Part shown: positions 1 through 58,831 of the stretch, piece by piece
Position numbering within the stretch: the stretch's first letter is position 1
How the letters are laid out: each line of letters begins with the position of its first letter
Assembly: GCA_027490575.1 (NCBI GenBank)
Contig: JAIXXV010000031.1
Span: 1-58,831, forward strand
Source: a bacterium
GTDB lineage: Bacteria > Patescibacteriota > Minisyncoccia > Phycocordibacterales > CAIZLB01
Length of the DNA stretch: 58,831 bases
Direction of reading: 5' to 3'
Notes under the pieces: generated by a model
What the model saw: the letters and a program-made list of their open reading frames with translations, nothing else
Databases searched by the model: none
What the model was told of the DNA's origin: nothing
Program-made: the position numbers and the translations under genes

Positions 1-56
1 CTGCTACCTGCTACCTGCTACCTGCTACCTGCTACCTGCTACCTGCTACCTGCTAC
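1..56 (-). repeat. Perfect heptanucleotide tandem array. (CTGCTAC)x8 on the + strand equals (CAGGTAG)n in the sense of the adjacent minus-strand gene. Truncated by the window edge.
   Basis: Read directly: 8 identical 7-nt units from nt 1. The TAG stop of ORF 46..1239 (complement of nt 46-48) lies inside the array. Confidence 0.95.
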
Positions 57-1239
57 CTGTGATCTGCATCGTGTACCTTACTCCAAGTAACATAAGTGCT
101 CCAGCTATAAAGAATACGTATTTGATATCCAAAAAGACCATAGTAATACCAGCGATAAAAGGAGTTATAAGATAGGGTAGAGCTCTGGTCATTCTGAAGA
201 AACTTATGTATCCTGCATTTGATGGACTTATATGTTTGAAGAAGTAGCTTTCACTTGATACTTCTACGAAGCTTGCCCCTATACGACTTGTGAACAAAAG
301 TGCCGCCCATAAAACAATACTTGAGTCTTGTATAAATGGTATCAACATGAAGCTACCTGCCATGATTATAAATCCTACAATCAAGATAAATTTCTCATCG
401 TGGTACTTGTCCTCCATACGCCCGATTGGTATTTGAAACAGTAAAAAGGGAAGTAACATTACGCTCAATATGATTCCTACCTCTGACCATGCAAATCCCA
501 TGTGGTTTACAAGGTATAGCGGGATGTAGACAACTGTAAACCCGTAAAACATGTGCAATAAAAACTGATCTAGAAAGACATCAAATATATTTTTATTTTT
601 ATAGAAGTTTAAAGCTGCCTCTTTGATAGATCTATCCTCGTACTTTTGATCTACAAATGATCTAAAGTTTGAAAGGACAAGTATCATGAAGGGTATCATG
701 AAAAATGCTGCAATAATATACACTTTCCAGTATTCTGACCCTGAAAGTATTAGACCTGTGATGAAAGGTGTCAGTATCGGAGGTATATTGTGAAGTGTCA
801 GATATGTACCTCTAATGCTACCCATCTCTTTGTTTTCGGCATATCTCTCGATGAATATATCCAAGCAATAAAACAGTGTAGGTCCTACAGCCTGATGCAA
901 TATAAATAGTAATGCAGCGGCAATAGGACTTGTGATAAATGCTAGTCCCACAAGTGATACAAGCTCAATGAAAGCAAGTGTCATCGTTAGCTTATAGTTA
1001 CCGTACCTTCTTAGGATTTTAGGTGCATAGATATAAACGATTATGTTGATCAGTGCTCCAATCGTGAAAAGATAACCTACCGTCTTTTCACTAAAATACT
1101 CAGAAAGATATGTTGAGTTTATAAAATATACAAAGAAATAATGAAATGACAGTATCAGTAATGATACGAATATCAACATTAAGGCTTGTAGATTTTTTAG
1201 TTTTCCGAATATTCTATCCATTACTATATTGTAACCCAA
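46..1239 (-). CDS. Polytopic membrane transporter, MFS-like
   Basis: 397 aa with about 12 hydrophobic segments in two halves. The cytoplasmic loop R-rich motif (PKILRRYGNYK) resembles MFS motif A. No other family signature was recognised. Confidence 0.6.
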   Translation of the reverse strand: MGYNIVMDRIFGKLKNLQALMLIFVSLLILSFHYFFVYFINSTYLSEYFSEKTVGYLFTIGALINIIVYIYAPKILRRYGNYKLTMTLAFIELVSLVGLAFITSPIAAALLFILHQAVGPTLFYCLDIFIERYAENKEMGSIRGTYLTLHNIPPILTPFITGLILSGSEYWKVYIIAAFFMIPFMILVLSNFRSFVDQKYEDRSIKEAALNFYKNKNIFDVFLDQFLLHMFYGFTVVYIPLYLVNHMGFAWSEVGIILSVMLLPFLLFQIPIGRMEDKYHDEKFILIVGFIIMAGSFMLIPFIQDSSIVLWAALLFTSRIGASFVEVSSESYFFKHISPSNAGYISFFRMTRALPYLITPFIAGITMVFLDIKYVFFIAGALMLLGVRYTMQITGSR

Positions 1240-1243
1240 AAAG

Positions 1244-3367
1244 CTATATACAGATAACCACAGGTATTACAATAGGTCTCTTTGCTGTGTGCTGGAATAT
1301 AAACTTACTAAGTGCATCAGAAACTTCGTCTTTTACATAGTCAATGTTTACAGGGTGCATACCTTCAGTAGTCTTTTCAATAACATCCTTTACCAAAAAT
1401 CTTGTTTCTCTAAGCAAGTCTTGTGACTCTCTCAAGTAAACAGAACCTCTAGAAATGATATCAGGAGACTTCTTTAGTTTACCAGTAGATGCATTTATCA
1501 ATGCTATAACTACGAATATACCGTCTTGTGATAGGACTTGTCTGTCTCTGATGACAACGTCTTGTATGTCACCGATAGTAAATCCATCCACCATAACAAC
1601 ATTGTCTGGAGCTTTATCAGCAAGTCTTACTAGTTTCTCTCCGTTATTTTGTATTTCTATGATAGTTCCGTTGTCAGGTACTACTATATGATCTGCAGGT
1701 AGGCCCATTTGCATTGCAAACTCAGCGTGTAGTTTTAGACGATAATGAGTTCCGTGAATAGGAATCATAAATCTAGGTTTTAGTTTTTTGTACAACCACT
1801 CAAGCTCACCTCTGTTGGCGTGACCAGTAGAGTGGATGAATACCTCAGACGTTCTATAGTGCATGATTCTAGCACCCATACGAGCTAGGTTATCTTTTAG
1901 TTTGTCTACCGCTCGCTCATTTCCCGGAATGATAGAAGCAGACAATAGTACAGTGTCTCTATTGCTTATCTTGAAGTGCTTGTAAGTACCATTTGACATA
2001 CGCATAAGTGCTGCAAACTCATCTCCTTGAGCACCCGTAGCAAGTACTACAATCTTATCTGGTGGGTAGTTCTCTATATCAGTTGGGGCGATGATCGTAC
2101 CTTTTTTGACAGTCAAAAATCCTGATTGGATTGCAATGTCAATGTTGTTTTTCATACTTCTACCCTCGATGATAACTTTCTTGCCATACTTTTCTGATGA
2201 CTCAACTATTTTTGCGATACGGTGGAAGTGAGAGGCGAACATACCTACTATAAGTCTTCCTTTGCTGTCTTTGATGATAGTGTCTAGGTTTTCTAGTACA
2301 AGTCTCTCAGGAGTAGAGAAGCCAGGGTTCTCGATGTTTGTTGATTCACCAAGTAGCATTAGAACTTTGTTTTTATCGAAAAATGAGTACAGCTCTTCTT
2401 CCTCTTTTGTAACAACTTCATCAACATGGTTTAGTTTGAAGTCTCCAGGGTTTACTACATATCCGTAAGGAGTTTCTATGGCAACACCGATAGAGTCAGA
2501 GATAGTGTGAGTAACACCGAAAAACTGTACTGACATATTTCCAATCTTAATACGATCATTTTGTTCAACAATACGATAATCTATTGGCTCAAGATGAGGG
2601 AATTCAGACTGTCTCTTTTTTACCATGAGGGCAGTAAGGTTTCTCGTGTACATGGGAGGATTTCCAATACGATCCATGATGTAAGGGATACCACCGATGT
2701 GGTCGAGGTGACCGTGAGTGATGATGATACCTTTGATTCTAGACTTTCTTTCTTCTAGGTACTTTGTGTTTGGAAGTATGTAGTCGACTCCAGGAGTACC
2801 TTCTTCACTGAAAGCAAAACCAGCATCAATAACCAAGATGTCGTCACCAATCTCTATAGCTGTCATGTTCATGCCAATTTTTTCAACACCACCTAGAGGG
2901 ATGATACGGATGTTACCATCAGCAGGTGGTTTTATGTGCATAGACTCTGCAACCTTTGGCATATTGCCAGTAAGCTTTCGCTTTGGTGGTTCAGGTCGTC
3001 TCATCATTTTATTTCTTCTGTTTCCACCACTTCCACCAGAAGATTTTCTTGCAGGTGAAGCACTGTTACCATTTCCTGCACCAGCAGTATTCACACTTGA
3101 ATTCATACGCGCAACAGGGGTTGTAATAGTAGGGCGGAGTGAGTTTGTAGATCTAGGTGCAGGGGCAACTTGAGTAGGCCGTGATGCATTTGCTACAGGT
3201 GGAGCTATAACTGGTTTAGTTATAGGTGCAATCTGTGGACGATTGTCTATTTTTCTACTGAAACTTCGATGAGCACCTTCAGTATTTTGTCTTTGGTTTG
3301 AAGGTCTTCCGTGAAATGGTCGACGAACTCCATTGTTGTTTGTATTGTTATTGTTACTATTTATCAT
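1244..3367 (-). CDS. rnj: Ribonuclease J (metallo-beta-lactamase/beta-CASP RNase) with a roughly 150-aa low-complexity N-terminal extension
   Basis: HxHxDH motif (THGHLDHIGG). Conserved RNase J-like blocks IIPLGGVEKIGMNMT, GDFK and HSTGHA. The N-terminus is rich in N/Q/P/R/S. Confidence 0.85.
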   Translation of the reverse strand: MINSNNNNTNNNGVRRPFHGRPSNQRQNTEGAHRSFSRKIDNRPQIAPITKPVIAPPVANASRPTQVAPAPRSTNSLRPTITTPVARMNSSVNTAGAGNGNSASPARKSSGGSGGNRRNKMMRRPEPPKRKLTGNMPKVAESMHIKPPADGNIRIIPLGGVEKIGMNMTAIEIGDDILVIDAGFAFSEEGTPGVDYILPNTKYLEERKSRIKGIIITHGHLDHIGGIPYIMDRIGNPPMYTRNLTALMVKKRQSEFPHLEPIDYRIVEQNDRIKIGNMSVQFFGVTHTISDSIGVAIETPYGYVVNPGDFKLNHVDEVVTKEEEELYSFFDKNKVLMLLGESTNIENPGFSTPERLVLENLDTIIKDSKGRLIVGMFASHFHRIAKIVESSEKYGKKVIIEGRSMKNNIDIAIQSGFLTVKKGTIIAPTDIENYPPDKIVVLATGAQGDEFAALMRMSNGTYKHFKISNRDTVLLSASIIPGNERAVDKLKDNLARMGARIMHYRTSEVFIHSTGHANRGELEWLYKKLKPRFMIPIHGTHYRLKLHAEFAMQMGLPADHIVVPDNGTIIEIQNNGEKLVRLADKAPDNVVMVDGFTIGDIQDVVIRDRQVLSQDGIFVVIALINASTGKLKKSPDIISRGSVYLRESQDLLRETRFLVKDVIEKTTEGMHPVNIDYVKDEVSDALSKFIFQHTAKRPIVIPVVICI

Positions 3368-3369
3368 TT

Positions 3370-3404
3370 TTCTAATTGTTAATTTTAATTTCTAATTGTT
3401 AATT
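3370..3404. repeat. 20-bp-period direct repeat (ttctaattgttaatt x2) built from TAATTNN heptamers, directly upstream of the rnj start
   Basis: Identical 15-mers at 3370-3384 and 3390-3404. Confidence 0.85.
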
Positions 3405-3440
3405 CTTTTTTGTCTGTCTATCTGATTTTTTCTGTCGGAT

Positions 3441-3461
3441 AATTCTTAATTCTTAATTCTG
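3441..3461 (-). repeat. Heptamer array AATTCTT/AATTCTT/AATTCTG on the + strand. It contains the TAA stop of the solute-binding-protein gene.
   Basis: Three tandem 7-nt units read directly. The stop codon (complement of 3453-3455) lies inside unit 2. Confidence 0.85.
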
Positions 3462-5180
3462 TTGGGTTTGCTCGGCGAACATTTTCCAAACTCTTTCAGT
3501 TTCTGTATACCATTGATGAACATTTGAAAATCTTTCTGACACTGAAGTCATCTTTGATAATTTTATATTTTTTACATTACCATTTGTTGCGTATATGTAG
3601 TTGGGTGAAAACAAAAACACAGCTGGTATATCATTTTGCACTTCTGTCTGGAATATCTTTCTTGCCTCTATGATTTTTGCTTCGTCCGATGTACTGCGCA
3701 ATGTTTCGAGTGCTTTATCTGCTTTTATATTTGTATACAAAGAGATATTTAATCCAGGGTCATTACGTTCTGATGAGTGCCAAAATGGATATAGGTCCAG
3801 GTCTCTTCCAATGATGTTTCCAAAAAGTAGGGCTTGATACTCTCTTGGCCTTATAACTCTTTGAGTTAGATCAGATGGTTCGAATATCTCTAATGTAACA
3901 TCGGCTCCAAGTTTTGTCCACGTTTCTTTTAACATCTCTGCTGATCTTTTTAGTTCAGGAACATCTGATGTTGATATTGAGAAAGAAAGTTTCTGTATTG
4001 ATTTAGATTTACCGCTGGTTATTTCTTTTTCAAAAACACCATCTTCTCCGATTTTCCAACCCTTTGCTATTAATATCTGTCTACCTTCTTCTATAAGCGA
4101 TTCTGATTGTTGTAACTGGTCACTGTTGCTGGTCATGCCATCTTCTGAAGAAAGCGCAAACGGCACAGGTCCAGACTCAGGGGTGCCCCATCCAGAAAGA
4201 ACATCATTTATAATATCAACCCTGTTTGCAGAAACATTTAAAGCTTGTCTAACTTCTCTGTTTAGTAAAACTGTAGATTTATTCTGATTGAAGAATAATG
4301 CAAATATTCTCGGTAGGGGAGATTCGATGAATGTCTTATTGTCATTTTTAATACTCTCTGCCAAATCTGCCGTTACGCCACCTAGTGCATCAATACTACC
4401 GTCTTTGTATGCATCAAAGGCTTCCTGCTCATTTTTATAAAATTTAACTCTGAAGTTTTTTATGTATGCTTGCCCGAGTGCATATGACTTAAATGGTGCA
4501 AGATCATAATGCTGATAAATACCCTCACTGTCTTTGAATGTTTTCTTTATCATAAAAGGTCCTGAACCTACAGGCTCTCTGTTTAGTGAATGAACATCAA
4601 ATATTTGCGCATCAATATCTTTCCAAAGGTGAAGAGGTAGTATTCCAAAAGTAAGGTTTTCTAGAAAAGGAGCATAAGGCTTCTGCAAAATAAATTTTAT
4701 TTGAGTGATACTTATCTTTTCAACTTTAACACCATTCCAAATATCAATCTTTGGACTCTTGATCAAAGGATCACGCATCTTTTCAATAGTAAACTCTATG
4801 TCGTCAGTTGTTAGTGGTGTACCATCGTGAAATGTTAAATCATCTTTAATGTTGAATGTGTATTCTAGTCCGTCATCAGACATTTCCCATGATTCTGCAA
4901 TGTTTCCAGTGAGTTCTCCATCAGTTGATGGAATAAGCAGTCCTGAATATAAAAGCGCTACCATATCTCTATCCGCATCTGTATAAGCAAGTACTGGGTT
5001 TATGAATCTTGCAAAACCTACGACACCTTCCGTGTATGAACCACCTTGAACTGGTCTTTCAACCGAGTATTTTTTGTTTAATGTGTCTAGTAAATATAGA
5101 GATGATAGTACAAAAAGTACTGAAAAAACCAAGAATATCAGTCTTTCCGTTGGTCGGAGAGAGTTAATTATTTTTTTCAC
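3453..5180 (-). CDS. ABC transporter substrate-binding protein, family 5 (peptide/nickel type), membrane-anchored
   Basis: 575 aa. N-terminal signal-anchor (LIFLVFSVLFVLSSLYLL). Length and blocks (LTFHDGTPLTTDDIEFT, RQALNVSANR) are typical of OppA/DppA-like SBPs. GTG start. Confidence 0.7.
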   Translation of the reverse strand: MKKIINSLRPTERLIFLVFSVLFVLSSLYLLDTLNKKYSVERPVQGGSYTEGVVGFARFINPVLAYTDADRDMVALLYSGLLIPSTDGELTGNIAESWEMSDDGLEYTFNIKDDLTFHDGTPLTTDDIEFTIEKMRDPLIKSPKIDIWNGVKVEKISITQIKFILQKPYAPFLENLTFGILPLHLWKDIDAQIFDVHSLNREPVGSGPFMIKKTFKDSEGIYQHYDLAPFKSYALGQAYIKNFRVKFYKNEQEAFDAYKDGSIDALGGVTADLAESIKNDNKTFIESPLPRIFALFFNQNKSTVLLNREVRQALNVSANRVDIINDVLSGWGTPESGPVPFALSSEDGMTSNSDQLQQSESLIEEGRQILIAKGWKIGEDGVFEKEITSGKSKSIQKLSFSISTSDVPELKRSAEMLKETWTKLGADVTLEIFEPSDLTQRVIRPREYQALLFGNIIGRDLDLYPFWHSSERNDPGLNISLYTNIKADKALETLRSTSDEAKIIEARKIFQTEVQNDIPAVFLFSPNYIYATNGNVKNIKLSKMTSVSERFSNVHQWYTETERVWKMFAEQTQQN

Positions 5181-5349
5181 GATTTAAGTATTAATTGATT
5201 AAGGAGGCTGTACTTATGAAATACAAATTAGTTAGCAGGAAAGAACACAATTTTTTGTATACCGTACACCTTATTTGATTGGATATGCACCTATGTCTAA
5301 CCTGTATGTGCTACCTGAATGAGACTTACTATATGCGTAAGAAGTAAAC

Positions 5350-5583
5350 TTATGCGATTCTCAAAGCTATAAAAGCTGAAAGTACGAAAAGTACAGCTAT
5401 AACAATAGTTGCTACAAACAAAGTCTTTTCAAATCCTCTACGAGTTCTCCATGTAGAAACAGAGTCATTACCACCACCAAAAGCACCACCTGCACCAGCT
5501 TCAGATTGCTGAAGTAGTACCGCGATAACTAGTAGTACGGCTAGGACTATTTGAATAATAGGTAGAATGGTTTGCATTTCCAT
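5350..5583 (-). CDS. secG: Preprotein translocase subunit SecG
   Basis: Two TM helices flank a Gly-rich loop (LLQQSEAGAGGAFGGG). The start is set at the internal Met (MEMQTIL), which follows a TAATAT -10-like box. The ORF track extends to 5622. Confidence 0.8.
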   Translation of the reverse strand: MEMQTILPIIQIVLAVLLVIAVLLQQSEAGAGGAFGGGNDSVSTWRTRRGFEKTLFVATIVIAVLFVLSAFIALRIA

Positions 5584-5664
5584 CGATGTGTACATATTAG
5601 CAGATGGGGGATTTTTTGGCAACTAACTGCAAAAACATCATATATATGATATAGTCACTATATT

Positions 5665-6657
5665 ATGTCATTTATAGACGAGATATCAGTACATATCAGC
5701 GCCGGAAGGGGTGGAAACGGTGTTGTTAGGTGGTTGCATGAAAAGTTCAAAGAGTTCGGAGGTCCCGCTGGAGGAAACGGAGGACGTGGTGGTTTTGTGT
5801 ATGTTAGGGGTGTAAAAGATTCACTTTTGCTTGCCAAGTACAAGCATACTAAGGAGTTCAATGCTCAAAACGGTCAAGCTGGCGCAAGTCATAGTAAACA
5901 CGGTGCTAACGGAGAAGACCTATATATAGATCTACCAGTAGGAAGTGTTATCAAGAACCTGTCAACAGGTGATGTATACAGACTCGAAGAAGAGGGTCAA
6001 GAAATACTCATTCTCAAAGGAGGAAACGGAGGATATGGAAACGAGCACTTCAAAGGTCCTACGAATCAAACACCTGAAGAGTGGACTCCTGGAAAAGATG
6101 CTGAGGAAGCAGACTTCTATATAGAGGTTGAGCTTATCGCTGATATTGGACTTATAGGTTTGCCCAATGCTGGTAAGTCGTCACTGCTAAACTCATTAAC
6201 AAAAGCAAATGTAAAAGTCGGTGCATATCAGTTTACAACTCTAGAACCAAACCTTGGAAGTCTATATGGACTTATACTCGCTGACATCCCAGGACTTATC
6301 GAGGGTGCATCAGAAGGCAAAGGTCTCGGTCACAAGTTTTTGCGACATATTAGACGTACAAAAAAACTCATACACTGTATCTCACTTGAAAACTCAGTCG
6401 AGGAAGTTGTTGCTGTATACAAAACCATCAGAGCTGAGCTAGAAAGTTATGATCCAGAACTTGCTCAAAAAGAGGAAATGATTTTGCTTACAAAAACAGA
6501 TGTCGTGCATCCAGACGAACTACAAGAGAGACTTGTTGATATTAAAAATGCAATGCCAGAGTGGAAAGACAAAGAGGTACAGGCTATCTCTATATATGAC
6601 ATAGACGCATTAAAAAATCTCGCAGATTTTTTGACTAAGGACATGCACAAGGCTTAA
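5665..6657 (+). CDS. obg: GTPase Obg
   Basis: Gly-rich Obg fold (GRGGNGVV, GGPAGGNGGRGG, GGNGGYGN). G1 GLPNAGKSS, G3 DIPGLIEGA, G4 TKTD. Confidence 0.93.
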   Translation: MSFIDEISVHISAGRGGNGVVRWLHEKFKEFGGPAGGNGGRGGFVYVRGVKDSLLLAKYKHTKEFNAQNGQAGASHSKHGANGEDLYIDLPVGSVIKNLSTGDVYRLEEEGQEILILKGGNGGYGNEHFKGPTNQTPEEWTPGKDAEEADFYIEVELIADIGLIGLPNAGKSSLLNSLTKANVKVGAYQFTTLEPNLGSLYGLILADIPGLIEGASEGKGLGHKFLRHIRRTKKLIHCISLENSVEEVVAVYKTIRAELESYDPELAQKEEMILLTKTDVVHPDELQERLVDIKNAMPEWKDKEVQAISIYDIDALKNLADFLTKDMHKA

Positions 6658-6757
6658 ACAGCCAAGGTCGGCGCACACTCGGAACGTCTGACTGTGCTAG
6701 AAATTAATAAAATATATAATAGTAAAAAATAGTAAAATCGGGGTAAAATATAAACAT

Positions 6758-8419
6758 ATGGAAATCATCAGACCAAATGGAAAAAAATACTATCCAGTTA
6801 TAGGACTTGAAATACACGCTGAACTAAAGACGAACTCTAAGATGTTTTGTTCTTGTCGTAATAACCCTGATGAGGAAACGCCAAACAAAAACATTTGCTC
6901 TATATGTCTCGGCCATCCAGGAACTCTTCCTACATTAAACAAGCAAGCTATAAAGCATGTTTTGAAAGTCGGCCACGCTATAGGTTCAAACATCGCCGAT
7001 TTTACTGAATGGGATCGTAAGAACTATTTTTATCCTGACATACCAAAAGGCTATCAGATAAGTCAGTTTGCATACCCACTTATCACAGGTGGAAGTATCT
7101 ACGTTAAAGGCGATCCAAAAGACATAGATCCTGAAACAGGAAAAGTTCGCATGCAAAAAGTTGATCTTACACGTATTCACTTAGAGGAAGACACTGCTAG
7201 CTCGACGCATGATTCACCAAAGGACGCACAAGGAAATTCATTTAGTCTTGTTGATTTTAATCGAGCAGGACTTCCTTTGATGGAGCTTGTAACTGAGCCT
7301 GTTATATATGATGCAAAGACTGCATCAAACTTTGCAAAAGAGCTGCAGCTCCTTTTACGTTCACTAGGAGCAGGGGAGGCAAATATGGAAAAAGGTGAGA
7401 TGCGTGTTGAGGCAAATATTTCAGTATCTGAAAACCCGGCTGCGCATACTCTGCCATCAGATTTCAAAACATTTGGAAAAAAAGTAGAAGTAAAAAACTT
7501 AAACTCATTCAAATCAGTAGAAAGAGCTATCGAGTTTGAGATAGATAGACACATAGACATATTTGAGCAGAGAGCTGTAGAGATAGAAGCAGGCAGATTA
7601 TCAGCTGATGCCGATCAAGATACTTTGAAGTCATTAGGACTTGCTATCATACAAGAGACGAGAGGTTTTGATGAGACTACAGGTAAAACATTCTCACAAA
7701 GGGCAAAAGAAGATTCCCATGACTATAGATATTTTCCAGACCCAGATCTTCCAAAGTTAATGATTTCTGAAATACCTGAGTTTGCACCTGAGATTTTGAA
7801 GTCAGAGCTGAAAGCATTACCTTGGGATTTGCGTGCAAAATACATCGGTGAATTTGAAATGAAAGAAGAGGACGCTGAAATGTTTGTACAAAATTCAGAG
7901 TTCAGAGATTTCTTTGAAGCTGTTGCAGAAAAACTAAAAGATAAAGAAAAAATAAAACTCGCTATCAACTATATAACATCTGACATTGCAGGCTTTGTAA
8001 AAAAGTTTTCAGTTGAAGGTGTAAGTAATGGCATAAATATACCAGCAGATATTTTTGTCGACACTATAGAGATGATTGCAAAAGGTGAGTTGGTTTCAAG
8101 AGGTGCAAAAGATTTGATTGCTTTGTTTTGGCAAGGGGTTGATGTTGCCTCACAAGTTTCAGGACAAGGTTCGCTTGCTGGAAAAACCGCAAAACAAATT
8201 GCTGAAGAAAATGGCTTCATACAAAAAAATGATCCCGAAGCTCTTGCAAAGATGGTGTCTGAAATAGTAGATGCAAATCCAAGTGTAGTGGCAGACTATA
8301 AGGCGGGTAAGGAAGCAGCACTAATGTTCTTTGTTGGTCAGATTATGAAGATGACAAAAGGTTCAGTAAATCCTCAACTTGCCAAAGATGCTATTTTAGA
8401 AAAACTTAAGAATATTTAA
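6758..8419 (+). CDS. gatB: Asp/Glu-tRNA amidotransferase subunit B
   Basis: N-terminal GatB signature YYPVIGLEIHAELKT..KMFCSC..CLGHPGTLP. C-terminal YqeY/GatB tail domain (FFVGQIMKMTKG). No gatA or gatC is adjacent. Confidence 0.92.
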   Translation: MEIIRPNGKKYYPVIGLEIHAELKTNSKMFCSCRNNPDEETPNKNICSICLGHPGTLPTLNKQAIKHVLKVGHAIGSNIADFTEWDRKNYFYPDIPKGYQISQFAYPLITGGSIYVKGDPKDIDPETGKVRMQKVDLTRIHLEEDTASSTHDSPKDAQGNSFSLVDFNRAGLPLMELVTEPVIYDAKTASNFAKELQLLLRSLGAGEANMEKGEMRVEANISVSENPAAHTLPSDFKTFGKKVEVKNLNSFKSVERAIEFEIDRHIDIFEQRAVEIEAGRLSADADQDTLKSLGLAIIQETRGFDETTGKTFSQRAKEDSHDYRYFPDPDLPKLMISEIPEFAPEILKSELKALPWDLRAKYIGEFEMKEEDAEMFVQNSEFRDFFEAVAEKLKDKEKIKLAINYITSDIAGFVKKFSVEGVSNGINIPADIFVDTIEMIAKGELVSRGAKDLIALFWQGVDVASQVSGQGSLAGKTAKQIAEENGFIQKNDPEALAKMVSEIVDANPSVVADYKAGKEAALMFFVGQIMKMTKGSVNPQLAKDAILEKLKNI

Positions 8420-8475
8420 TATCTTAGAACTTTTAAAGCTTGCCTACGGTTAATATTGATATATAATATTTGTAT

Positions 8476-9036
8476 ATGGCAAAATTAAACATCACTGAAC
8501 AAGAAGCATCACCAGAAAATATTTCTAGTGCTCAAAATATTACTGAACCTATAAAAAGAAAAGGCAAAAAGAAATTTACAAGTTTTGTAATTTTCATTCT
8601 ATTCATTGCGGTACTAGTCCTAGGATATGGTTATTATCAAAAAAAGACAGAGCTAAAGCTTATCAAGGATCCAAAAGCTCAATCTGAGCTAGCTAAAAAA
8701 GAGGCAATGGAAATAACAGAAAAGCTAAAAGAAATTGTTATCCTGCCAAGTACTGATGAGATACCGGAAATTTTGACAATCAATGATGCTGAGCTTGCAG
8801 TAAAAGAACAAGCAAACCTTGAAGGTGTTGTAAATGGAGACAAGATACTACTTTACTCTAAAGCGGGCAAAGCATACATATATAGCCCATCGAGAAACAT
8901 TTTAGTAAACATATTGCCGGTATCAATGCAAAGGCAACAGGCTACTGCTGAAAATCAGCCACAACCGAGTGCTCAACCAAAAGCAACATCGACAACTACT
9001 CCAAAGGCTCCAGCTGAAACGGAAAGCGACAATTAA
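8476..9036 (+). CDS. Hypothetical single-pass membrane protein
   Basis: One TM (FVIFILFIAVLVLGYGYY). ATG at 8476 lies 9 nt after a TGATATAAT box. Followed by a strong terminator. Confidence 0.55.
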   Translation: MAKLNITEQEASPENISSAQNITEPIKRKGKKKFTSFVIFILFIAVLVLGYGYYQKKTELKLIKDPKAQSELAKKEAMEITEKLKEIVILPSTDEIPEILTINDAELAVKEQANLEGVVNGDKILLYSKAGKAYIYSPSRNILVNILPVSMQRQQATAENQPQPSAQPKATSTTTPKAPAETESDN

Positions 9037-9043
9037 AACACTA

Positions 9044-9074
9044 GAAACCCATACAAAGTATGGGTTTCTTTTAT
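9044..9074 (+). terminator. Intrinsic terminator
   Basis: 11-bp perfect stem gaaacccatac/gtatgggtttc, 3-nt loop, then TTTTAT. Confidence 0.85.
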
Positions 9075-9136
9075 ATTAGTTGAGATGTTATAATTGAGTG
9101 CATACAATTATAATTAACAGTATAAATACAGACATA

Positions 9137-10165
9137 ATGACAAAGACAAAAGTAGCCATAAACGGAGCCGGTAGAATAGGTAGAGCTTTTTTAAAACTAG
9201 CAGTAGAGAGACCTGAACTCGAAGTCGTAGCTATAAACGATCTTGCTGATATCAAAAATATTGCTTACTTGATGAAATACGATAGTGCTTATGGTAGAAG
9301 TAACCTAGATATCAAGGCTGATTCTGAAAAAAGCGTTTTGAATATAAATGGTAACGAAGTTGTATATCTAAGTGAAAAGGACCCTGCGCTTTTGCCATGG
9401 GCAAAACTTGGAGTAGACATAGTACTCGAGTCTACTGGTTTCTTTACTTCATATGAAAAGGCTAGTGCGCATATCACCGCAGGTGCAAAGAGAGTGGTGC
9501 TATCAGCACCAGCAAAAGATGAAGCTGGTGGTCCACAAGCATCCACTGTACTTATGGGCATAAATGTAGATGACATATCTAAGTCACCTATAACCTCAAA
9601 CGCATCTTGTACTACAAACGCTGCAAGTCCACTCATCTCTATACTCCACGAAAAGATTGGTATAGAAAAAGCTATCCTAAACACCACTCATGCTTATACT
9701 GCTAGTCAGTCACTGGTAGATGCACCCAACAAAAAAGACTGGAGAGAGGGCCGGGCTGCAGCTATGAACCTTGCACCATCAACTACAGGTGCTGCTATAG
9801 CAACTACAAAAGTCATCACTGACTTGGCTGGAAAGTTTGATGGTATATCGGTTAGAGTTCCTGTTGTTACAGGTTCGCTTGTAGATATCACATTTATCTC
9901 AAAGAGAGAAACAACTGTAGAAGAGGTAAACTCAATACTTCGTGAAGCATCAGCGAGTGATAGATGGAAAGGTATTTTCGAAGCTACAGATGAAGAGCTA
10001 GTATCTAGAGACATAGTTGGAAATCCTCACGCATCAATCGCAGATCTAAAGATGACAAAGGTTGTAGATGGAAACCTTGTAAAGGTATTGGCTTGGTATG
10101 ACAATGAAGGCGGGTATACTCACGCTCTAGTTCAACACGTTGTTGAAGCTACAAAGCATTTATAA
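9137..10165 (+). CDS. gap: Glyceraldehyde-3-phosphate dehydrogenase, type I
   Basis: Rossmann motif INGAGRIGR and catalytic SNASCTTN. The start is moved to the internal Met (MTKTKVAING). Confidence 0.93.
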   Translation: MTKTKVAINGAGRIGRAFLKLAVERPELEVVAINDLADIKNIAYLMKYDSAYGRSNLDIKADSEKSVLNINGNEVVYLSEKDPALLPWAKLGVDIVLESTGFFTSYEKASAHITAGAKRVVLSAPAKDEAGGPQASTVLMGINVDDISKSPITSNASCTTNAASPLISILHEKIGIEKAILNTTHAYTASQSLVDAPNKKDWREGRAAAMNLAPSTTGAAIATTKVITDLAGKFDGISVRVPVVTGSLVDITFISKRETTVEEVNSILREASASDRWKGIFEATDEELVSRDIVGNPHASIADLKMTKVVDGNLVKVLAWYDNEGGYTHALVQHVVEATKHL

Positions 10166-10170
10166 ACCAA

Positions 10171-10710
10171 ATGAATATATTCATAGGATCAGATCATGCT
10201 GGATACGAACTCAAGAACTTTCTATCGAAAGCTTTGGGTAGTATTGGATATAGAGTAGTGGACTGTGGCGCTCATACTTACCAACCAAGCGACGACTATC
10301 CTATGTATATATCAAAAGTGGCAAGAGCTGTCTCTGAGTCTGAATCAATAAAAGATTTAGATGAAGAAATGATATCTGAATCAAAATCAATCTCTGATTC
10401 AGAAACTGATGAGACACGAGGTATTGTCATAGGTGGATCTGGGCAAGGAGAAGCTATGGTTGCCAACAAGTTTACACATGTTAGAGCCGCTCTTTGTTAT
10501 GGAGGAGAGCGCGCTGAGGAGATAGTTGAGCTATCAAGACAACACAATAATTCAAACGTCCTTTCGCTCGGTGCAAGATTTTTGTCTGAAGACCAAGCCT
10601 TAGAGTTAGTTTTAAAATGGCTAAGCACACCTTTTTCAGGCGACACTAGGCACGTTAGAAGAATACACAGTATAGATAAATTAGAAGATAATCATCAACT
10701 TTATGAATAA
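10171..10710 (+). CDS. rpiB: Ribose-5-phosphate isomerase B (RpiB/LacA/LacB family) with an acidic Ser/Glu/Asp insertion
   Basis: IFIGSDHAGYELK N-terminus and a GGSGQGEAMVANK block. A roughly 35-aa insert reads SESESIKDLDEEMISESKSISDSETDE. Confidence 0.8.
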   Translation: MNIFIGSDHAGYELKNFLSKALGSIGYRVVDCGAHTYQPSDDYPMYISKVARAVSESESIKDLDEEMISESKSISDSETDETRGIVIGGSGQGEAMVANKFTHVRAALCYGGERAEEIVELSRQHNNSNVLSLGARFLSEDQALELVLKWLSTPFSGDTRHVRRIHSIDKLEDNHQLYE

Positions 10711-11443
10711 AGACGAAATCAAGCACATTATACCTGCAATACTTCCACGCGATTATCAACAACTTGAAGAAGAAATGAGTCTTGTGGCAAGTATAGTAAA
10801 GTGGGTGCAGATAGATATTGTTGATGGAAATTTAGCACCAAACAGAACTTGGCCTTTTGTAGGTGACCCTGATGGCAATTTCAAAAAAATGGTTAGACAA
10901 GAAATGGGTATGCCAAACTGGGAAGATCTAGAGTTTGAAGTTGATATGATGGTTAAAGATCCTACTTTTATGATTGATGAGTGGATTGCCGTTGGAGCCT
11001 CTAGGATCATTGTTCATAAAAAAGGTCTTTCAAATGACAAAGTGGTTGAGTTGGCGAAAAATGTAAAAGACAAAGGTGTTGAGTTTATGCTGGCTTTTGA
11101 ATACGAAGAAGGACTTGAAGCTGCTCGTGAGATACTTGTAGAACTTATAAATCTAGACCTTGTAGACGGGGTACAATGCATGGGTATAGAACATATAGGT
11201 TTTCAACATCAGCCATTTAGTCCAAAAGTTTTGAATTTTATAAAGTCTATAAAAACAGAATTTCCTACACTTAGCGTCTCGGTGGACGGGGGAGTCAATC
11301 TCGATAATGCTCGAGCACTCATAGATATGGGAGCTGATAGACTTGTTTCTGGATCATTGATATTCACTTCAGATATGCCGAGAGACACTATAGAGCACCT
11401 AGAAGAGATATGCATCGGAATCCAGTTAGCAGATAACAGTTAG
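10703..11443 (+). CDS. rpe: Ribulose-phosphate 3-epimerase-like TIM-barrel enzyme
   Basis: VQIDIVDG, VSVDGGVN and GADRLVSGS blocks sit in the usual Rpe positions. Overlaps rpiB by 8 nt (ATGAATAA coupling). The TAG stop lies inside a heptamer array. Confidence 0.6.
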   Translation: MNKDEIKHIIPAILPRDYQQLEEEMSLVASIVKWVQIDIVDGNLAPNRTWPFVGDPDGNFKKMVRQEMGMPNWEDLEFEVDMMVKDPTFMIDEWIAVGASRIIVHKKGLSNDKVVELAKNVKDKGVEFMLAFEYEEGLEAAREILVELINLDLVDGVQCMGIEHIGFQHQPFSPKVLNFIKSIKTEFPTLSVSVDGGVNLDNARALIDMGADRLVSGSLIFTSDMPRDTIEHLEEICIGIQLADNS

Positions 11444-11506
11444 CAGGTAGCAGATAACAGTTAGCAGGTAGCAGATGACAGGTATCAGTTAACAGATAAC
11501 AGTTAG
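11423..11506 (+). repeat. Heptanucleotide array (CAGNTAR)x12
   Basis: Units, in order: cagttag, cagataa, cagttag, caggtag, cagataa, cagttag, caggtag, cagatga, caggtat, cagttaa, cagataa, cagttag. The rpe stop is the TAG of unit 3. Confidence 0.95.
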
Positions 11507-11514
11507 CCCGACAA

Positions 11515-11535
11515 AATTAAGAATTAAGAATTAGT
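11515..11535. repeat. Heptamer array AATTAAG/AATTAAG/AATTAGT
   Basis: Three tandem 7-nt units, 8 nt after the CAGNTAR array. Confidence 0.85.
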
Positions 11536-11598
11536 CCGGCAAAAAACAGGGGTAAAGGCAGAAAGCAAAAAATATTTAGCAATACAAATTTTAAAACA

Positions 11599-12171
11599 AT
11601 GAAAACACTTATAATCACAGCTCATCCAAGTTCAAAAGGTTTTACTCATAAGATAGCCGACGCATATAAGCGTGGTAAAGAATCAAAGGGTGATACAGTT
11701 GAAGTGATAGATTTATATAAAACAGAACACGAGCAATATTTTCTTAAGTATGAAGAGAAATCTGACATGGGTAAGCCTGATCCAGTCAGAGATCTGATGC
11801 ATCAAAAGATGACAGAAGCTGACAACTTAGTATTTGTACATCCACTTTGGTGGATTGGTATGCCTGCCATCATGAAAAACTGGGTAGATGTAAATGTGTC
11901 AGCTAGATTTGCTTTTCAATATATAAACGGACGACCTGTAGGTATGATGAAGGGTAAGACAGCGAGTGTTTTCATAACGTGCGACGGTGCTTTCTGGATC
12001 TACTCGCTAATAGGCTTGCCGTTTATGACAATATGGCGTTTTGGCATATTGGGACTATGCGGTTACAAGGTTCAAAATATAAAAGTATTTTACGAAAAGT
12101 TTAAGCGTACTGAAGCAGAGCAAAAATCATTTCTTGCTAAGGTGGAGAAGTTGGCGATTAAAAAATCGTAA
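11599..12171 (+). CDS. Flavodoxin-like fold NAD(P)H dehydrogenase (quinone)/FMN reductase family
   Basis: MKTLIITAHPSS... and LVFVHPLWWIGMPAIMKNWVD are characteristic of the Flavodoxin_2/NQO-like family. Confidence 0.65.
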   Translation: MKTLIITAHPSSKGFTHKIADAYKRGKESKGDTVEVIDLYKTEHEQYFLKYEEKSDMGKPDPVRDLMHQKMTEADNLVFVHPLWWIGMPAIMKNWVDVNVSARFAFQYINGRPVGMMKGKTASVFITCDGAFWIYSLIGLPFMTIWRFGILGLCGYKVQNIKVFYEKFKRTEAEQKSFLAKVEKLAIKKS

Positions 12172-12233
12172 ACAATCCCAGGTGATTCTAAAGTTGCACA
12201 AAAGTGGTAAATAAGTCATAAACAAAAAATAAA

Positions 12234-12779
12234 ATGATAGAAAATAAAATAAATATTTATAAAATATTAGTACTTGTGGTTTTGATAGTACTAACTGGTA
12301 TTGTAACTTTTGTTCCAGGGTTGTTTTTTGTTGCACCCGATGCCTCTGCTCCAGTTATAGTAAAGTTTGAGAATCTTACGGAACTTGTAAATATTCCTGA
12401 TAGATCCAATACGGCTTTGGAGATAGGCGGGGAGGGAAGAAAGACTGCTTTAAATGTTGAGGTTGTAAACACAACCGAGTCTAGACAACTTGGATTGTCA
12501 GGGCGAGAGGGTATTGTAGATGGTAAAGGTGTGCTCTTTGTATTTCCAGAACCATCTCTCTATAACTTCTGGATGAAAGATATGTTGTTCCCACTAGATA
12601 TCATTTGGATAAATACTGAAGGACGTATAGTACACATTGAAACAAACAAAAGTCCTGAGACTTATCCAAACGCATTCGCACCAAAAGAGCCAGCTCAATT
12701 TGTACTTGAGACCTCAGCAGGCTTTGTTGATTTCTTTGGCGTGAAGGTTGGAGATGAAGTAAAGTTCAAGAGTATATAA
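12234..12779 (+). CDS. DUF192-family secreted or anchored protein
   Basis: N-terminal TM. The C-terminal block FWMKDMLFPLDIIWI...FVLE is typical of DUF192. Confidence 0.65.
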   Translation: MIENKINIYKILVLVVLIVLTGIVTFVPGLFFVAPDASAPVIVKFENLTELVNIPDRSNTALEIGGEGRKTALNVEVVNTTESRQLGLSGREGIVDGKGVLFVFPEPSLYNFWMKDMLFPLDIIWINTEGRIVHIETNKSPETYPNAFAPKEPAQFVLETSAGFVDFFGVKVGDEVKFKSI

Positions 12780-12835
12780 ATTTTGCGAGAGGCAGCACGC
12801 GGAGTGAAGTGCAGATGTAAATCATTAAATAAAGA

Positions 12836-12870
12836 GAAAAACCACCCTTGTTCAGGATGGTTTTTCATTT
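12836..12870. terminator. Probable bidirectional terminator between the DUF192 gene (+) and rnpB (-)
   Basis: Imperfect stem accaccc/ggatggt, flanked by an A-run on one side and a T-run on the other. Confidence 0.45.
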
Positions 12871-12871
12871 T

Positions 12872-13342
12872 TGGTTGTGTCTATAAGCCGAATTCTGTAC
12901 TCACATAACGACACTTTGCCGAAGCATTGTACCTGATATAAGTGATAGTAATTTATCTAGGCCATATGTTGCCACATGACTCGAGCGACTCTCATTACAT
13001 GTGCCACGAGGGCAATATATAAAGCACGGTCTTGCACTCGGATAAGGATTTTGCCGTTTCACCTTGAGTTTGTTTATACAATATACTCAAGTTAATCTGT
13101 TGTACCAGATCCATATATCCTTGAGGATATGTGCGTCACTGCTCGCACCTCTTAGCTTGCGCTAGACGGGGGTTACCCGCTACCTGTTTCTCGTACTTTG
13201 CATCTATATAAATTCAAAGAAAGTTTAACCTAACTTTAGAATTTCTTCAGGAGAGGGAATACGAGAGAGTGTTCGGACTTTCCTCTACATCAAGACTGGA
13301 CCCGAAGGTTTTTCTTGATATAGTAACTATCCAACACAACGT
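12872..13342 (-). ncRNA. rnpB: RNase P RNA (bacterial), about 470 nt
   Basis: On the minus strand: P1 GUUGUGU/ACACAAC. P2 GAUAGU/ACUAUC. P3 AUCAAGA...UCUUGAU. Universal P4 5' strand GAGGAAAGUCCGAAC. GGUAACCCC...AAGAGGUGCGAGCAG. P4 3' strand ACAGAAUUCGGCUUAU. The 620-bp region has no ORF. Confidence 0.88.
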
Positions 13343-13412
13343 TAGTATTATACCATTATTTCGTATTTCAAGCAAACTAGTGTAATATATAGCCTATAAT
13401 ATAAGTAAAACC

Positions 13413-15092
13413 GTGAATCGTATTTTAAAGATTTTTCATAAGGAAATAGCAGGCATCCACCAGGCAGCGATACTTATCGGTGCCTTTACTTTTCTTTCAC
13501 AGATCTTGGCACTAGTAAGAGATAGACTTTTGGCACAATACTTCGGCGCTGACTTATCACTTGATCTATACTATACAGCTTTCCGTATCCCTGACCTTAT
13601 ATACGCTTCAGTTGCATCACTGGTTTCCATATCGGTACTCATACCTTTTTTGAGTACAATGCTTGAAAGTAAAAAAGAAGAAGCAAAAAAATTTCTAAGT
13701 GCAGTATTTACTGTATTTGTTTCAGGAATGGTTTTGGTATCAACGGCAGTATTTTTTGCAATGCCGTGGCTTGTAGGAAAACTTTTTGGCGGTCTAGGTG
13801 GACCAGAGGTATTGTCAGAGCTCGTTTTCATATCGAGAATGCTTTTGCTTCAACCTATATTTTTAGGTATATCAAATCTCTTTGGAGTTGTTACGCAGAT
13901 AGGGAAAAGGTTTTTTATATATGCACTTAGTCCTGTCTTTTACAATCTATCTATTATATTTGGTCTGGTTGCGCTATATCCGCACTATGGTCTTCGAGGT
14001 GTAGTGGCAGGTGTAGTCATAGGAGGACTTTTACATTTTCTCATACAGATTCCATACAGTATAAAGGCAGGTTTGTTTCCTTTATTTACATTTGATATAG
14101 ATTTTAGAAAAATGCTTGAGGTTGTAAAGATTTCTATCCCTAGAACTATTGCACTATCAGCCAATATGATTGAGTTAATAGTCATCACTGCTCTTGCTTC
14201 TACACTGGCAGTAGGTTCTATATCCATATTTAATCTTGCTTTAAATCTACAATCAGTACCATTTGCAATAGTAGGAGTGAGTTATGCATTGGCAGCTTTC
14301 CCAACTTTGTCTGCCTGTTTTGCAAGAGGGGAGAAGGAGCAGTTTATGACACACATTGCCACCGCTGCTAAACACATTATCTTTTGGTCTATACCAATCA
14401 CCGCACTCTTTGTTGTACTTAGAGCGCAGATTGTCAGAACAGTACTCGGTACTGGAAACTTCAACTGGGAAAACACTCGTCTTGTAGCTGCTTGTTTGGC
14501 GCTTTTTGTCATATCACTAGTTGCACAAAGTCTAAAGCTTTTGTTTACAAGAAGTTACTATGCAGCTGGAAAGACAGCTAAGCCTTTGATTGTAAATATT
14601 TTATCTTCAATACTCACTATATCATTACCTTTTATGCTTTTGAAAATGTTTACCACTTTCGACAGTTTCAGATTCTTTATGGAATCTTTATTTAAAGTTG
14701 AAGGTATAAAAGGTAGTGAAGTCTTGATGCTACCTCTTGGATATTCATTGGGTACCATTTTCGGAGGAATAGCTTTCTGGGTAATATTCCAAAAAGATTT
14801 CGGAAAAATGCCGAGACTTTTCAAAACTCTTTTTGCAAGTTTGCAGGCAGCGGTTGCGGGAGGTTTTGTTGCTTACATAGGTCTCAATTTACTTGATGAA
14901 TGGTTCAACCTTAACACTTTGGCAGGTATATTTTCACAAGGACTCATTGCAGGGCTTCTAGGTATAGGAGCAACACTACTAGTCTTCAAACTTCTAAAGA
15001 ATCCAGAGATTGAAGAAGTCTTGTCAGCACTAAAGCAAAAAGTTTCTAAAAACAAGATAATAGTGTCAGAGCCAGATAAGATTGAGGTTTAG
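13413..15092 (+). CDS. murJ: Lipid II flippase MurJ/MviN
   Basis: 559 aa with about 14 TM. N-terminal signature [32 protein letters not shown] start. Confidence 0.85.
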
Positions 15093-15454
15093 CAAGTCTT
15101 TATCTCCTCAGGAGTACCTCTCTTGAAAAGTTTATTGATAGCTTTGATAGCTACGAAAACAGAAAGTCCTACAATCAGGAAGTTAACCAGGTTGTTTATA
15201 AACGATCCGTACTTGATAGCGCCAAATGCAAATGCGCTGAAGTCAGGTTTTCCAAATGCCATTGCAATGGCTCCCATAATGATGTCTTTTACTAGCGAGT
15301 CTACAATACCGTTGAAAGCGGTTCCTATGACGACACCGACTGCAAGTTCTAGTGCATTTCCTTTGACTGCAAAGTCTTTGAATTCATCGAAGAAGCTTGT
15401 TGCTTTTCCTAATACTTTACCACCTACTGGAGCTATTTTTGATATTGGGTCCAT
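15089..15454 (-). CDS. mscL: Large-conductance mechanosensitive channel
   Basis: [37 protein letters not shown] plus a second TM. Typical length of 121 aa. Confidence 0.92.
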
Positions 15455-15458
15455 GATT

Positions 15459-15493
15459 TAATTCTTAATTACTAATTGTTAATTGCTAAGGTC
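15459..15493 (-). repeat. Heptamer array TAATTCT/TAATTAC/TAATTGT/TAATTGC/TAAGGTC between the mscL start and the dsbA-like stop
   Basis: Five tandem 7-nt units. The TAA stop of ORF 15479..16213 (complement of 15479-15481) lies inside the array. Confidence 0.85.
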
Positions 15494-16213
15494 CATTCCA
15501 AGATCCAATTCAGTTGTAGTAGAAGTTTCAGTTGTTGATGTCGCGCTCTTTGAAGCAAGTGCACTTTCAATTATAGTCTTTAGGGCCTCATATCTCTGAA
15601 CTCCTCTTACTACAGTCTCGCCATTGATGACTAGTGTAGGTGTAGACTGTATATTCATAGCACCTGCATCACTTGCATCTTGATCTACGATAGCGTCGTA
15701 TTTTGAACGATTATTCTTTAGATCTGATTTAAATTTTTCTACATCAAGACCTATCTCTGTTGCATATCGGTCGTAGATTGCAAACCTGGCATCTTCTTTC
15801 AATCCTATCTTGTTCCATTCATCTGTACCTTCGAAAAGTTTGTCATGCATTTCTTTGAACTTTCCTTGTTCATTGGCAGATAGTGCCACCGCTCCAAGTT
15901 CTTTTGATTTTGAATGTATAGGGATAATTCTAAACACAAAGTCTATACTGTCTCCGTACTCAGCCAAAAGTTTCTTTAGTTCAGGTTGCATCATTCGGCA
16001 AGCAGGACATTCAAAGTCTGCAAACTCAACAATCTGTACTTTAGCATTTGCACCTTTGATACGAGGCGACTCTTCTCTTACTAGTCTGTCTTCTGCTAAT
16101 GCTACAGGCTTAGATGTGTTTCTTGAAGCACCACTAGCAAGAACCATACCTGCTATGATAATAATAAGTGTGATTACTCCTATAATGGAGATTATTTTTG
16201 TTTCTGAATTCAT
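15479..16213 (-). CDS. DsbA-family thiol:disulfide oxidoreductase, membrane-anchored
   Basis: Signal-anchor plus a thioredoxin fold with FADFECPACRMM (CPAC active site). TGATATAAT box 7 nt upstream of the ATG. Confidence 0.82.
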   Translation of the reverse strand: MNSETKIISIIGVITLIIIIAGMVLASGASRNTSKPVALAEDRLVREESPRIKGANAKVQIVEFADFECPACRMMQPELKKLLAEYGDSIDFVFRIIPIHSKSKELGAVALSANEQGKFKEMHDKLFEGTDEWNKIGLKEDARFAIYDRYATEIGLDVEKFKSDLKNNRSKYDAIVDQDASDAGAMNIQSTPTLVINGETVVRGVQRYEALKTIIESALASKSATSTTETSTTTELDLGMDLSN

Positions 16214-16272
16214 ATTAAAGATTATATCAAATAATAATGTGTTAGTTTACTGTTTTTTTATGAAGTTTTGTT

Positions 16273-16716
16273 CTATAAATTTCCTTGTGAAGCGAGGTAC
16301 TTTTTATGTCTAAGCATCAAAAGTATGATAACTGAGAATGCTGTAAAAGCTAAAAGGGGAATGGTAATGAATCCAAAATACTCTACATACTTTGTCGTAC
16401 AAGATACTCCTGTCTCACAAGGTGCTAAGTCATCAGGTATGATTTTATAGTATAGAAGGTTGTGATACACGGCGATGGTCCAACCTATAAGTGCTGGCCA
16501 AAGTACAAAGAGGTAAGTATTTTTATCTTTTACAATGATGCCCGTAGCAAGCGCTATAGCTAGAGGGAACATAGCTATACGTTGATACCAACAAAGTAAG
16601 CACGGCTTATAAAGTAATACATCACTAAAGAACATACTTCCCAGTGTAGCTACTATGGCTTGTAAAAGTGCTAAATATAAGGCGTTTTTGCCAATCCAAT
16701 CTAATATTTTTTTCAT
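16273..16716 (-). CDS. Disulfide bond formation protein B (DsbB/BdbC family)
   Basis: 4 TM. First-loop CLLCWYQR (CxxC) and a second Cys pair in loop 2 (APCETGVSC). Promoter-start spacing is identical to the DsbA-like gene. Confidence 0.82.
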   Translation of the reverse strand: MKKILDWIGKNALYLALLQAIVATLGSMFFSDVLLYKPCLLCWYQRIAMFPLAIALATGIIVKDKNTYLFVLWPALIGWTIAVYHNLLYYKIIPDDLAPCETGVSCTTKYVEYFGFITIPLLAFTAFSVIILLMLRHKKYLASQGNL

Positions 16717-16752
16717 ATTAAAGATTATATCAAATAAACACAGTTGATAGGT

Positions 16753-16781
16753 AATAAAAAGCCGCCCTTTTTAGGGGCGGC
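16753..16781 (-). terminator. Intrinsic terminator of the 143-aa gene
   Basis: Stem gccgccc/gggcggc followed by TTTTTATT on the minus strand. About 30 nt are near-identical to the terminator at 17650. Confidence 0.8.
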
Positions 16782-16825
16782 GGCGGGAGAGCTGAACTCT
16801 TGGTTTTGCCAGTTGACGATATAGC

Positions 16826-17257
16826 TCAGGGTTTTTTGAATATAACCCCGATAACCCTTTTCTCGCCATTGGTGAGATGGAAGCGATCTACTGGATCCAG
16901 TCTCTCGTCAACCCTGTACCTGTTAGATGACTCAAGGATGATCCGGTAGAAACGTGGAATCAACAGGAGCTCAAATAGAACCTGCCTAGAGAAAAGATCT
17001 TCATAGCAGTCGGATTCGACGGCTATTGAAAAGCCTTCCTTAGATTTCATGTGTCCAAACAGAAGGTCCATTTGGTGCCCGAACATCAATTGAAAAGTGA
17101 CGTTCATGATCTCGTCGATATCTTTCATGTCTTGCCTGAAACCGTGGACTTGAAGTACCTTGAGAATGTGCTCATGTGGTGTAAGCCGTTTTTCTACTAG
17201 AGGCTTTCTAGCCCCAGTTTGACCTGTAATTGTTGGTGTAGCTGTATCAGTTGGCAT
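16826..17257 (-). CDS. Hypothetical protein (GC-richer cassette), 143 aa
   Basis: Long ORF with an AAGGAT SD-like site 7 nt upstream of the ATG, a TGA stop and its own terminator. No family recognised. Confidence 0.5.
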   Translation of the reverse strand: MPTDTATPTITGQTGARKPLVEKRLTPHEHILKVLQVHGFRQDMKDIDEIMNVTFQLMFGHQMDLLFGHMKSKEGFSIAVESDCYEDLFSRQVLFELLLIPRFYRIILESSNRYRVDERLDPVDRFHLTNGEKRVIGVIFKKP

Positions 17258-17432
17258 CGTAACTATCCTTTCGTTTTAGTGTGTTTCTGAAAATAACAAA
17301 ACTGACTCTTGCCAGTTGTTATGAAAATACCATAGGTTGGTGGTGTTGTCCACCAGTGTTATTTTTGGATAATGCTTAAAAATAAAATATAAATATTGAA
17401 ATATCAAACATTTAAAATATATGAAAAATCCA

Positions 17433-17592
17433 AAAAAAAGAACCACTTGCGGTTCTCACACATACATATTTCCGATTACGAGTGGTCCCGATTTCGGATT
17501 CGGCGTGGCACTTTCGTACCTTGCTTACTACCTTGCCTTTCGTTCGCCACTACTCAGCAAGAAATCATTGTTGTGTTTAACGCAAGTGGTTC
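17433..17592 (-). ncRNA. Candidate structured small RNA (about 160 nt), identity unknown
   Basis: Promoter TTGACC (17621-17626), 16-nt spacer, TGATATCCT (17599-17607). The predicted TSS falls at the first nt of a 12-nt segment GAACCACUUGCG. That segment is the perfect complement of CGCAAGUGGUUC immediately before a U8 tract. The internal GNRA hairpin GGUAC-GAAA-GUGCC and further paired segments give a rod-like fold. Confidence 0.45.
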
Positions 17593-17649
17593 AAGGAAAG
17601 GATATCACCTTATGTTTAAAGGTCAATAGATGGTTTGTGGTTTTAGGTA

Positions 17650-17676
17650 TAAAAAGCCGCCCTTTGTAGGGCGGGA
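17650..17676 (-). terminator. Intrinsic terminator of the 115-aa gene
   Basis: Stem gccgccc/gggcgg followed by TTTTTATACC on the minus strand. Confidence 0.8.
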
Positions 17677-17713
17677 GGTAAGCGAACAGTTTTCTGATTT
17701 ATCCCTGTTCGGT

Positions 17714-18061
17714 TTAGATTTGGGTTCTAACGACAATTTTGCCGTCGATACCTTTCAGTCCATGAACTGGTTTGAAAACAGGTTGTTGATTCTTGCCATC
17801 AACTGCACCATGGTTGCAGTTCGAGAGTCTTCCTTCGATGATTCCTCTGATATACGGATCAGAGACAAGCTCTAAGGCCAGACGCTGGGTTTCATCTGTC
17901 AAATCCATTGAAAAATCTGCTGGATTTTGACCACCGGTGTGATGGGTAATGAAGTGTAACCATTCGATACTTGATAGAAACAACTTCCTGAGTTGGTCGT
18001 AGTGAATGGCTGTAGGGTCGAATCCTGCCTCAGTTATCATATGCATTGCACTTTTTTTCAT
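17714..18061 (-). CDS. Hypothetical protein (GC-richer cassette), 115 aa, His-rich
   Basis: Canonical AAGGAG 9 nt upstream of the ATG and its own terminator. No family recognised. Confidence 0.5.
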   Translation of the reverse strand: MKKSAMHMITEAGFDPTAIHYDQLRKLFLSSIEWLHFITHHTGGQNPADFSMDLTDETQRLALELVSDPYIRGIIEGRLSNCNHGAVDGKNQQPVFKPVHGLKGIDGKIVVRTQI

Positions 18062-18188
18062 GTACGGGTACTCCTTTGTGTTTGGTGTGAATGTTCAAGC
18101 TGATACTTACCAGCACTCTGTTCAAAATCATATATTAGATTTAGGAGTTTTCTTAAAACACCCAATGATATTGAACAGGTGATGATAA

Positions 18189-19088
18189 CTAGCAGAAAAC
18201 TTTTTTCTTTGACAATGTCACGTCTTTATAAGTTTTGTTACGGCATATCTTTTCAGTGCTTAGACTTTTTCTATTGTCTCCATTGTCTAATATGAAATCA
18301 GACACATGTTTGTGAATGCTTTCAAGTTGCTCTGAGAATATTTCGGGTAAATGATTTTCGGGTTTAGACATGTTTGTATTAAACTCAAACACTGTGACAG
18401 GCTCTGTGTCTAAATGACTTTTTATAAAAGCTAAATCCCCATCTTTATTTATTGATTTGTTTATAACGTATCCGTGCGGAACATTGAAAAAGGAAAGGTG
18501 CTCCATGATTTGTTTAGCTGATTTTATAGAATGAATAGTTGGTTCTACTGATACAATAGCGAAACTAAATCCTGTTGGTATACCTGTAGCCGCCGCATCA
18601 CTACTTGCAATCATGTCTACAACTACCGATTCATCCTCTTTCAGTTTAAGAAAAGGTAGATAGACTTTTAGCGGCGTACTCAATGAGTGACTACATCTAT
18701 TTCCATGTAGGATAACGTCATTGTGCGGGCCGCTAGACATTACTTTCAGTTTGTCGCTCATTTGCTCTGAATATTTTTTAGTGAACTTATCTTCAGGTGA
18801 CAAAGAAAACTCAGGGTGTACTGATTGTCTGAACAAGTCGCTATATACATGAGTTTCATAGCTCATGTTGTTTTCTCCAAAGTTCTCCAATATGAAAGCT
18901 GTGCCATCTGTACCAAAATAGGGGAATGAGTCATCATCAACTCCGAGGTTATATGTCAGATCCATATTGTGGTCTGAATCAATGGCTAAAACAGTCTTTC
19001 CTTTAGAAAGTAAATACTTGGTGTATAAATGACTTAGTGTGGATTTTCCACTTCCGCCTTTGCCTAGGAATCCTATAATCATGCTCAT
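18189..19088 (-). CDS. ParA/MinD/CooC-type (SIMIBI) P-loop ATPase
   Basis: Deviant Walker A GFLGKGGSGKSTLS, then AIDSDHN (Walker A') and DMIASSDAA (Walker B-like). The second ATG at 19082 is probably the real, leaderless start. Confidence 0.75.
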   Translation of the reverse strand: MSMIIGFLGKGGSGKSTLSHLYTKYLLSKGKTVLAIDSDHNMDLTYNLGVDDDSFPYFGTDGTAFILENFGENNMSYETHVYSDLFRQSVHPEFSLSPEDKFTKKYSEQMSDKLKVMSSGPHNDVILHGNRCSHSLSTPLKVYLPFLKLKEDESVVVDMIASSDAAATGIPTGFSFAIVSVEPTIHSIKSAKQIMEHLSFFNVPHGYVINKSINKDGDLAFIKSHLDTEPVTVFEFNTNMSKPENHLPEIFSEQLESIHKHVSDFILDNGDNRKSLSTEKICRNKTYKDVTLSKKKVFC

Positions 19089-19117
19089 ACTATATGCAAA
19101 TGAGTTGCATTTGTCAA
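19089..19117 (-). promoter_or_regulatory. Sigma70-type promoter of the ATPase gene with a 6-bp inverted repeat in the spacer
   Basis: TTGACA (19112-19117), 17 nt, TATAGT (19089-19094). The -10 box abuts ATG1 and lies 6 nt from ATG2. The spacer contains ATGCAA-n5-TTGCAT. Confidence 0.6.
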
Positions 19118-19140
19118 TAAATTTAAGATGGCTTATTTTT

Positions 19141-19186
19141 GAAAATAAAAATCCGCCCAGATACCTGTAAGGGTATAGTGGGCGGG
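19141..19186 (-). terminator. Intrinsic terminator of the 242-aa gene
   Basis: Stem ccgccca/tgggcgg followed by ATTTTTATTTT on the minus strand. Confidence 0.75.
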
Positions 19187-19212
19187 GAAGTCAGATCAAG
19201 GTCTGACAGGTC

Positions 19213-19941
19213 TTATCCATGTGGGTCTCCAAGAAGGTCAAGCGCAACGATGGTTACACCTTCCATGAGCAGATGCTCAAAAAGTGCATCGGTCCAGCCT
19301 TTGATTTCTTCATTGCTAGGCTCAGTTACGGTGTATCCACTTTTGCATGTGAACTTGATGCAACAGCTGCATGAGTGATCGTGAGTAATGATGACTCCCA
19401 TCCGTGACTCGACAGTTGATTGAACATAGTGCATGAAGCCAAACACTTTGCCGGCACAGTGAAGTGCAGTGTCGTTGTCTTTTGCACTACCAATCACGAA
19501 CGACTCGTCATGCAACAAGCTATGTTTCGTGAATGGATCAAGTCTCGATCCAATGTGTGCCATGGCATGCCAGACAAGTCCTGGAACCAACGGGAACTTG
19601 TGGCTCAGTTCACCGAGAGTAATCAGAAGGCTTTCCCTGATTTCCCTGTGACTTGTTGCGCCTTCCGAAGGCCGATAGTAATTCAAAGAAGTCTTGAACG
19701 GCTCGATAAGAGTTTTTCCGACAGTGTCGAGGAAACTGATATAGCGATCCTTTGCTCCGGGAAGTGAGAAGACTCCTTTGCGCTTGAGTGTGTTCATCAT
19801 GTTGAGTACTCGCTCTTGATAATGCACGATTTCTGGGAGAGGGCTTGTCACCCATGGGCTAGTTGTTGGATTGAAACCTGCAAGACGCAGGAGATTAGCT
19901 GGACGAAAGTCCAGTCCGTTAGATGGGGCGGTAGCTGTCAT
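19213..19941 (-). CDS. Hypothetical Cys/His-rich protein (GC-richer cassette), 242 aa
   Basis: Long ORF. Contains the THDHSCSCCIKFTC cluster and several other His/Cys residues. No family recognised. Confidence 0.5.
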   Translation of the reverse strand: MTATAPSNGLDFRPANLLRLAGFNPTTSPWVTSPLPEIVHYQERVLNMMNTLKRKGVFSLPGAKDRYISFLDTVGKTLIEPFKTSLNYYRPSEGATSHREIRESLLITLGELSHKFPLVPGLVWHAMAHIGSRLDPFTKHSLLHDESFVIGSAKDNDTALHCAGKVFGFMHYVQSTVESRMGVIITHDHSCSCCIKFTCKSGYTVTEPSNEEIKGWTDALFEHLLMEGVTIVALDLLGDPHG

Positions 19942-20132
19942 TGCTCGGATGATTTGAAGGTTCTATTTTCCTCGCTTCGGGCAGCAACTTTAGTGTTGCA
20001 ACTGATTTGCGATTAGGATATAGTATAAGAGATTGAAAATACTGTCAACGTAGTATGATAAGATAAAGATAATAAGTCAGTGGTTATGTGCAGAAGGTGC
20101 CCTAGATTAAATATTCAAATTTATTTACAAAT

Positions 20133-20618
20133 ATGCCAAAAAAAAGAAAAACAGATTTAAAGAGTAAGGGTATAACATGGAGTAAGGCTTTGTATTCCGA
20201 TATATTTTCTTCTTGCAATATAAAATCAACAAAACCTCGTCTAGCTGTACTAGAAGTATTTAGTGAAGCTGGTCAGCCATTATCAGCTGAAGACGTATTT
20301 AAAATAATTAAGAAAAAGACTGGTAAAAATCCAGACATTGTTACTATATATAGAGCAATAGAGATATTCGAAAAAGGAGGTTTTTTACTTAAGGTTGCAT
20401 ACAAAGATAAAGTAAATAGATATGAGTTTACTGCTGACCCAGAACACCACCACTGCCACCACGCCATCTGCGAAGGGTGCGGAGTGACTGAGCATATAGA
20501 AGATGAGGAGATTGAGAAGGCTCTAGAAGTTCTCGCCAAGAAGTTTAAGAAAGTGAAGTTTGTAAAAGAACATAATCTAGAGTTTTTTGGTAAATGCACT
20601 TCGTGCAAAAACAGTTAA
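20133..20618 (+). CDS. Fur-family metalloregulator (Fur/Zur/PerR type)
   Basis: Winged-helix block (RLAVLEVF...IYRAIEIFEKGG). Metal sites HHHCHHAICEGCG and CTSC. Basic N-terminal extension. Confidence 0.8.
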   Translation: MPKKRKTDLKSKGITWSKALYSDIFSSCNIKSTKPRLAVLEVFSEAGQPLSAEDVFKIIKKKTGKNPDIVTIYRAIEIFEKGGFLLKVAYKDKVNRYEFTADPEHHHCHHAICEGCGVTEHIEDEEIEKALEVLAKKFKKVKFVKEHNLEFFGKCTSCKNS

Positions 20619-20646
20619 CACTTATCAAGTAGCAGTTAACAGTTAA
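20612..20646 (+). repeat. Heptamer array cagttaa/cacttat/caagtag/cagttaa/cagttaa
   Basis: Five tandem 7-nt units. The Fur-family gene's TAA stop is in unit 1. Confidence 0.85.
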
Positions 20647-20681
20647 GGTCGCGGCAAGGAAGATCTGTAATCGAAAAATCA

Positions 20682-22004
20682 ATGATAAATAAAAAACTTT
20701 TCACACTGACAGTTTGCGCATCAATATTCTTACTTGCACTGCTAAGTGTGCCAAGTATGACTTTGGCAACATCAGTGCAGCAGACTGCACCTGAGGCATC
20801 TGCACAACAGCTCGAACAAGCTACCACAGAAGACATTGTGCCTAAAGTTGACCTTGTGCTCGACACTCATCAGTTGGTAAAAGCTAGGGTCATAGAGGTA
20901 CAGTCCAGAGAGAGTAAGCTTATACCAGGTACTAACATAGACGCGGTGCATCAGACTTTGGAGATTGAGATCTTGGAAGGAACGATGAAAGGGCAAAAAG
21001 TTGTTGTGGAAAATGATCGCTTTGAACTCAAAGAAGATGGTGTCTTCTATTTGCAGATCACTAGCTATCCTGATGGGCAGGTGACTTATGCGGTGGCTGA
21101 ACCGTATCGTATTGATAAGGTTTTGATGTTTGTGCTTTTGTTTATAGTGCTGGCAGTAGTCTTTGGAGGAAAACAGGGTGTACGGGGTCTCTTGGCACTC
21201 GGCGGTAGCTTCTTTGTTCTCTTCTATATCTTCTTGCCGGAGTTACTCTCTGGAGGTTCGCCTGTGTTTTTGAGCTTGGCGGTGTCGTCCCTGATCATTA
21301 TCATCGGTTCATATATCACTCATGGTTTAAACAAGACTACGACTTCAGCTGTCATAGGTATGATACTGACAATACTCTTTACTGGGTTTATGGCTATGTA
21401 TGCAGTATCGGTGACTAAGCTTACAGGTTTCTTTTCTGAGGATGTCGTATATCTGCATTTCAATACTGATGGAAAGATAGACATGGCAGGGTTGCTACTC
21501 GGTGGTATCCTAATCGGACTTCTAGGTGTGCTTTATGATGCAGCAATAGGGCAGGCTGTAGCTATAGAGGAACTATCAGTACATGCACCACATCTATCTA
21601 GACGAAAGCTTTTTGAGAGAGCGATGCGTATAGGTAGAGAACATATAGGTGCACTTATAGACTCATTGGCATTGGCATATGTAGGTGCGTCACTTCCACT
21701 TCTATTGCTTTTCTATTCAGCAAATACAACTTCTCTAATGAGTGTATTGAACAGAGAGGATTTCTCTACTGAGATCATACGTATTATCATCGGAAGTATT
21801 GGTTTGATATTGACTGTACCTATCACATCTTTTGTATCGGTAATGATGTTGAAGAAGAAGGGTTGTGAGGGTAAGGGTGGTAATGGTACGTCGGGTGCGA
21901 CTGCAAAACATGTGCACAGTGAAGACTGTGAGGAGGAAGGTGAGCTCGTAGGGCATAGTAGGTTGTGTGGGTGTATGAGGAGGGGGTTGAGTGAGGATTT
22001 ATAA
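20682..22004 (+). CDS. YibE/F-like polytopic membrane protein with a Cys/His-rich C-terminal tail
   Basis: Signal peptide, a soluble N-domain of about 130 aa, then about 7 TM. Tail reads KKKGCEGKGG...HVHSEDCEEE...HSRLCGCMRRG. The family call is from overall architecture only. Confidence 0.5.
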   Translation: MINKKLFTLTVCASIFLLALLSVPSMTLATSVQQTAPEASAQQLEQATTEDIVPKVDLVLDTHQLVKARVIEVQSRESKLIPGTNIDAVHQTLEIEILEGTMKGQKVVVENDRFELKEDGVFYLQITSYPDGQVTYAVAEPYRIDKVLMFVLLFIVLAVVFGGKQGVRGLLALGGSFFVLFYIFLPELLSGGSPVFLSLAVSSLIIIIGSYITHGLNKTTTSAVIGMILTILFTGFMAMYAVSVTKLTGFFSEDVVYLHFNTDGKIDMAGLLLGGILIGLLGVLYDAAIGQAVAIEELSVHAPHLSRRKLFERAMRIGREHIGALIDSLALAYVGASLPLLLLFYSANTTSLMSVLNREDFSTEIIRIIIGSIGLILTVPITSFVSVMMLKKKGCEGKGGNGTSGATAKHVHSEDCEEEGELVGHSRLCGCMRRGLSEDL

Positions 22005-22063
22005 TTCTCTTATGTATTAATGCTGAGTATCTTTCGGGCGACCAAGAATTACTTGCTTTTTAT

Positions 22064-22101
22064 AATATCGGATAGTATGATATATAAAGCTATCCGATAT
22101 T
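22064..22101 (+). promoter_or_regulatory. 12-bp perfect inverted repeat (putative operator) spanning the fic promoter
   Basis: aatatcggatag (22064-22075) and ctatccgatatt (22090-22101), separated by 14 nt containing TATGAT/TATATA. Ends 20 nt upstream of the fic ATG. Confidence 0.6.
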
Positions 22102-22120
22102 AGATAAAAGGGCGCTATAT

Positions 22121-23056
22121 ATGAAAAACACACTTATTTTCAAAAGAATACAAGAAAAATTATTTTTGCTCAAAAAAGCACGACCTCTTTCATCGCATGT
22201 TGTAAAAAAACTACGTGAGGAGTTTTCTATCGAAATGAACTATAACTCCAATGCAATAGAGGGCAACACGCTAACTTTACGTGAGACTATGTTGGTATTG
22301 CAACAGGGCATAACGGTCAAAGGTAAGTCTTTAAAAGATCATCTGGAAGTTAAAAATCAAGCTGAAGCAATCAATTATCTGTATGACACTATTGGCGCTA
22401 AGAAAGACATACCTGTGAGTGAAATCATGATAAGAAATCTACACAAGTTGATGGTGCAAGGTATCGACGGTGTAGAAGCAGGGTCATATAGATCACATGA
22501 TGTTCGTATTACGGGTTCAAAACATATACCACCACCTGCATTTGAAGTTGCCAGCAAGATGCATGATTTGATCAAGTGGTATAAGTGCAATGAAAAAAAG
22601 CTAGATGCTATAACTTTAGCAACAGAGTTCAAACATCAATTTGTCCATATACATCCATTTTCAGATGGAAACGGCAGAGTGAGTCGGCTTATCATGAACA
22701 TTATTCTTATGAAAGCTGGATATCCTATAGTGGTTATACTTAAAAATGATAGAGCAAAATACTATAAAGCCTTGCAGAAGGCAGACAAGGGGAACATGGA
22801 TGACTTGGTATTTGTTATCGCTCAAGCTACCGAGCGTTCACTTGATCTGTACACTAGGGTAATAGGTAAGTCTACAAAACAAAATACACTTGTAGCTCTC
22901 TCTAAAATAGCGCCACTGACTAAGTATGATTCTGAATACTTGGGCCTTCTGGTACGTCGTGGAAAGATTGCTGGTGTAAAAGAAGGTAGAAACTGGAAAA
23001 CTTCTAGAGATGATATACAGAGGTATGAGATGAGTTTGGTGAGGAATAGGAGGTAG
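22121..23056 (+). CDS. Fic-family protein (AMPylase type) with an N-terminal inhibitory motif and a C-terminal winged-helix-like region
   Basis: Canonical HPFSDGNGRVSRL (HxFx[DE]GNGRxxR). The inhibitory helix motif SNAIEG matches [ST]xxxE[GN]. Confidence 0.9.
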   Translation: MKNTLIFKRIQEKLFLLKKARPLSSHVVKKLREEFSIEMNYNSNAIEGNTLTLRETMLVLQQGITVKGKSLKDHLEVKNQAEAINYLYDTIGAKKDIPVSEIMIRNLHKLMVQGIDGVEAGSYRSHDVRITGSKHIPPPAFEVASKMHDLIKWYKCNEKKLDAITLATEFKHQFVHIHPFSDGNGRVSRLIMNIILMKAGYPIVVILKNDRAKYYKALQKADKGNMDDLVFVIAQATERSLDLYTRVIGKSTKQNTLVALSKIAPLTKYDSEYLGLLVRRGKIAGVKEGRNWKTSRDDIQRYEMSLVRNRR

Positions 23057-23098
23057 GGTGGTGTAAGCTTGAAAAAATGGCCATGGCGGGCTTTTTTT

Positions 23099-25195
23099 CT
23101 ATATTCCTTTTGTAGTTTTTATATAATCCAAATACACCTCTGCCTCTATAACTGCAAGATAGGAACTTTCTTGATACTTACTTATTTGATTATTTTGGTA
23201 ACTAAATTTATTGATATCAATTTCACATACACTCGCTATTTCTGAAATGGTACTTCTAGTTTTTATTGATAACTGGTTGATAATACTATTTGCGAGCTTT
23301 GGTACATGTTCTATATACATGTTGTATAAAAGTCTTTCTGGTGCAACGCAGTCAATATTTTCAGTTTTAGTATTTTTAATACCTATGACTTTTTTAAGGA
23401 GATATTCTGAAATATATGTTTTATTGCCATTATTAATATCATCTAGACAATCCTTTGCATCATCAGATATTTGGCGTATGGACAGGTAATACTTATAGTA
23501 TTCAATGATCAAGGGTTTTAACTTCTTCACTAGCATTGCTTTTTGATAACGAGAGTATTTACTGTTTGAAAATATTGCTAGTTTCGAAGACATGACTGCT
23601 CCAATTGCATGGACTATGGATTTTTGGCTAAGTTCATATATTAGACCGTTACAACTTCTGTACAACTTTTTATGATTATAAAATATTGATAATTCATCAC
23701 TGTCCTCGTCATCTGGTTTGTACTCAAACAATTCGTTGTGCATCGAGTGGTAGACTTTAGACAATCCTAGTAAACATTTTGACATCGTAATCTTTGCATC
23801 AGATACAGTTTTAGACAGACTGATAAGGTTGCTAAGTTTTTCATCACCATCTTCTACGTCATCTAAAAAGGTATAACTTGTCCAGCCATAAAGCATGGCT
23901 TTAGAAACCTCAGTAACCTCTACCGGCAGTATAGTTATGCACTTTGAAAACGACTTATACCACTCAATAGATTCTGATACTATCCAGTGTTCTAGGTTCT
24001 TATCAATCTTTGAATGTTGCTTTATGTCCAACACCAATAACTCTGCATTGAATTGTTTGATGATTTCTGCAGAGTAAAAGTTAGACACTTGCCCACGGGG
24101 CAAAACTATATTACTTAATGATATCAAATTGGATAGCGATACTGACAGGTAGTATGACAGAGGGATCAATCTCGTGGTACGTGTTCCATGTTTTGAATCT
24201 AAATATAAAGGTTCAATAGACTTATATTTCCTCAAGTATGTCAAAATAACTATTTTTAGCGATGGGAATATTATATCCCTGAATTTTATGCTAGATTGCC
24301 GGTATAGATTATCAAGGATATTTGATTTTGATGATGTCTTTATACAATCTAGTTTGGCTTCACATAAGAATATCTTTTTAATAAATGTTGCCACTGTTCC
24401 ATCAAGTTTATCAATCGCAAGTAATTTCATATCAAATGAACCAGTGCATTTAATGATTTTACACATTATGTATGTATCAGAAATATAATATTTAGATAGT
24501 GGCACTTCACCTCGACTCAAGTAATTTTCAATTTTAGTTTGGAAATACTTATCCAAGTGGTCTGGCACAGAATTTATCGATTTTAAAACACTGTATATGT
24601 TTGAATGTACGACGGCGTCATTGTCGGTCCATCTTTTGTCTTTTGTGAAGCTATTCATTATCCATGTTTTGTAATATCCACCATGGTCGTAGCATTGTTT
24701 TAATGCTCCTATATATTCTCTTGTTGCAGATACTAATTTGTTGTACTTAAAATCATCTTTATTTTTCTTCCTAAAATTATATTTGTCTCTGATTATTTTA
24801 TTGAGCCATAAGCAGTGTATACCTACCGATGTATCGTCAAGATCATTTGGGTAAATAGGCGTGACCAAACTATGCCTCTGGTAATTTAATTGATATTTAA
24901 GGTCAAACTGGCTGTTGATGAAATCGGTCGACTCTCTGGTGATCTTCAAAATTTCTTCGTGGCCCTGCTTACTTATATTTGAGTTGATAAGTGCCAATTG
25001 CAAAGTTTCTGTTGTCAGCAGAGTGTTGAATATCGAAGTATTATCAAATGACACTCTGGGATTTAAACTTTTTCTATCCCCCTTATTATCATTTTCTGAA
25101 ATGTGTATTGATTTGAAAAAGCCATCCTGATCTTGGAGGCGTCTGATAAGGTTGATGTGCAGTTTTATTAGAATTTGTAAAAGTAGATTCTTCAA
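23099..25195 (-). CDS. Two-domain isoprenoid-enzyme-like protein. The N-terminal region resembles a class II terpene cyclase or prenyltransferase alpha/alpha-toroid. The C-terminal region resembles a class I trans-isoprenyl or squalene/phytoene synthase.
   Basis: aa 118-123 DLDDTS (DxDD[TS]). RRLQDQDGFF and YDHGGYYKTW are QW-like repeats. aa 445-449 FLDDVED and aa 578-582 QISDDAKD lie 133 residues apart, followed by DCLDDINNGNKTY. The gene is very AT-rich. Confidence 0.45.
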   Translation of the reverse strand: MKNLLLQILIKLHINLIRRLQDQDGFFKSIHISENDNKGDRKSLNPRVSFDNTSIFNTLLTTETLQLALINSNISKQGHEEILKITRESTDFINSQFDLKYQLNYQRHSLVTPIYPNDLDDTSVGIHCLWLNKIIRDKYNFRKKNKDDFKYNKLVSATREYIGALKQCYDHGGYYKTWIMNSFTKDKRWTDNDAVVHSNIYSVLKSINSVPDHLDKYFQTKIENYLSRGEVPLSKYYISDTYIMCKIIKCTGSFDMKLLAIDKLDGTVATFIKKIFLCEAKLDCIKTSSKSNILDNLYRQSSIKFRDIIFPSLKIVILTYLRKYKSIEPLYLDSKHGTRTTRLIPLSYYLSVSLSNLISLSNIVLPRGQVSNFYSAEIIKQFNAELLVLDIKQHSKIDKNLEHWIVSESIEWYKSFSKCITILPVEVTEVSKAMLYGWTSYTFLDDVEDGDEKLSNLISLSKTVSDAKITMSKCLLGLSKVYHSMHNELFEYKPDDEDSDELSIFYNHKKLYRSCNGLIYELSQKSIVHAIGAVMSSKLAIFSNSKYSRYQKAMLVKKLKPLIIEYYKYYLSIRQISDDAKDCLDDINNGNKTYISEYLLKKVIGIKNTKTENIDCVAPERLLYNMYIEHVPKLANSIINQLSIKTRSTISEIASVCEIDINKFSYQNNQISKYQESSYLAVIEAEVYLDYIKTTKGI

Positions 25196-26633
25196 TGTCT
25201 TTGTTTGTTTTATCGATACCTTCTTTGAGATTGGTATTTAATGTGTTTTTAGGTATTAACAATTCAAATGTACTTCCTGAACCGACTTTGGAAATGATTC
25301 TTATTGTCCCGTTGAAGTACTTCTCTAGATTGTGTTTTGTAGCAGAAAGACCTATGCCACAACCATTCAGTTTTTTGGTTGTAAAAAATGGTTCAAATAT
25401 TTTTTCTTGCAGATCAGTGTCCATGCCTACACCAAAATCTTTTATGGTTATCTTTATCTTATTGCTATCATTGTTTATCCAAATGAAGACTTTTCTTTCT
25501 CGTGAATCGCTTATATCTGAATACGAATCTATAGCATTTGATACTAGGTTATTGATTATGTGAGAGAAGATTACGTAGTTACCTGTAAAGTTGTATTTTC
25601 TGTCCTGATTAAATACGAGGTCAACTCCAATTTTTCTTGCTTTTGATTTTAGTATACTTATTACATCTGATACCTCTTTTGTGAGTGAAAACATTTCAGA
25701 CTTATCATCTATCCGCATCTGCTTTTTAGCTTTTTCGATAAGTAAGTGTATTTTTTGAGTTGACCGGATCAGGTTGTTTAGATTATTATTTAGTGAACTG
25801 GTTGTATCGTCACCTGATTTTTCATACCTGTTAGATATCTCCATGGCCATAGTGCTCAAAGGGGATGATAGATCGTGAAATAATCCGCTAGATAATCTAC
25901 CAAACTCTACAAGCCGGTACATGTGATTTATCTTTTCTAGTTGAGCCTCTTGAAGCTCCATCGTCTTTTTCTTAACAGTTTCGTCGAGATTATCTCTTTC
26001 TGTTTTGAGATCTTTCTCAGATTTTCTAGCCCTATCTAGTGACTTATATATTTCTTTGTTTGAAAGCCAACAGATTGCGGATATAGACAAGAATATGAAC
26101 CCGTACTCTATGGTGTTTATGAGAGTGAAATCATAGTCTTTCCAACTTTTAGCTGAGGCAAAGGGGTTAATGCCTTGGAAGTGAATACTTAAGAATGAGA
26201 GCGTGGTAATGAGTATGCTAATGACTACAGCAGACACAGGATTTATGAGTATGCTTACAGTAACAACTATAAGTGTCCACATGAGTATGGCTGATGGAAA
26301 ATCAAATCCCCAGACTAGCTGAGTAGTTAAAACTATCAACGATATGCTAGCAACAAATACCTTTATACAAATCTTGCTATAACCTTTCTTGGATAGAAGC
26401 AAGAGTAGGGAATAAAAGATAAATATTGAAACCATTAAGACGAGCGGTATTCCATCATACCCCTCGTCTTTGATTGCAAATGTGAATACTAGTATTACTA
26501 AATGTATCCCAATAAGTGATATAAGTGTCAGTAATGAAATGTTAAATATATATTCCTTCCGGTATAAATCTTCATCTTCTGTGTGAACAGGTTTTGATAG
26601 ATACTTTATGAGTCTCTTGAATATATTAGACAT
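25089..26633 (-). CDS. Sensor histidine kinase with a multi-pass membrane sensor domain. Orphan: no response regulator in the window.
   Basis: About 6 TM helices in the first 190 aa, then a coiled coil. H-box FHDLSSPLSTM. N-box NLVSNAIDS. G1 DFGVGM. F-box FEPFFTTK. G2 GCGIGLS. Ends TGA TAA TAA. The 3' 107 nt overlap the next gene. Confidence 0.85.
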   Translation of the reverse strand: MSNIFKRLIKYLSKPVHTEDEDLYRKEYIFNISLLTLISLIGIHLVILVFTFAIKDEGYDGIPLVLMVSIFIFYSLLLLLSKKGYSKICIKVFVASISLIVLTTQLVWGFDFPSAILMWTLIVVTVSILINPVSAVVISILITTLSFLSIHFQGINPFASAKSWKDYDFTLINTIEYGFIFLSISAICWLSNKEIYKSLDRARKSEKDLKTERDNLDETVKKKTMELQEAQLEKINHMYRLVEFGRLSSGLFHDLSSPLSTMAMEISNRYEKSGDDTTSSLNNNLNNLIRSTQKIHLLIEKAKKQMRIDDKSEMFSLTKEVSDVISILKSKARKIGVDLVFNQDRKYNFTGNYVIFSHIINNLVSNAIDSYSDISDSRERKVFIWINNDSNKIKITIKDFGVGMDTDLQEKIFEPFFTTKKLNGCGIGLSATKHNLEKYFNGTIRIISKVGSGSTFELLIPKNTLNTNLKEGIDKTNKDIEESTFTNSNKTAHQPYQTPPRSGWLFQINTHFRK

Positions 26634-26712
26634 TGTTTTACAGCGCTATATTTATCCTTAGCGAATAGCCTTCAATATACTTGCATATCACTTTGCATGA
26701 TGTGGTAAATCA

Positions 26713-26802
26713 TCAGTCTCCGCTCCATGGATAATACTGCAGATTTGTACCACTATCAATGACCGGGTTCTTGTTGCTAGATTCAAGTATGTTCTTAATC
26801 AT
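26713..26802 (-). CDS. Candidate 29-aa peptide MIKNILESSNKNPVIDSGTNLQYYPWSGD
   Basis: Small ORF 79 nt upstream of the kinase on the same strand. Ends TGA TGA. TATAAA box 16 nt upstream, no clear SD. This could be a chance ORF. Confidence 0.2.
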   Translation of the reverse strand: MIKNILESSNKNPVIDSGTNLQYYPWSGD

Positions 26803-27097
26803 GGTGATTGGTTTTAGGTTTATAAATAAAAGCTTATCTGAAAATGCTAAAGGTTAATTTATAAAGCTTGATCTGTCTGTGTTTGAATTCGGTCCATATC
26901 TCCAAGGTATAAAATCGTAAGTCAGCAAGAGTTACGATTTTAGCCCTCAGAGTATGAACCAAAGACTACTGACAAACACAAGGGGAACGTTCGACTTTGT
27001 TCCCATTGATAATCATACTGATTACACATTAAGAAAAGTTAAAATATAAATAAATTTGTGATAATGTTAACTCATTAACAATAGTATATATAAATAT

Positions 27098-27160
27098 ATG
27101 CCAAAAGGAGTACAAAAAGGAAAAGAAAAGAAAAAACCAAAAAAGAACGCAAAGAAGTAA
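27098..27160 (+). CDS. Candidate 20-aa Lys-rich peptide MPKGVQKGKEKKKPKKNAKK
   Basis: The ATG lies 7 nt after a TATATA box, the same geometry as native leaderless genes. A hairpin (ctgcat..atgcag) follows about 50 nt downstream. Confidence 0.3.
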   Translation: MPKGVQKGKEKKKPKKNAKK

Positions 27161-27253
27161 TCTCACAGAGAAGTAAACCCCAACAAGATTTTAATACAAA
27201 ACTAAACTGCATGCACAAAACATGTGGTTTTGTTTTGATGCAGTGTATTTGTT

Positions 27254-27262
27254 TGATATAAT
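27254..27262 (+). promoter_or_regulatory. Extended -10 box TGATATAAT, 8 nt upstream of the transketolase-N ATG
   Basis: Read directly. The same box and spacing recur at many native genes; see the findings. Confidence 0.6.
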
Positions 27263-27270
27263 ACGTATAT

Positions 27271-28137
27271 ATGTTGCTTACAGATCAAGAAGTAAAAACA
27301 CTAGAGAAAAAGGCCAATGATATTCGTATCAGTATCATCGAAATGCTTGCTGAAGCGAAGTCCGGTCACTCTGGAGGACCACTCGGTATGGCTGATGTCT
27401 TTACAGCTCTTTACTTCAACCTCCTAAAGCACGATCCTAAAAACCCTCAGATGCCAGAGAGAGATAGACTAGTGCTCTCAAACGGCCACATCTGTCCAGT
27501 GCTCTATGCGACTATGGCACATGCTGGGTATTTTCCAGTCAGTGAGCTTCTGACACTACGTAAGTTCGGCTCAAAGCTCCAAGGTCACCCTCATAGAGAG
27601 TTTTTACCATCACTTGAAAACAGTTCAGGTCCACTCGGCTCAGGACTTTCACAAGCTGTAGGTATGGCGCTAGCTGACAAGATAGACTTCGACAAGCTAT
27701 CACCACGATATGTTTATTGTATGCTCGGAGACGGAGAACTCAACGAAGGTCAAAACTGGGAAGCACTGATGCTAGGTGCCAAAGAAAAGCTCGGTAACCT
27801 CATTGCTATAGTCGACCGAAACAATATACAGATAGATGGATACACAGAGGACATCATGCCTTTGCTTCCACTTTATGAAAAGTTCAAAGCATTTAACTGG
27901 CATGTACAAGAAGTAGACGGTCACGACATGGACTCTATAGTCACAGCAGTCAACAAAGCCAAGTCTGTTTTTGAAAAGCCATCAGTCATCATCGCTCATA
28001 CTATACCCGGTAGAGGTGTATCATATATGGAGAAGCGCTATGAGTGGCACGGAGTTCCACCTGGCATATCAGATATTTCAGGCGCACCAGAAAAAGCACA
28101 GCAGGTTAAGGTGGCACTAGATGATTTGAAGGATTAA
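27271..28137 (+). CDS. Transketolase, N-terminal (TPP-binding) subunit
   Basis: GHSGGPLGMAD, GDGELNEGQNWEA and DRNNIQIDG. Confidence 0.92.
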   Translation: MLLTDQEVKTLEKKANDIRISIIEMLAEAKSGHSGGPLGMADVFTALYFNLLKHDPKNPQMPERDRLVLSNGHICPVLYATMAHAGYFPVSELLTLRKFGSKLQGHPHREFLPSLENSSGPLGSGLSQAVGMALADKIDFDKLSPRYVYCMLGDGELNEGQNWEALMLGAKEKLGNLIAIVDRNNIQIDGYTEDIMPLLPLYEKFKAFNWHVQEVDGHDMDSIVTAVNKAKSVFEKPSVIIAHTIPGRGVSYMEKRYEWHGVPPGISDISGAPEKAQQVKVALDDLKD

Positions 28138-28251
28138 AAGATTTGATTGATTAGTTAAATGATTGAGTGTTATCTTATCCTGATAAGTCTCTACTTCAGG
28201 TATTCAAAAAGTGATACAATATAAAGCATATAAACAAATCATTAACATAAC

Positions 28252-29715
28252 ATGAACAAAAGCAAAATATTCTTGGCGGGTGTAGTTGTCATATTATTAG
28301 CAGGAGTGGTTTCATTTCTATCATTTGACTACCTAAGGGTGCCGGCAGAGTCAAACTTCGCTTTTGCAAGTCAGTTTAAAACTAAGCCTTGCTACATGTA
28401 TAGTGACTTGGAACTTCTAGAAGTAGAAAAAGCGCAGATCACTGAGGACACTACAAAATACAGCGCAGATTTAAATACTTTGCTAACTAGAGACAAAAAA
28501 GTGGTAGCTGAGCAACTTGCTTCTAAAAGAGCAGAGTTGAAAACCCTTGAGTCCCAACTACAACCATCATCATTAAACTCTAAGCCAAGTTCGGGATTGT
28601 TAAAACAACCGGTAGGTCAAAATATCAGAACTACTATTGGTTCAAACACCAATCAAAATCCTGTGCTTACCTCTGGTAATAGTGTAGATCTGTATGCACA
28701 GCAACAAGAATCATTAAAACTGCAGATATCAAGGTTAAATTTTGAAATCAATCTGCTTACTCCGACAGGTATAGCTGCACAGACCGGTGCTCTAAAAGAT
28801 GAGTTAGGCAGTCTCAAAAAGGCAAGTACAAAAAATGCTAGAGATACTAAAACAGCAAGCTCAAAACTTTGTCCAGTACAAGACATAGAAACGATGACAC
28901 TTAACCAAGCGGATTTTGTTTTACCAAATCAATCATGCTACACAAATGCAAATATTGACCTGTACACTAATAGACTAGCTACTCTAAAATCTGTCATAAA
29001 GTATGCGCCTAAAATCATTCAATCGAAAAATGATGAGCTAGCAAAGACTAATGCTACTATCGCGACTCAACAAAAAGCATTGGACACCCTGATTGCTAAG
29101 CCTAAAAAAACATCTGCAGACAATAAAAAAATAGCTACTTTGACAACGCAGATAGCTGGCCTAAACGAAACTGTTTCTAAAATTAACCTGTCACTAGGAA
29201 GACTCAATCAAAATTTGAGTGTGGCAAATCAAAACAATATGCTACTTACTTACTCTTTGGGTGTTGCCAGAGCTTCGATATGTGCTGATGGTGTTAATCC
29301 AACTAGCAGTGGATCGGGTGTTATAAATCCACCAGTAAATCCTCCTACAATACCTGAATGTGGATTAGATGGTGCGGGTCAGACTATAGAGCCTTATCAA
29401 TGTGATAGCGGTGAATATGTATGTGGTGGCTCTTGGGAATGTAATACAGATTCTGGAGGTGGTTCAGATCAATGTGAGGTAGCGGGGTGGAGATTTGAAA
29501 TAGGTGGTTTTAAAATAGCTGGAAATCAATCTGAAGCTCAAGCAGCATGCGATCTAGACTCAGATAGTTGTAGAGGTGGATATACTTATGTTGACATTAG
29601 AGATACCAGAACAGCTTATGAAAGATCTCAAGATCCAGGACCTACTTATGCTTGTAGAGCTATACTTCCACCAGAACAAAGTCATTGTCAACCAAAAGAA
29701 ATTCGTTGTAGATAG
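28252..29715 (+). CDS. Secreted or anchored coiled-coil protein with a Cys-rich C-terminal domain
   Basis: N-terminal TM (IFLAGVVVILLAGVVSFLSF), about 300 aa of heptad-like Q/K/L/T-rich sequence, then a terminal region of about 125 aa with about 11 Cys. Confidence 0.6.
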   Translation: MNKSKIFLAGVVVILLAGVVSFLSFDYLRVPAESNFAFASQFKTKPCYMYSDLELLEVEKAQITEDTTKYSADLNTLLTRDKKVVAEQLASKRAELKTLESQLQPSSLNSKPSSGLLKQPVGQNIRTTIGSNTNQNPVLTSGNSVDLYAQQQESLKLQISRLNFEINLLTPTGIAAQTGALKDELGSLKKASTKNARDTKTASSKLCPVQDIETMTLNQADFVLPNQSCYTNANIDLYTNRLATLKSVIKYAPKIIQSKNDELAKTNATIATQQKALDTLIAKPKKTSADNKKIATLTTQIAGLNETVSKINLSLGRLNQNLSVANQNNMLLTYSLGVARASICADGVNPTSSGSGVINPPVNPPTIPECGLDGAGQTIEPYQCDSGEYVCGGSWECNTDSGGGSDQCEVAGWRFEIGGFKIAGNQSEAQAACDLDSDSCRGGYTYVDIRDTRTAYERSQDPGPTYACRAILPPEQSHCQPKEIRCR

Positions 29716-29768
29716 ATTTGGCTTTTAAGCAATTTAAAAGAGCGACGCAATAAAAATTTAACAAAATA

Positions 29769-29815
29769 AAACTGTATTGATTGTGACTCTATGTTATAAT
29801 CAATACAGTTTTTGT
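29769..29815 (+). terminator. Intrinsic terminator after the 487-aa gene. Its 3' arm overlaps a TATAAT box for the next gene.
   Basis: 14-bp stem aaactgtattgatt/aatcaatacagttt followed by TTTTGTATT. Confidence 0.75.
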
Positions 29816-29824
29816 ATTAAACAA

Positions 29825-30919
29825 ATGAGTATAAACAAACATTACATCAATCAACATGTACTAGGTGATATCAAGAGCCTTGAGCAAGTACCGATACGAA
29901 AAGGTTTCGGTGAAGGTCTTGTTGAAGCAGGGGATCTTAATCCAAATATAGTAGGTCTTTGTGCTGATCTTACAGAGTCTACGCAGATGCACTCATTTAG
30001 AAACAAGTATCCTAAGCGTTTCGTGGAGATAGGTATAGCTGAACAAAATATGGCATCAGTTGCATCTGGCATGGCATCTATGGGTAAGATTCCTTTTATC
30101 ACTTCATATGCAATGTTTAGTCCTGGTAGAAACTGGGAGCAGATCCGCACTACTATCTGCTATAACGATCAAAAAGTTATCATCGCAGGTTCGCATGCTG
30201 GTGTTTCAGTGGGACCAGATGGAGGTACTCATCAAGCTATTGAGGATATCGCTATTACTCGTGTCATACCAAACATTACAGTTATCGTGCCATGTGATGC
30301 TGTTGAAGCTAAAAAAGCTACACTCGCTATTGCGAAGAGTTCAAAAGACGGAGGAACTGACACTCCTGTATATATCAGGCTGGGCAGAGAAAAAAGCCCT
30401 GTCGTCACTACTGAGGATGCTCCTTTTGAGATAGGTAAAGCACAAGTGGTGTATGAGCTAGATGAAAATGAGTTCCTAGAACTAATGTCTGCACAAGGAG
30501 GGGAGTCATCAATGACATTCAAGTTAAATCGTGACAACAACATCAAACACGATGTTGGTATAGTGGCATGTGGAGTCTTGTTATACAAAGCTATAAAAGT
30601 TGCAGAAGCTTTGAAGCTTGAAGGTGTTTCTGTAAAAGTTCTCAACCTTGCAACTATAAAACCCATAGACGAAGAATCACTGATAGCCCTTGCAAAAGAG
30701 ACGGGTGCAATCGTCACGGTAGAAGAACATCAAGTGGCAGGTGGCATGGGAAGTGCTGTTGCTGAAGTCTTGGCTAGGCATGCACCAGTACCTATGGAGT
30801 TTGTCGGTGTACACGATAGGTTTGGTCAATCAGGCACTCCTGATGAGCTGATGGAGGAGTATGGTATGGGTGAGAAGGATATAAAGAAGGCGGTGGTCAA
30901 AGTTTTGAGTAGGAAGTAA
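29825..30919 (+). CDS. Transketolase, C-terminal (pyrimidine-binding plus C-terminal domain) subunit
   Basis: FVEIGIAEQNM and EEHQVAGGMGSAV. The start is moved to the internal Met (MSINKHY) because the upstream ORF extension covers the terminator hairpin. Confidence 0.92.
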   Translation: MSINKHYINQHVLGDIKSLEQVPIRKGFGEGLVEAGDLNPNIVGLCADLTESTQMHSFRNKYPKRFVEIGIAEQNMASVASGMASMGKIPFITSYAMFSPGRNWEQIRTTICYNDQKVIIAGSHAGVSVGPDGGTHQAIEDIAITRVIPNITVIVPCDAVEAKKATLAIAKSSKDGGTDTPVYIRLGREKSPVVTTEDAPFEIGKAQVVYELDENEFLELMSAQGGESSMTFKLNRDNNIKHDVGIVACGVLLYKAIKVAEALKLEGVSVKVLNLATIKPIDEESLIALAKETGAIVTVEEHQVAGGMGSAVAEVLARHAPVPMEFVGVHDRFGQSGTPDELMEEYGMGEKDIKKAVVKVLSRK

Positions 30920-30993
30920 AATTATCCACATTTAACGCCGTATTTTCTCTTATAATTCTATGTAAACGATTCATTCATGATATAATTTATCAA

Positions 30994-33900
30994 ATGAGTG
31001 AGGGTTTATTTAACAATAGAAAATGCTTTTTAAACTTGATTAAAAAATCATTTTTAATACTTTTAATTGCTTTTACTTTTCTACCTCAAAATCCAGTAGG
31101 TGCACAAGAAGAATTCACAACTGGATACGAAAATGAAGTAGGATATTTTTCTAATATCGACAACACTTTATCTACTATTAAAAACATTTACTTAGATGCT
31201 TACGGTCAACTGTTAAGCGCTCTACTTAATGCAACAAATAGTGTTTTTAGTTTGGTAACTAATGCTCTGGGCGTAGAGGGTCTAAACTCAGTAGATTCAT
31301 CTAATGTGGCTTCAGTAAACAGTTTAGTAGCACAAGCAAATGTCATAAGAGTGCCAAGTCAGGCGAATACAAATACTGGTACAAGTACTGGTGCAAGATC
31401 GGGGCAGGGCACTGCAAGCACAAATACTGGTGCACCAACTACAAGAGTTCTAAGAAATACAGGCATAAGAAACAGTTCAAATAACAATGTAACTCAAGAA
31501 TATATTGAAAGTAGATTCCTCGATATTATAGGTATGATACCAAGTATAGTTAGAGGCTACTCATCATCTGTATCTAGTCAGGGATCTACAAATCAAAACT
31601 TTTTACCACCCACAGGGATATTTTATCCTCAGTTTGCTTCATACGGGTATACAAACCCATCTAGAGACAGTGCTTCTATCTCTAGTGTAAATACTATTGT
31701 AAGTGAGAGGGTGTCTAATGATATCTCAGCTTTAAATAACAGTCTGTTACCTAGAATAGAAGAGCTTGAGAACTCATCAAGTACTGGTGGTTCGTCGCAG
31801 TGGGATGATATAGATGGGGTCGGTATATCTTATATGGATGGGAATGTGGGGATTGGTACAACGACACCAGATGCAACATTGGTTATTTCTGATACAAACA
31901 CAGCCAGACCTTTAAAACTTTTGGGTATATATGGTACAAATGTAGAGTTTGTTGTATCAGATGAACCACCAAGTGTTTACGCGAATGTTGACGCGGGTGT
32001 AGGGTCACTAGGGTTTTTAAACTCAGATTCTTATCTTGGAGGTCTATATACAAAATATTCAAGTGTTGGTCGTTGGGGAAAGGTGTTACACAGAAGGGAT
32101 GATGATTCAATCCTATTTAATTTTGATAATTCAGATGGGAAGCAAATGCTGTTTGATCAAATCGGACTTAGAATGCGAAAAAATGTTTACGGTATAGACG
32201 GTATTGACTTAAACGTTTCCGATGAGGGTGATGGAAATCTCAATCTCTCAAGCACAGAGGATGGGCTGTCTACATTTACAATGTCTGATGACTTGTACGA
32301 TGAAAATGTCAATATTTCAGGTGATGGATCAGCTTATTTTGCAGGCAACGTTGGGATCGGGACGACGGATCCTCAAGCAAATATCGAAATTAAGAATGAA
32401 TTAAATGCTTCATTATGGCTATCTTATGGTACAGATAGATCAGGAAGAATTAGTTTCTATAACGGTGATGGAGATGAAAACGCTTACTTCTTATCTGATG
32501 ATGATCTTAATAATTTTCAAATAAACACGGATGGAAGACCTCTATTGCTTCAGCCTACAGGAGGCAACGTCGGTATCGGCACCAACAACCCAAACCACGC
32601 ACTTTCTTTCAGTACTGCAGGAGCAACTATTGGTATTGCAGATCAGTTAGCTTATGACGCACCAGGAGGAGCATTGACTATCACAGGGGGTGTTGGTACA
32701 GCCGGAGGTAATGCAGGAGGAGATTTGATATTGAAAGGAGGTAATTCATTTACAGGAGAGAGTCATGCAGCAGGAGATGTAAAGATTTATGGTGGAGTTA
32801 ACAACTTTGACTCTCCATTGTATGGTGGTGCTATACGTATGTATACAGCCGGTGCAGAGAGGTTTACTGTGTTAAATGATGGGAATGTGGGTATTGGCAC
32901 AAACAACCCCCTTGCAAAACTTGATATAGCCGGAATAAATGAGTATAACTACGTTCGTTTGCTTACACCATATGGTGACTTTACGAATGGGCTGTCTATT
33001 GCATTGAATGACAATGGAGAAGGTGATGGTTTCGGTTTAATAGATATGAATATGAATCCGGAAGAAGGGTTTAATATTACTAAAAATAATGGTCAGGGGG
33101 AATTTTCTCAGTTTGGCCTGGGATCAGAAATTAGTTTCACTACTCAAGATTCAAACACCGGACTTTCGGCATCTGCATATTTGTCCACAGGCGGATTTTC
33201 TGTTACAGGAACAACAAGTGTTACAACATTAAACATAACAAGTGGTATCACCTATGTAGGCTCAGATAAGTATATGACTATGCAAGGTGGTACAGTGTCT
33301 GATGCTGACAACCTAATAGGTAACAATTTCTTCGTGGGTATAGGTGCCGGCGAAGGTGTTATACCTTTCGATGATTCTATACTTTGCCTTGATCTGTGTG
33401 ATTTTGGTGGTACTGAAAATGTTATGATTGGTAAAAATGCTGGGAGTGGTGCTACAAATGTAATCAGATCAAACTTTTTCGGTACGGGTGCTGGACAAGG
33501 TGCAATCAGCGCGGGTAATTCAAACTTCTTTGGTAACAATGCTGGAGCGATTGCAACTAATGCAAGTTACTCAAACTTCTTTGGTAGTGGTGCTGGACAA
33601 AACGCAACCAATGCCGGCAGCTCAAACTTCTTTGGTGTTAGCGCGGGATCAGGGGCAACCAATGCCGGCAACTCAAACTTCTTTGGTGGTAGTGCTGGGC
33701 AAAACGCAACTAACGCAATCAGCTCCAACTTCTTCGGTCAGAATGCAGGACTTAGTGCAAGTGGTGCAAACAACTCAAACTTCTTAGGTGCAAGTGCGGG
33801 AAACAGTGCAACCAATGCCAGCAACTCAAACTTCTTTGGTGTTAGTGCGGGATCAGGGGCAACCAATGCCAATAGCTCAACTTTCTTCGGTCTGAATGCA

Positions 33901-35277
33901 GGACTTAGTGCAAGTGGTGCAAGTAACTCAAATTTCTTCGGTCTGAATGCAGGACTTAGTGCAAGTGTTGCAAGTAACTCAAACTTCTTTGGTAACAATG
34001 CAGGGTCTGGTGCTATCAGTGCATCTGGATCAAACTTCTTCGGAATCAACGCAGGAGCTGGTGCACACACAGCAGGCAGTTCAAACTTCATTGGTGGTGG
34101 TGCTGGGCAGAACGCAACCAACGCAAGTAACTCAAACTTCTTTGGTGGTAGTGCTGGGCAAAACGCAACTAACGCAATCAGCTCCAACTTCTTCGGTCAG
34201 AATGCAGGACTTAGTGCAAGTGGTGCAAACAACTCAAACTTCTTTGGTAACAATGCTGGAGCGATTGCAACTAATGCAAGTTACTCAAACTTCTTTGGTG
34301 TTAGTGCTGGGCAAAACGCAACTAATGCAGCTAATTCCATATTCATGGGTATTAACGCTGGTCTTAATGACACCGTAAACAACACCTCAGCAAACCGTTC
34401 ATCCATCCTTATTGGTAACTACACCTCAACTGGAGGATTCTCAAATAGCATTGCTATAGGTCAGGGTGTTAGAAACTCAGCTGTAGACCAAGCTGTCATA
34501 GGTAGAGTATTGTTTCTATCGGGCATAAGTTCATCAACTTCAGCTACTTCTACGCCTATGGCAAACGGTAGGCTAGGTATTGGCACATCAACCCCAACCC
34601 AAGCTCTCTCTGTCGTTGGTACAGTCTTCGCTTCAAACCTCCTCGGTGGTGCAACCACTCTTTCAACAGATGCCAACGGTAACATCATACGTTCACCATC
34701 AGATCAATCTCTCAAGGAAAACATTACTACTATAGAAAACGCATTAGACAAGATATCACAACTACGTGGTGTATCTTACGAGTGGCTCGACAAAGCACGA
34801 TTCGGTTCATCTACTGAAATTGGCGTGATTGCCCAAGAAGTAGAGCAAGTAGTACCTGAAGTTGTATCATCAGGTGGTGAATACAAATCTGTAAAGATAG
34901 CAAACCTTGTTGGACTCATCATAGAAGCTGTTAAGGAGTTGAAGGAGAGGGTTGATACTATGTTCGCTTGGTTTGGTGGAAATGGAAAACGTCTAGATGT
35001 GCAAGGTCTAGTGTGTGCAGGTGACACTTGTGTTACCGAGGCTCAGATGGAACAAATACTTAAAAACTACTTGAATGCTACAGGGCAGCAATATAGTGTG
35101 CCAAATCAAATTGTGGATACTCAAACTAATACCCCAACAGAAGAGTCAGGTACTCCAAGTGCAGGTAGTAATGATGCCAATGAACAACCATCTGAGTCTG
35201 CTCCTCCTGTTACGGCACCTGTAGAACCCGTCTCAAGTGCACCAGAAACACCAGTTGAAACATCCTCAGAGCTATAG
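30994..35277 (+). CDS. Giant secreted tail-fibre-like repeat protein with a C-terminal intramolecular-chaperone (peptidase S74-type) domain
   Basis: Signal peptide. Five GNVGIGT(T/N)xP motifs. 17 and a partial copies of a 17-aa NFFGxxAGxxAxxAxxS repeat. The block SDQSLKENITTIENALDKISQLRGVSYEWLDK...GVIAQEVEQVVPEVV...LVGLIIEAVKEL is typical of endosialidase/tail-fibre chaperone domains. Confidence 0.8.
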   Translation: MSEGLFNNRKCFLNLIKKSFLILLIAFTFLPQNPVGAQEEFTTGYENEVGYFSNIDNTLSTIKNIYLDAYGQLLSALLNATNSVFSLVTNALGVEGLNSVDSSNVASVNSLVAQANVIRVPSQANTNTGTSTGARSGQGTASTNTGAPTTRVLRNTGIRNSSNNNVTQEYIESRFLDIIGMIPSIVRGYSSSVSSQGSTNQNFLPPTGIFYPQFASYGYTNPSRDSASISSVNTIVSERVSNDISALNNSLLPRIEELENSSSTGGSSQWDDIDGVGISYMDGNVGIGTTTPDATLVISDTNTARPLKLLGIYGTNVEFVVSDEPPSVYANVDAGVGSLGFLNSDSYLGGLYTKYSSVGRWGKVLHRRDDDSILFNFDNSDGKQMLFDQIGLRMRKNVYGIDGIDLNVSDEGDGNLNLSSTEDGLSTFTMSDDLYDENVNISGDGSAYFAGNVGIGTTDPQANIEIKNELNASLWLSYGTDRSGRISFYNGDGDENAYFLSDDDLNNFQINTDGRPLLLQPTGGNVGIGTNNPNHALSFSTAGATIGIADQLAYDAPGGALTITGGVGTAGGNAGGDLILKGGNSFTGESHAAGDVKIYGGVNNFDSPLYGGAIRMYTAGAERFTVLNDGNVGIGTNNPLAKLDIAGINEYNYVRLLTPYGDFTNGLSIALNDNGEGDGFGLIDMNMNPEEGFNITKNNGQGEFSQFGLGSEISFTTQDSNTGLSASAYLSTGGFSVTGTTSVTTLNITSGITYVGSDKYMTMQGGTVSDADNLIGNNFFVGIGAGEGVIPFDDSILCLDLCDFGGTENVMIGKNAGSGATNVIRSNFFGTGAGQGAISAGNSNFFGNNAGAIATNASYSNFFGSGAGQNATNAGSSNFFGVSAGSGATNAGNSNFFGGSAGQNATNAISSNFFGQNAGLSASGANNSNFLGASAGNSATNASNSNFFGVSAGSGATNANSSTFFGLNAGLSASGASNSNFFGLNAGLSASVASNSNFFGNNAGSGAISASGSNFFGINAGAGAHTAGSSNFIGGGAGQNATNASNSNFFGGSAGQNATNAISSNFFGQNAGLSASGANNSNFFGNNAGAIATNASYSNFFGVSAGQNATNAANSIFMGINAGLNDTVNNTSANRSSILIGNYTSTGGFSNSIAIGQGVRNSAVDQAVIGRVLFLSGISSSTSATSTPMANGRLGIGTSTPTQALSVVGTVFASNLLGGATTLSTDANGNIIRSPSDQSLKENITTIENALDKISQLRGVSYEWLDKARFGSSTEIGVIAQEVEQVVPEVVSSGGEYKSVKIANLVGLIIEAVKELKERVDTMFAWFGGNGKRLDVQGLVCAGDTCVTEAQMEQILKNYLNATGQQYSVPNQIVDTQTNTPTEESGTPSAGSNDANEQPSESAPPVTAPVEPVSSAPETPVETSSEL
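33472..34373 (+). repeat. 51-bp tandem repeat array (about 17.7 units) inside the 1427-aa gene, with long perfect internal duplications
   Basis: Units each encode NFFGxxAGxxAxxAxxS. A segment of about 115 bp at 33671-33785 recurs at 34130-34244 (offset 459 = 9 units). A segment of about 54 bp at 33532 recurs at 34247. Confidence 0.9.
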
Positions 35278-35300
35278 TCTTAGAGTATTAGAACCTCGGG

Positions 35301-35335
35301 TAAAGTCTTAAAGGTAAAGTCTTAAAGATTAAATC
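35301..35335 (-). repeat. Heptamer array TAAAGTC/TTAAAGG/TAAAGTC/TTAAAGA/TTAAATC (14-nt super-period) between convergent genes
   Basis: Read directly. The TAG stop of the FAD-oxidase gene (complement of 35335-35337) abuts the array. Confidence 0.8.
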
Positions 35336-37134
35336 TACCTCCTAATAATATATTTCTCAATCTCTTTTACTGTACCACCAACCTTTTTTCTAGGATTACA
35401 TATATTGAGCGGGTCAAATATATTTTTAATATCTATAAACATATCGTAAATCTTTGCGCCATAAAACTCTTCGAGGAAAGGGGAGCGTATGATACCGTCA
35501 CTGTGGTCTGCACTCATATTACCACCAAGCTTATTGACCAAAGTAAACACTGATCTAGACAGCTCAGTAATCTTTTTTACAACATGTCTATCAGCCATAT
35601 CAAATACTGGTATGACGCGAAGTGCACCATCACCTATATGCCCGTGGAACCCATAGTTGATACCTCGGCTTTCAAGGATATTGAGTAACTCAGGTATGAA
35701 AATATCAAACTTATCTATAGGTACTATTATATCTTCGATGCAAGGTATTGCATGCATAGTGCCTTGTACATCATCTCGCATTGCACCAAAGCTAGAACGT
35801 CTAATGGCCCATAGTGCATCGTAATGTGATTCATCTGTTACCATGACTGGATGCATACCAGTTTCTTTTACTATTGCTTCATATATACCTTTAGCTTTGT
35901 TGTCTACATCGTCTTTTATATGACCTGTAAATTCAGCTAGTATGATCAGATGAGTCTCTGGTCCAAAACATTGCATTGCTATTTGACCCTCAGCTTGTTT
36001 GAACTTTGTAGCACTTCTAAGAGTATTTATATCAAATGTTTCTACACTTTCTGGTCTACCAGTCATGACAGTCTTAAGTATTATAGGTAAATGATCTAGT
36101 GCATCAACTGGTATGGCGAGTAACCTCTTTTCAGGATTGAAGCTGTGAAGTTTTATCTTTGCAGATGTAACAATACCTAGAGTAGCTTGGCTACCAACAA
36201 AAAGCGGAGCCAAGTTATATGTATCATCTTTAGGATTGTAGACTCTTTCTATACGATATCCTGACGCGCATTTAGGCACAGGTCTTTTTATTGCTGATAT
36301 ATCATTTGCGTATTGGTTTAGTATCCTAGCAATACTTCTATATATCTTGCCCTCTGCAGTTTGAAGCTTTTGCTTGTCTGTGAATTCTATAGCAGTGAGT
36401 TTTCCAAACTCGTATTCTTCACCATTTGTAAGTACAACTTTTACTGATTCTACATTGTCGATGGTGGCACCGTATAAGATGCTCTTTTCACCTGAAGCAT
36501 TGTTACCAATCATACCGCCTATACCACATATATCTTTTGAAGAAGTATATCCAGGAAAGAAAAGATTGTGCACTTTCATCTTTGCTTCCAGGTCTCTATA
36601 CATGACACCCATTTCTACTATGGCATTTTTGGCATTGTAGTTTATATCAAATGAGTTCATGTACTTTGTCATGTTTAGCATGATGCCAGTATTTAGTGAT
36701 CCACCAGACATACATGTGCCTCCCGCTCTAACAGATATGGTGATGTCTGAGTTACCAAGCCTTCTCGAAGTACCTTTACTTTGTATACTACCTTGGCCAC
36801 TGTTTTTATTTGAAAATGAGAAAAGTGATTTTATCTTATTCATCAAATTATTTTCATTTGCACCGACGATTTTTGATCCACTCGCCCAGCTCATCATTGA
36901 TACTTCTCTCAAAAGAGCTTGTATTTCCATCTTGTTTCTAGGGTAGACAACTATGCTAGGTTTAACTACAAATGCACTGGCGTCGCTAGAGTGCATGGTC
37001 AAAGTTTGATCATCTATACTAAAATCAAAAGAATTTTTTTCCAGAAAATTTATTACAGCTAGTCTTTTGTCCTGCGTATTCATACTATTCACGCCATCCA
37101 TACTCTTGCTGTGAAAATCCTTTTGTTCATTCAT
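35335..37134 (-). CDS. FAD-linked oxidase (GlcD/D-lactate dehydrogenase-like)
   Basis: FAD-binding PCMH-type blocks (VVYPRNKMEIQALLREV, ISVRAGGTCMSGGSL, GIGGMIGNNASGEKS). C-terminal FAD-oxidase_C-like region (ADHSDGIIRSPF). An N-terminal low-complexity insertion is present. Confidence 0.72.
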   Translation of the reverse strand: MNEQKDFHSKSMDGVNSMNTQDKRLAVINFLEKNSFDFSIDDQTLTMHSSDASAFVVKPSIVVYPRNKMEIQALLREVSMMSWASGSKIVGANENNLMNKIKSLFSFSNKNSGQGSIQSKGTSRRLGNSDITISVRAGGTCMSGGSLNTGIMLNMTKYMNSFDINYNAKNAIVEMGVMYRDLEAKMKVHNLFFPGYTSSKDICGIGGMIGNNASGEKSILYGATIDNVESVKVVLTNGEEYEFGKLTAIEFTDKQKLQTAEGKIYRSIARILNQYANDISAIKRPVPKCASGYRIERVYNPKDDTYNLAPLFVGSQATLGIVTSAKIKLHSFNPEKRLLAIPVDALDHLPIILKTVMTGRPESVETFDINTLRSATKFKQAEGQIAMQCFGPETHLIILAEFTGHIKDDVDNKAKGIYEAIVKETGMHPVMVTDESHYDALWAIRRSSFGAMRDDVQGTMHAIPCIEDIIVPIDKFDIFIPELLNILESRGINYGFHGHIGDGALRVIPVFDMADRHVVKKITELSRSVFTLVNKLGGNMSADHSDGIIRSPFLEEFYGAKIYDMFIDIKNIFDPLNICNPRKKVGGTVKEIEKYIIRR

Positions 37135-37139
37135 ATGAT

Positions 37140-38141
37140 TTATATTTTAGTTATTTGCCAGTCGCTAGGCGCATTTTTTAAATAATCCTGTAGCTTGTCC
37201 TCACTCAAAAGTCCTGCTTGAGCACCTACATACTGGCACACACTCATAGAGTTGATAGAGCCCCACTTCATTGCTTCTTCTATACTTTTTCCACGAGCTA
37301 TTGCAGTACTGAAAGTAGAAGCAAATGCGTCGCCTGCTCCTGTTCTGTCCACCGGCGCAGAAACATCAGGGTATATAGGGAGATGTAGAAGTGAGCCTGA
37401 TTCGTCAAATGCATAAGATCCATTAGGTCCATCTGTTATAACTGGTATCTTTACGCCAAGACCCTTCAGACCATTTAGAAGTTCTTTAACATCTTTTGAT
37501 GGATTCTTCAGTATCAATTGAGACTCTTCTAGATTACAAAAGAAAAGCTCTGATCTTTTGTATAGTCCTGAAAGCATTTCATATCCGAACTTAAGTTGGT
37601 AAGTACCAGGTTGAAATACTAGTTTTATATTTGGATTTTTATCTAAATAAATTTCTAAATCTTTATGAAATTGGATTGAATTTTCACCAAGAGAACTTAG
37701 ATAAAGCCACTTGGTAGATGAGATGTCAGGTAGAGAAAGAGGGAATAGCTCGTGTTTTATAAGTATTGTACGCTCACTACCAAACCAAAGTACATAATGA
37801 TAGTTTGTCTTCAGGCCTTTGTGGACACCTATATACTTAGTGTATACACCATCAGTTTTCAACTTATCTATACACTTTTGACCATTTTCATCATCACCGA
37901 CATGCGCTATAAGCCCAGAGTATAGACCGAGTCTCGAAGCTGATACTGCTGCATTGGCACTGTTGCCAACTGCCACAACCTCTTCAGCTGATTCAAAAGG
38001 GAGCTTTGTTCCAAAAACCATACATATCTCAGTCTTCTGAGTATCTTTATTCAAGGTCTCATGCGCGTCTTTCAGTTTTATAAATGCATCGATAACGATA
38101 TCTCCAATCGCAATAAATTCAGGTTTCTTAAATATATTCAT
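37140..38141 (-). CDS. PfkB-family carbohydrate kinase
   Basis: C-terminal signature DRTGAGDAFASTF. N-terminal GDIVIDAF. The start is moved to the internal Met (MNIFKKP), 9 nt after a TATAAT box. Confidence 0.8.
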   Translation of the reverse strand: MNIFKKPEFIAIGDIVIDAFIKLKDAHETLNKDTQKTEICMVFGTKLPFESAEEVVAVGNSANAAVSASRLGLYSGLIAHVGDDENGQKCIDKLKTDGVYTKYIGVHKGLKTNYHYVLWFGSERTILIKHELFPLSLPDISSTKWLYLSSLGENSIQFHKDLEIYLDKNPNIKLVFQPGTYQLKFGYEMLSGLYKRSELFFCNLEESQLILKNPSKDVKELLNGLKGLGVKIPVITDGPNGSYAFDESGSLLHLPIYPDVSAPVDRTGAGDAFASTFSTAIARGKSIEEAMKWGSINSMSVCQYVGAQAGLLSEDKLQDYLKNAPSDWQITKI

Positions 38142-38212
38142 ATGCGAATTATTATAACATTTACATATTAGTTTACATACATTATATATTGACCTTGTGA
38201 TAAAATAAGAAG

Positions 38213-38545
38213 ATGTCAACAGGCGTAGAGTTTGAAGAAGACCCTATTCTCACTAGAAAGACCTTTCAACCGGTCGTCCCTGTTCAAAATGCAAACCTAA
38301 ATAATTATCAAAACTTTTTTGTTAATAAAACTTCTCAAGCAAAAACTGGATTCGGAAGTGCATCTGATAAAAATTGGGTGGTCAGACTGGTACTTAGGTC
38401 TAGGATAGTCAAAACTGAAGTTCAGGCGGAGATAGTTATCATAGTAGCTATAGTCATAATGTGCTTACTTTCTTTATATTTTTTCACTAAAACCTTTTCA
38501 CAGGGACAGATTCAGACCATACGTATAAATAATGTAAGTAAGTAG
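38213..38545 (+). CDS. Hypothetical single-pass membrane protein
   Basis: One TM (IVIIVAIVIMCLLSLYFF). TGATAAAAT box 6 nt upstream of the ATG. Confidence 0.45.
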   Translation: MSTGVEFEEDPILTRKTFQPVVPVQNANLNNYQNFFVNKTSQAKTGFGSASDKNWVVRLVLRSRIVKTEVQAEIVIIVAIVIMCLLSLYFFTKTFSQGQIQTIRINNVSK

Positions 38546-38615
38546 TGGTATAATAGTTTACAATATAAGTAATTCGTACTTATAAAAACTAATATGTCGT
38601 TTATATATTACTAAT

Positions 38616-39974
38616 ATGTTACTAAGCAAATTTATAAGAAATAGTGTAAATGTATGTAGAGCTCAAAGTCGTGTGGGTAAATTTGCTACTCTCGGATTTA
38701 CACTTATTGAACTCCTTGTGGTTATATCGATAATAGGTTTACTTTCATCTGTAACATTATCAAGTATGGCTGGCGCGCGTATGAAAGCTGACGATGCAAA
38801 GAGAAGTCAGGAGTTGGCACAGGTCAAGATTGCATTGGAGCTTTATTTACTTGCCAACAATTCATACCCAACTATTTCGTTTTTAGACAATAACTCTTTT
38901 TCAGAAGACAAATCGCAGTTAACTTTCGGTCAGTCGGTACTAGGTATATTTACAGATAAAGTTTATGCGCAAAGCGTAAGTCAGGGCTGTGATTATTTCA
39001 ATCAGGTCTCGCAAACATTGATCAATAGAGGTTTTATGAAGACTATACCAAGAGATCCTAAAAATTCTCCTTCCACGGGTGTTTGCTATAAGGCGTGGTC
39101 TGACGGAAATAATATTGCGGTCTATACATATTTAAATGAAAAATATGCCACAAATGCTAATTTAAATAAAAAAATTGGTTTTGTACTATCAAAAAATTCT
39201 GAAGTCAATATAAATATGGCTCAAACAATATGTACTAATACTAGCAATAGTACTGGAGATCCTTTTCCTGTAATATCTCCGACAGGTTCAGGTGGATATT
39301 GCACTGGTACTTTGATTGCTGACAAAGTCCTAGGATTTACATCAGGTTCAGAGGTTTTGGCAGGAGGGGGTGTCATTACAGGCCAAGGATCATGCTCGGA
39401 TCCACAGTATACAAACCAGGCATCTTGTATACAAGACAGGTCGTATTGTTCAGATCCACAGTACACAGACCAAAGTTCATGTGAAGGTGCCATGTGTGGT
39501 GGTAGTTCAGCATCCTGTAGCGATTCAAATTATTACGATGAATCGTCATGTACCAATGCAATGTGTACCACTCCTGATGGATACGTATGTACAGATGGGT
39601 CAATTACTGATCAATTCACATGTGAAAATGCACAATGCACTACAACTAATAGTGGCTGTAGTAACCCATCTTATAGTGACCAATTATCATGCGAAGGTGC
39701 ACTTTGTACTCTTTCTAATGATTATTGTGACGATCCTTCATATGGTGATCAGTATAGTTGCGAAAGTAATGGTTACAGTTGGAATAGTGGAACTTATGAG
39801 GGAAATTGTGGATATTCGTGGTCATCTGAATCAACGACTGCTAATTGTGGATATAGCTGGTCTTATGTTACTGGGTCCACAAATAACTGTGGTTACACTT
39901 GGCAACCAGGCACTGAGAGTACTCCTTGTGGAAACACTTGGTCTGCTGTGTCAGGAGGTATTTGGACACCTTAA
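38616..39974 (+). CDS. Type IV pilin-like protein with a long Cys-rich repeat C-terminal extension
   Basis: Class III signal and prepilin site G/FTLIELLVVISIIGLLSS. About 6 copies of CSDPxYxDQxSCExAxC, then 4 copies of NCGY[ST]W. Confidence 0.8.
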   Translation: MLLSKFIRNSVNVCRAQSRVGKFATLGFTLIELLVVISIIGLLSSVTLSSMAGARMKADDAKRSQELAQVKIALELYLLANNSYPTISFLDNNSFSEDKSQLTFGQSVLGIFTDKVYAQSVSQGCDYFNQVSQTLINRGFMKTIPRDPKNSPSTGVCYKAWSDGNNIAVYTYLNEKYATNANLNKKIGFVLSKNSEVNINMAQTICTNTSNSTGDPFPVISPTGSGGYCTGTLIADKVLGFTSGSEVLAGGGVITGQGSCSDPQYTNQASCIQDRSYCSDPQYTDQSSCEGAMCGGSSASCSDSNYYDESSCTNAMCTTPDGYVCTDGSITDQFTCENAQCTTTNSGCSNPSYSDQLSCEGALCTLSNDYCDDPSYGDQYSCESNGYSWNSGTYEGNCGYSWSSESTTANCGYSWSYVTGSTNNCGYTWQPGTESTPCGNTWSAVSGGIWTP

Positions 39975-40058
39975 AGATAAAAGCTCATAATATGGCGGAC
40001 CCGCGAATCTATTACATATATTTGCCTTTTCTGGAAAAATAGATATAATCAGGTGACC

Positions 40059-40688
40059 ATGAAATTGACTATAGAAAAAAGAGCAGAAGATGCTACAACT
40101 ACTAGAAATAAAGGTAAGATACCCGGTGTATTTTACGGACCAAAGGCTACTTCTACTGCTATCGCTGTAGATGCTACCGAGTTTACAAAAGTTTGGAGAG
40201 AAGCAGGTGAGTCATCAGTTATCACTCTAAGTGGAGTAGACGGAGACCAAGATGCACTTATCCAAGACATACAAAAAGATCCAGTTACGGAGCTTATAAA
40301 ACACGTTGACTTTTACGTTATTGAAAAAGGTAAGAAAGTTCAAGTTGCGGTACCACTTGAGTTCGTTGGTGTATCTTTCGCTGTAAAGAGTTTGGGAGGT
40401 TCACTTATCAAGGTTCTTCACGAGCTAGAGATTGAAGCTATGCCAAAGGATCTTCCTCACGAAGTAGAAGTAGACATCTCTGTGCTAGCTGATTTCGATG
40501 CTCAAATCAAAGCATCTGATATCAAACTACCATCAGGAGTTACTCTTATAACAGAAGCAGACGAGATTGTTGCACTTGTAAACGCTCCTAAAGACGAAGT
40601 TGAAGAATCAACAGATTCTACTATAGACATGACAGCTATCGGCATATCAGAAGACAGAGGTAAGAAAGAAGAGGAAGCTGCAGAATAG
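40059..40688 (+). CDS. rplY: Ribosomal protein bL25 (Ctc form)
   Basis: GKIPGVFYG and a two-domain length. Acidic C-tail. ATG 9 nt after TATAAT. Confidence 0.85.
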   Translation: MKLTIEKRAEDATTTRNKGKIPGVFYGPKATSTAIAVDATEFTKVWREAGESSVITLSGVDGDQDALIQDIQKDPVTELIKHVDFYVIEKGKKVQVAVPLEFVGVSFAVKSLGGSLIKVLHELEIEAMPKDLPHEVEVDISVLADFDAQIKASDIKLPSGVTLITEADEIVALVNAPKDEVEESTDSTIDMTAIGISEDRGKKEEEAAE

Positions 40689-40735
40689 TCAGACAACAAG
40701 CTTCATAAAACATTCACATATTGTTAATAAACAAT

Positions 40736-40775
40736 AAAAAGACCTCGCTCTAATAAAGATACGAGGTCTTTTTAT
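40736..40775 (+). terminator. Intrinsic terminator
   Basis: Stem gacctcg/cgaggtc with a 5' A-run and a 3' TTTTTAT. Confidence 0.8.
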
Positions 40776-40804
40776 ATTGATGCTTATAAGTTATAATCAT
40801 TATC

Positions 40805-42187
40805 ATGTCTGTTAGAAATACTATGTCAAAAAAGAGCTTTTTATTTTTATTAGTATCTGCAACTTTTGCTTTTTCAGCACTTATTTTTGGTATTTATTAT
40901 ATTTATAACTCAAGTATTGCATTTGCTCAGGATCTAACTCCAGAACAAGAGCAAAAGCTTAGAGCTGAACTCCAAAGCATTGAAGCCGAGATTGCCAAGC
41001 AAGAGTCAATACTAAAACAAAAACAAACTGAAGGTGCATCTATAGCCAGAGATGTTTCTATACTCAATGCCCAGATAAAGACTGCTCAGCTGAAAGTCAG
41101 ATCTCACCAGCTAAACATCGATAATCTTGGTAAGGATATCAACGTCAGAAACAACACTATAAGTGCCTTGGGTACTAGGATTGATAAAAACAAAGGATCA
41201 TTAGCTCAGATCATACAAAAGACAAATGAGATTGATGATTATAGTTACGTTGAAGCAATGCTCGGCAATAAAGATATATCAGAATTTTTCATAGATTTAG
41301 ACTCATTTGCTTCTATCAAAAAATCCATGCAGTTCAACCTCAACAACATCAAAGAGGCTAAAAATGAAAATGAAACTGTTAAAAAAGAGCTAAGTACAAA
41401 GCGGGACAAAGAGTTGGACTTGTTGGCAAGTATCGCTCAGGAAAAGAAGAAAATTGAGGTAGCAGAAGCTGAAAAGAAAAGGCTTCTAAATCTAAATACA
41501 AATGAGCAAAAGGGATATCAGTCAATCATAGCTTCTCAGAAACAAAGAGCTAGTGAAATACGTAATCAGCTGTTCAGATTGAGAGATGCTGGTCCCATAA
41601 AGTTCGGAGATGCAGTTGTCTTGGCACAAAATGCAGCAGCAAAGACAGGTGTAAAAGCAGCTTTTGTACTTGCAATCATACAGCAAGAGAGTAACTTGGG
41701 TGCCAATGTCGGACGTTGCTACCTTACTGCTGAGGACGGATCTGGTGTAGGCGCATCGAGTGGTAAAGTCTTCCCGAACCTGATGAAGGCTAGTAGAGAT
41801 GTACAGCCTTTCTTGAAGATTACAAAGGATCTCGGTTTGGATCCTTACAAGACATTGGTTTCTTGTCCTTTGAGTGTAGGGTTTGGTGGCGCTATGGGGC
41901 CCGCACAGTTTATACCTTCTACTTGGCAGATATTCGCCAACCGTATCGCTGCAGCATTAGGAAAGCAGTACTCAGACCCTTGGAATCCACAAGACGCTTT
42001 CATGGCCTCATCTATGTATCTTGCGGACCTCGGAGCTACTAGTGACAACTATACAGCACAGAGAAATGCAGCTTGCAGGTACTACTCCGGCAGGTCTTGT
42101 AGTGGAAGCAACACCTTCTATGGAGACCAAGTTATGGCCAGAGTTCAGGCTATTCAGACTAATATAGACATCTTGAATGCTAATTAG
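40805..42187 (+). CDS. Membrane-anchored coiled-coil protein with a C-terminal lytic-transglycosylase-like (MltB/SLT-type) domain
   Basis: TM, an EnvC-like coiled coil of about 230 aa, then LAIIQQESNLGAN (catalytic Glu context) and GAMGPAQFIPSTW. Confidence 0.6.
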   Translation: MSVRNTMSKKSFLFLLVSATFAFSALIFGIYYIYNSSIAFAQDLTPEQEQKLRAELQSIEAEIAKQESILKQKQTEGASIARDVSILNAQIKTAQLKVRSHQLNIDNLGKDINVRNNTISALGTRIDKNKGSLAQIIQKTNEIDDYSYVEAMLGNKDISEFFIDLDSFASIKKSMQFNLNNIKEAKNENETVKKELSTKRDKELDLLASIAQEKKKIEVAEAEKKRLLNLNTNEQKGYQSIIASQKQRASEIRNQLFRLRDAGPIKFGDAVVLAQNAAAKTGVKAAFVLAIIQQESNLGANVGRCYLTAEDGSGVGASSGKVFPNLMKASRDVQPFLKITKDLGLDPYKTLVSCPLSVGFGGAMGPAQFIPSTWQIFANRIAAALGKQYSDPWNPQDAFMASSMYLADLGATSDNYTAQRNAACRYYSGRSCSGSNTFYGDQVMARVQAIQTNIDILNAN

Positions 42188-42333
42188 GGCTTTTTGTGAT
42201 CGGTCAGTGTGTCCTTATAATTTTAGAGTCCTAGTTTCGCTGATAATGACAGTTGGCGTTAGACGCGTTAATGAGATGTTCCTGTAAGTTTGTATGGCTA
42301 CATGAACAAAGGGAAAAGAGATATAATTAGCAA

Positions 42334-42771
42334 ATGAAAATAATTGAGTTCTATCATAATGCTCGACGACGTGCAGAACGTCGAAAAAGTCCTTGGCAAT
42401 TTTTGCTTATCATCTTTGGTTTTTGCGCATGGATCGCTATCTGGTACCGACTTTTTAATCTTATTTGGATTATACATGTTTATATTTATCCTAGTCATCA
42501 ATTCTCTGAATTTTGGAATGGAGATGAGAGCGCAACAAGTTTACTACTTAGCTTTCTTATGATGTTTGCATTAGCACCCATATCAATGATTAGTGGTTTT
42601 ATGCTCTCGAATATTTTATTTTGGCTAATTGCTCCAGCAAGAAAAAATTTTGAGAGGAACCAAGGAACACTCACATACGCTACATCTGGCTTACTCAAAC
42701 CGTTGAAATGGTCCTTGCTTGGAATTATCATTTCAATCATTTCAGCCAACCTACTTCATTCTTTGAAATAA
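42334..42771 (+). CDS. Hypothetical membrane protein (about 4 TM)
   Basis: Hydrophobic segments. TATAAT 6 nt upstream of the ATG. Confidence 0.45.
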   Translation: MKIIEFYHNARRRAERRKSPWQFLLIIFGFCAWIAIWYRLFNLIWIIHVYIYPSHQFSEFWNGDESATSLLLSFLMMFALAPISMISGFMLSNILFWLIAPARKNFERNQGTLTYATSGLLKPLKWSLLGIIISIISANLLHSLK

Positions 42772-42853
42772 TCAAATAAGGTTTCTGACGGGAGACAGCA
42801 ACCCAAAACCAGCCAATTTGCCTTTTTTACCCCCATCATGTATAGTACTTGTC

Positions 42854-43093
42854 ATGAAAGCCGATATACATCCTACATATTATTCAAACTCAACTTTCAC
42901 ATGTGCATGTGGAGCTGTTTATCCTATTGGTTCTACAAAGGAGAAAGTTAGTGTTGAAATATGCTCAAACTGTCACCCATTTTATACAGGTACTGAAAAA
43001 GTTCTAGATGCCGCTGGTAGAGTAGACAAGTTCAACTCAAGAAGAGCAGCTGCGGGTACAGCAACAAAAGCAAAGAAAGTTTCAAAAAAGTAA
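42854..43093 (+). CDS. rpmE: Ribosomal protein bL31
   Basis: MKADIHPTYY...CACG...CSNCHPFYTG. The start is moved to the internal Met, 7 nt after TATAGT. Confidence 0.92.
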   Translation: MKADIHPTYYSNSTFTCACGAVYPIGSTKEKVSVEICSNCHPFYTGTEKVLDAAGRVDKFNSRRAAAGTATKAKKVSKK

Positions 43094-43101
43094 CTACATA
43101 G

Positions 43102-43140
43102 AAAACCGTTTGCTATAATACAGTAACGGTTTTTTATTTT
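43102..43140 (+). terminator. Intrinsic terminator
   Basis: Stem aaaaccgtt/aacggtttt followed by a T-run. Confidence 0.85.
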
Positions 43141-43191
43141 GCTCGATAGCGCGAAACCAGCCACAACCACAAGAATCCAAAAAACAATAAA

Positions 43192-44211
43192 ATGGAAACA
43201 AACGAATTAAAATTTATACAATACACTCCAGAACAAATGTCGGAGTACAAGCAAAACCACAAAACAAGTTTTTTTGCTTATGAATATGAAAAGCTTCTAG
43301 CTCAAAGAGAAGAGGTTTTACTGATGCTAGAAGATGAGAGCTTGAAAGCAATGGCAGAGGAGGAGCTATCTGATATAGACAATCAGCTACTTGGTATGGT
43401 GGACAAGATAGAACAGATTATGAAAGAAGACGAAGAGGCGGATCAATACCCATCTGAACTTATCATGGAAATCAGAGCTGGGGCGGGTGGGGAAGAGGCG
43501 GCACTTTTTGCTGAGCAACTTTCACTGATGTATCAAAACTATGCTATCGCTAAAGGTTGGTCTTCTAGGATTGTTGAGTCATCTGAAAGTTCTTTGGGTG
43601 GCTTCAAACAAGCCTCATATGAGGTGAAAGGGCATGAGGTATACAAATATTTTAAATACGAGACGGGAGTACACCGAGTACAGCGTGTCCCTGCAACTGA
43701 AAAGTCTGGACGTATTCACACATCTACTGCTTCTGTAGCAATCCTTCCTATCCGTAAGAAGTTTAAAGTCGAGGTAAACATGTCAGATATAGAAGTTGAG
43801 CTTTCACGTTCTGGTGGTGCTGGAGGGCAAAACGTAAACAAGGTGGAGACGGCCGTTAGACTCATTCACAAGCCTACAGGGCTTGATGTGCGATGTACTT
43901 CTGAGAGAAGTCAGCTAAAGAACAGAGAAAAGGCTATGCAGATTTTGACAGCCAAGATTCAACAGCTAAAAGAAGAGGAAGAAGCCAAAAAGTTCTCAAA
44001 AGACCGAAAAGACCAGATAGGAACAGGGGATAGATCTGAGAAGATCAGGACTTACAACTTCCTACAGGACCGTATTACAGACCACCGTATCAAGCAAAGC
44101 TGGCACAACATAGAGAACATTATGCTTGGAAACATTGGCCCCATCATCGATGCATTGCTTTCAGCTGAGGCAAATGGGTTCTCTGGAGGGGACGATTCTG
44201 ATGATGAATAA
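43192..44211 (+). CDS. prfA: Peptide chain release factor 1
   Basis: RF1-specific tripeptide PAT in [20 protein letters not shown] motif [24 protein letters not shown]. Confidence 0.92.
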
Positions 44212-44324
44212 TTTGCCTAAATACTCAGGTAATCGGCGCAAAACTATCGGCTCAAAGGGGTATAAAACCCGTACATGGCCATGGTTGCAGTCTGCGAGCC
44301 TTTATGTTAAACTGCCCGGTACAT

Positions 44325-45101
44325 ATGTCAGCAAATACTGAAACAAAAAAACCAGTCATCGACGCCATGTTTAACGTGGGTGCTCATTATGGCTTTGTAA
44401 AATCAAGAAGACACCCAACTATAAAATCATTTATCTTTGGAGTTAAAAATAAAGTAGAAATATTTGATCTTGAAAAGACAGAAAAACAATTATCAGAAGC
44501 AATGGACTTCGCAAGAAGCGTAGGTGCAAGTGGAAAGCAAATTATATTCGTAGGTAGTAAAAGTGAAGCTAGAAACTCTATAAAAGAGGCGGCTGATCGT
44601 ATTGCTCAACCATACGTAGCTAGTAGATGGATTGGTGGTACTCTTACAAACTTTGATAACATCAAAAAGCGTATTGAAAAACTACTAGACCTTACTAGTC
44701 AAAAAGAAAAAGGTGAGCTTGCAAAGTACACTAAGAAAGAAAGAGTTATGATTGATAGAGATATCACAAAACTAAACAACCTTTTTGGTGGTATGACTTC
44801 TGTAACATCACTTCCTGGAGCTATCTTTGTAGCTGACTCAAAGAAAGAGCACATCGCAGTAGCGGAAGCCAATGACTGCGGTATCCCTGTTATCTCACTA
44901 TCAGGAGCAGACTGCGATATTTCTATCCTAAAGTATCCTATAGTAGCTAACGACTCATCTATCGATAGTGTTAAGTTTTTTACTGACAAGATTGCAAGTG
45001 CTTATGAAGAGGGTAAAAAGCTAAAAAAAGAAGCTTCACTATCTAGTGCTAGTTCATCAGCTCAGGCACCAACTTCAGCTAGACCATCTTCTGTAAAGTA
45101 A
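44325..45101 (+). CDS. rpsB: Ribosomal protein uS2
   Basis: MFNVGAHYGF...RWIGGTLTNF...DSKKEHIAVAEANDCGIPVI. The start is moved to the internal Met. Confidence 0.92.
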   Translation: MSANTETKKPVIDAMFNVGAHYGFVKSRRHPTIKSFIFGVKNKVEIFDLEKTEKQLSEAMDFARSVGASGKQIIFVGSKSEARNSIKEAADRIAQPYVASRWIGGTLTNFDNIKKRIEKLLDLTSQKEKGELAKYTKKERVMIDRDITKLNNLFGGMTSVTSLPGAIFVADSKKEHIAVAEANDCGIPVISLSGADCDISILKYPIVANDSSIDSVKFFTDKIASAYEEGKKLKKEASLSSASSSAQAPTSARPSSVK

Positions 45102-45107
45102 ACATCT

Positions 45108-45130
45108 AAACAGATATATCTGTTTATTTT
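45108..45130 (+). terminator. Intrinsic terminator
   Basis: Palindrome aaacagatatatctgttt followed by ATTTT. Confidence 0.6.
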
Positions 45131-45169
45131 ACTATTCATTTTATTCCAATTATTGATATAATAAACATT

Positions 45170-45766
45170 ATGACATCATCAAATATTTCTATGGATCAAG
45201 TTAAGGCGCTTAGAGACAAGACAGGTATCTCTATTATGCAATGCAAAAAAGCACTTGAAGATGCGCAAGGCGACGAAGAAAAAGCAATAATTTTCCTTAG
45301 AAAAAAAGGAGCTGAGATTGCAGCTAAAAAAGGAGATAGAGAGTTTGGTGGTGGTGCAGTACAGTCTTATATACACTCAAACGGTACTATAGGAACTATG
45401 GTAAAGCTTGTTTCAGAGACTGATTTCGTATCAAACAATGCTGAGTTCAAGGCTTTGGCTTACGATATTGCTATGCATATATCTGCAACAAACCCTGAGT
45501 TCATCAGAAAGGAAGATATAGACGAGGGTGTAAAGCAAAAAGCTACGGAGATCTTCCAAGAGGAAGTAGCAGGCAAGCCTGAAAACCTAAAAGAGCAGAT
45601 TCTTGCTGGTAAACTAGATGCTTACTTCAAAGATAGGATTTTGCTTGATCAACCATTCATCAAAAACCCAGAGTTGACTATACAGCAACTATTGGACAAT
45701 GCAGTGCAAAAGTTCGGTGAGAGGATTGAGGTGGCTCAGTTCACTAGAATGCAAGTAGGAAACTAG
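45170..45766 (+). CDS. tsf: Elongation factor Ts (short form)
   Basis: UBA-like N-terminus VKALRDKTGISIMQCKKALEDAQGDEEKAIIFLRKKG. TGATATAAT 7 nt upstream of the ATG. Confidence 0.88.
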   Translation: MTSSNISMDQVKALRDKTGISIMQCKKALEDAQGDEEKAIIFLRKKGAEIAAKKGDREFGGGAVQSYIHSNGTIGTMVKLVSETDFVSNNAEFKALAYDIAMHISATNPEFIRKEDIDEGVKQKATEIFQEEVAGKPENLKEQILAGKLDAYFKDRILLDQPFIKNPELTIQQLLDNAVQKFGERIEVAQFTRMQVGN

Positions 45767-45805
45767 CAAGTTGCTAGATTCTGGTACACGCCCAGTGGGC
45801 ACACT

Positions 45806-46165
45806 ATGATAATCGCTTTGACATTACTAATACTTTCTCTAGGCATCTCTGCTTTTATTCTGTGGAATAAAAAGAGAGAAGTTGAGTACGGTGAACCTTT
45901 GCTAAAGATTGGTAATGAGAAAATAGATCAGACTGTCTATGATACAACTGAGCTAATTATCTATACAGCTACACATGCTAGTGTAAACAGTACTAAAAAG
46001 TTTTTTAGAAAGGCCGTTATATCCGTTGAAAAACAAATTATCACTATATATAGAATCATAACTGATAGATTTATAAATATAGGAGATATGGTAACAGGTA
46101 AAAGTGTTCCAAAAAACAAAGGTTCAGTATCGTTCTTTTTGAAGAATGTAGAGAAGTATAAGTAG
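45806..46165 (+). CDS. Hypothetical single-pass membrane protein
   Basis: N-terminal TM (IIALTLLILSLGISAFILW). Confidence 0.4.
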   Translation: MIIALTLLILSLGISAFILWNKKREVEYGEPLLKIGNEKIDQTVYDTTELIIYTATHASVNSTKKFFRKAVISVEKQIITIYRIITDRFINIGDMVTGKSVPKNKGSVSFFLKNVEKYK

Positions 46166-46266
46166 TACTTTAAATCATTTCACAATTCTTTATGAGTAAA
46201 TCAACGCTAGTTTAAGGCCTTTCAAGGGTTGCAAAAAATAACAGGTTTGATAGAATCGTATGTATC

Positions 46267-46342
46267 GCCGCTTTAGCTCAGTTGGTAGAGCAACTGTTTT
46301 GTAAACAGTAGGTCCCCAGTTCAAGCCTGGGAAGCGGCTCCA
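46267..46342 (+). tRNA. tRNA-Thr (anticodon UGU), CCA encoded
   Basis: Cloverleaf folded by hand. Acceptor gccgctt/aagcggc. D arm gctc-agttggta-gagc. Anticodon arm actgt-ttTGTaa-acagt. Variable aggtc. T arm cccag-ttcaagc-ctggg. 3' end tCCA. Confidence 0.93.
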
Positions 46343-46349
46343 GAAAGAT

Positions 46350-46386
46350 AAAACACCGACATATTTCGTGCCGGTGTTTTGTTTTA
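46350..46386 (+). terminator. Intrinsic terminator after the tRNA
   Basis: Stem aacaccg/cggtgtt followed by TTTTGTTTT. Confidence 0.75.
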
Positions 46387-46470
46387 CTAGAAACTATAAC
46401 TCCAACTTACACTGACGATTGCCTAGTACTTACACAGGCTGGTTTGCACATCGGCAGATCGATTGTCAGT

Positions 46471-48399
46471 CTATATAGCAGGCGGTGTGAGGCTTGTACC
46501 AATACCTCTAGGTGTATCGATAATAGCTTGCGCTGTACCAGCTACAGTACATGCAGGAGCAGTCCCTACAGAGCATTCAGGTGTGCCAGGCATTAGACCT
46601 CCTATGGCATATACACCAGGCGTCAAAATATTGAAGTTTGCCTTAAGTGTGGATATGCCAGGGACAAACATTACTTCTATGATAGGTGTCATCACTGGAC
46701 TGAAGTTTTCTATTGTAAGTAATGTAGGGAGGCCGGCTGAGCATGTGCACACTGTAGACTTGACTATCTTGCCACCAAAATAGTCTATGATAGGAGCTGT
46801 TGCTTTACTGATAAAACTAGCTGCAACACCTACTCCCACCGCTACTGCCGCCACTGCTACGACGGCACCCGCATTTGAACCATTTGATTGTGTATTATTG
46901 GTTTGAGATTGATCGGCACTTGGAGTAGACGCCTGTACCGCTTCTATCGCAGGTATTTCCATACTGCTTATATCTGTAACAGTCGTGCTGTTTGTACTAC
47001 TTGTGGTAGTTGTTGTAGTTGTAGTGGCTGTGCCTGTAGCATTTGTAGTATCCAAAAGATCCCTGTCTTGGGTCAGTGTGGGAAAGGTAGTTGAAGAAAA
47101 TCGTATAGTATGAGAAAGCTCCTGATCACTTGTACCCATCTCATTACGAACTCTTACAAGGAGGTTTACGTCTTGGCCTCTGTACTGATTAAATGCTATT
47201 AAGTAGTTAGGTAATTGTCCAGGTAAAAATACAAGTCTTTGAGGATCAGATGTGACTGCATTTGATATGGTACCGAGATTTGTGACAATGTTATTTCTAG
47301 TCAAAAAGTTTCTGCCAAATATTGTTATGGGTTGATTTAAGAATGATGTAAAGCTTGGTGAGATACTTGTCAGTACTGGCTTATCTCCTTGACCTAGAAG
47401 AGGACCACCTTGCACTGTGAGATAGATAGGGCTAGAAATCCTCAGCCCGTTTCGATTGTCTATGGATATTAGGTAATTGCCATCCGGGATAGTCGAAGGT
47501 ACTTTTATGTTCATATATGTACCATTGTTTATGGAGATATAAGGACCTGTAGGTACTGAGCCAAAATACACGACGTTATTTGAAGGAGTGAATCCTGAAC
47601 CTGTAACTGTGATCGTTTGATCTCTTTGTACTACATAACTTGAAAATCCACTTATGTTGATACGTGTAGAGTTTGCTAGGCGGAGCATATCAGGTGAAAG
47701 GGTATATATATCTATACCAGAAGTAGTCCGCACTCTGAAAAGGTTGAGACCTGTCTGTGGATTGTTGATGTTTTGCACGACAGGTGTATTGGTAATCATT
47801 TGGCCGGCTTGTGATGTACCCACCTGCGTGTTAGGTGCGCTATTCACAGTGTTGCTTGAGAAGTTTGAAGTACTAATACCGATGTTACCACCTGATAGTA
47901 ATTGGTTTAACTTGGTCCTTGTCAGTGGCCCAACAAAACCTGTAGCTGTAGTAAGTCCTGCAGGGGTTAGAACTTCAGATGCATAGAGATTTTGAAATCT
48001 GATAACAGCATCTTTTGTTAGCTGGCCAAAGTAGTTGGTAGGGTTTTGGCTCGATCCAGCACCTGTAAGGGCAACTGTTGTCCGAGTGTCGCTGTTTAGT
48101 AAAAGCTGGAGATAGCCAACGTCTGGGCTTATAGTCTGTCCAGAAGATAAGTTTTGGTTGAAGCTGAAACCTTGAGGTATTGATTGTATTCCTGTCTGAC
48201 CTTGCACACCCACTTGTGTCTGCGCGTCGACGGCCCTGACGTATGGATTTATGTCACTTGGTGAGGTTGTTGATACAGAAGACAGGCCAAATATAACCGG
48301 CGTATAAATATACCCAGTAATCAATGAGACAACTAATACCGAAGCAATAATATCTTTGCTAATTCTCTTCTGTGAGGCAGGTTTAAAATCACTATTCAT
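46471..48399 (-). CDS. Cell-surface protein with a peptidoglycan-binding domain, two IPT/TIG-like domains, a Thr-rich linker, a hydrophobic segment and a Cys-containing C-terminal domain
   Basis: PG_binding_1-like GYLQLLLNS...FGQLTKDAVIRFQ...GFVGPLTRTKLNQLL. Ig-like blocks (ITVTGSGFTPSNNVVYFG, ITIFGRNFLTRNN). TTTTTTTTSST linker. AVVAVAAVAVGVGVAA segment. Confidence 0.6.
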   Translation of the reverse strand: MNSDFKPASQKRISKDIIASVLVVSLITGYIYTPVIFGLSSVSTTSPSDINPYVRAVDAQTQVGVQGQTGIQSIPQGFSFNQNLSSGQTISPDVGYLQLLLNSDTRTTVALTGAGSSQNPTNYFGQLTKDAVIRFQNLYASEVLTPAGLTTATGFVGPLTRTKLNQLLSGGNIGISTSNFSSNTVNSAPNTQVGTSQAGQMITNTPVVQNINNPQTGLNLFRVRTTSGIDIYTLSPDMLRLANSTRINISGFSSYVVQRDQTITVTGSGFTPSNNVVYFGSVPTGPYISINNGTYMNIKVPSTIPDGNYLISIDNRNGLRISSPIYLTVQGGPLLGQGDKPVLTSISPSFTSFLNQPITIFGRNFLTRNNIVTNLGTISNAVTSDPQRLVFLPGQLPNYLIAFNQYRGQDVNLLVRVRNEMGTSDQELSHTIRFSSTTFPTLTQDRDLLDTTNATGTATTTTTTTTSSTNSTTVTDISSMEIPAIEAVQASTPSADQSQTNNTQSNGSNAGAVVAVAAVAVGVGVAASFISKATAPIIDYFGGKIVKSTVCTCSAGLPTLLTIENFSPVMTPIIEVMFVPGISTLKANFNILTPGVYAIGGLMPGTPECSVGTAPACTVAGTAQAIIDTPRGIGTSLTPPAI

Positions 48400-48544
48400 A
48401 TGAAAGATTATATCATATCAATAAAAACTAAAATGAATTTATTTTAAAGATTTAGTGTCCCGGGTTTAACTAACAATTCATGAGTTAACCACAACCTTCT
48501 TGAGCCAGCCGCGCTCTTACTGATTTAGTCTCACGCTGCTGAAT

Positions 48545-49312
48545 TTAGTTTCTTGGTTTCGCGCTAGTAGCTCCAGTTGAAGTAGAAGCTTTGTTTTCAG
48601 AGTCTTTAGACATTTCCTCTAGTTCTTTCTTCTTAGCATTCTCGATGTCGATTTGCTTTAGATCAGGTATAAGCTCCTTAATCTCATCTATAGATTTGAA
48701 GCCGATATTTGATTGACCATTGTATACAAGGGCAGGTAGTTTTGTAGATTCGATGCCAAAGATAGTTTTCAAGGTATTTAGAGCACCTAGGTCTAGTTTT
48801 GTATCAAATGAGTATATACGTAGCTCAGGGTATTGTTGTCTAAGCCTAGTCAGTACGTATGACATATCTTCACATTCAGAACAATCTTCCTTGTCGCCGT
48901 AGAAATACAAGACTGAGATAACTTTTTGATCTTTACATTTTTCAGCAAGCTGTCTCATCAAAATCCAATCTTTTACTTGGAGTAGGGAATAGTACTTTTT
49001 GAGATAGGCTATTTCACCCTGATTGCTTTCACTTTGATTTGCTTCTAAGTAAGAAAGCTTTGTGGCAAGTGAGTTTAGCTCTTTTGACAAGACAGAATCA
49101 TCAATACTTTTACAAGAAGTTTCTTTCAGTAGATTGAATTGTGTCTCTGAAGATAGGAGGTCGAGAGATATTTGGTCCTGTATTGATTTTACATCTTCGT
49201 ATCTTTTTTGATCGAGTATGCCGTTTATATAAAGCATCAGTCCGAAGATGATAGCTGTTATCATAAAGGTCATAACGTATTTATTTCTATCTATTGATTG
49301 TCTTGTATTCAT
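48545..49312 (-). CDS. Membrane-anchored thioredoxin-like protein (CxxC)
   Basis: N-terminal TM, a coiled segment, then VLYFYGDKEDCSECEDM...LPALVYNG with a thioredoxin-fold pattern. Confidence 0.5.
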   Translation of the reverse strand: MNTRQSIDRNKYVMTFMITAIIFGLMLYINGILDQKRYEDVKSIQDQISLDLLSSETQFNLLKETSCKSIDDSVLSKELNSLATKLSYLEANQSESNQGEIAYLKKYYSLLQVKDWILMRQLAEKCKDQKVISVLYFYGDKEDCSECEDMSYVLTRLRQQYPELRIYSFDTKLDLGALNTLKTIFGIESTKLPALVYNGQSNIGFKSIDEIKELIPDLKQIDIENAKKKELEEMSKDSENKASTSTGATSAKPRN

Positions 49313-49367
49313 ATATTTTTTGTTAATGTTTATTTTAATGTTTTCTTTTTTTTACTTGTCGGCCCAT

Positions 49368-49402
49368 CTGCTACCTATTACCTGATACCTGTTAACTGTT
49401 TT
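49368..49402 (-). repeat. Heptamer array. On the + strand: ctgctac/ctattac/ctgatac/ctgttaa/ctgtttt. This is the CAGNTAN family in the sense of the GT2 gene.
   Basis: Five tandem 7-nt units beginning at the TAA stop of ORF 49401..50696. Confidence 0.85.
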
Positions 49403-50696
49403 ACCTCCACGCCGCATCTCTGTTCCTAATAGTATTATAAACAGAAGTGATGAGCCATAGTGGTGATATCAAAGAATAGAGAAGTAGGAAATACAATATA
49501 TCCATATAGTTGTTTTCTTTTATACCAGCTAACTTTTTTCCATAAACAACTGCAAATATGATAATGAGCACCGCTATAGATCCAAGTATCAATGATGATT
49601 GTAAGTTGTAGAACCACCAGTCAATATTTGTCCCTATGAATTGCTGAAGGTCTAATCTCCAATCAAAACCCGTCACCTTAAACCTATTGTAAGCTTCAAA
49701 TGATCGAGTTATCAAAGTTGTGAGGTTGTATGCTAGGAATATAAGTGTTGCCAATATACTGTACATTGCTAACGGTAATACCAAGAATCCTAGGTTACCG
49801 TAATTTGGATTCAGTATGAGTCTTTTATAGTCCAGAGCATTTTGTATGAATCCACCTGTCCAACGTACTCTCTGTTTGTAAAGTTTGTAGATAGTTCTTG
49901 GCCCAACTGTATATACCAAAGCCCTGTGGGCATTTCTTATCTTGTAGTGCTTTTCTTGGAGTCTAAGTGCCATTTCCAAGTCCTCTGTATTGTGAGCGTG
50001 TCTGTATGGTCCAACATCATTGAACACCTCTCTTTTAAAAATAGAAAATGGTCCCGGTGTTACGTATTGTGCATCTAGTATTGCGAGTATTTTTCTTGTA
50101 AATATTCCGAGTTGGTATTCAGCGTTTTGTATCATACCTAGCACATTGTCTGGGTTTTGAATTTTCATCGAAGGTGTAACTGCTACCACTCCTTCTTCAG
50201 CAAAGTATGGCAATATGTGGTTTAGGGCTTCACTGTCTACAAAAGAGTCTGCATCAAGACATCCTATGTATTCAGAAGTGGCATGCTCTATAGCATAGTT
50301 TAGCGCTGTGTATTTTCCGCCATTTTCTTTTTGGTGTAGGGCTATCATTGGATGACCTTGAAACTTCTGTACAAATTTCCAAGTATTATCTTTTGATCCA
50401 TCGTCTACCACCATGATAGTAAGTTTGTCTTTAGGGTAGTTTAGGTCGAGTAAAGAGAGTATGGTTTTTTCCACAGTTTTCTCTTCATTGAAAACAGGTA
50501 CGACAATAGTCACTGTTGGTTTGTCAGTATCAGGAATGTTTTCTAAGGTCTCACCATCTGGGCCTATACCTTCAAGTCTTTTGTTTTCTGACTTAATACT
50601 GCTTCGGTTTTCCAGGAGGGTTAAAATCAAAAAAACCTGGAAGTACAGGATTAGGAACATAAATGAGTATAAAAATAGGTCAAAGGCTATGTCCAT
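49401..50696 (-). CDS. Processive family-2 glycosyltransferase (PgaC/chitin/cellulose-synthase-like)
   Basis: VTIVVPVFNEE, VVDDGSKDNT, GCLDADS (DxD), and QRVRWTGG (QxxRW), with flanking TM helices. Confidence 0.85.
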   Translation of the reverse strand: MDIAFDLFLYSFMFLILYFQVFLILTLLENRSSIKSENKRLEGIGPDGETLENIPDTDKPTVTIVVPVFNEEKTVEKTILSLLDLNYPKDKLTIMVVDDGSKDNTWKFVQKFQGHPMIALHQKENGGKYTALNYAIEHATSEYIGCLDADSFVDSEALNHILPYFAEEGVVAVTPSMKIQNPDNVLGMIQNAEYQLGIFTRKILAILDAQYVTPGPFSIFKREVFNDVGPYRHAHNTEDLEMALRLQEKHYKIRNAHRALVYTVGPRTIYKLYKQRVRWTGGFIQNALDYKRLILNPNYGNLGFLVLPLAMYSILATLIFLAYNLTTLITRSFEAYNRFKVTGFDWRLDLQQFIGTNIDWWFYNLQSSLILGSIAVLIIIFAVVYGKKLAGIKENNYMDILYFLLLYSLISPLWLITSVYNTIRNRDAAWR

Positions 50697-50847
50697 GTGT
50701 TTTTGTGCTGTTTATTGGATTGGTCGGGTATATCTTTCTGGGCGGTGCATACGCCTGGATCTTTCAGTGTTCAACTATACCACATTTGAGGTGTTTTTCA
50801 AGCAATATGCGGGATGACAATGATTAAATTATGTTAATATGTAAATT

Positions 50848-51054
50848 ATGATTTTGAAAAGCGAAGGTTATGATAGGTCTGGAAATAATGAAGGTGAGGA
50901 ATTTGTTAAAGTCGACCCTGAAGACTTCGCAGAAAATATAAAAATCTCTAAGCCAAATACTAGGCAATTTACTAAAAGATATTCTCCATTAGCTAGGCTA
51001 GAACTAGCATCTAAGATTAAACTTGTTAGATTGAAAAAAAGATGGGTATCTTAG
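50848..51054 (+). CDS. Hypothetical 68-aa ORF, possibly the 5' part of the next gene
   Basis: TAATAT box 7 nt upstream of the ATG. Overlaps the next ORF by 13 nt across an A7 run. Confidence 0.35.
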   Translation: MILKSEGYDRSGNNEGEEFVKVDPEDFAENIKISKPNTRQFTKRYSPLARLELASKIKLVRLKKRWVS

Positions 51055-52421
51055 ATGAAGATCTGGAAAAAGATGAAATAAATAATCTTGAGTCAGATTT
51101 CTATGATAAGTTTGGTCATGAAGAAATTGAGTTCAATAAAGAGTCAGAAACAATTAGAAGTGTGGAATGGTTAAGTAAAAACAAGGGGGTTATTTTTGTT
51201 CACAGTATTCCACTGGATGGAATCACATTCCCTGGTAACACAAGCATGAATAATGATCTGATGTATACAGAAAACCTAAATACAGAAGAAAGGTTGTCAC
51301 TTTTGGTAAATGAAAAGCCGGTAGTGTCATGTAGCACTGTAAAGTTGAAAAAAAATAAATCTGGGGCTGTAATTGCGGATAATGCTGATAGAGAAACATT
51401 CGGTCCTTTTGGTGTAGTAGTAGGTCAAGGCACGGTACTATCTGCCCATCGTTTCGACTCTGGTACAGTTGCTGTAAATGATTTTTCAAAATACAGAAAG
51501 TATGATAAAAACGATCCTTTAAATGGAATCCAGCCGAAGATATCTGCTCAGATGGAACATGCCTTAGAAGGTCCTTTTTCATATGATTATATAAAAAAAG
51601 TTAAATCAATGCATGGTCATGTTGACGGGATTGATAGTAGAACAGGATCATATGGAACAAGATATAATGAAATAGTTGTTTCGAGTCCAATTATATCTGG
51701 ATTCTACATAAGCGAAGCCGGAATCAAGAAAGCATTTACTGATGAAAAAAATAAGAGTATTTTAGGTTACCTATCAAACTTAAGTATATTGAAAAAATAT
51801 TCAAATGTGCCTATTTATGTAAAGCATGACAATGGCATTACCTGCGAGTATTTCATAAACCAAGAAGGTGAATTACAGCCAGTTATTGAAGAGGGGAAAA
51901 TTGACCCAGTTTTACCAGAGAAAACTTTGCAAGATTACGATTTCAAAGAAGTAAAAAAAGCTACGAAAATAGAAACTGAACTGTTGGGTCAATCCTATCA
52001 CGTGAATTTTAGTAATTTAGCAGACTCACTAAACGAACGTTTTAAAAAAACCGAGGAATATTTTATACACATTTATTCGTCAATCGACTCTATTTTAAAC
52101 AACATCGATAGAATTAAATTGCTAATTGATAGTGGTGCAATAACAGAAGAAGATATTGCAAATGACATTTTGAAAGACTTCAGTCTTTATCTTAAGGGTG
52201 CAAATGATGGTATTGAACGCATTGAAAAAATGGCGGTTGAAGAAAACAACCATGTGTACTTATCACCAAGATCTAGAGTTTTTAGTAGTATGTATAATGT
52301 ATATAAAAATCAAATATCTACTGCTAGGGAACAAATTACGTCATTTATAGAAAAACTTAGGGAGTCTGGTCTTGAAAAAGTTTACGATATTGTTTTGAAC
52401 AATTTGGATAAATCTAAATAA
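51042..52421 (+). CDS. Hypothetical protein, 459 aa
   Basis: Long AT-rich ORF with no promoter of its own. No family recognised. Confidence 0.5.
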   Translation: MGILDEDLEKDEINNLESDFYDKFGHEEIEFNKESETIRSVEWLSKNKGVIFVHSIPLDGITFPGNTSMNNDLMYTENLNTEERLSLLVNEKPVVSCSTVKLKKNKSGAVIADNADRETFGPFGVVVGQGTVLSAHRFDSGTVAVNDFSKYRKYDKNDPLNGIQPKISAQMEHALEGPFSYDYIKKVKSMHGHVDGIDSRTGSYGTRYNEIVVSSPIISGFYISEAGIKKAFTDEKNKSILGYLSNLSILKKYSNVPIYVKHDNGITCEYFINQEGELQPVIEEGKIDPVLPEKTLQDYDFKEVKKATKIETELLGQSYHVNFSNLADSLNERFKKTEEYFIHIYSSIDSILNNIDRIKLLIDSGAITEEDIANDILKDFSLYLKGANDGIERIEKMAVEENNHVYLSPRSRVFSSMYNVYKNQISTAREQITSFIEKLRESGLEKVYDIVLNNLDKSK

Positions 52422-52425
52422 AAAA

Positions 52426-52453
52426 CGTCACGCTTGTGTTTCAAAGCGTGACG
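52426..52453. terminator. Strong hairpin, functional as a minus-strand terminator and possibly bidirectional
   Basis: 10-bp stem cgtcacgctt/aagcgtgacg. T-run on the minus-strand side, A-run on the plus side. Confidence 0.7.
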
Positions 52454-52677
52454 ATAGTAGACTGAAAGTTTCAGGCTCAGTGAGTCGCAGGCAAATTCAA
52501 GACAGCTTGACTATCTGGGAGTTTACGAAGATGTTGACTGTCTTTGCCACCACTCTCTACATTGACAATGTCTGCTCTAATCAGTGGTGTCGGTGATGAT
52601 TCCGTAGATGGAGGATTGTTCAGGTGATAGTGATAGACAAAGGACTTGTAAAGCCCAGTTATCCCAAGTTTCAATCC

Positions 52678-52989
52678 CTAGGCACAACCAAGCAGGTGCG
52701 CGATAGTGACCTGGACAAATCCTTTGTACTCCAGTGAAAGCCACGCATACAAGGCGGCCACACACATCATCGTGACTGGTATCACAATTGAGAAGAAGTG
52801 TGGCCCCTCTCGACCTTCTTTGTGGAAGTCATAAGGGTGGCTGAATGCGATTGTGGAGCAAAAATAGCCGCCCGCAATTGCAGGTAGGATGACAAAGAGT
52901 TTTGCCACGCCTAGATAAACTAGAATAGCTGATACCATGAGTGGCACCACGATTGATAGTACAGTTGTTTTGATATGTTGAGATTTCAT
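52678..52989 (-). CDS. Hypothetical 3-TM membrane protein (GC-richer cassette)
   Basis: Hydrophobic segments. AAGGAA 11 nt upstream of the internal ATG (MKSQHIK). TAG stop. A possible 65-codon TTG-start ORF follows at 52477..52674. Confidence 0.45.
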   Translation of the reverse strand: MKSQHIKTTVLSIVVPLMVSAILVYLGVAKLFVILPAIAGGYFCSTIAFSHPYDFHKEGREGPHFFSIVIPVTMMCVAALYAWLSLEYKGFVQVTIAHLLGCA

Positions 52990-53235
52990 GATTCTACATT
53001 TTCCTTTCAATGAACGTTTGTTGTTTTTTCTCTGCAACCAAGACATGTGACTGCATTTTCAGCTCACCAAGTTCAGGTTTAGTGCTTTGAAAATGAAGTC
53101 TCTATATTTAAGGGAAACAGATTTGCTTTTTCAGTATTATAACACATAGTATGTATATATGCAAGTGTACTTAGCTTACATGTATACCATTGTTATGCCT
53201 GCAATTTACCAGTTTTCTGCTATAATCAGAAAACT

Positions 53236-54012
53236 ATGAATACAAGTCCTGATACCAATCCCGACGCTATGGCGGGTGAAAATGCTGGCAAAAGTGCTGG
53301 TCACTACACAAGTGGTAACACTGGTCACATTCACCCGATATCACAAGTTACGCAAGAACTCTATCGTATCTTTGCAAAGATGGGTTTTGAGGTGGCAGAG
53401 GGTCCTGAGATTGAAACAGAGTTTTACAACTTCGATGCGCTTGGTGTTGCAAAAGATCATTCGTCGAGAGATATGCAAGACACATTTTGGCTAAAAGAAA
53501 CTGGTCCAGAAGGCGAGAGGCTTTTACCTCGTACTCATACATCTAGTGTGCAAGTTAGGTTTGCTCAAAAAAATAAACCGCCTTTCAAGATCATTGCCCC
53601 TGGAAAAGTTTTTAGAAATGAGACTACGGATGCGACACATGAAGCTGAGTTTTATCAGATAGAGGGTATGATGGTGGCAAAGAAAGTCACAATGGTTGAT
53701 TTAAAGGAAACTTTAAAAACATTTGCTTTGGAGTTTTTCGGACCTGATAGCGATATCCGTTTTAGACCAAGTTATTTTCCATTCGTGGAGCCTGGTATAG
53801 AAGTCGACGTGAAGTTTAAGGGTAATTGGCTTGAGGTACTTGGTGCAGGACTTACTCATCCAGAAGTTTTGAAAGCCAGCGGACTTGATCCAGAAGAATG
53901 GCAAGGTTTTGCATTTGGTATGGGTCTAGATAGACTGGTTATGCTTAAGTATGGCATACCAGATATCAGACATCTATACTCAGGGGACTTGAGGGTTATA
54001 AATCAGTTTTAA
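53236..54012 (+). CDS. pheS: Phenylalanine-tRNA ligase alpha subunit (short, catalytic core only)
   Basis: Class II motifs: HPISQV..., motif 2 FRNETTDATHEAEFYQIEG, FRPSYFPFVEPG, motif 3 GFAFGMGLDRL. TGcTATAAT 9 nt upstream of the ATG. Confidence 0.92.
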   Translation: MNTSPDTNPDAMAGENAGKSAGHYTSGNTGHIHPISQVTQELYRIFAKMGFEVAEGPEIETEFYNFDALGVAKDHSSRDMQDTFWLKETGPEGERLLPRTHTSSVQVRFAQKNKPPFKIIAPGKVFRNETTDATHEAEFYQIEGMMVAKKVTMVDLKETLKTFALEFFGPDSDIRFRPSYFPFVEPGIEVDVKFKGNWLEVLGAGLTHPEVLKASGLDPEEWQGFAFGMGLDRLVMLKYGIPDIRHLYSGDLRVINQF

Positions 54013-54023
54013 TTTAGAATACT

Positions 54024-56162
54024 ATGCTTATCTCATACAACTGGCTAAAAACATATCTTAAAGAAGACTTACCTGCACCTGCTGATCTTGCGGATGTATT
54101 GACTTTGGGTATCTTTGAGATAGAGGGACTTGATACTCATACTGATATGCATGATGGTGTTGAGACTACAGATGCAGTGCTTGATGTAAAAGTTTTGCCT
54201 GATAGAGCGCCTTACTGTCTGTCACATAGATATGTTGCTCAAGAAGTTTCAGCGCTACTTGGTATGGATTTCGTATTGCCATCTATAGAAGACTTCGAGA
54301 CAACTGATGCTGTTGACCTTGCTCGAAACCTGAAAGTAACTCTTAACCAAGAAGTACTTGATGCAAAAGCTTGCAAGAGATATGTTGGAAGATATCTTGA
54401 AAATGTGAAAGTTGGAGACTCGCCGACATGGCTCAAAAAACAACTTGAGTTACTTGGACAGAGATCTATAAACTCTATAGTTGACCTTACAAACTATGTC
54501 ATGTTGGAGTGTGGCCAACCTCTACATGCATTTGATGCTGACTTGGTGGAAGGTGATATACAAGTTAGATTCGCAAGAGAAGGCGAGTCAATCACGCTAC
54601 TCGATGGCAAGGTCGTTGCGCTCAATCCAAAGATAATGGTTATTGCTGATGATGTTGGTCTGCTTGCTATAGCTGGTATAAAAGGTGGTAAGAAAGCCGA
54701 GGTTACAGGGGATACAAAAAACATTATCCTAGAATCAGCATGCTTTAAGTCATCACTCATAAGACATACTTCTCAAGCTGTAGGTATAAAGAACGACTCA
54801 TCAAAGAGATTTGAAAATGCTGTCACTTCTGAGAGAGCAGGACTTGGTATGGCAATGCTCACATCATGGATTGCAAAGTTGCATAAGGATATCGATGACG
54901 GTGATGCTCTAAAGATTTCAGATGCGGTAGATGTGCATCCATATCCTGACACTGACAAGGTGATCATTTCTCATATAAGCAAGATCAATGAAAGACTAGG
55001 GCTAGATATACCAAAAGATACTGTTACCAAAATACTAACATCATGTGGACTTGGTGTTGTATATGATAGCGAACACGAAGACAGGATAATGGTAACAGTG
55101 CCAGTGTACAGATCTGATATAAATATAACTGAAGATCTTGTGGATGAAGTCGGGCGTATATACGGATATGACAAGCTTGATGAAAATGTTTCTGATGATG
55201 AAGCTGGCAGGGAAGGGGATGCTGGAGAAAACGGAGAGGCGAGCGTAAAAAATGGTGAACATGGCGGAAAAATCTCAAGCCTGCCTAAAAACAAAAACTT
55301 CTATTATCACAATCTTATCAGGTCTAATTTGCGAGATGCTGGTTTTTCAGAAAGTTATACTTACACACTTGTTGAAAAAGGTTTAAGTCCACTACAAAAC
55401 CCCTTGACTGTAGAGCGTGCATATTTGCGAGATAGCATAAGTGAAATGCTTTCGAAAAAAGTTTTGCCAAATGTTAGAAACCTAGACTTGCTCGGTTTGA
55501 AAAAAGTTCAGATGTTTGAGATAGGTAAAGTTTTCGGTAAGTCTGCTACTGGCGAAAGTGTGACGCAAGATGTCATGCAAAGAGAAAGATATTCATTGGC
55601 ACTAGCTTTGGCGTATACAAAAAAACCAAAAAATACTGATCTAAAAGAGGAGCTGAAAAATACACTGGACGGTGTTTTGGAAAGTATGGGTACAAAGGCT
55701 ACTTATGAATCGAAGTTTACCGAGGTTGTTGGAGATGCTCAGACTCCGTGCGTAGGTATGATATTGGAGGTAGACCTAGATCCACTTGTTGATGTACAAC
55801 AAGATGAGGTCAGTGGACTAGATGTAGAAGAGTTTAAAGATGTTACTTTCAAGGCGGTATCTACATACCCATTTTCAGTTAGAGATATAGCAGTTTTCGT
55901 ACCAGGTGAAAACTTGCCAGCGGATGAAGTTCTGGGTGTTATAAAACTATCGCTAAGTAAAGAGCAAAGAAGTCTACTGGTCACAAGTACTTTGTTTGAT
56001 GTATTCACAAAGAGGGTAGAGGGCGAACCTGTAAGAACGTCATATGCATATAGACTAGTCTTCCAAGCGGGAGATAGGACTTTGACAGAGCTGGAGGTAG
56101 TGTCAGCTATGCAAAGTATTTCGGACGGTATTGCTAAGCAGGTTGGATGGGAAATACGTTAA
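54024..56162 (+). CDS. pheT: Phenylalanine-tRNA ligase beta subunit
   Basis: MLISYNWLKTYL N-terminus, B3/4 block (NYVMLECGQPLHAFD), B5 and FDX-ACB-like C-terminus. Lies 11 nt after pheS. Confidence 0.88.
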   Translation: MLISYNWLKTYLKEDLPAPADLADVLTLGIFEIEGLDTHTDMHDGVETTDAVLDVKVLPDRAPYCLSHRYVAQEVSALLGMDFVLPSIEDFETTDAVDLARNLKVTLNQEVLDAKACKRYVGRYLENVKVGDSPTWLKKQLELLGQRSINSIVDLTNYVMLECGQPLHAFDADLVEGDIQVRFAREGESITLLDGKVVALNPKIMVIADDVGLLAIAGIKGGKKAEVTGDTKNIILESACFKSSLIRHTSQAVGIKNDSSKRFENAVTSERAGLGMAMLTSWIAKLHKDIDDGDALKISDAVDVHPYPDTDKVIISHISKINERLGLDIPKDTVTKILTSCGLGVVYDSEHEDRIMVTVPVYRSDINITEDLVDEVGRIYGYDKLDENVSDDEAGREGDAGENGEASVKNGEHGGKISSLPKNKNFYYHNLIRSNLRDAGFSESYTYTLVEKGLSPLQNPLTVERAYLRDSISEMLSKKVLPNVRNLDLLGLKKVQMFEIGKVFGKSATGESVTQDVMQRERYSLALALAYTKKPKNTDLKEELKNTLDGVLESMGTKATYESKFTEVVGDAQTPCVGMILEVDLDPLVDVQQDEVSGLDVEEFKDVTFKAVSTYPFSVRDIAVFVPGENLPADEVLGVIKLSLSKEQRSLLVTSTLFDVFTKRVEGEPVRTSYAYRLVFQAGDRTLTELEVVSAMQSISDGIAKQVGWEIR

Positions 56163-56185
56163 TTTATAAAATTAATCAAAAACTT

Positions 56186-56524
56186 ATGAATCAAAACAAA
56201 ACAAAAGGTAAAGTGAGCGCGAAGACTGTGAAAATACAACCACTTAGTGACAGGGTTTTGATAAGGCCTCTAAGTAAAAATGATTCTGAAAATAAAAGTG
56301 CGTCAGGGATAATTATCCCAGTGAACTCATCTAGGGAAGTTCCTGATCAAGGTATCGTGATAGCAGTCGGTCCCGGTAGATATGATGATGGAAAGCTTGT
56401 ACCGATGTCTGTGAAGGTTGGTGATAAAGTCATATTTACAAAATATGGTCACGAAGAAGTCACTGTTGATGGAGAAGAACTTTTTATATTTAGTGAGAAT
56501 TCAATAATGGCAGTTATTAATTAA
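56186..56524 (+). CDS. groES: Co-chaperonin GroES
   Basis: IQPLSDRVLIRP...ASGIIIP...GIVIAVGPGR...GDKVIFTKYG. The start is moved to the internal Met. Confidence 0.92.
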   Translation: MNQNKTKGKVSAKTVKIQPLSDRVLIRPLSKNDSENKSASGIIIPVNSSREVPDQGIVIAVGPGRYDDGKLVPMSVKVGDKVIFTKYGHEEVTVDGEELFIFSENSIMAVIN

Positions 56525-58201
<1,677 letters not shown>

Positions 58202-58230
58202 TGATTGTGTGGGGGGTTTAGTGGATGAGA

Positions 58231-58262
58231 AAAACTCGTATCGTTATGTGCGAGTTTTTTTG
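58231..58262 (+). terminator. Intrinsic terminator after groEL
   Basis: Stem aaaactcg/cgagtttt followed by a T-run. Confidence 0.75.
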
Positions 58263-58282
58263 CTATGAAAAATTTGGATAAA

Positions 58283-58318
58283 AAAGTCCCCGCACGAGCT
58301 GTGTGGCCGGTGCGGGGG
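58283..58318 (-). terminator. Intrinsic terminator of the 126-aa gene
   Basis: 8-bp GC stem ccccgcac/gtgcgggg followed by ACTTTTTTAT on the minus strand. Confidence 0.75.
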
Positions 58319-58341
58319 GTGTACGAACACAATGGAGTAAA

Positions 58342-58722
58342 TCAGCAAACTACTTTTTTTGCATCGCTGATACTCATACGCATCAAGGATTTGATAAACT
58401 TTTTTGTGTCAGGAGGAAGGGGTAAACCTTGCTCGTCACGAGGTTCACTACCTCTGTACTCAACTTCGAGTATTGTTTTGCCGTTGCACATGATCTTTGC
58501 ACCAATTTTACTGACGGTATGCTGACCCGGTCTAAACATGAATGCGAAATCGAAACCATCACACTTCTTTAGAAGAAGTAGATTTTTTGCCAGACCTTCT
58601 TCATCAATCCTTGTGACATCTGTGCAATGTCCAATCACGAATATAGTACCTCCATGGTGGAAGCTACATTGAATTGTTGCTAATCCGCTTGTAGACCCAT
58701 TGATTATACTGGTAAGTGACAT
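58342..58722 (-). CDS. Hypothetical protein (GC-richer cassette), 126 aa
   Basis: Canonical GGAGGA 6 nt upstream of the ATG, a TGA stop and its own GC-rich terminator. No family recognised. Confidence 0.45.
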   Translation of the reverse strand: MSLTSIINGSTSGLATIQCSFHHGGTIFVIGHCTDVTRIDEEGLAKNLLLLKKCDGFDFAFMFRPGQHTVSKIGAKIMCNGKTILEVEYRGSEPRDEQGLPLPPDTKKFIKSLMRMSISDAKKVVC

Positions 58723-58831
58723 AACAATTCCTCCAATTTTCTATGTTGATTTTCAATGTGAATCTCACAAGGCCTAGAAGGCCAGGTAAGACAGAACTGT
58801 GTTCCTGAGCAATACTATACTAGTATTTTTA

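Follow-up and report, generated by a model that had tools for sequence, protein, structure and literature searches.

Tandem arrays of 7-nt units have reportedly been known in bacteria since 1990, from the work of Mazel and colleagues, and one of their units, STRR3, is said to be CAACAGT, a rotation of CAGTCAA that is one mismatch from CAGTTAA. The cyanobacterial STRR sequences of Calothrix PCC 7601 (Mazel et al. 1990, cited in PMC4692102) are tandem 7-nt units forming several related unit families per genome, which are dispersed, intergenic and lineage-specific. Long simple sequence repeats of prokaryotes (LSSR, 5–11 nt) are likewise intergenic and phylogenetically scattered (PMC4679880, PMC4692102). 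In the LSSR survey of Mrazek, Guo and Shah 2007, as summarised in PMC4679880, heptanucleotides were the most abundant long-SSR class, and polymerase slippage was proposed as their source; the survey predates CPR genomes, and its summary describes neither docking on stop codons nor composite arrays.

Two further heptamer families come closer to gene ends. TAACTGA repeats (MacGregor 2015, PMC4679880) form intergenic arrays in marine Beggiatoaceae, Cyanobacteria and Bacteroidetes. In forward orientation they overlap ORF ends by at most 18 nt owing to their stops, and the strand with the stops runs in the same direction as the flanking genes. The arrays interrupt contigs, and indels between strains are multiples of 7 nt. 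In the Beggiatoaceae genome most sets, of 2–6 copies, are found shortly before a start codon, and they were suggested to act in the initiation of translation. GGGAATC / GGGGAYT repeats (Xanthomonas, Nostoc; Rehm et al. 2015, PMC4692102) are a genome-specific family of variable copy number, located within 0–50 bp of stop codons or overlapping them, enriched between co-directional genes, and depleted and rare between divergent ones. Their units are stop-free, G-quadruplex-capable and preferentially present as 4 units.

Here we describe heptamer arrays in a 58,831-nt stretch of DNA (the window) from a Patescibacteria (CPR) bacterium, whose genome is roughly 0.8 Mb, judging from the 771-kb contig of a sister species. 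The arrays are members of the STRR / LSSR heptanucleotide microsatellite class: they comprise at least 3–4 head-to-tail 7-nt copies, related units recur at many dispersed, mainly intergenic loci, copy number and sequence are polymorphic between strains in unit steps, and there is no long-range positional conservation. The original prediction knew of no described element of this kind, but heptanucleotide arrays, stop proximity and all-frame stops have all been published (PMC4679880; PMC4692102). New in this case are its host phylum and unit family, together with a conserved and unexplained GC-rich cap, NCCGRCA, to which the arrays are anchored.

Arrays, unit families and the GC-rich cap

The four predicted CAGNTAR arrays, here called A1 to A4, were recovered by TRF and a pattern search (1–59, 11423–11506, 20612–20646 and 49364–49398), with 4.7–12.1 period-7 copies per array; 100 dinucleotide shuffles gave 0 pattern matches. 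Four NAATTAR arrays, and a fifth CAGNTAR array just past the window edge, seen in the NCBI MAG copy, had been missed. There are therefore eight heptamer arrays in 58.8 kb and one just outside. All units of this lineage have the form NANNTAR and fall into two sub-families, CAGNTAR and RAATTAR. The features are as follows.

1–59, minus strand: A1, (CAGGTAG) x8.4, perfect, truncated by the window edge
46–1239, minus strand: MFS gene, with its TAG stop (46–48) in unit 2 of A1
3371–3406, minus strand: NAATTAR array, ending about 5 nt ahead of the RNase J start codon (3367)
3433–3439, minus strand: cap TCCGACA followed by GAAAAAATCAG, at the (GAATTAA) x3 array
3440–3460, minus strand: (GAATTAA) x3, with the SBP_bac_5 stop TAA (3453–3455) in unit 1
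11423–11506, plus strand: A2, 12 CAGNTAR units with a 21-nt super-repeat, CAGGTAG CAGATAA CAGTTAG
11507–11513, plus strand: cap CCCGACA, between A2 and the next array
11514–11534, plus strand: RAATTAR array, AAATTAA GAATTAA GAATTAG, after A2 and the cap
11535–11547, plus strand: second cap TCCGGCA, then A6, after the RAATTAR array
15458–15485, minus strand: RAATTAR-type array, CAATTAA CAATTAG TAATTAA GAATTAA, holding the stop of a DsbA-like gene (15479–15481)
20612–20646, plus strand: A3, five degenerate units, CAGTTAA CACTTAT CAAGTAG CAGTTAA CAGTTAA
49357–49363, minus strand: cap GCCGACA, then an A-rich tract, at A4
49364–49398, minus strand: A4, five units, CAGTTAA CAGGTAT CAGGTAA TAGGTAG CAGATGG

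All arrays are intergenic, or overlap a gene by its last codons only. The genes upstream of A1 to A4 belong by Pfam to MFS, Ribul_P_3_epim, FUR and GT2, and each array is in sense orientation to its gene, so that this part of the original prediction holds for all four. The accompanying claim, that the stop codon lies within one of the first units, is true of the MFS gene, rpe and fur. At rpe, unit 1 of A2 supplies the final two native codons (CAG TTA) and the stop TAG (11441–11443) lies in unit 3, adding the tail ADNS to the protein; at fur, unit 1 of A3 consists of the last 4 CDS nt and the stop TAA (20616–20618). At GT2 the stop TAA (49401–49403) is directly beside the array, 2 nt upstream of the first clean unit of A4, in a degenerate, out-of-register unit, GAGGTAA. 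Three of the four RAATTAR-type arrays in the window are also docked on a stop codon, and the array at 15458–15485 occupies the entire 24-nt spacer up to the MscL start.

The arrays are not assembly artefacts, because they are found inside contigs of independent assemblies (NCBI MAG, Logan, JGI); an origin as artefacts at contig ends, raised as a caveat with the original prediction, thus does not apply, although short-read contigs do break within A1 (Logan contigs end in the array). A possible sixth array at 13173–13186 proved to be a chance two-unit match within RNase P RNA. Outside the arrays no excess of lag-7 matches was found, and the intergenic DNA is not generally made of decayed heptamer arrays. 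Nor does every unit-like singleton seed an array, as 8 intergenic and 64 genic singletons are unexpanded.

Several arrays abut a GC-rich cap. CCGRCA occurs within a few nt of the array end at about four of the eight arrays (P about 4e-10), and the three CCGRCA sites followed by an A-run in the whole window each directly follow a heptamer array. CAGRYGG often stands before the cap and an A-run after it, and the units nearest to the cap tend to be the GC-richest. Junctions of the same kind were found in L344, L125 (CAP gene), L348 (dsbA) and L349 (GT2), and the composite of stop codon, CAGNTAR array, GC-rich cap and RAATTAR array recurs at three unrelated gene ends. The cap is absent at A1, at the fur array of the sister species and at the tRNA-proximal array of L349. 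It is not a universal feature of CAGNTAR arrays, as it follows 2 of 179 arrays in other genomes, which is chance level (among the matches listed), and an apparent cap in L342, a metagenome match of 66% GC, is coding sequence of a convergent ORF.

Set against the known families, the arrays resemble TAACTGA repeats in the co-orientation of the stop-bearing strand with flanking genes, in contig breaks and in 7-nt strain indels, and TAACTGA, reverse-complemented and rotated, reads CAGTTAT, which differs from CAGNTAR at one position. Membership of that family was rejected: units of the CAGNTAT type (CAGGTAT in A2 and A4, CACTTAT in A3) occur as isolated singles only, and the dominant units are CAGGTAG, CAGATAA, CAGTTAG and CAGTTAA. 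Placement upstream of starts, as for most Beggiatoaceae sets, was likewise rejected, since only the array at 3371–3406 among the nine of the window species abuts a start codon, and seven of the nine dock on stops. In contrast to GGGAATC, the arrays are A/T-rich, cannot form G-quadruplexes and carry TAR in every unit. They share with STRR the related, dispersed, lineage-specific unit families, and in the matches listed Cyanobacteria rank with the groups that most often carry exact (CAGNTAR)4; they differ from STRR in the Patescibacteria host, the CAGNTAR and RAATTAR units, near-universal stop docking and the anchoring cap.

Turnover between strains and relatives

Copy-number comparison between strains, suggested as a check on the original prediction, showed differences at three arrays. 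The 12 units of A2 in the window stand against 8 of different composition in the metagenome contig JACCDR010681355, whose flanks are about 97% identical; the first three units are common to both strains and the remainder differs. For A1, the window gives at least 8.4 units and the NCBI MAG 7; as these are short-read assemblies, the count may be collapsed. In the MAG the array is followed by a convergent gene with its own sense-oriented array. The AAGAATT array orthologous to 11514–11534 has 4 perfect copies in L122 and L124 and 3 in L123, which are sister-species contigs from different samples. A4 is identical in the NCBI MAG, and protein-identity look-ups for further strain variants returned identical neighbourhoods only.

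The arrays are gained and lost between relatives with 93–96% identical orthologous proteins. The sister species, whose rpe is 93% identical, lacks A2; its dsbA locus has a stop codon followed by CAGNTAR x5, CCCGGCA and RAATTAR x3, where the window has no CAGNTAR. Its fur gene carries an orthologous 5-unit array with units different from those of A3. A relative with a 96% identical GT2 (L349) lacks A4 but keeps the cap, with a RAATTAR array instead, so that the cap is retained although the arrays on both sides differ. In the same relative, the gene ahead of tRNA-Thr is followed by CAGNTAR x6, an array that the window lacks at this place. No such heptamer array was found in about 90 kb of relatives with 57–63% identical rpe, in which TRF reported two chance two-copy period-7 matches of unrelated sequence only. 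The rpe junction is a synteny breakpoint, with transketolase next in the more distant relatives and Flavodoxin_2 here. Arrays do not always mark such breakpoints, as there is none at the SBP/RNase J junction.

Docking on stop codons and candidate signals

The docking of arrays on stop codons is not due to chance. For six arrays of this species, the joint probability of docking under uniform placement per spacer is about 1.6e-6, and docking was seen for five of six arrays counted in 20 kb of the sister species. Stretches of (CAGNTAR)4 occur at least 120 times in more than 15 phyla. Among the matches listed, 30 of 67 arrays between co-directional genes lie at most 5 nt from the upstream stop, against 8.2 expected, an excess of 3.7-fold over uniform placement (simulation p < 5e-5), and only 5 of those 67 have the downstream start within 5 nt. 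Counted by gene ends (again among the matches listed), 50 of 121 adjacent 3' ends have the array within 5 nt, compared with 5 of 95 adjacent 5' ends. Where stops are confined to one strand of the array, the array is in sense orientation to the gene on the upstream side in 23 cases and antisense in 6 (p = 0.002; among the matches listed). The bias in position and orientation on which the original prediction had staked itself is thus real, both in this lineage and across phyla. Docking across phyla, at roughly 40%, is weaker than in this lineage, and the near-universal docking seen here may point to selection at the stop codon.

The junctions show no frame specificity, with -7, -14 and -21 all present among their offsets. 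GC skew is positive throughout the window, which places it on one replichore, and the arrays nonetheless lie on both strands, each matching its gene; their orientation therefore follows transcription and not replication, and a replication-strand bias was discarded.

CAGNTAR is not a specially favoured sequence, at least in viral contigs, where permuted control heptamers are about equally frequent (18, 27, 31 and 90 stretches, against 38 for CAGNTAR). All four viral control sets are more often near 3' ends than near 5' ends; the viral CAGNTAR set (3/17 vs 2/41) is too small for a clear 3'-end preference. The stop-free control CAGNATR lies mostly within ORFs in viral contigs (22/37), with docking of 4/13 vs 1/13.

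With one TAR per 7 nt, all three frames are closed within 21 nt, and the frame arithmetic of the original prediction (7 and 3 being coprime) is correct. Its corollary, that the complement is open in all frames, applies to A1 only; in A2, A3 and A4, two of the three complementary frames are closed because CAGTTAR is stop-bearing on both strands. The arrays do close every frame on the sense strand, and they are tolerated on that condition; this is probably not a function they were built for.

Intrinsic terminators and REP/BIME elements are also sited immediately 3' of genes, and REPs resemble the arrays in being dispersed, lineage-specific and common between convergent or co-directional genes. 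The arrays differ in having neither a GC-rich hairpin with a U-tract nor a palindromic unit of about 35 bp; they are direct repeats whose folding is weak or no better than that of shuffled sequences. The sense RNA of A2 (-15 kcal/mol over 84 nt, z = -3.9) folds weakly better than its shuffles, and the other five folded segments, including A2 antisense and the A1, A3 and A4 regions, were like shuffles (z -0.15 to -1.6). REP/BIME, imperfect palindromes of about 20–40 bp that often form inverted pairs, was rejected, as the arrays are direct repeats only, without a palindromic unit, and the gathering scan of the whole window against Rfam matched tRNA-Thr alone, the arrays matching no family. A consensus scan and a strict scan found no terminator (GC-rich hairpin and U-tract) at the array junctions, in agreement with the original prediction. 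The contrast drawn there with other gene ends is uninformative, since the strict scan finds canonical terminators at 6 of the 47 gene ends in the window (imperfect hairpins by eye may raise this to about 10–12); as most gene ends lack one, the missing terminators carry no weight. Because canonical terminators are rare at all gene ends anyway, the arrays were not accepted as terminator substitutes, and they are probably not terminators.

Rho utilisation (rut) sites were rejected as well: they need about 70–80 nt of unstructured RNA that is rich in C and poor in G, whereas each unit of the sense strand has a single C, against 3 G in CAGGUAG, and the only C-rich strand is A1 antisense. Contingency repeats for phase variation do not fit, as the arrays are at 3' ends and not in the 5' coding part or promoter. 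Copy changes past the first stop-bearing unit leave the protein unaltered.

Origin of the arrays

We consider the arrays to be lineage-specific, slippage-driven heptanucleotide microsatellites that have been filtered by selection to the 3' ends of genes and to the stop-bearing strand, a reading to which we give a probability of about 0.68. Arrays would expand, contract and homogenise through strand slippage or unequal exchange, in keeping with higher-order repeats of 21 and 14 nt and with an 8-unit run free of mismatches. Spread between loci would probably involve copying from existing arrays into unit-like sites, and such copying would explain the recurrence of the composite at unrelated gene ends. 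A 7-nt indel would frameshift any host ORF, and upstream of genes it would disturb promoters or ribosome-binding sites; arrays would thus persist only from the last few codons into the 3' flank, because the indels are harmful elsewhere. Overlap with a gene end would be harmless only with a sense-strand stop in every frame, so that each slippage step alters at most about 6 C-terminal residues. Deletion of the functionless spacer between stop and array would then draw the array onto the stop codon. Their non-conservation suggests that the arrays may lack a function.

Pure neutral slippage leaves several observations unexplained, namely why all arrays of the lineage have the NANNTAR form, why a cap is conserved and is kept at GT2 while the arrays differ, and why one and the same composite is found at three gene ends unrelated to each other. 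A further point against it is that two strains share the first three units of A2 while the rest diverges.

The original prediction suggested a fail-safe stop or insulator, or a binding array substituting for terminators. Variation of the arrays, their gain and loss, and the similar docking of permuted and stop-free heptamers argue against this. As a selected translational insulator, the arrays would uncouple neighbouring cistrons in packed, terminator-poor operons. Each of the five CAGNTAR arrays of this species runs in sense and has the stop within or next to it, the one-strand-stop arrays show the same sense bias across phyla (23 vs 6, among the matches listed), several arrays occupy co-directional spacers of 64–155 nt without terminators, across which the flanking genes are probably co-transcribed, and one array fills a whole 24-nt intercistronic spacer. 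Yet 3 units (21 nt) would suffice for this purpose, and the arrays have from 5 to at least 12 units and vary between strains. They come and go at different genes between 93–96% relatives, with none at about 60% identity, most window genes do without them, and stop-free heptamers dock likewise (PMC4692102; CAGNATR, 4/13 vs 1/13). We therefore regard insulation as unlikely. Slightly less likely is a factor-binding 3'-end module, in which units and cap (NCCGRCA and A-run) would be read by a lineage-specific protein that terminates, processes or stabilises mRNA in place of intrinsic terminators. One unit family at many loci, a conserved cap at the array edge that is kept at GT2 while the arrays on either side change, junctions without a canonical terminator, and array RNA that is largely unstructured, compatible with a single-strand binding platform, are consistent with it. 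The sequence itself is poorly suited to recognition: two of the seven unit positions vary freely, copy number is unconstrained, and the sense strand, rich in G and poor in C, has a composition contrary to that of Rho loading sites. A1, the fur array of the sister species and the tRNA-proximal array of L349 all lack the cap, which in other genomes follows 2 of 179 CAGNTAR arrays (among the matches listed), and a candidate binding protein was not identified.

The reciprocal presence and absence of the CAGNTAR and cap block, at rpe in the window and at dsbA in the sister species, suggests another possibility, that a small mobile or copy-pasted composite was inserted after the stop codon, in front of a RAATTAR array that was already there. 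It would have moved by template switching, ectopic gene conversion or a transposition-like process, and the arrays would mark recombination junctions. The same composite at the CAP gene, the synteny breakpoint at the rpe junction and the tendency of units nearest the cap to be GC-richest agree with this, and a role of heptamer arrays in rearrangement was likewise suspected by MacGregor 2015 (PMC4679880). However, there is no transposase, terminal inverted repeat or target-site duplication, the 5' boundaries differ at every locus, the SBP/RNase J junction bears arrays without a change in synteny, and intergenic CAGNTAR singletons are mostly unexpanded. This scenario, which we consider improbable as a separate explanation, overlaps with slippage and selection, as the latter already includes copying between arrays. 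Equally doubtful is a more specific proposal, in which the arrays are the variable arms of a 3'-end module peculiar to the lineage, built on a GC-rich anchor just after the stop. Units would accrue on both sides of the anchor, CAGNTAR towards the gene and RAATTAR away from it; the anchor itself would bind a protein, or be a site of replication or repair stalling or nicking that generates heptamers in a polar manner; and the whole would act as a factor-dependent signal for transcript ends, processing or translational insulation in a terminator-poor genome.

Slippage filtered by selection thus remains our preferred reading, and it bears on the class as a whole. The class now includes arrays in an ultra-small Patescibacteria genome, in which little non-functional DNA would be expected. 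Its docking is quantified across phyla, at about 3.7-fold over uniform placement, with a sense bias where one strand carries the stops. Both would follow from survivorship, since a gene end can bear a 7-nt indel only with every frame closed. For annotation, the arrays account for contig breaks and for small differences in C-terminal tails between strains. The sister genomes, with their reciprocal presence and absence of arrays and their conserved cap, provide a tractable natural experiment on the birth of the arrays, their polarity and any effect on transcripts.

Heptamer arrays and stop codons in the window

The window has a G+C content of 38.5%, and the host is assigned to the CPR bacteria because the names Pacebacteria, Taylorbacteria, Paceibacterota or Patescibacteria are attached to homologs of its rpe product (ribulose-phosphate 3-epimerase). 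The four CAGNTAR arrays that had been predicted from the sequence (A1 to A4) were recovered by TRF and by an IUPAC pattern search, and no CAGNTAR array match was found in shuffled sequence, used as the control. Four more period-7 arrays, belonging to the sister unit family NAATTAR and absent from the original prediction, were also present.

Period-7 arrays in the window
1-59, minus strand: A1, 8.4 perfect CAGGTAG units, cut by the window edge
3371-3406: NAATTAR array, ending just ahead of the RNase J start
3440-3460: NAATTAR array, containing the stop of an SBP_bac_5 gene
11423-11506: A2, 12 CAGNTAR units with a 21-nt super-period
11514-11534: NAATTAR array, 3' of A2
15458-15485: NAATTAR array, containing the stop of a DsbA-like gene and occupying the entire 24-nt spacer up to mscL
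20612-20646: A3, 5 degenerate units
49364-49398, minus strand: A4, 5 units

All four CAGNTAR arrays are sense to the gene upstream (MFS, rpe, Fur-family and GT2 by Pfam, for A1 to A4), as had been claimed. The stop codon was said to lie inside an early unit in every case; this holds for MFS, rpe and fur (TAR of units 2, 3 and 1, respectively), but the GT2 stop lies 2 nt ahead of the first clean A4 unit. The start of A2 is exactly the two native last rpe codons (CAG TTA), and the array adds four residues (ADNS). A contig from an NCBI MAG of the same organism extends beyond the left window edge. It carries A1 with 7 units and, beyond it, a convergent CAP-domain gene with its own sense-oriented CAGNTAR array, the TAG of whose first unit is the stop codon. 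NANNTAR fits all units of the lineage.

For six arrays of this species lying on the stop, the joint probability is about 1.6e-6, assuming uniform placement within each spacer. Docking, that is, the location of an array on or beside the upstream stop codon, is thus real and statistically solid, and the positional rule generalizes. GC skew is positive over the entire window, which places it on one replichore; since arrays occur there on either strand, always that of their gene, their orientation tracks transcription and not replication.

The arithmetic by which 7-nt TAR units close all three frames is correct. The complement, described as open in all frames, is so for CAGGTAG only; CAGTTAR also has TAA on the complement, which closes two frames on the complementary strand of A2, A3 and A4. 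Array junctions do lack hairpin terminators, but a strict scan detected canonical terminators at only 6/47 gene ends (perhaps about 10-12 with a few imperfect hairpins noted by eye). Because terminators are rare at gene ends generally, their absence at array junctions carries no information. RNA folding of six segments showed only the A2 sense strand departing from shuffles, and weakly.

Several other features of the window were recorded. Stop usage at all 47 gene ends was TAA 26, TAG 18 and TGA 3, with TAG unusually common and TGA rare; stops in heptamer units are TAR only, except in an occasional variant (for example CAGATGA). A bacterial class A RNase P RNA lies at 12868-13342 (minus strand), in a 630-nt gene-free gap between a DUF192 gene and murJ, beside a terminator-like hairpin (12836-12866). 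It matches the full model (positions 1-367, E = 1.8e-21), with 71 bits against an Rfam gathering score of 100 over about 475 nt, and is therefore divergent or insertion-bearing. A 1427-aa protein (30994-35277, plus strand) carries a Peptidase_S74 (endosialidase chaperone) domain close to the C-terminus and about 16 tandem 51-nt (17-aa) copies at 33469-34329, with higher orders of 102 and 153 nt; similar giant S74 proteins adjoin gapdh in relatives (L129, L130). A perfect 14-nt direct repeat, GGTAAAGTCTTAAA (x2.1, 35299-35327), lies between the S74 protein and FAD-oxidase genes, which converge across a 57-nt spacer. Two long minus-strand ORFs (23099-25195 and 25089-26633) share about 107 nt; a histidine-kinase-like ATPase is encoded by the upstream ORF, and the downstream one, with a TTG start, has no Pfam match. 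The overlap probably reflects a mis-assigned downstream start or a frameshift. Four independent assemblies (L338-L341) all stop within about 110-140 nt of the right window edge (58700-58831), where no tandem repeat is visible; another repeat or a coverage break probably lies just beyond.

Turnover in relatives and the GC-rich cap

Comparison with relatives showed that the arrays differ between corresponding gene ends.

Arrays at corresponding gene ends (cap, NCCGRCA)
rpe, window: CAGNTAR x12 + cap + RAATTAR x3 + cap
rpe, strain variant JACCDR010681355 (flanks about 97% identical): 8 units, sequence partly different
rpe, sister species (rpe 93% identical; 771-kb JGI contig, three Logan contigs): gene end ...CAA TTA TAG, then AAGAATT array only
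dsbA, window: NAATTAR x4 only; sister: stop + CAGNTAR x5 + CCCGGCA + RAATTAR x3
fur, window: CAGNTAR x5; sister: orthologous 5-unit array, units differ
GT2, window: CAGNTAR x5 + cap; relative with 96% identical GT2: stop + GCCGACA + RAATTAR x3, no CAGNTAR
gene before tRNA-Thr, window: no array; relative with 96% identical GT2: CAGNTAR x6

The strain variant retains the first three A2 units and the terminal CCGACA, and the sister's AAGAATT array has 3 or 4 perfect copies. Relatives whose rpe is 57-63% identical showed no such heptamer arrays in about 90 kb of sequence; the only period-7 hits of TRF there were two chance two-copy matches, unrelated in sequence. Hypermutable microsatellites behave in this way; conserved regulatory elements do not.

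Two of these loci have further peculiarities. The rpe junction bearing A2 (11443/11599) is a synteny breakpoint relative to the more distant relatives L128, L129 and L130 and to locus L346: rpe is followed by transketolase in more distant relatives and by Flavodoxin_2 and DUF192 in the window species and its sister, and in L346 the latter pair lies downstream of LemA and Peptidase_M48. The Fur-family protein (20133-20618) is 63% identical overall to its sister counterpart (P0123, L348 10001-10495). Identity is complete over the last ~55 residues, the array-encoded end KNS among them, whereas the N-terminal half is far more diverged. The 3' half of the gene is 92% identical in DNA, indicating purifying selection or old exchange rather than recent transfer.

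The cap is a GC-rich 7-mer at the 3' edge of arrays, usually followed by an A-run.

Cap sites
Window: 3433-3439, 11507-11513, 11535-11547, 49357-49363
Sister species (L348): about 5934-5940
Relative with 96% identical GT2 (L349): 1446-1452

CCGRCA followed, after up to 4 nt, by at least 4 A occurs at 3 sites in the entire window, all three immediately following a heptamer array in the sense direction, with a fourth near-match after A2. By chance, a cap at four or more of the eight arrays has a probability of about 4e-10. A composite of stop, CAGNTAR array, cap (often preceded by CAGRYGG) and RAATTAR array is shared by rpe (in both the window and the strain variant), the CAP gene and the sister's dsbA. 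Between relatives, the GT2 locus keeps its cap, with CAGNTAR on the gene side in one and RAATTAR on the far side in the other. Units adjoining the cap tend to be the most GC-rich (CAGATGG, CAGGCGG). The cap is absent at A1, at the sister's fur array, at the tRNA-proximal array and after CAGNTAR arrays of other genomes. We interpreted its recurrence, and that of the composite, as evidence either for copying of arrays, along with their flanks, from locus to locus, or for a cap that anchors or initiates the addition of units.

Heptamer arrays in other genomes

Searching one genome per species for exact (CAGNTAR)4 gave at least 120 stretches, and genes at these loci were taken from a simple longest-ORF model. 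Hosts among the matches listed include Cyanobacteria, Bacteroidota, Acidobacteriota, Chloroflexota, Planctomycetota, Gemmatimonadota, Firmicutes, Proteobacteria, Spirochaetota and others. Among these listed matches, co-directional gene pairs held 43 sense and 24 antisense arrays, convergent pairs 21-23 and divergent pairs 9-10; an array edge lay within 5 nt of the adjacent gene 3' end in 50/121 cases and of the adjacent 5' end in 5/95. For the 67 co-directional cases listed, 30 arrays lay within 5 nt of a stop against 8.2 expected from uniform placement (simulation p < 5e-5), and 5 within 5 nt of a start. Where, in the same matches, units had stops on one strand only, they were sense to the upstream-side gene in 23 cases versus 6 (p = 0.002). 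Array-ORF overlaps of 7, 14 and 21 nt were all found among the matches listed, and hence there is no preferred reading frame. The positional and orientation bias on which the original prediction hinged is therefore present, as docking excess and sense bias, in the window species and across phyla. Many other heptamer arrays occur at the listed loci, 27/275 without a stop on either strand. One unrelated genome (JGI Ga0209023_10000076, 42% GC; L343 1100-1210) has (GAATTAA)n and an inverted TTAATTC-type copy flanking a 20-nt core, forming a long hairpin between two co-directional genes; this could be a different route from heptamer arrays to a terminator-like structure.

In viral contigs, (CAGNTAR)4 gave 38 stretches, and the permuted controls gave 18 (GACNTAR), 27 (AGCNTAR), 31 (CAGNATR, with no stop on either strand) and 90 (GACRATN). 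Chance expectation is far below 1 for each pattern, so arrays of arbitrary heptamers arise readily. A 3' gene end was nearby more often than a 5' end in all four viral control sets; the viral CAGNTAR set (3/17 near 3' versus 2/41 near 5' ends) is too small for a clear difference. The stop-free CAGNATR arrays lie mostly within ORFs (22/37). Control-set placement near 3' ends, together with stop-free arrays within ORFs, is the prediction of a selection filter.

Origin of the arrays

We consider a three-part mechanism the most economical explanation (probability about 0.68). The arrays would be heptanucleotide microsatellites driven by slippage, copying would occur between arrays, and their survival would be restricted to gene 3' ends and to the orientation in which the stop-bearing strand is sense; all-frame stopping would then be a requirement for arrays to be tolerated, not a function for which they were designed. 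The original prediction had suggested a fail-safe stop or insulator, or else a factor-binding array in place of terminators. A dedicated insulator seems improbable, a substitute for terminators is similarly doubtful, and we give a binding array equally little credence, as the fast gain, loss and variability of the arrays disfavor all three.

The original prediction also knew of no described element of this kind. TAACTGA arrays are known from Beggiatoaceae, Cyanobacteria and Bacteroidetes (MacGregor 2015, PMC4679880), and the reverse-complement rotation of this repeat is CAGTTAT. Forward repeats translate as LITDN-stop and can overlap ORF ends by no more than 18 nt; strains differ in 7-nt steps, and contigs end in arrays (PMC4679880). 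As summarized there, Mrazek 2007 reported heptanucleotides as the commonest long-SSR class and proposed slippage. In Xanthomonas and Nostoc, GGGAATC/GGGGAYT heptamers are over-represented between co-directional ORFs and under-represented between divergent ORFs, with a strong bias to within 50 bp of a stop codon or overlapping it (Rehm 2015, PMC4692102). Heptamer-derived satellite families are listed in Subirana and Messeguer 2019, and a Nostoc preprint describes heptamers near promoters with only modest, context-dependent effects. The element class, its position and the stop arithmetic had therefore been described before. New here are the host phylum and the unit family of a known class, together with the cap.

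Follow-up and report, generated by a model that had tools for sequence, protein, structure and literature searches.

The locus lies in a 58,831-nucleotide contig from a CPR (Patescibacteria) bacterium, the whole of which is referred to here as the window. A re-check of the sequence confirmed three co-directional minus-strand ORFs at the coordinates claimed for them in an earlier note on this DNA, as well as the 107-nt overlap, and re-translation reproduced the motif positions given there. Each of the three is a genuine gene that evolves under purifying selection. The features of the locus are:

26713..26802, minus strand: micro-ORF, the candidate precursor/substrate peptide, 29 aa, MIKNILESSNKNPVIDSGTNLQYYPWSGD followed by a stop
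25089..26633, minus strand: sensor histidine kinase, 514 aa
23099..25195, minus strand: fused enzyme, 698 aa, TTG start
25089..25195, minus strand: overlap of kinase tail and enzyme start, 107 nt
24101..25195, minus strand: enzyme N-domain, aa 1-365, class II terpene cyclase-like alpha/alpha barrel
24827..24844, minus strand: DLDDTS, aa 118-123, DxDD general-acid motif of class II cyclases (re-translated)
23102..24100, minus strand: enzyme C-domain, aa 366-698, divergent trans-isoprenyl diphosphate synthase (class I) fold
23849..23863, minus strand: DDVED, aa 445-449, first Asp-rich motif (FARM) (re-translated)
23438..23473, minus strand: QISDDAKDCLDD, aa 575-586, conserved Gln, DDxxD second Asp-rich motif (SARM) and start of 'DIxxGxKT'
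26803..27270, no strand: non-coding stretch upstream of the micro-ORF, the site of an OmpR-type regulator gene in most relatives
26900-26952: imperfect inverted repeat upstream of the micro-ORF
27070-27043, minus strand: promoter-like site upstream of the micro-ORF, not enriched over shuffles

Searches of both halves by profile, profile-profile comparison and structure bear out the fusion originally proposed: the 698-aa protein joins a class II terpene cyclase to a class I trans-IPPS-like domain. A Pfam search of the window protein (E up to 0.1) returned no match, and 13 of 46 enzyme family members matched Pfam SQHop_cyclase_C. The AF2 model is confident (pLDDT 82, pTM 0.84), and dN/dS is 0.23 overall, with 0.24 for the N-domain and 0.22 for the C-domain. 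The best sequence-profile and structural match of the N-domain is the bacterial drimenol synthase AsDMS (PDB 9m7d, 9m7f, 9mhs, 9mlo): the family profile aligned to its class II domain (9mhs/9m7d) with an E of 2e-15 over 276 positions, and Foldseek gave E 3e-6 for AsDMS and 2e-5 for the monodomain SHC 8pak. The two share a PDDLD(T/D)T acid motif at an identity of only 10-12%. D118, D120 and D121 do not vary among 46 family representatives, and T122 hardly does; the AsDMS residue altered in the deposited D333N structures lines up with D120. QW-like stretches were re-translated at aa 21-27 (QDQDGFF) and aa 172-178 (GGYYKTW). According to the PDB titles, AsDMS joins its cyclase to a HAD-type phosphatase and uses free FPP, whereas the fusion partner in the CPR enzyme is IPPS-like.

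For the C-domain, Foldseek returned FPPS, GGPPS, HexPPS and OPPS (probability 1.0, TM(target) 0.46-0.58), and hhalign against 19 genuine polyprenyl synthases gave a probability of 94% and an E of 1.4e-7 over 208 columns. All 46 representatives have D445, D449, Q575, D578, D582 and D586, and nearly all have D579. DDVED aligns with the HDDIiD FARM of adjacent polyprenyl synthases, and the QISDDAKDCLDD stretch aligns, with an 11-residue deletion, with their FQIxDD...DIxEGKxT. For the second box, a canonical trans-IPPS SARM with the DIxEGKxT region after it is a better reading than the squalene/phytoene synthase-like box first suggested. The C-domain has its fold, FARM, KT-like motif, Gln plus SARM and DIxEGKxT in common with canonical trans-polyprenyl diphosphate synthases (PF00348), but differs from them in the 11 residues deleted after the SARM, in the want of a Pfam match and in having no GGKRxR or RRG. 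These two IPP-binding motifs were not found in the enzyme family consensus, which argues for a non-IPP acceptor, and the predicted role of the C-domain is prenyl transfer, not chain elongation.

The enzyme codons within the overlap encode the family-conserved first helix and an 'LxxxQxxxGxF' motif; the residues align with the homologue at the related locus L003 from residue 8 and are modelled with pLDDT >90. The kinase tail encoded there is, unlike this helix, not conserved. TTG 25195 is the sole canonical start upstream of the enzyme's conserved residues, and the enzyme at L001 has the same TTG start and likewise overlaps its own kinase. The public gene call (651 aa, GTG 25054) cuts off the overlap-encoded residues.

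The membrane N-terminus of the kinase is polytopic (roughly residues 30-195); a HisKA-type DHp and a HATPase_c domain (Pfam E 4.5e-19) come next, with NCBIfam alignments to AtoS/FixL-type kinases over residues ~220-464. Its boxes are complete, as had been reported: H (FHDLSSPL) at 252, N at 361, G1 at 399, F at 413 and G2 at 424. Scanned for hydropathy in a 19-residue window at a threshold of 1.6, the protein gave overlapping hydrophobic stretches at residues 32-140, about four to five helices, and a further helix near residues 175-195 was seen by eye but lies below the threshold; the earlier count of about six TM helices is therefore plausible, its last helix resting on the by-eye reading. 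No large extracytoplasmic domain was found in the kinase, and the sensor is almost wholly membrane-embedded. More than 2,479 relatives were found, among them full-length matches from Paceibacteria and other CPR that are 35-40% identical, and dN/dS is about 0.09 (0.08-0.10).

Conservation of the micro-ORF is far beyond chance. Peptide homologues, intact and not frame-disrupted, lie upstream of the kinase at L002, at L003 and in all 73 of the 73 loci that retain upstream DNA. The Trp is invariant in the 73 peptides, 1-6 residues from the C-terminus (at -4 in the window peptide), and is preceded by Pro in 57 (78%); Trp makes up only 78 of their 2,576 residues. The peptides are usually ~35 aa long (range 29-40). 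Their N-terminal 17 residues and the ~30-residue spacing to the Trp are strongly conserved, which suggests a structured partner protein and not a diversifying pheromone, and the middle segment and the tail of 1-6 residues after the Trp are variable. Against L002 the peptide has a dN/dS of 0.115 (~0.12; 6 synonymous and 4 non-synonymous changes). The window peptide is 8 residues shorter, and its N-terminus has diverged. No signal sequence was found in the peptide and no conserved exporter or leader protease in the related loci, where an ABC exporter is nearby in only 11/80.

The enzyme occurs in at least 137 species-level CPR/Patescibacteria genomes, and the peptide-kinase-enzyme trio is common to CPR bacteria and spread across CPR classes. 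We compared 80 related loci found via the enzyme and 11 sampled from the kinase side. The 80 were fetched by a SARM-based pattern, and SARM conservation among them is therefore ascertainment-biased. An OmpR-type response regulator usually comes first, then the ~35-aa Trp peptide, the polytopic histidine kinase and the fused enzyme. A kinase homologue lies immediately upstream of the enzyme on the same strand in 75-77 of the 80, an OmpR-type regulator gene is nearby in 70, usually directly upstream, and a PF00348 polyprenyl synthase is a frequent neighbour (adjacent in 19/80). In the kinase-side sample, seven of the 11 loci have the full enzyme, one (L087) has a C-domain-only protein beside a 16-aa '..ILYPWN' peptide, one has a decayed C-domain relic, one shows a clean deletion, and one (L088) is missing both peptide and enzyme. 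Neither peptide nor enzyme was present at 80 metagenomic loci of generic HisKA kinases that served as a negative control.

No receiver domain was found anywhere in the window, in agreement with the earlier note, and the non-coding stretch at 26803..27270 yielded neither a remnant of a regulator gene nor an Rfam match. With a regulator nearby in 70/80 related loci, the idea of an intrinsically orphan kinase is not supported; the regulator is missing from the window through a lineage-specific rearrangement, and loss of the adjacent gene is confined to this lineage. Given the missing regulator and the shorter, diverged peptide, the local copy of the module may be rewired or partly degenerate.

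The ComQXP-like character first suspected is well supported by comparative genomics and offers an apt analogy of mechanism, but it does not extend to the kinase and regulator. ComP is of the HisKA_3 type and ComA of the NarL/LuxR type, whereas the CPR kinase is HisKA/AtoS-like and the regulator of its relatives OmpR-type; neither is a homologue of ComP or ComA. ComQXPA has the same four-part logic, with its four genes adjacent on one strand (PMC4008528; PMC5331326), in the order Q-X-P-A as against regulator-peptide-kinase-enzyme in CPR. The CPR enzyme has an additional domain, the class II cyclase, and its second motif is a full DDxxD in place of the pseudo-SARM (NDXXX) of the ComQ family, which does not bind metal (bioRxiv 10.64898/2026.08.29.745113), and the C-domain may therefore act as a class I ionising/cyclising enzyme on free prenyl diphosphate. 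ComX pheromones range in length from 6 to 10 residues and have no defined consensus sequence, and StheX, like ComX, is modified on a Trp near the C-terminus (same source); at ~35 aa the CPR peptide is shorter than that of ComQXPA, and its N-terminus is conserved and its spacing fixed. A 2014 census, as summarised in that preprint, places comQXPA-like loci within Firmicutes, including Clostridia, as against CPR here.

The closest known enzyme logic is that of the fused RiPP maturases ChrPC and NctPC, together with ComQXPA and PalPXQ. ChrPC and NctPC reportedly mature natural-product RiPPs, at least one of them a cyanobacterial proteusin; the CPR enzyme differs in sitting within a two-component system, in minimal genomes, with a putative 29-40-aa peptide substrate. 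As related in PMC13290415, citing Hubrich et al. (Chem 2024), both are prenyltransferases fused to a class II cyclase that acts on the Trp-bound chain. The ChrPC P-domain described there is trans-IDS-like, as is the CPR C-domain; the cyclase domain is N-terminal in the CPR family. Trp is the target of every characterised trans-IDS-like peptide prenyltransferase (PMC13290415). PalP-PalX-PalQ of Paenibacillus alvei is likewise a single cluster, in which a histidine kinase accompanies a trans-IDS-like Trp prenyltransferase and a precursor that has a C-terminal Trp, and PalQ was discovered by comparable neighbourhood reasoning (PMC10853753). This Firmicute system has no cyclase domain; its precursor, PalX, is long and of the NHLP type, and PalQ needs Trp as the very last residue (PMC10853753).

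We hold, with slightly more belief than doubt, that this is a CPR-wide signalling module that probably makes and senses a peptide bearing a cyclised isoprenoid, as Bacillus does with ComX. The C-domain would use its two Asp-rich motifs and Mg2+ to bind a C15-C20 allylic prenyl diphosphate, ionise this donor and prenylate the indole of the peptide's C-terminal Trp, like ComQ, PalQ and the ChrPC P-domain; gene neighbourhood and analogy point to the peptide as acceptor. The DxDD acid of the N-domain would then protonate the distal double bond of the attached chain and cyclise it to a drimane- or labdane-like polycycle, like the cyclase domains of ChrPC and NctPC, or the prenyl diphosphate could be cyclised before transfer. 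The multi-TM kinase would sense the lipidated peptide, possibly trimmed and exported, inside the membrane and would signal to an OmpR-type regulator that in this genome may be encoded elsewhere or lost.

An unlikely alternative has the enzyme subject a prenyl diphosphate to class II cyclisation and then to class I ionisation, as bifunctional diterpene synthases do, to yield a free cyclic terpenoid or membrane lipid, with the two-component system regulating the enzyme or sensing its product and the micro-peptide serving as an independent small protein accessory to the kinase. The enzyme has the two Asp-rich motifs of metal-dependent class I enzymes intact, AsDMS as the closest solved N-domain relative uses free FPP, a polyprenyl synthase adjoins in 19/80 loci, and the conserved N-terminus and spacing of the peptide recall a folded partner. 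L002 and L084, moreover, keep peptide and kinase without the enzyme; these absences look like recent losses. The invariant Trp 1-6 residues from the C-terminus in 73/73 loci is, however, left unexplained, the C-domain fold is nearer to chain-length synthases and ComQ-like enzymes than to class I terpene cyclases, and peptide and enzyme are both absent from L088, while L087 pairs a minimal '..YPWN' peptide with a C-domain-only enzyme. The lack of a signal sequence and of a conserved exporter or leader protease, an N-terminal motif and spacing more conserved than is typical of the leader-plus-core diversification of pheromones, and the almost entirely membrane-embedded sensor would also suit a peptide that is prenylated and cyclised but not secreted. 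The isoprenoid would then be a CaaX-like C-terminal membrane anchor, and the tethered, conserved amphipathic N-terminal helix would modulate the polytopic kinase in cis in an intracellular circuit and not in quorum sensing. We think this rather improbable: for ComX, too, neither an exporter nor a maturation protease is known (PMC10853753), and the variable tail after the Trp and variable middle segment fit diversification of specificity.

A further reading builds on the earlier note's inference of horizontal acquisition: the locus would be an acquired AT-rich island with an orphan kinase, a novel enzyme and a chance micro-ORF. We give this almost no credence. The AT-richness is real but mild (33-34% GC vs ~38% for the window) and is equalled by other, native window genes. 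TGA stops, taken as a sign of acquisition, occur in 4 of the 48 tabulated window ORFs, and two of the four are in the locus; the closest relative's peptide has CGA and then TGA where the window peptide has TGA, and the stop of the latter is therefore without evidential weight. A Fic gene adjoins the enzyme in the window and is missing from L003, as an island might lead one to expect. Against acquisition, synteny (Fur, YibE_F, DsbA/B, MurJ, transketolase) is kept with relatives at kinase identities of 89%, 56% and 39%, the kinase family is widespread in CPR, the module spans CPR classes, and the micro-ORF accompanies it throughout. The locus is syntenic and native.

We found no earlier description of such a module in CPR in the literature. 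It had been thought unexpected in an organism of this type, whereas it is characteristic of such organisms, in which the fused enzyme would modify a small Trp peptide and the module would serve signalling through the adjoining kinase.

Three open reading frames (ORFs) of the locus, reported in the earlier note, were found again at its coordinates in the ORF listing, and re-translation put all of the motifs quoted for them at the same residues.

26713-26802, minus strand: micro-ORF of 29 codons
25089-26633, minus strand: histidine kinase of 514 aa
23099-25195, minus strand: fused enzyme of 698 aa with a TTG start

The AT-richness described for this locus is real (33-34% GC vs ~38% for the window), but it is only mild, and GC is equally low elsewhere among the window's genes. 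TGA stops close four of the 48 tabulated ORFs of the window. Those of the micro-ORF and the kinase had been read as a sign of foreign origin, but the TGA of the window's peptide corresponds to CGA followed by TGA in its nearest relative, so the stop is uninformative on this point. An alternative genetic code with TGA as a sense codon was rejected because the four ORFs closed by TGA are otherwise normal, and homologues stop at the same place. The first 47 codons of the enzyme overlap the tail of the kinase gene by 107 nt, and the public gene call, a 651-aa protein with a GTG start at 25054, leaves them out (25054-25195, minus strand). These codons encode the first helix of the family and the 'LxxxQxxxGxF' motif of the 46-sequence alignment, the N-terminus aligns from residue 8 on with the homologue in the related locus L003, the segment is modeled at pLDDT >90 by AF2, and the TTG start is kept in the related locus L001. 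They therefore belong to the enzyme, which begins at TTG 25195, inside the kinase tail; the public call is too short.

Searches with the single 698-aa protein against Pfam, NCBIfam and PDB sequences gave no match, and a word-indexed homologue search returned near-identical copies only. An exhaustive HMM search with the enzyme recovered ~130 cluster representatives of 550-715 aa, and a family alignment was built from 45 cluster representatives plus the window protein (46 sequences). Its consensus contains 'PYPDDLDDTF', 'GGPYxTW', 'WxDxDxxVNxNIA' and 'SxYY' in the N-half and 'GWIAYTIYDDxLDxE' and 'ARQLNDDAHDWxxDLxxGxxN' in the C-half. Invariant across the 46 representatives, in window numbering, are D118, D120, D121, T177, W178, D445, D449, Q575, D578, D582 and D586. 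Conservation of the second Asp-rich motif (SARM) is to be read from these representatives, since the 80 enzyme-side loci discussed below were retrieved with a SARM-derived pattern.

Among PDB sequences, the family profile matched the class II domain of AsDMS, a drimenol synthase from bacteria (9mhs, 9m7d; E 2e-15, 276 positions), with D120 of the DxDD acid motif aligned to AsDMS D333, the position altered in the D333N structures on deposit. Pfam SQHop_cyclase_C is matched by 13 of the 46 family members; the window enzyme itself matches neither this nor any other Pfam family. The AF2 model built from the 46-sequence alignment reached pLDDT 82.3 and pTM 0.84, and input depth was decisive, a 2-sequence alignment giving pLDDT 33. 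Foldseek against the PDB paired the N-half of the model with AsDMS (E 3e-6) and with the 345-aa monodomain squalene-hopene cyclase 8pak (E 2e-5). An alpha/alpha-barrel class II (beta/gamma-type) domain is thus indicated for the N-half by the AF2 model, Foldseek and the family profile, and its DxDD(T) general acid is present as DLDDTS (aa 118-123). The pattern D.DD[TS] occurs in 71 of 81 two-domain ORFs; of the other ten, the four inspected (L003, L024, L030 and L038) are variants or truncated ORFs.

For the C-half, the Foldseek matches (probability 1.0; TM(target) 0.46-0.58) were synthases of FPP, GGPP, hexaprenyl diphosphate and octaprenyl diphosphate. The C-half has the all-helical fold of IPPS enzymes; its two Asp-rich motifs lie on helices that face each other and are formed by the invariant pairs D445/D449 and D578/D582. 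Profile comparison of the C-domain with 19 genuine polyprenyl synthases from related loci (hhalign probability 94%, E 1.4e-7, 208 columns) brought the first Asp-rich motif (FARM), a KT-like motif, the Gln plus SARM and the 'DIxEGKxT' region into register, with an 11-residue deletion after the SARM. The IPP-binding GGKRxR and RRG motifs have no counterpart in the family consensus or in the hhalign alignment, where the match begins after region I. The window's C-domain has no Pfam or NCBIfam match and so falls outside PF00348. Judging by these motifs, the C-domain seems equipped to bind an allylic diphosphate and ionise it, and not to extend it with IPP.

Based on the family profile, the AF2/Foldseek results and the hhalign comparison, the enzyme joins a class II cyclase and a trans-IPPS-like domain in one protein; profile and structure searches place each half in the superfamily that had been proposed for it. 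The suggestion that the second box resembles that of squalene/phytoene synthases was discarded, since the significant Foldseek matches of the C-half are all IPPS enzymes and hhalign aligns the trans-IPPS motifs. Ten representatives of the family that were looked up are all unnamed or 'hypothetical protein', and a function class is now assigned to this family of ~650-aa proteins.

The enzyme-alignment scan of species-representative genomes gave at least 137 confirmed matches, and our neighborhood counts rest on 80 loci taken from it. Nearly all are labeled Patescibacteria, comprising Saccharibacteria and Nomura-, Parcu-, Pacei-, Davies-, Levyi-, Shapiro-, Roizman-, Doudna-, Morani-, Taylor-, Buchanan- and Colwellbacteria. 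In 75-77 of these 80 loci, the gene just upstream of the enzyme, in the same orientation, encodes a kinase homologue. An OmpR-type regulator is nearby, mostly just upstream, in 70 of 80, which argues against the idea that the kinase is intrinsically an orphan; the accompanying claim that the window holds no receiver-domain gene is borne out, none being encoded anywhere across it. The next commonest neighbor is a PF00348 polyprenyl synthase (19/80 loci, mainly directly downstream), of which the window has none. In L004, for example, a polyprenyl synthetase (7861-8880; PF00348, E 1.6e-54) lies beside the module, as does one at each of 18 other loci; in some loci the synthetase sits between regulator and peptide. 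Eleven of the 80 loci, namely L006 (10842-12596, minus strand) and ten others, have an ABC exporter of the half-transporter type (ABC_membrane + ABC_tran) in the neighborhood, which could export the peptide, although the association is weak. Several contigs with a full CPR-type module (L004, L005, L019, L032, L050, L052, L058, L067, L068, L075-L077 and L081) are labeled 'uncultured Gammaproteobacteria', 'Bdellovibrionales' or 'Methylomirabilota'. These may be wrong labels or mis-binned contigs; if the labels are right, the module extends beyond CPR.

A homologous small ORF was found between regulator and kinase in all 73 loci that keep the DNA upstream of the kinase, so the micro-ORF first noticed in the window is a real, conserved gene. 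Across these loci the peptide has a median length of 35 aa, a conserved N-terminus, 'MKKLIKKVLTDKxAR(N/D)', and a variable middle segment, and the alignment is nearly without gaps. A single Trp position near the C-terminus is invariant (73/73), preceded by Pro in 57 of 73 and followed by 1-6 residues; the whole set of 2,576 residues contains 78 Trp. A ribosome-arrest or leader-peptide reading was rejected because of this 1-6 residue tail and because the N-terminus is the most conserved part. The peptide of the window's lineage is 8 residues shorter, starts with 'MIKNILE...' and has its Trp at position -4 in the window. Between close relatives, dN/dS is 0.115 for the peptide (6 synonymous vs 4 non-synonymous changes), 0.08-0.10 for the kinase and 0.23 for both domains of the enzyme. 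These ratios indicate that all three genes of the window are still constrained.

An imperfect inverted repeat (window 26900-26952; 24-nt arms, 79% complementary, 5-nt spacer) lies ~100-150 nt upstream of the micro-ORF and could act as an operator or form an RNA hairpin; the comparison made for it covered the near-identical L002. A promoter-like site (27070-27043, minus strand) is located upstream of it. No regulator-gene remnant, Rfam family or meaningful repeats were found in the locus.

The kinase carries HATPase_c, and its residues ~220-464 align with HisKA-type AtoS, FixL and PhoR kinases in NCBIfam. A hydropathy scan flagged overlapping hydrophobic stretches over residues 32-140, about four to five helices, while a further helix near residues 175-195 is seen by eye and falls below the scan threshold; the count of about six transmembrane helices in the earlier note is thus plausible rather than demonstrated. 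The kinase family is large in CPR (>2,479 matches), and those that cover the full length, at 35-40% identity, include entries named Pacebacteria, Paceibacterota and Colwellbacteria. Two related loci were compared with the window in detail.

Gene content of two related loci
L002 (kinase 89% identical): transketolase-N, peptide (MIKNILKSSNRNPVIDSNTNLQYYPWSGDR), kinase, YibE_F, Fur; no enzyme and no Fic
L003 (kinase 56% identical): OmpR-type regulator, peptide (..MIKNILEDGSITKDVLQKQDLEYYPWSGD), kinase, 710-aa enzyme homologue (28% identity, E 1e-71), YibE_F, Fur

Gene order in the window is Rpe, flavodoxin-like, DUF192, MurJ, DsbA, DsbB, ParA-like, Fur, YibE_F, [Fic], enzyme, kinase, peptide and transketolase-N, and this wider order agrees with the L002 and L003 contigs. 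Judged by gene order, the locus is therefore native, and its description as a horizontally acquired island does not hold. By the same measure, the window differs from L003 only by insertion of the Fic gene, together with loss of the regulator from its position upstream of the peptide. The Fic/DOC-family gene (window 22121-23056, plus strand; Pfam E 6.8e-21) is convergent with the enzyme and ends 42 nt from the enzyme stop. It is present in L001 (dN/dS 0.115 against that copy) and absent from this position in L003 and L002, and is thus a lineage-specific insertion between enzyme and YibE_F. On the other side of the locus, separate genes encode the N- and C-terminal subunits of transketolase (27271-28137, 28252-29715 and 29777-30919, plus strand, including the ORF between). 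The ORF that separates them encodes 487 aa, is Cys-rich at its C-terminus and matches nothing in Pfam; L002 has the same layout with a 434-aa unannotated gene. The largest ORF of the window encodes 1,427 aa (30994-35277, plus strand).

Sampling from the kinase side covered 11 loci, seven of which hold the full module (L003, L085, L086 and L169-L172). L002 shows a clean deletion of the enzyme with the peptide kept. L084 retains regulator, peptide (..TTYPWNE) and kinase, and in the 600-nt gap past the kinase has a 67-codon decayed relic of the C-domain (6772-6972; 'YYQNYLSLKQISDAVNDW..') from the SARM region (YYQNYLSLKQISDAVNDWKDG..); with the other genes still present beside it, the enzyme gene is decaying. 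In L087, a 16-aa '..ILYPWN' peptide (3936-3986; MNTAKVRQEDILYPWN) precedes the kinase, and a 305-aa protein (5364-6281) matches the IPPS-like C-domain only (E 7e-15). The N-terminal motif of the peptide and the cyclase domain are both missing here, a single case which suggests that the peptide N-terminus may serve the cyclase. L088 has regulator and kinase, and neither peptide nor enzyme. Neither was found at 80 metagenomic loci of generic HisKA kinases (<=84 bits) among the matches listed in the kinase-alignment metagenome scan; these loci served as a negative control, being unfit as an unbiased co-occurrence sample.

ComQ, PalQ, StheQ and the P-domain of ChrPC belong to the trans-IPPS superfamily and prenylate Trp of ribosomal peptides; Trp is the target in all characterised trans-IPPS-type peptide prenyltransferases (PMC13290415; PMC10853753; bioRxiv 10.64898/2026.08.29.745113). 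PalQ is clustered with a histidine kinase (PMC10853753). In ChrPC and NctPC, a fused class II cyclase cyclises the Trp-bound chain (PMC13290415). The CPR enzyme resembles them, by description only, in joining a class II cyclase and a prenyltransferase-like domain in one polypeptide. The ComQ family (IPR033965) is defined by a retained FARM DDXXD and a SARM replaced by the pseudo-SARM NDXXX (bioRxiv 10.64898/2026.08.29.745113). Like ComQ, the CPR C-domain keeps the FARM (DDVED, aa 445-449) and adjoins a short ORF with Trp 1-6 residues from its end; unlike ComQ, it has a full D578-D579-x-x-D582, preceded by N/S577. The family profile returned none of ComQ, StheQ, PalQ or ChrPC among PDB sequences. 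As in ComQXPA, enzyme, peptide, kinase and regulator adjoin on one strand in most relatives, but the gene order differs and the window lacks a regulator. The CPR kinase is of the AtoS/FixL/PhoR HisKA type, and the regulator of the relatives carries Trans_reg_C (OmpR type), whereas ComP is a HisKA_3 kinase and ComA a NarL/LuxR-type regulator. With other kinase and regulator classes, another gene order and a canonical second Asp motif, the CPR module is not a strict ComQXPA family member, as set against ComQ and ChrPC by description. What stands of the earlier ComQXP-like idea is the comparable mechanism: it is somewhat probable, by analogy, that the module functions as ComQXPA or PalPXQ do, with prenyltransferase-cyclase chemistry of the ChrPC type added. 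Our literature searches found no description of such a module in CPR or Saccharibacteria; Hubrich et al. 2024 may mention one.

In the mechanism that we propose, the C-domain would prenylate the near-C-terminal Trp of the peptide, the N-domain would cyclise the attached chain, or cyclise the prenyl diphosphate beforehand, and the membrane-embedded kinase would sense the prenylated or cyclised product. The three steps taken together are, in our estimate, slightly on the probable side, given how the enzyme's domains are arranged, its lack of an IPP site, the invariance of the peptide Trp near the C-terminus, the polyprenyl synthases next to the module and its strict linkage to a polytopic kinase and a regulator. 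An aromatic residue before the FARM is typical of FPP synthases; the module-linked polyprenyl synthetase has ..SALLIHDD there, with no aromatic, hinting at a donor of C20 or longer.

The main rival to this mechanism is that the enzyme releases its cyclic terpenoid in free form, the peptide being an accessory of the kinase with no link to the enzyme. The intact DDxxD second motif, where ComQ has a pseudo-SARM, would fit such an enzyme, as would the persistence of peptide and kinase without it in two lineages; the invariance of the peptide Trp and the paired loss or truncation of peptide and enzyme speak against it, and we regard it as unlikely. Another reading, which we consider improbable, keeps the same chemistry; in it the lipidated peptide stays anchored in the membrane and modulates the kinase in cis instead of being secreted as a pheromone. 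Returning to Trp prenylation and cyclisation, we tentatively put forward the possibility of an ancient, dedicated CPR system for cell-cell or symbiont-host signaling through a Trp-bound, cyclised (drimane- or labdane-like) isoprenoid peptide, made by the fusion enzyme and read by the kinase. The window's own system may be rewired or heading for loss, as its regulator is absent, its peptide is shortened and L002 has lost the enzyme.

CPR bacteria make up a large share of bacterial diversity and have minimal genomes with few regulators, and most live attached to host cells. To our knowledge, how they sense one another or their hosts is largely unknown. The module is likely central to the CPR lifestyle, since it is kept in Saccharimonadia, Paceibacteria, Microgenomatia and ABY1-type lineages despite genomes that discard nearly all dispensable genes. 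If the proposal is true, the CPR radiation would have its first proposed quorum-sensing-type system, and a terpene-cyclised RiPP would for the first time be seen to act as a two-component-system signal rather than as a natural-product toxin. If the chemistry is true, Trp-isoprenoid peptide signaling would extend beyond Firmicutes (plus a single Chloroflexi enzyme) to an entire radiation, and the recently discovered prenyltransferase-cyclase RiPP chemistry would gain a physiological signaling role. Peptide, kinase and enzyme offer experimental handles for cultivable Saccharibacteria on what is, from its sequence conservation, a deeply conserved candidate peptide-isoprenoid signaling system in CPR.
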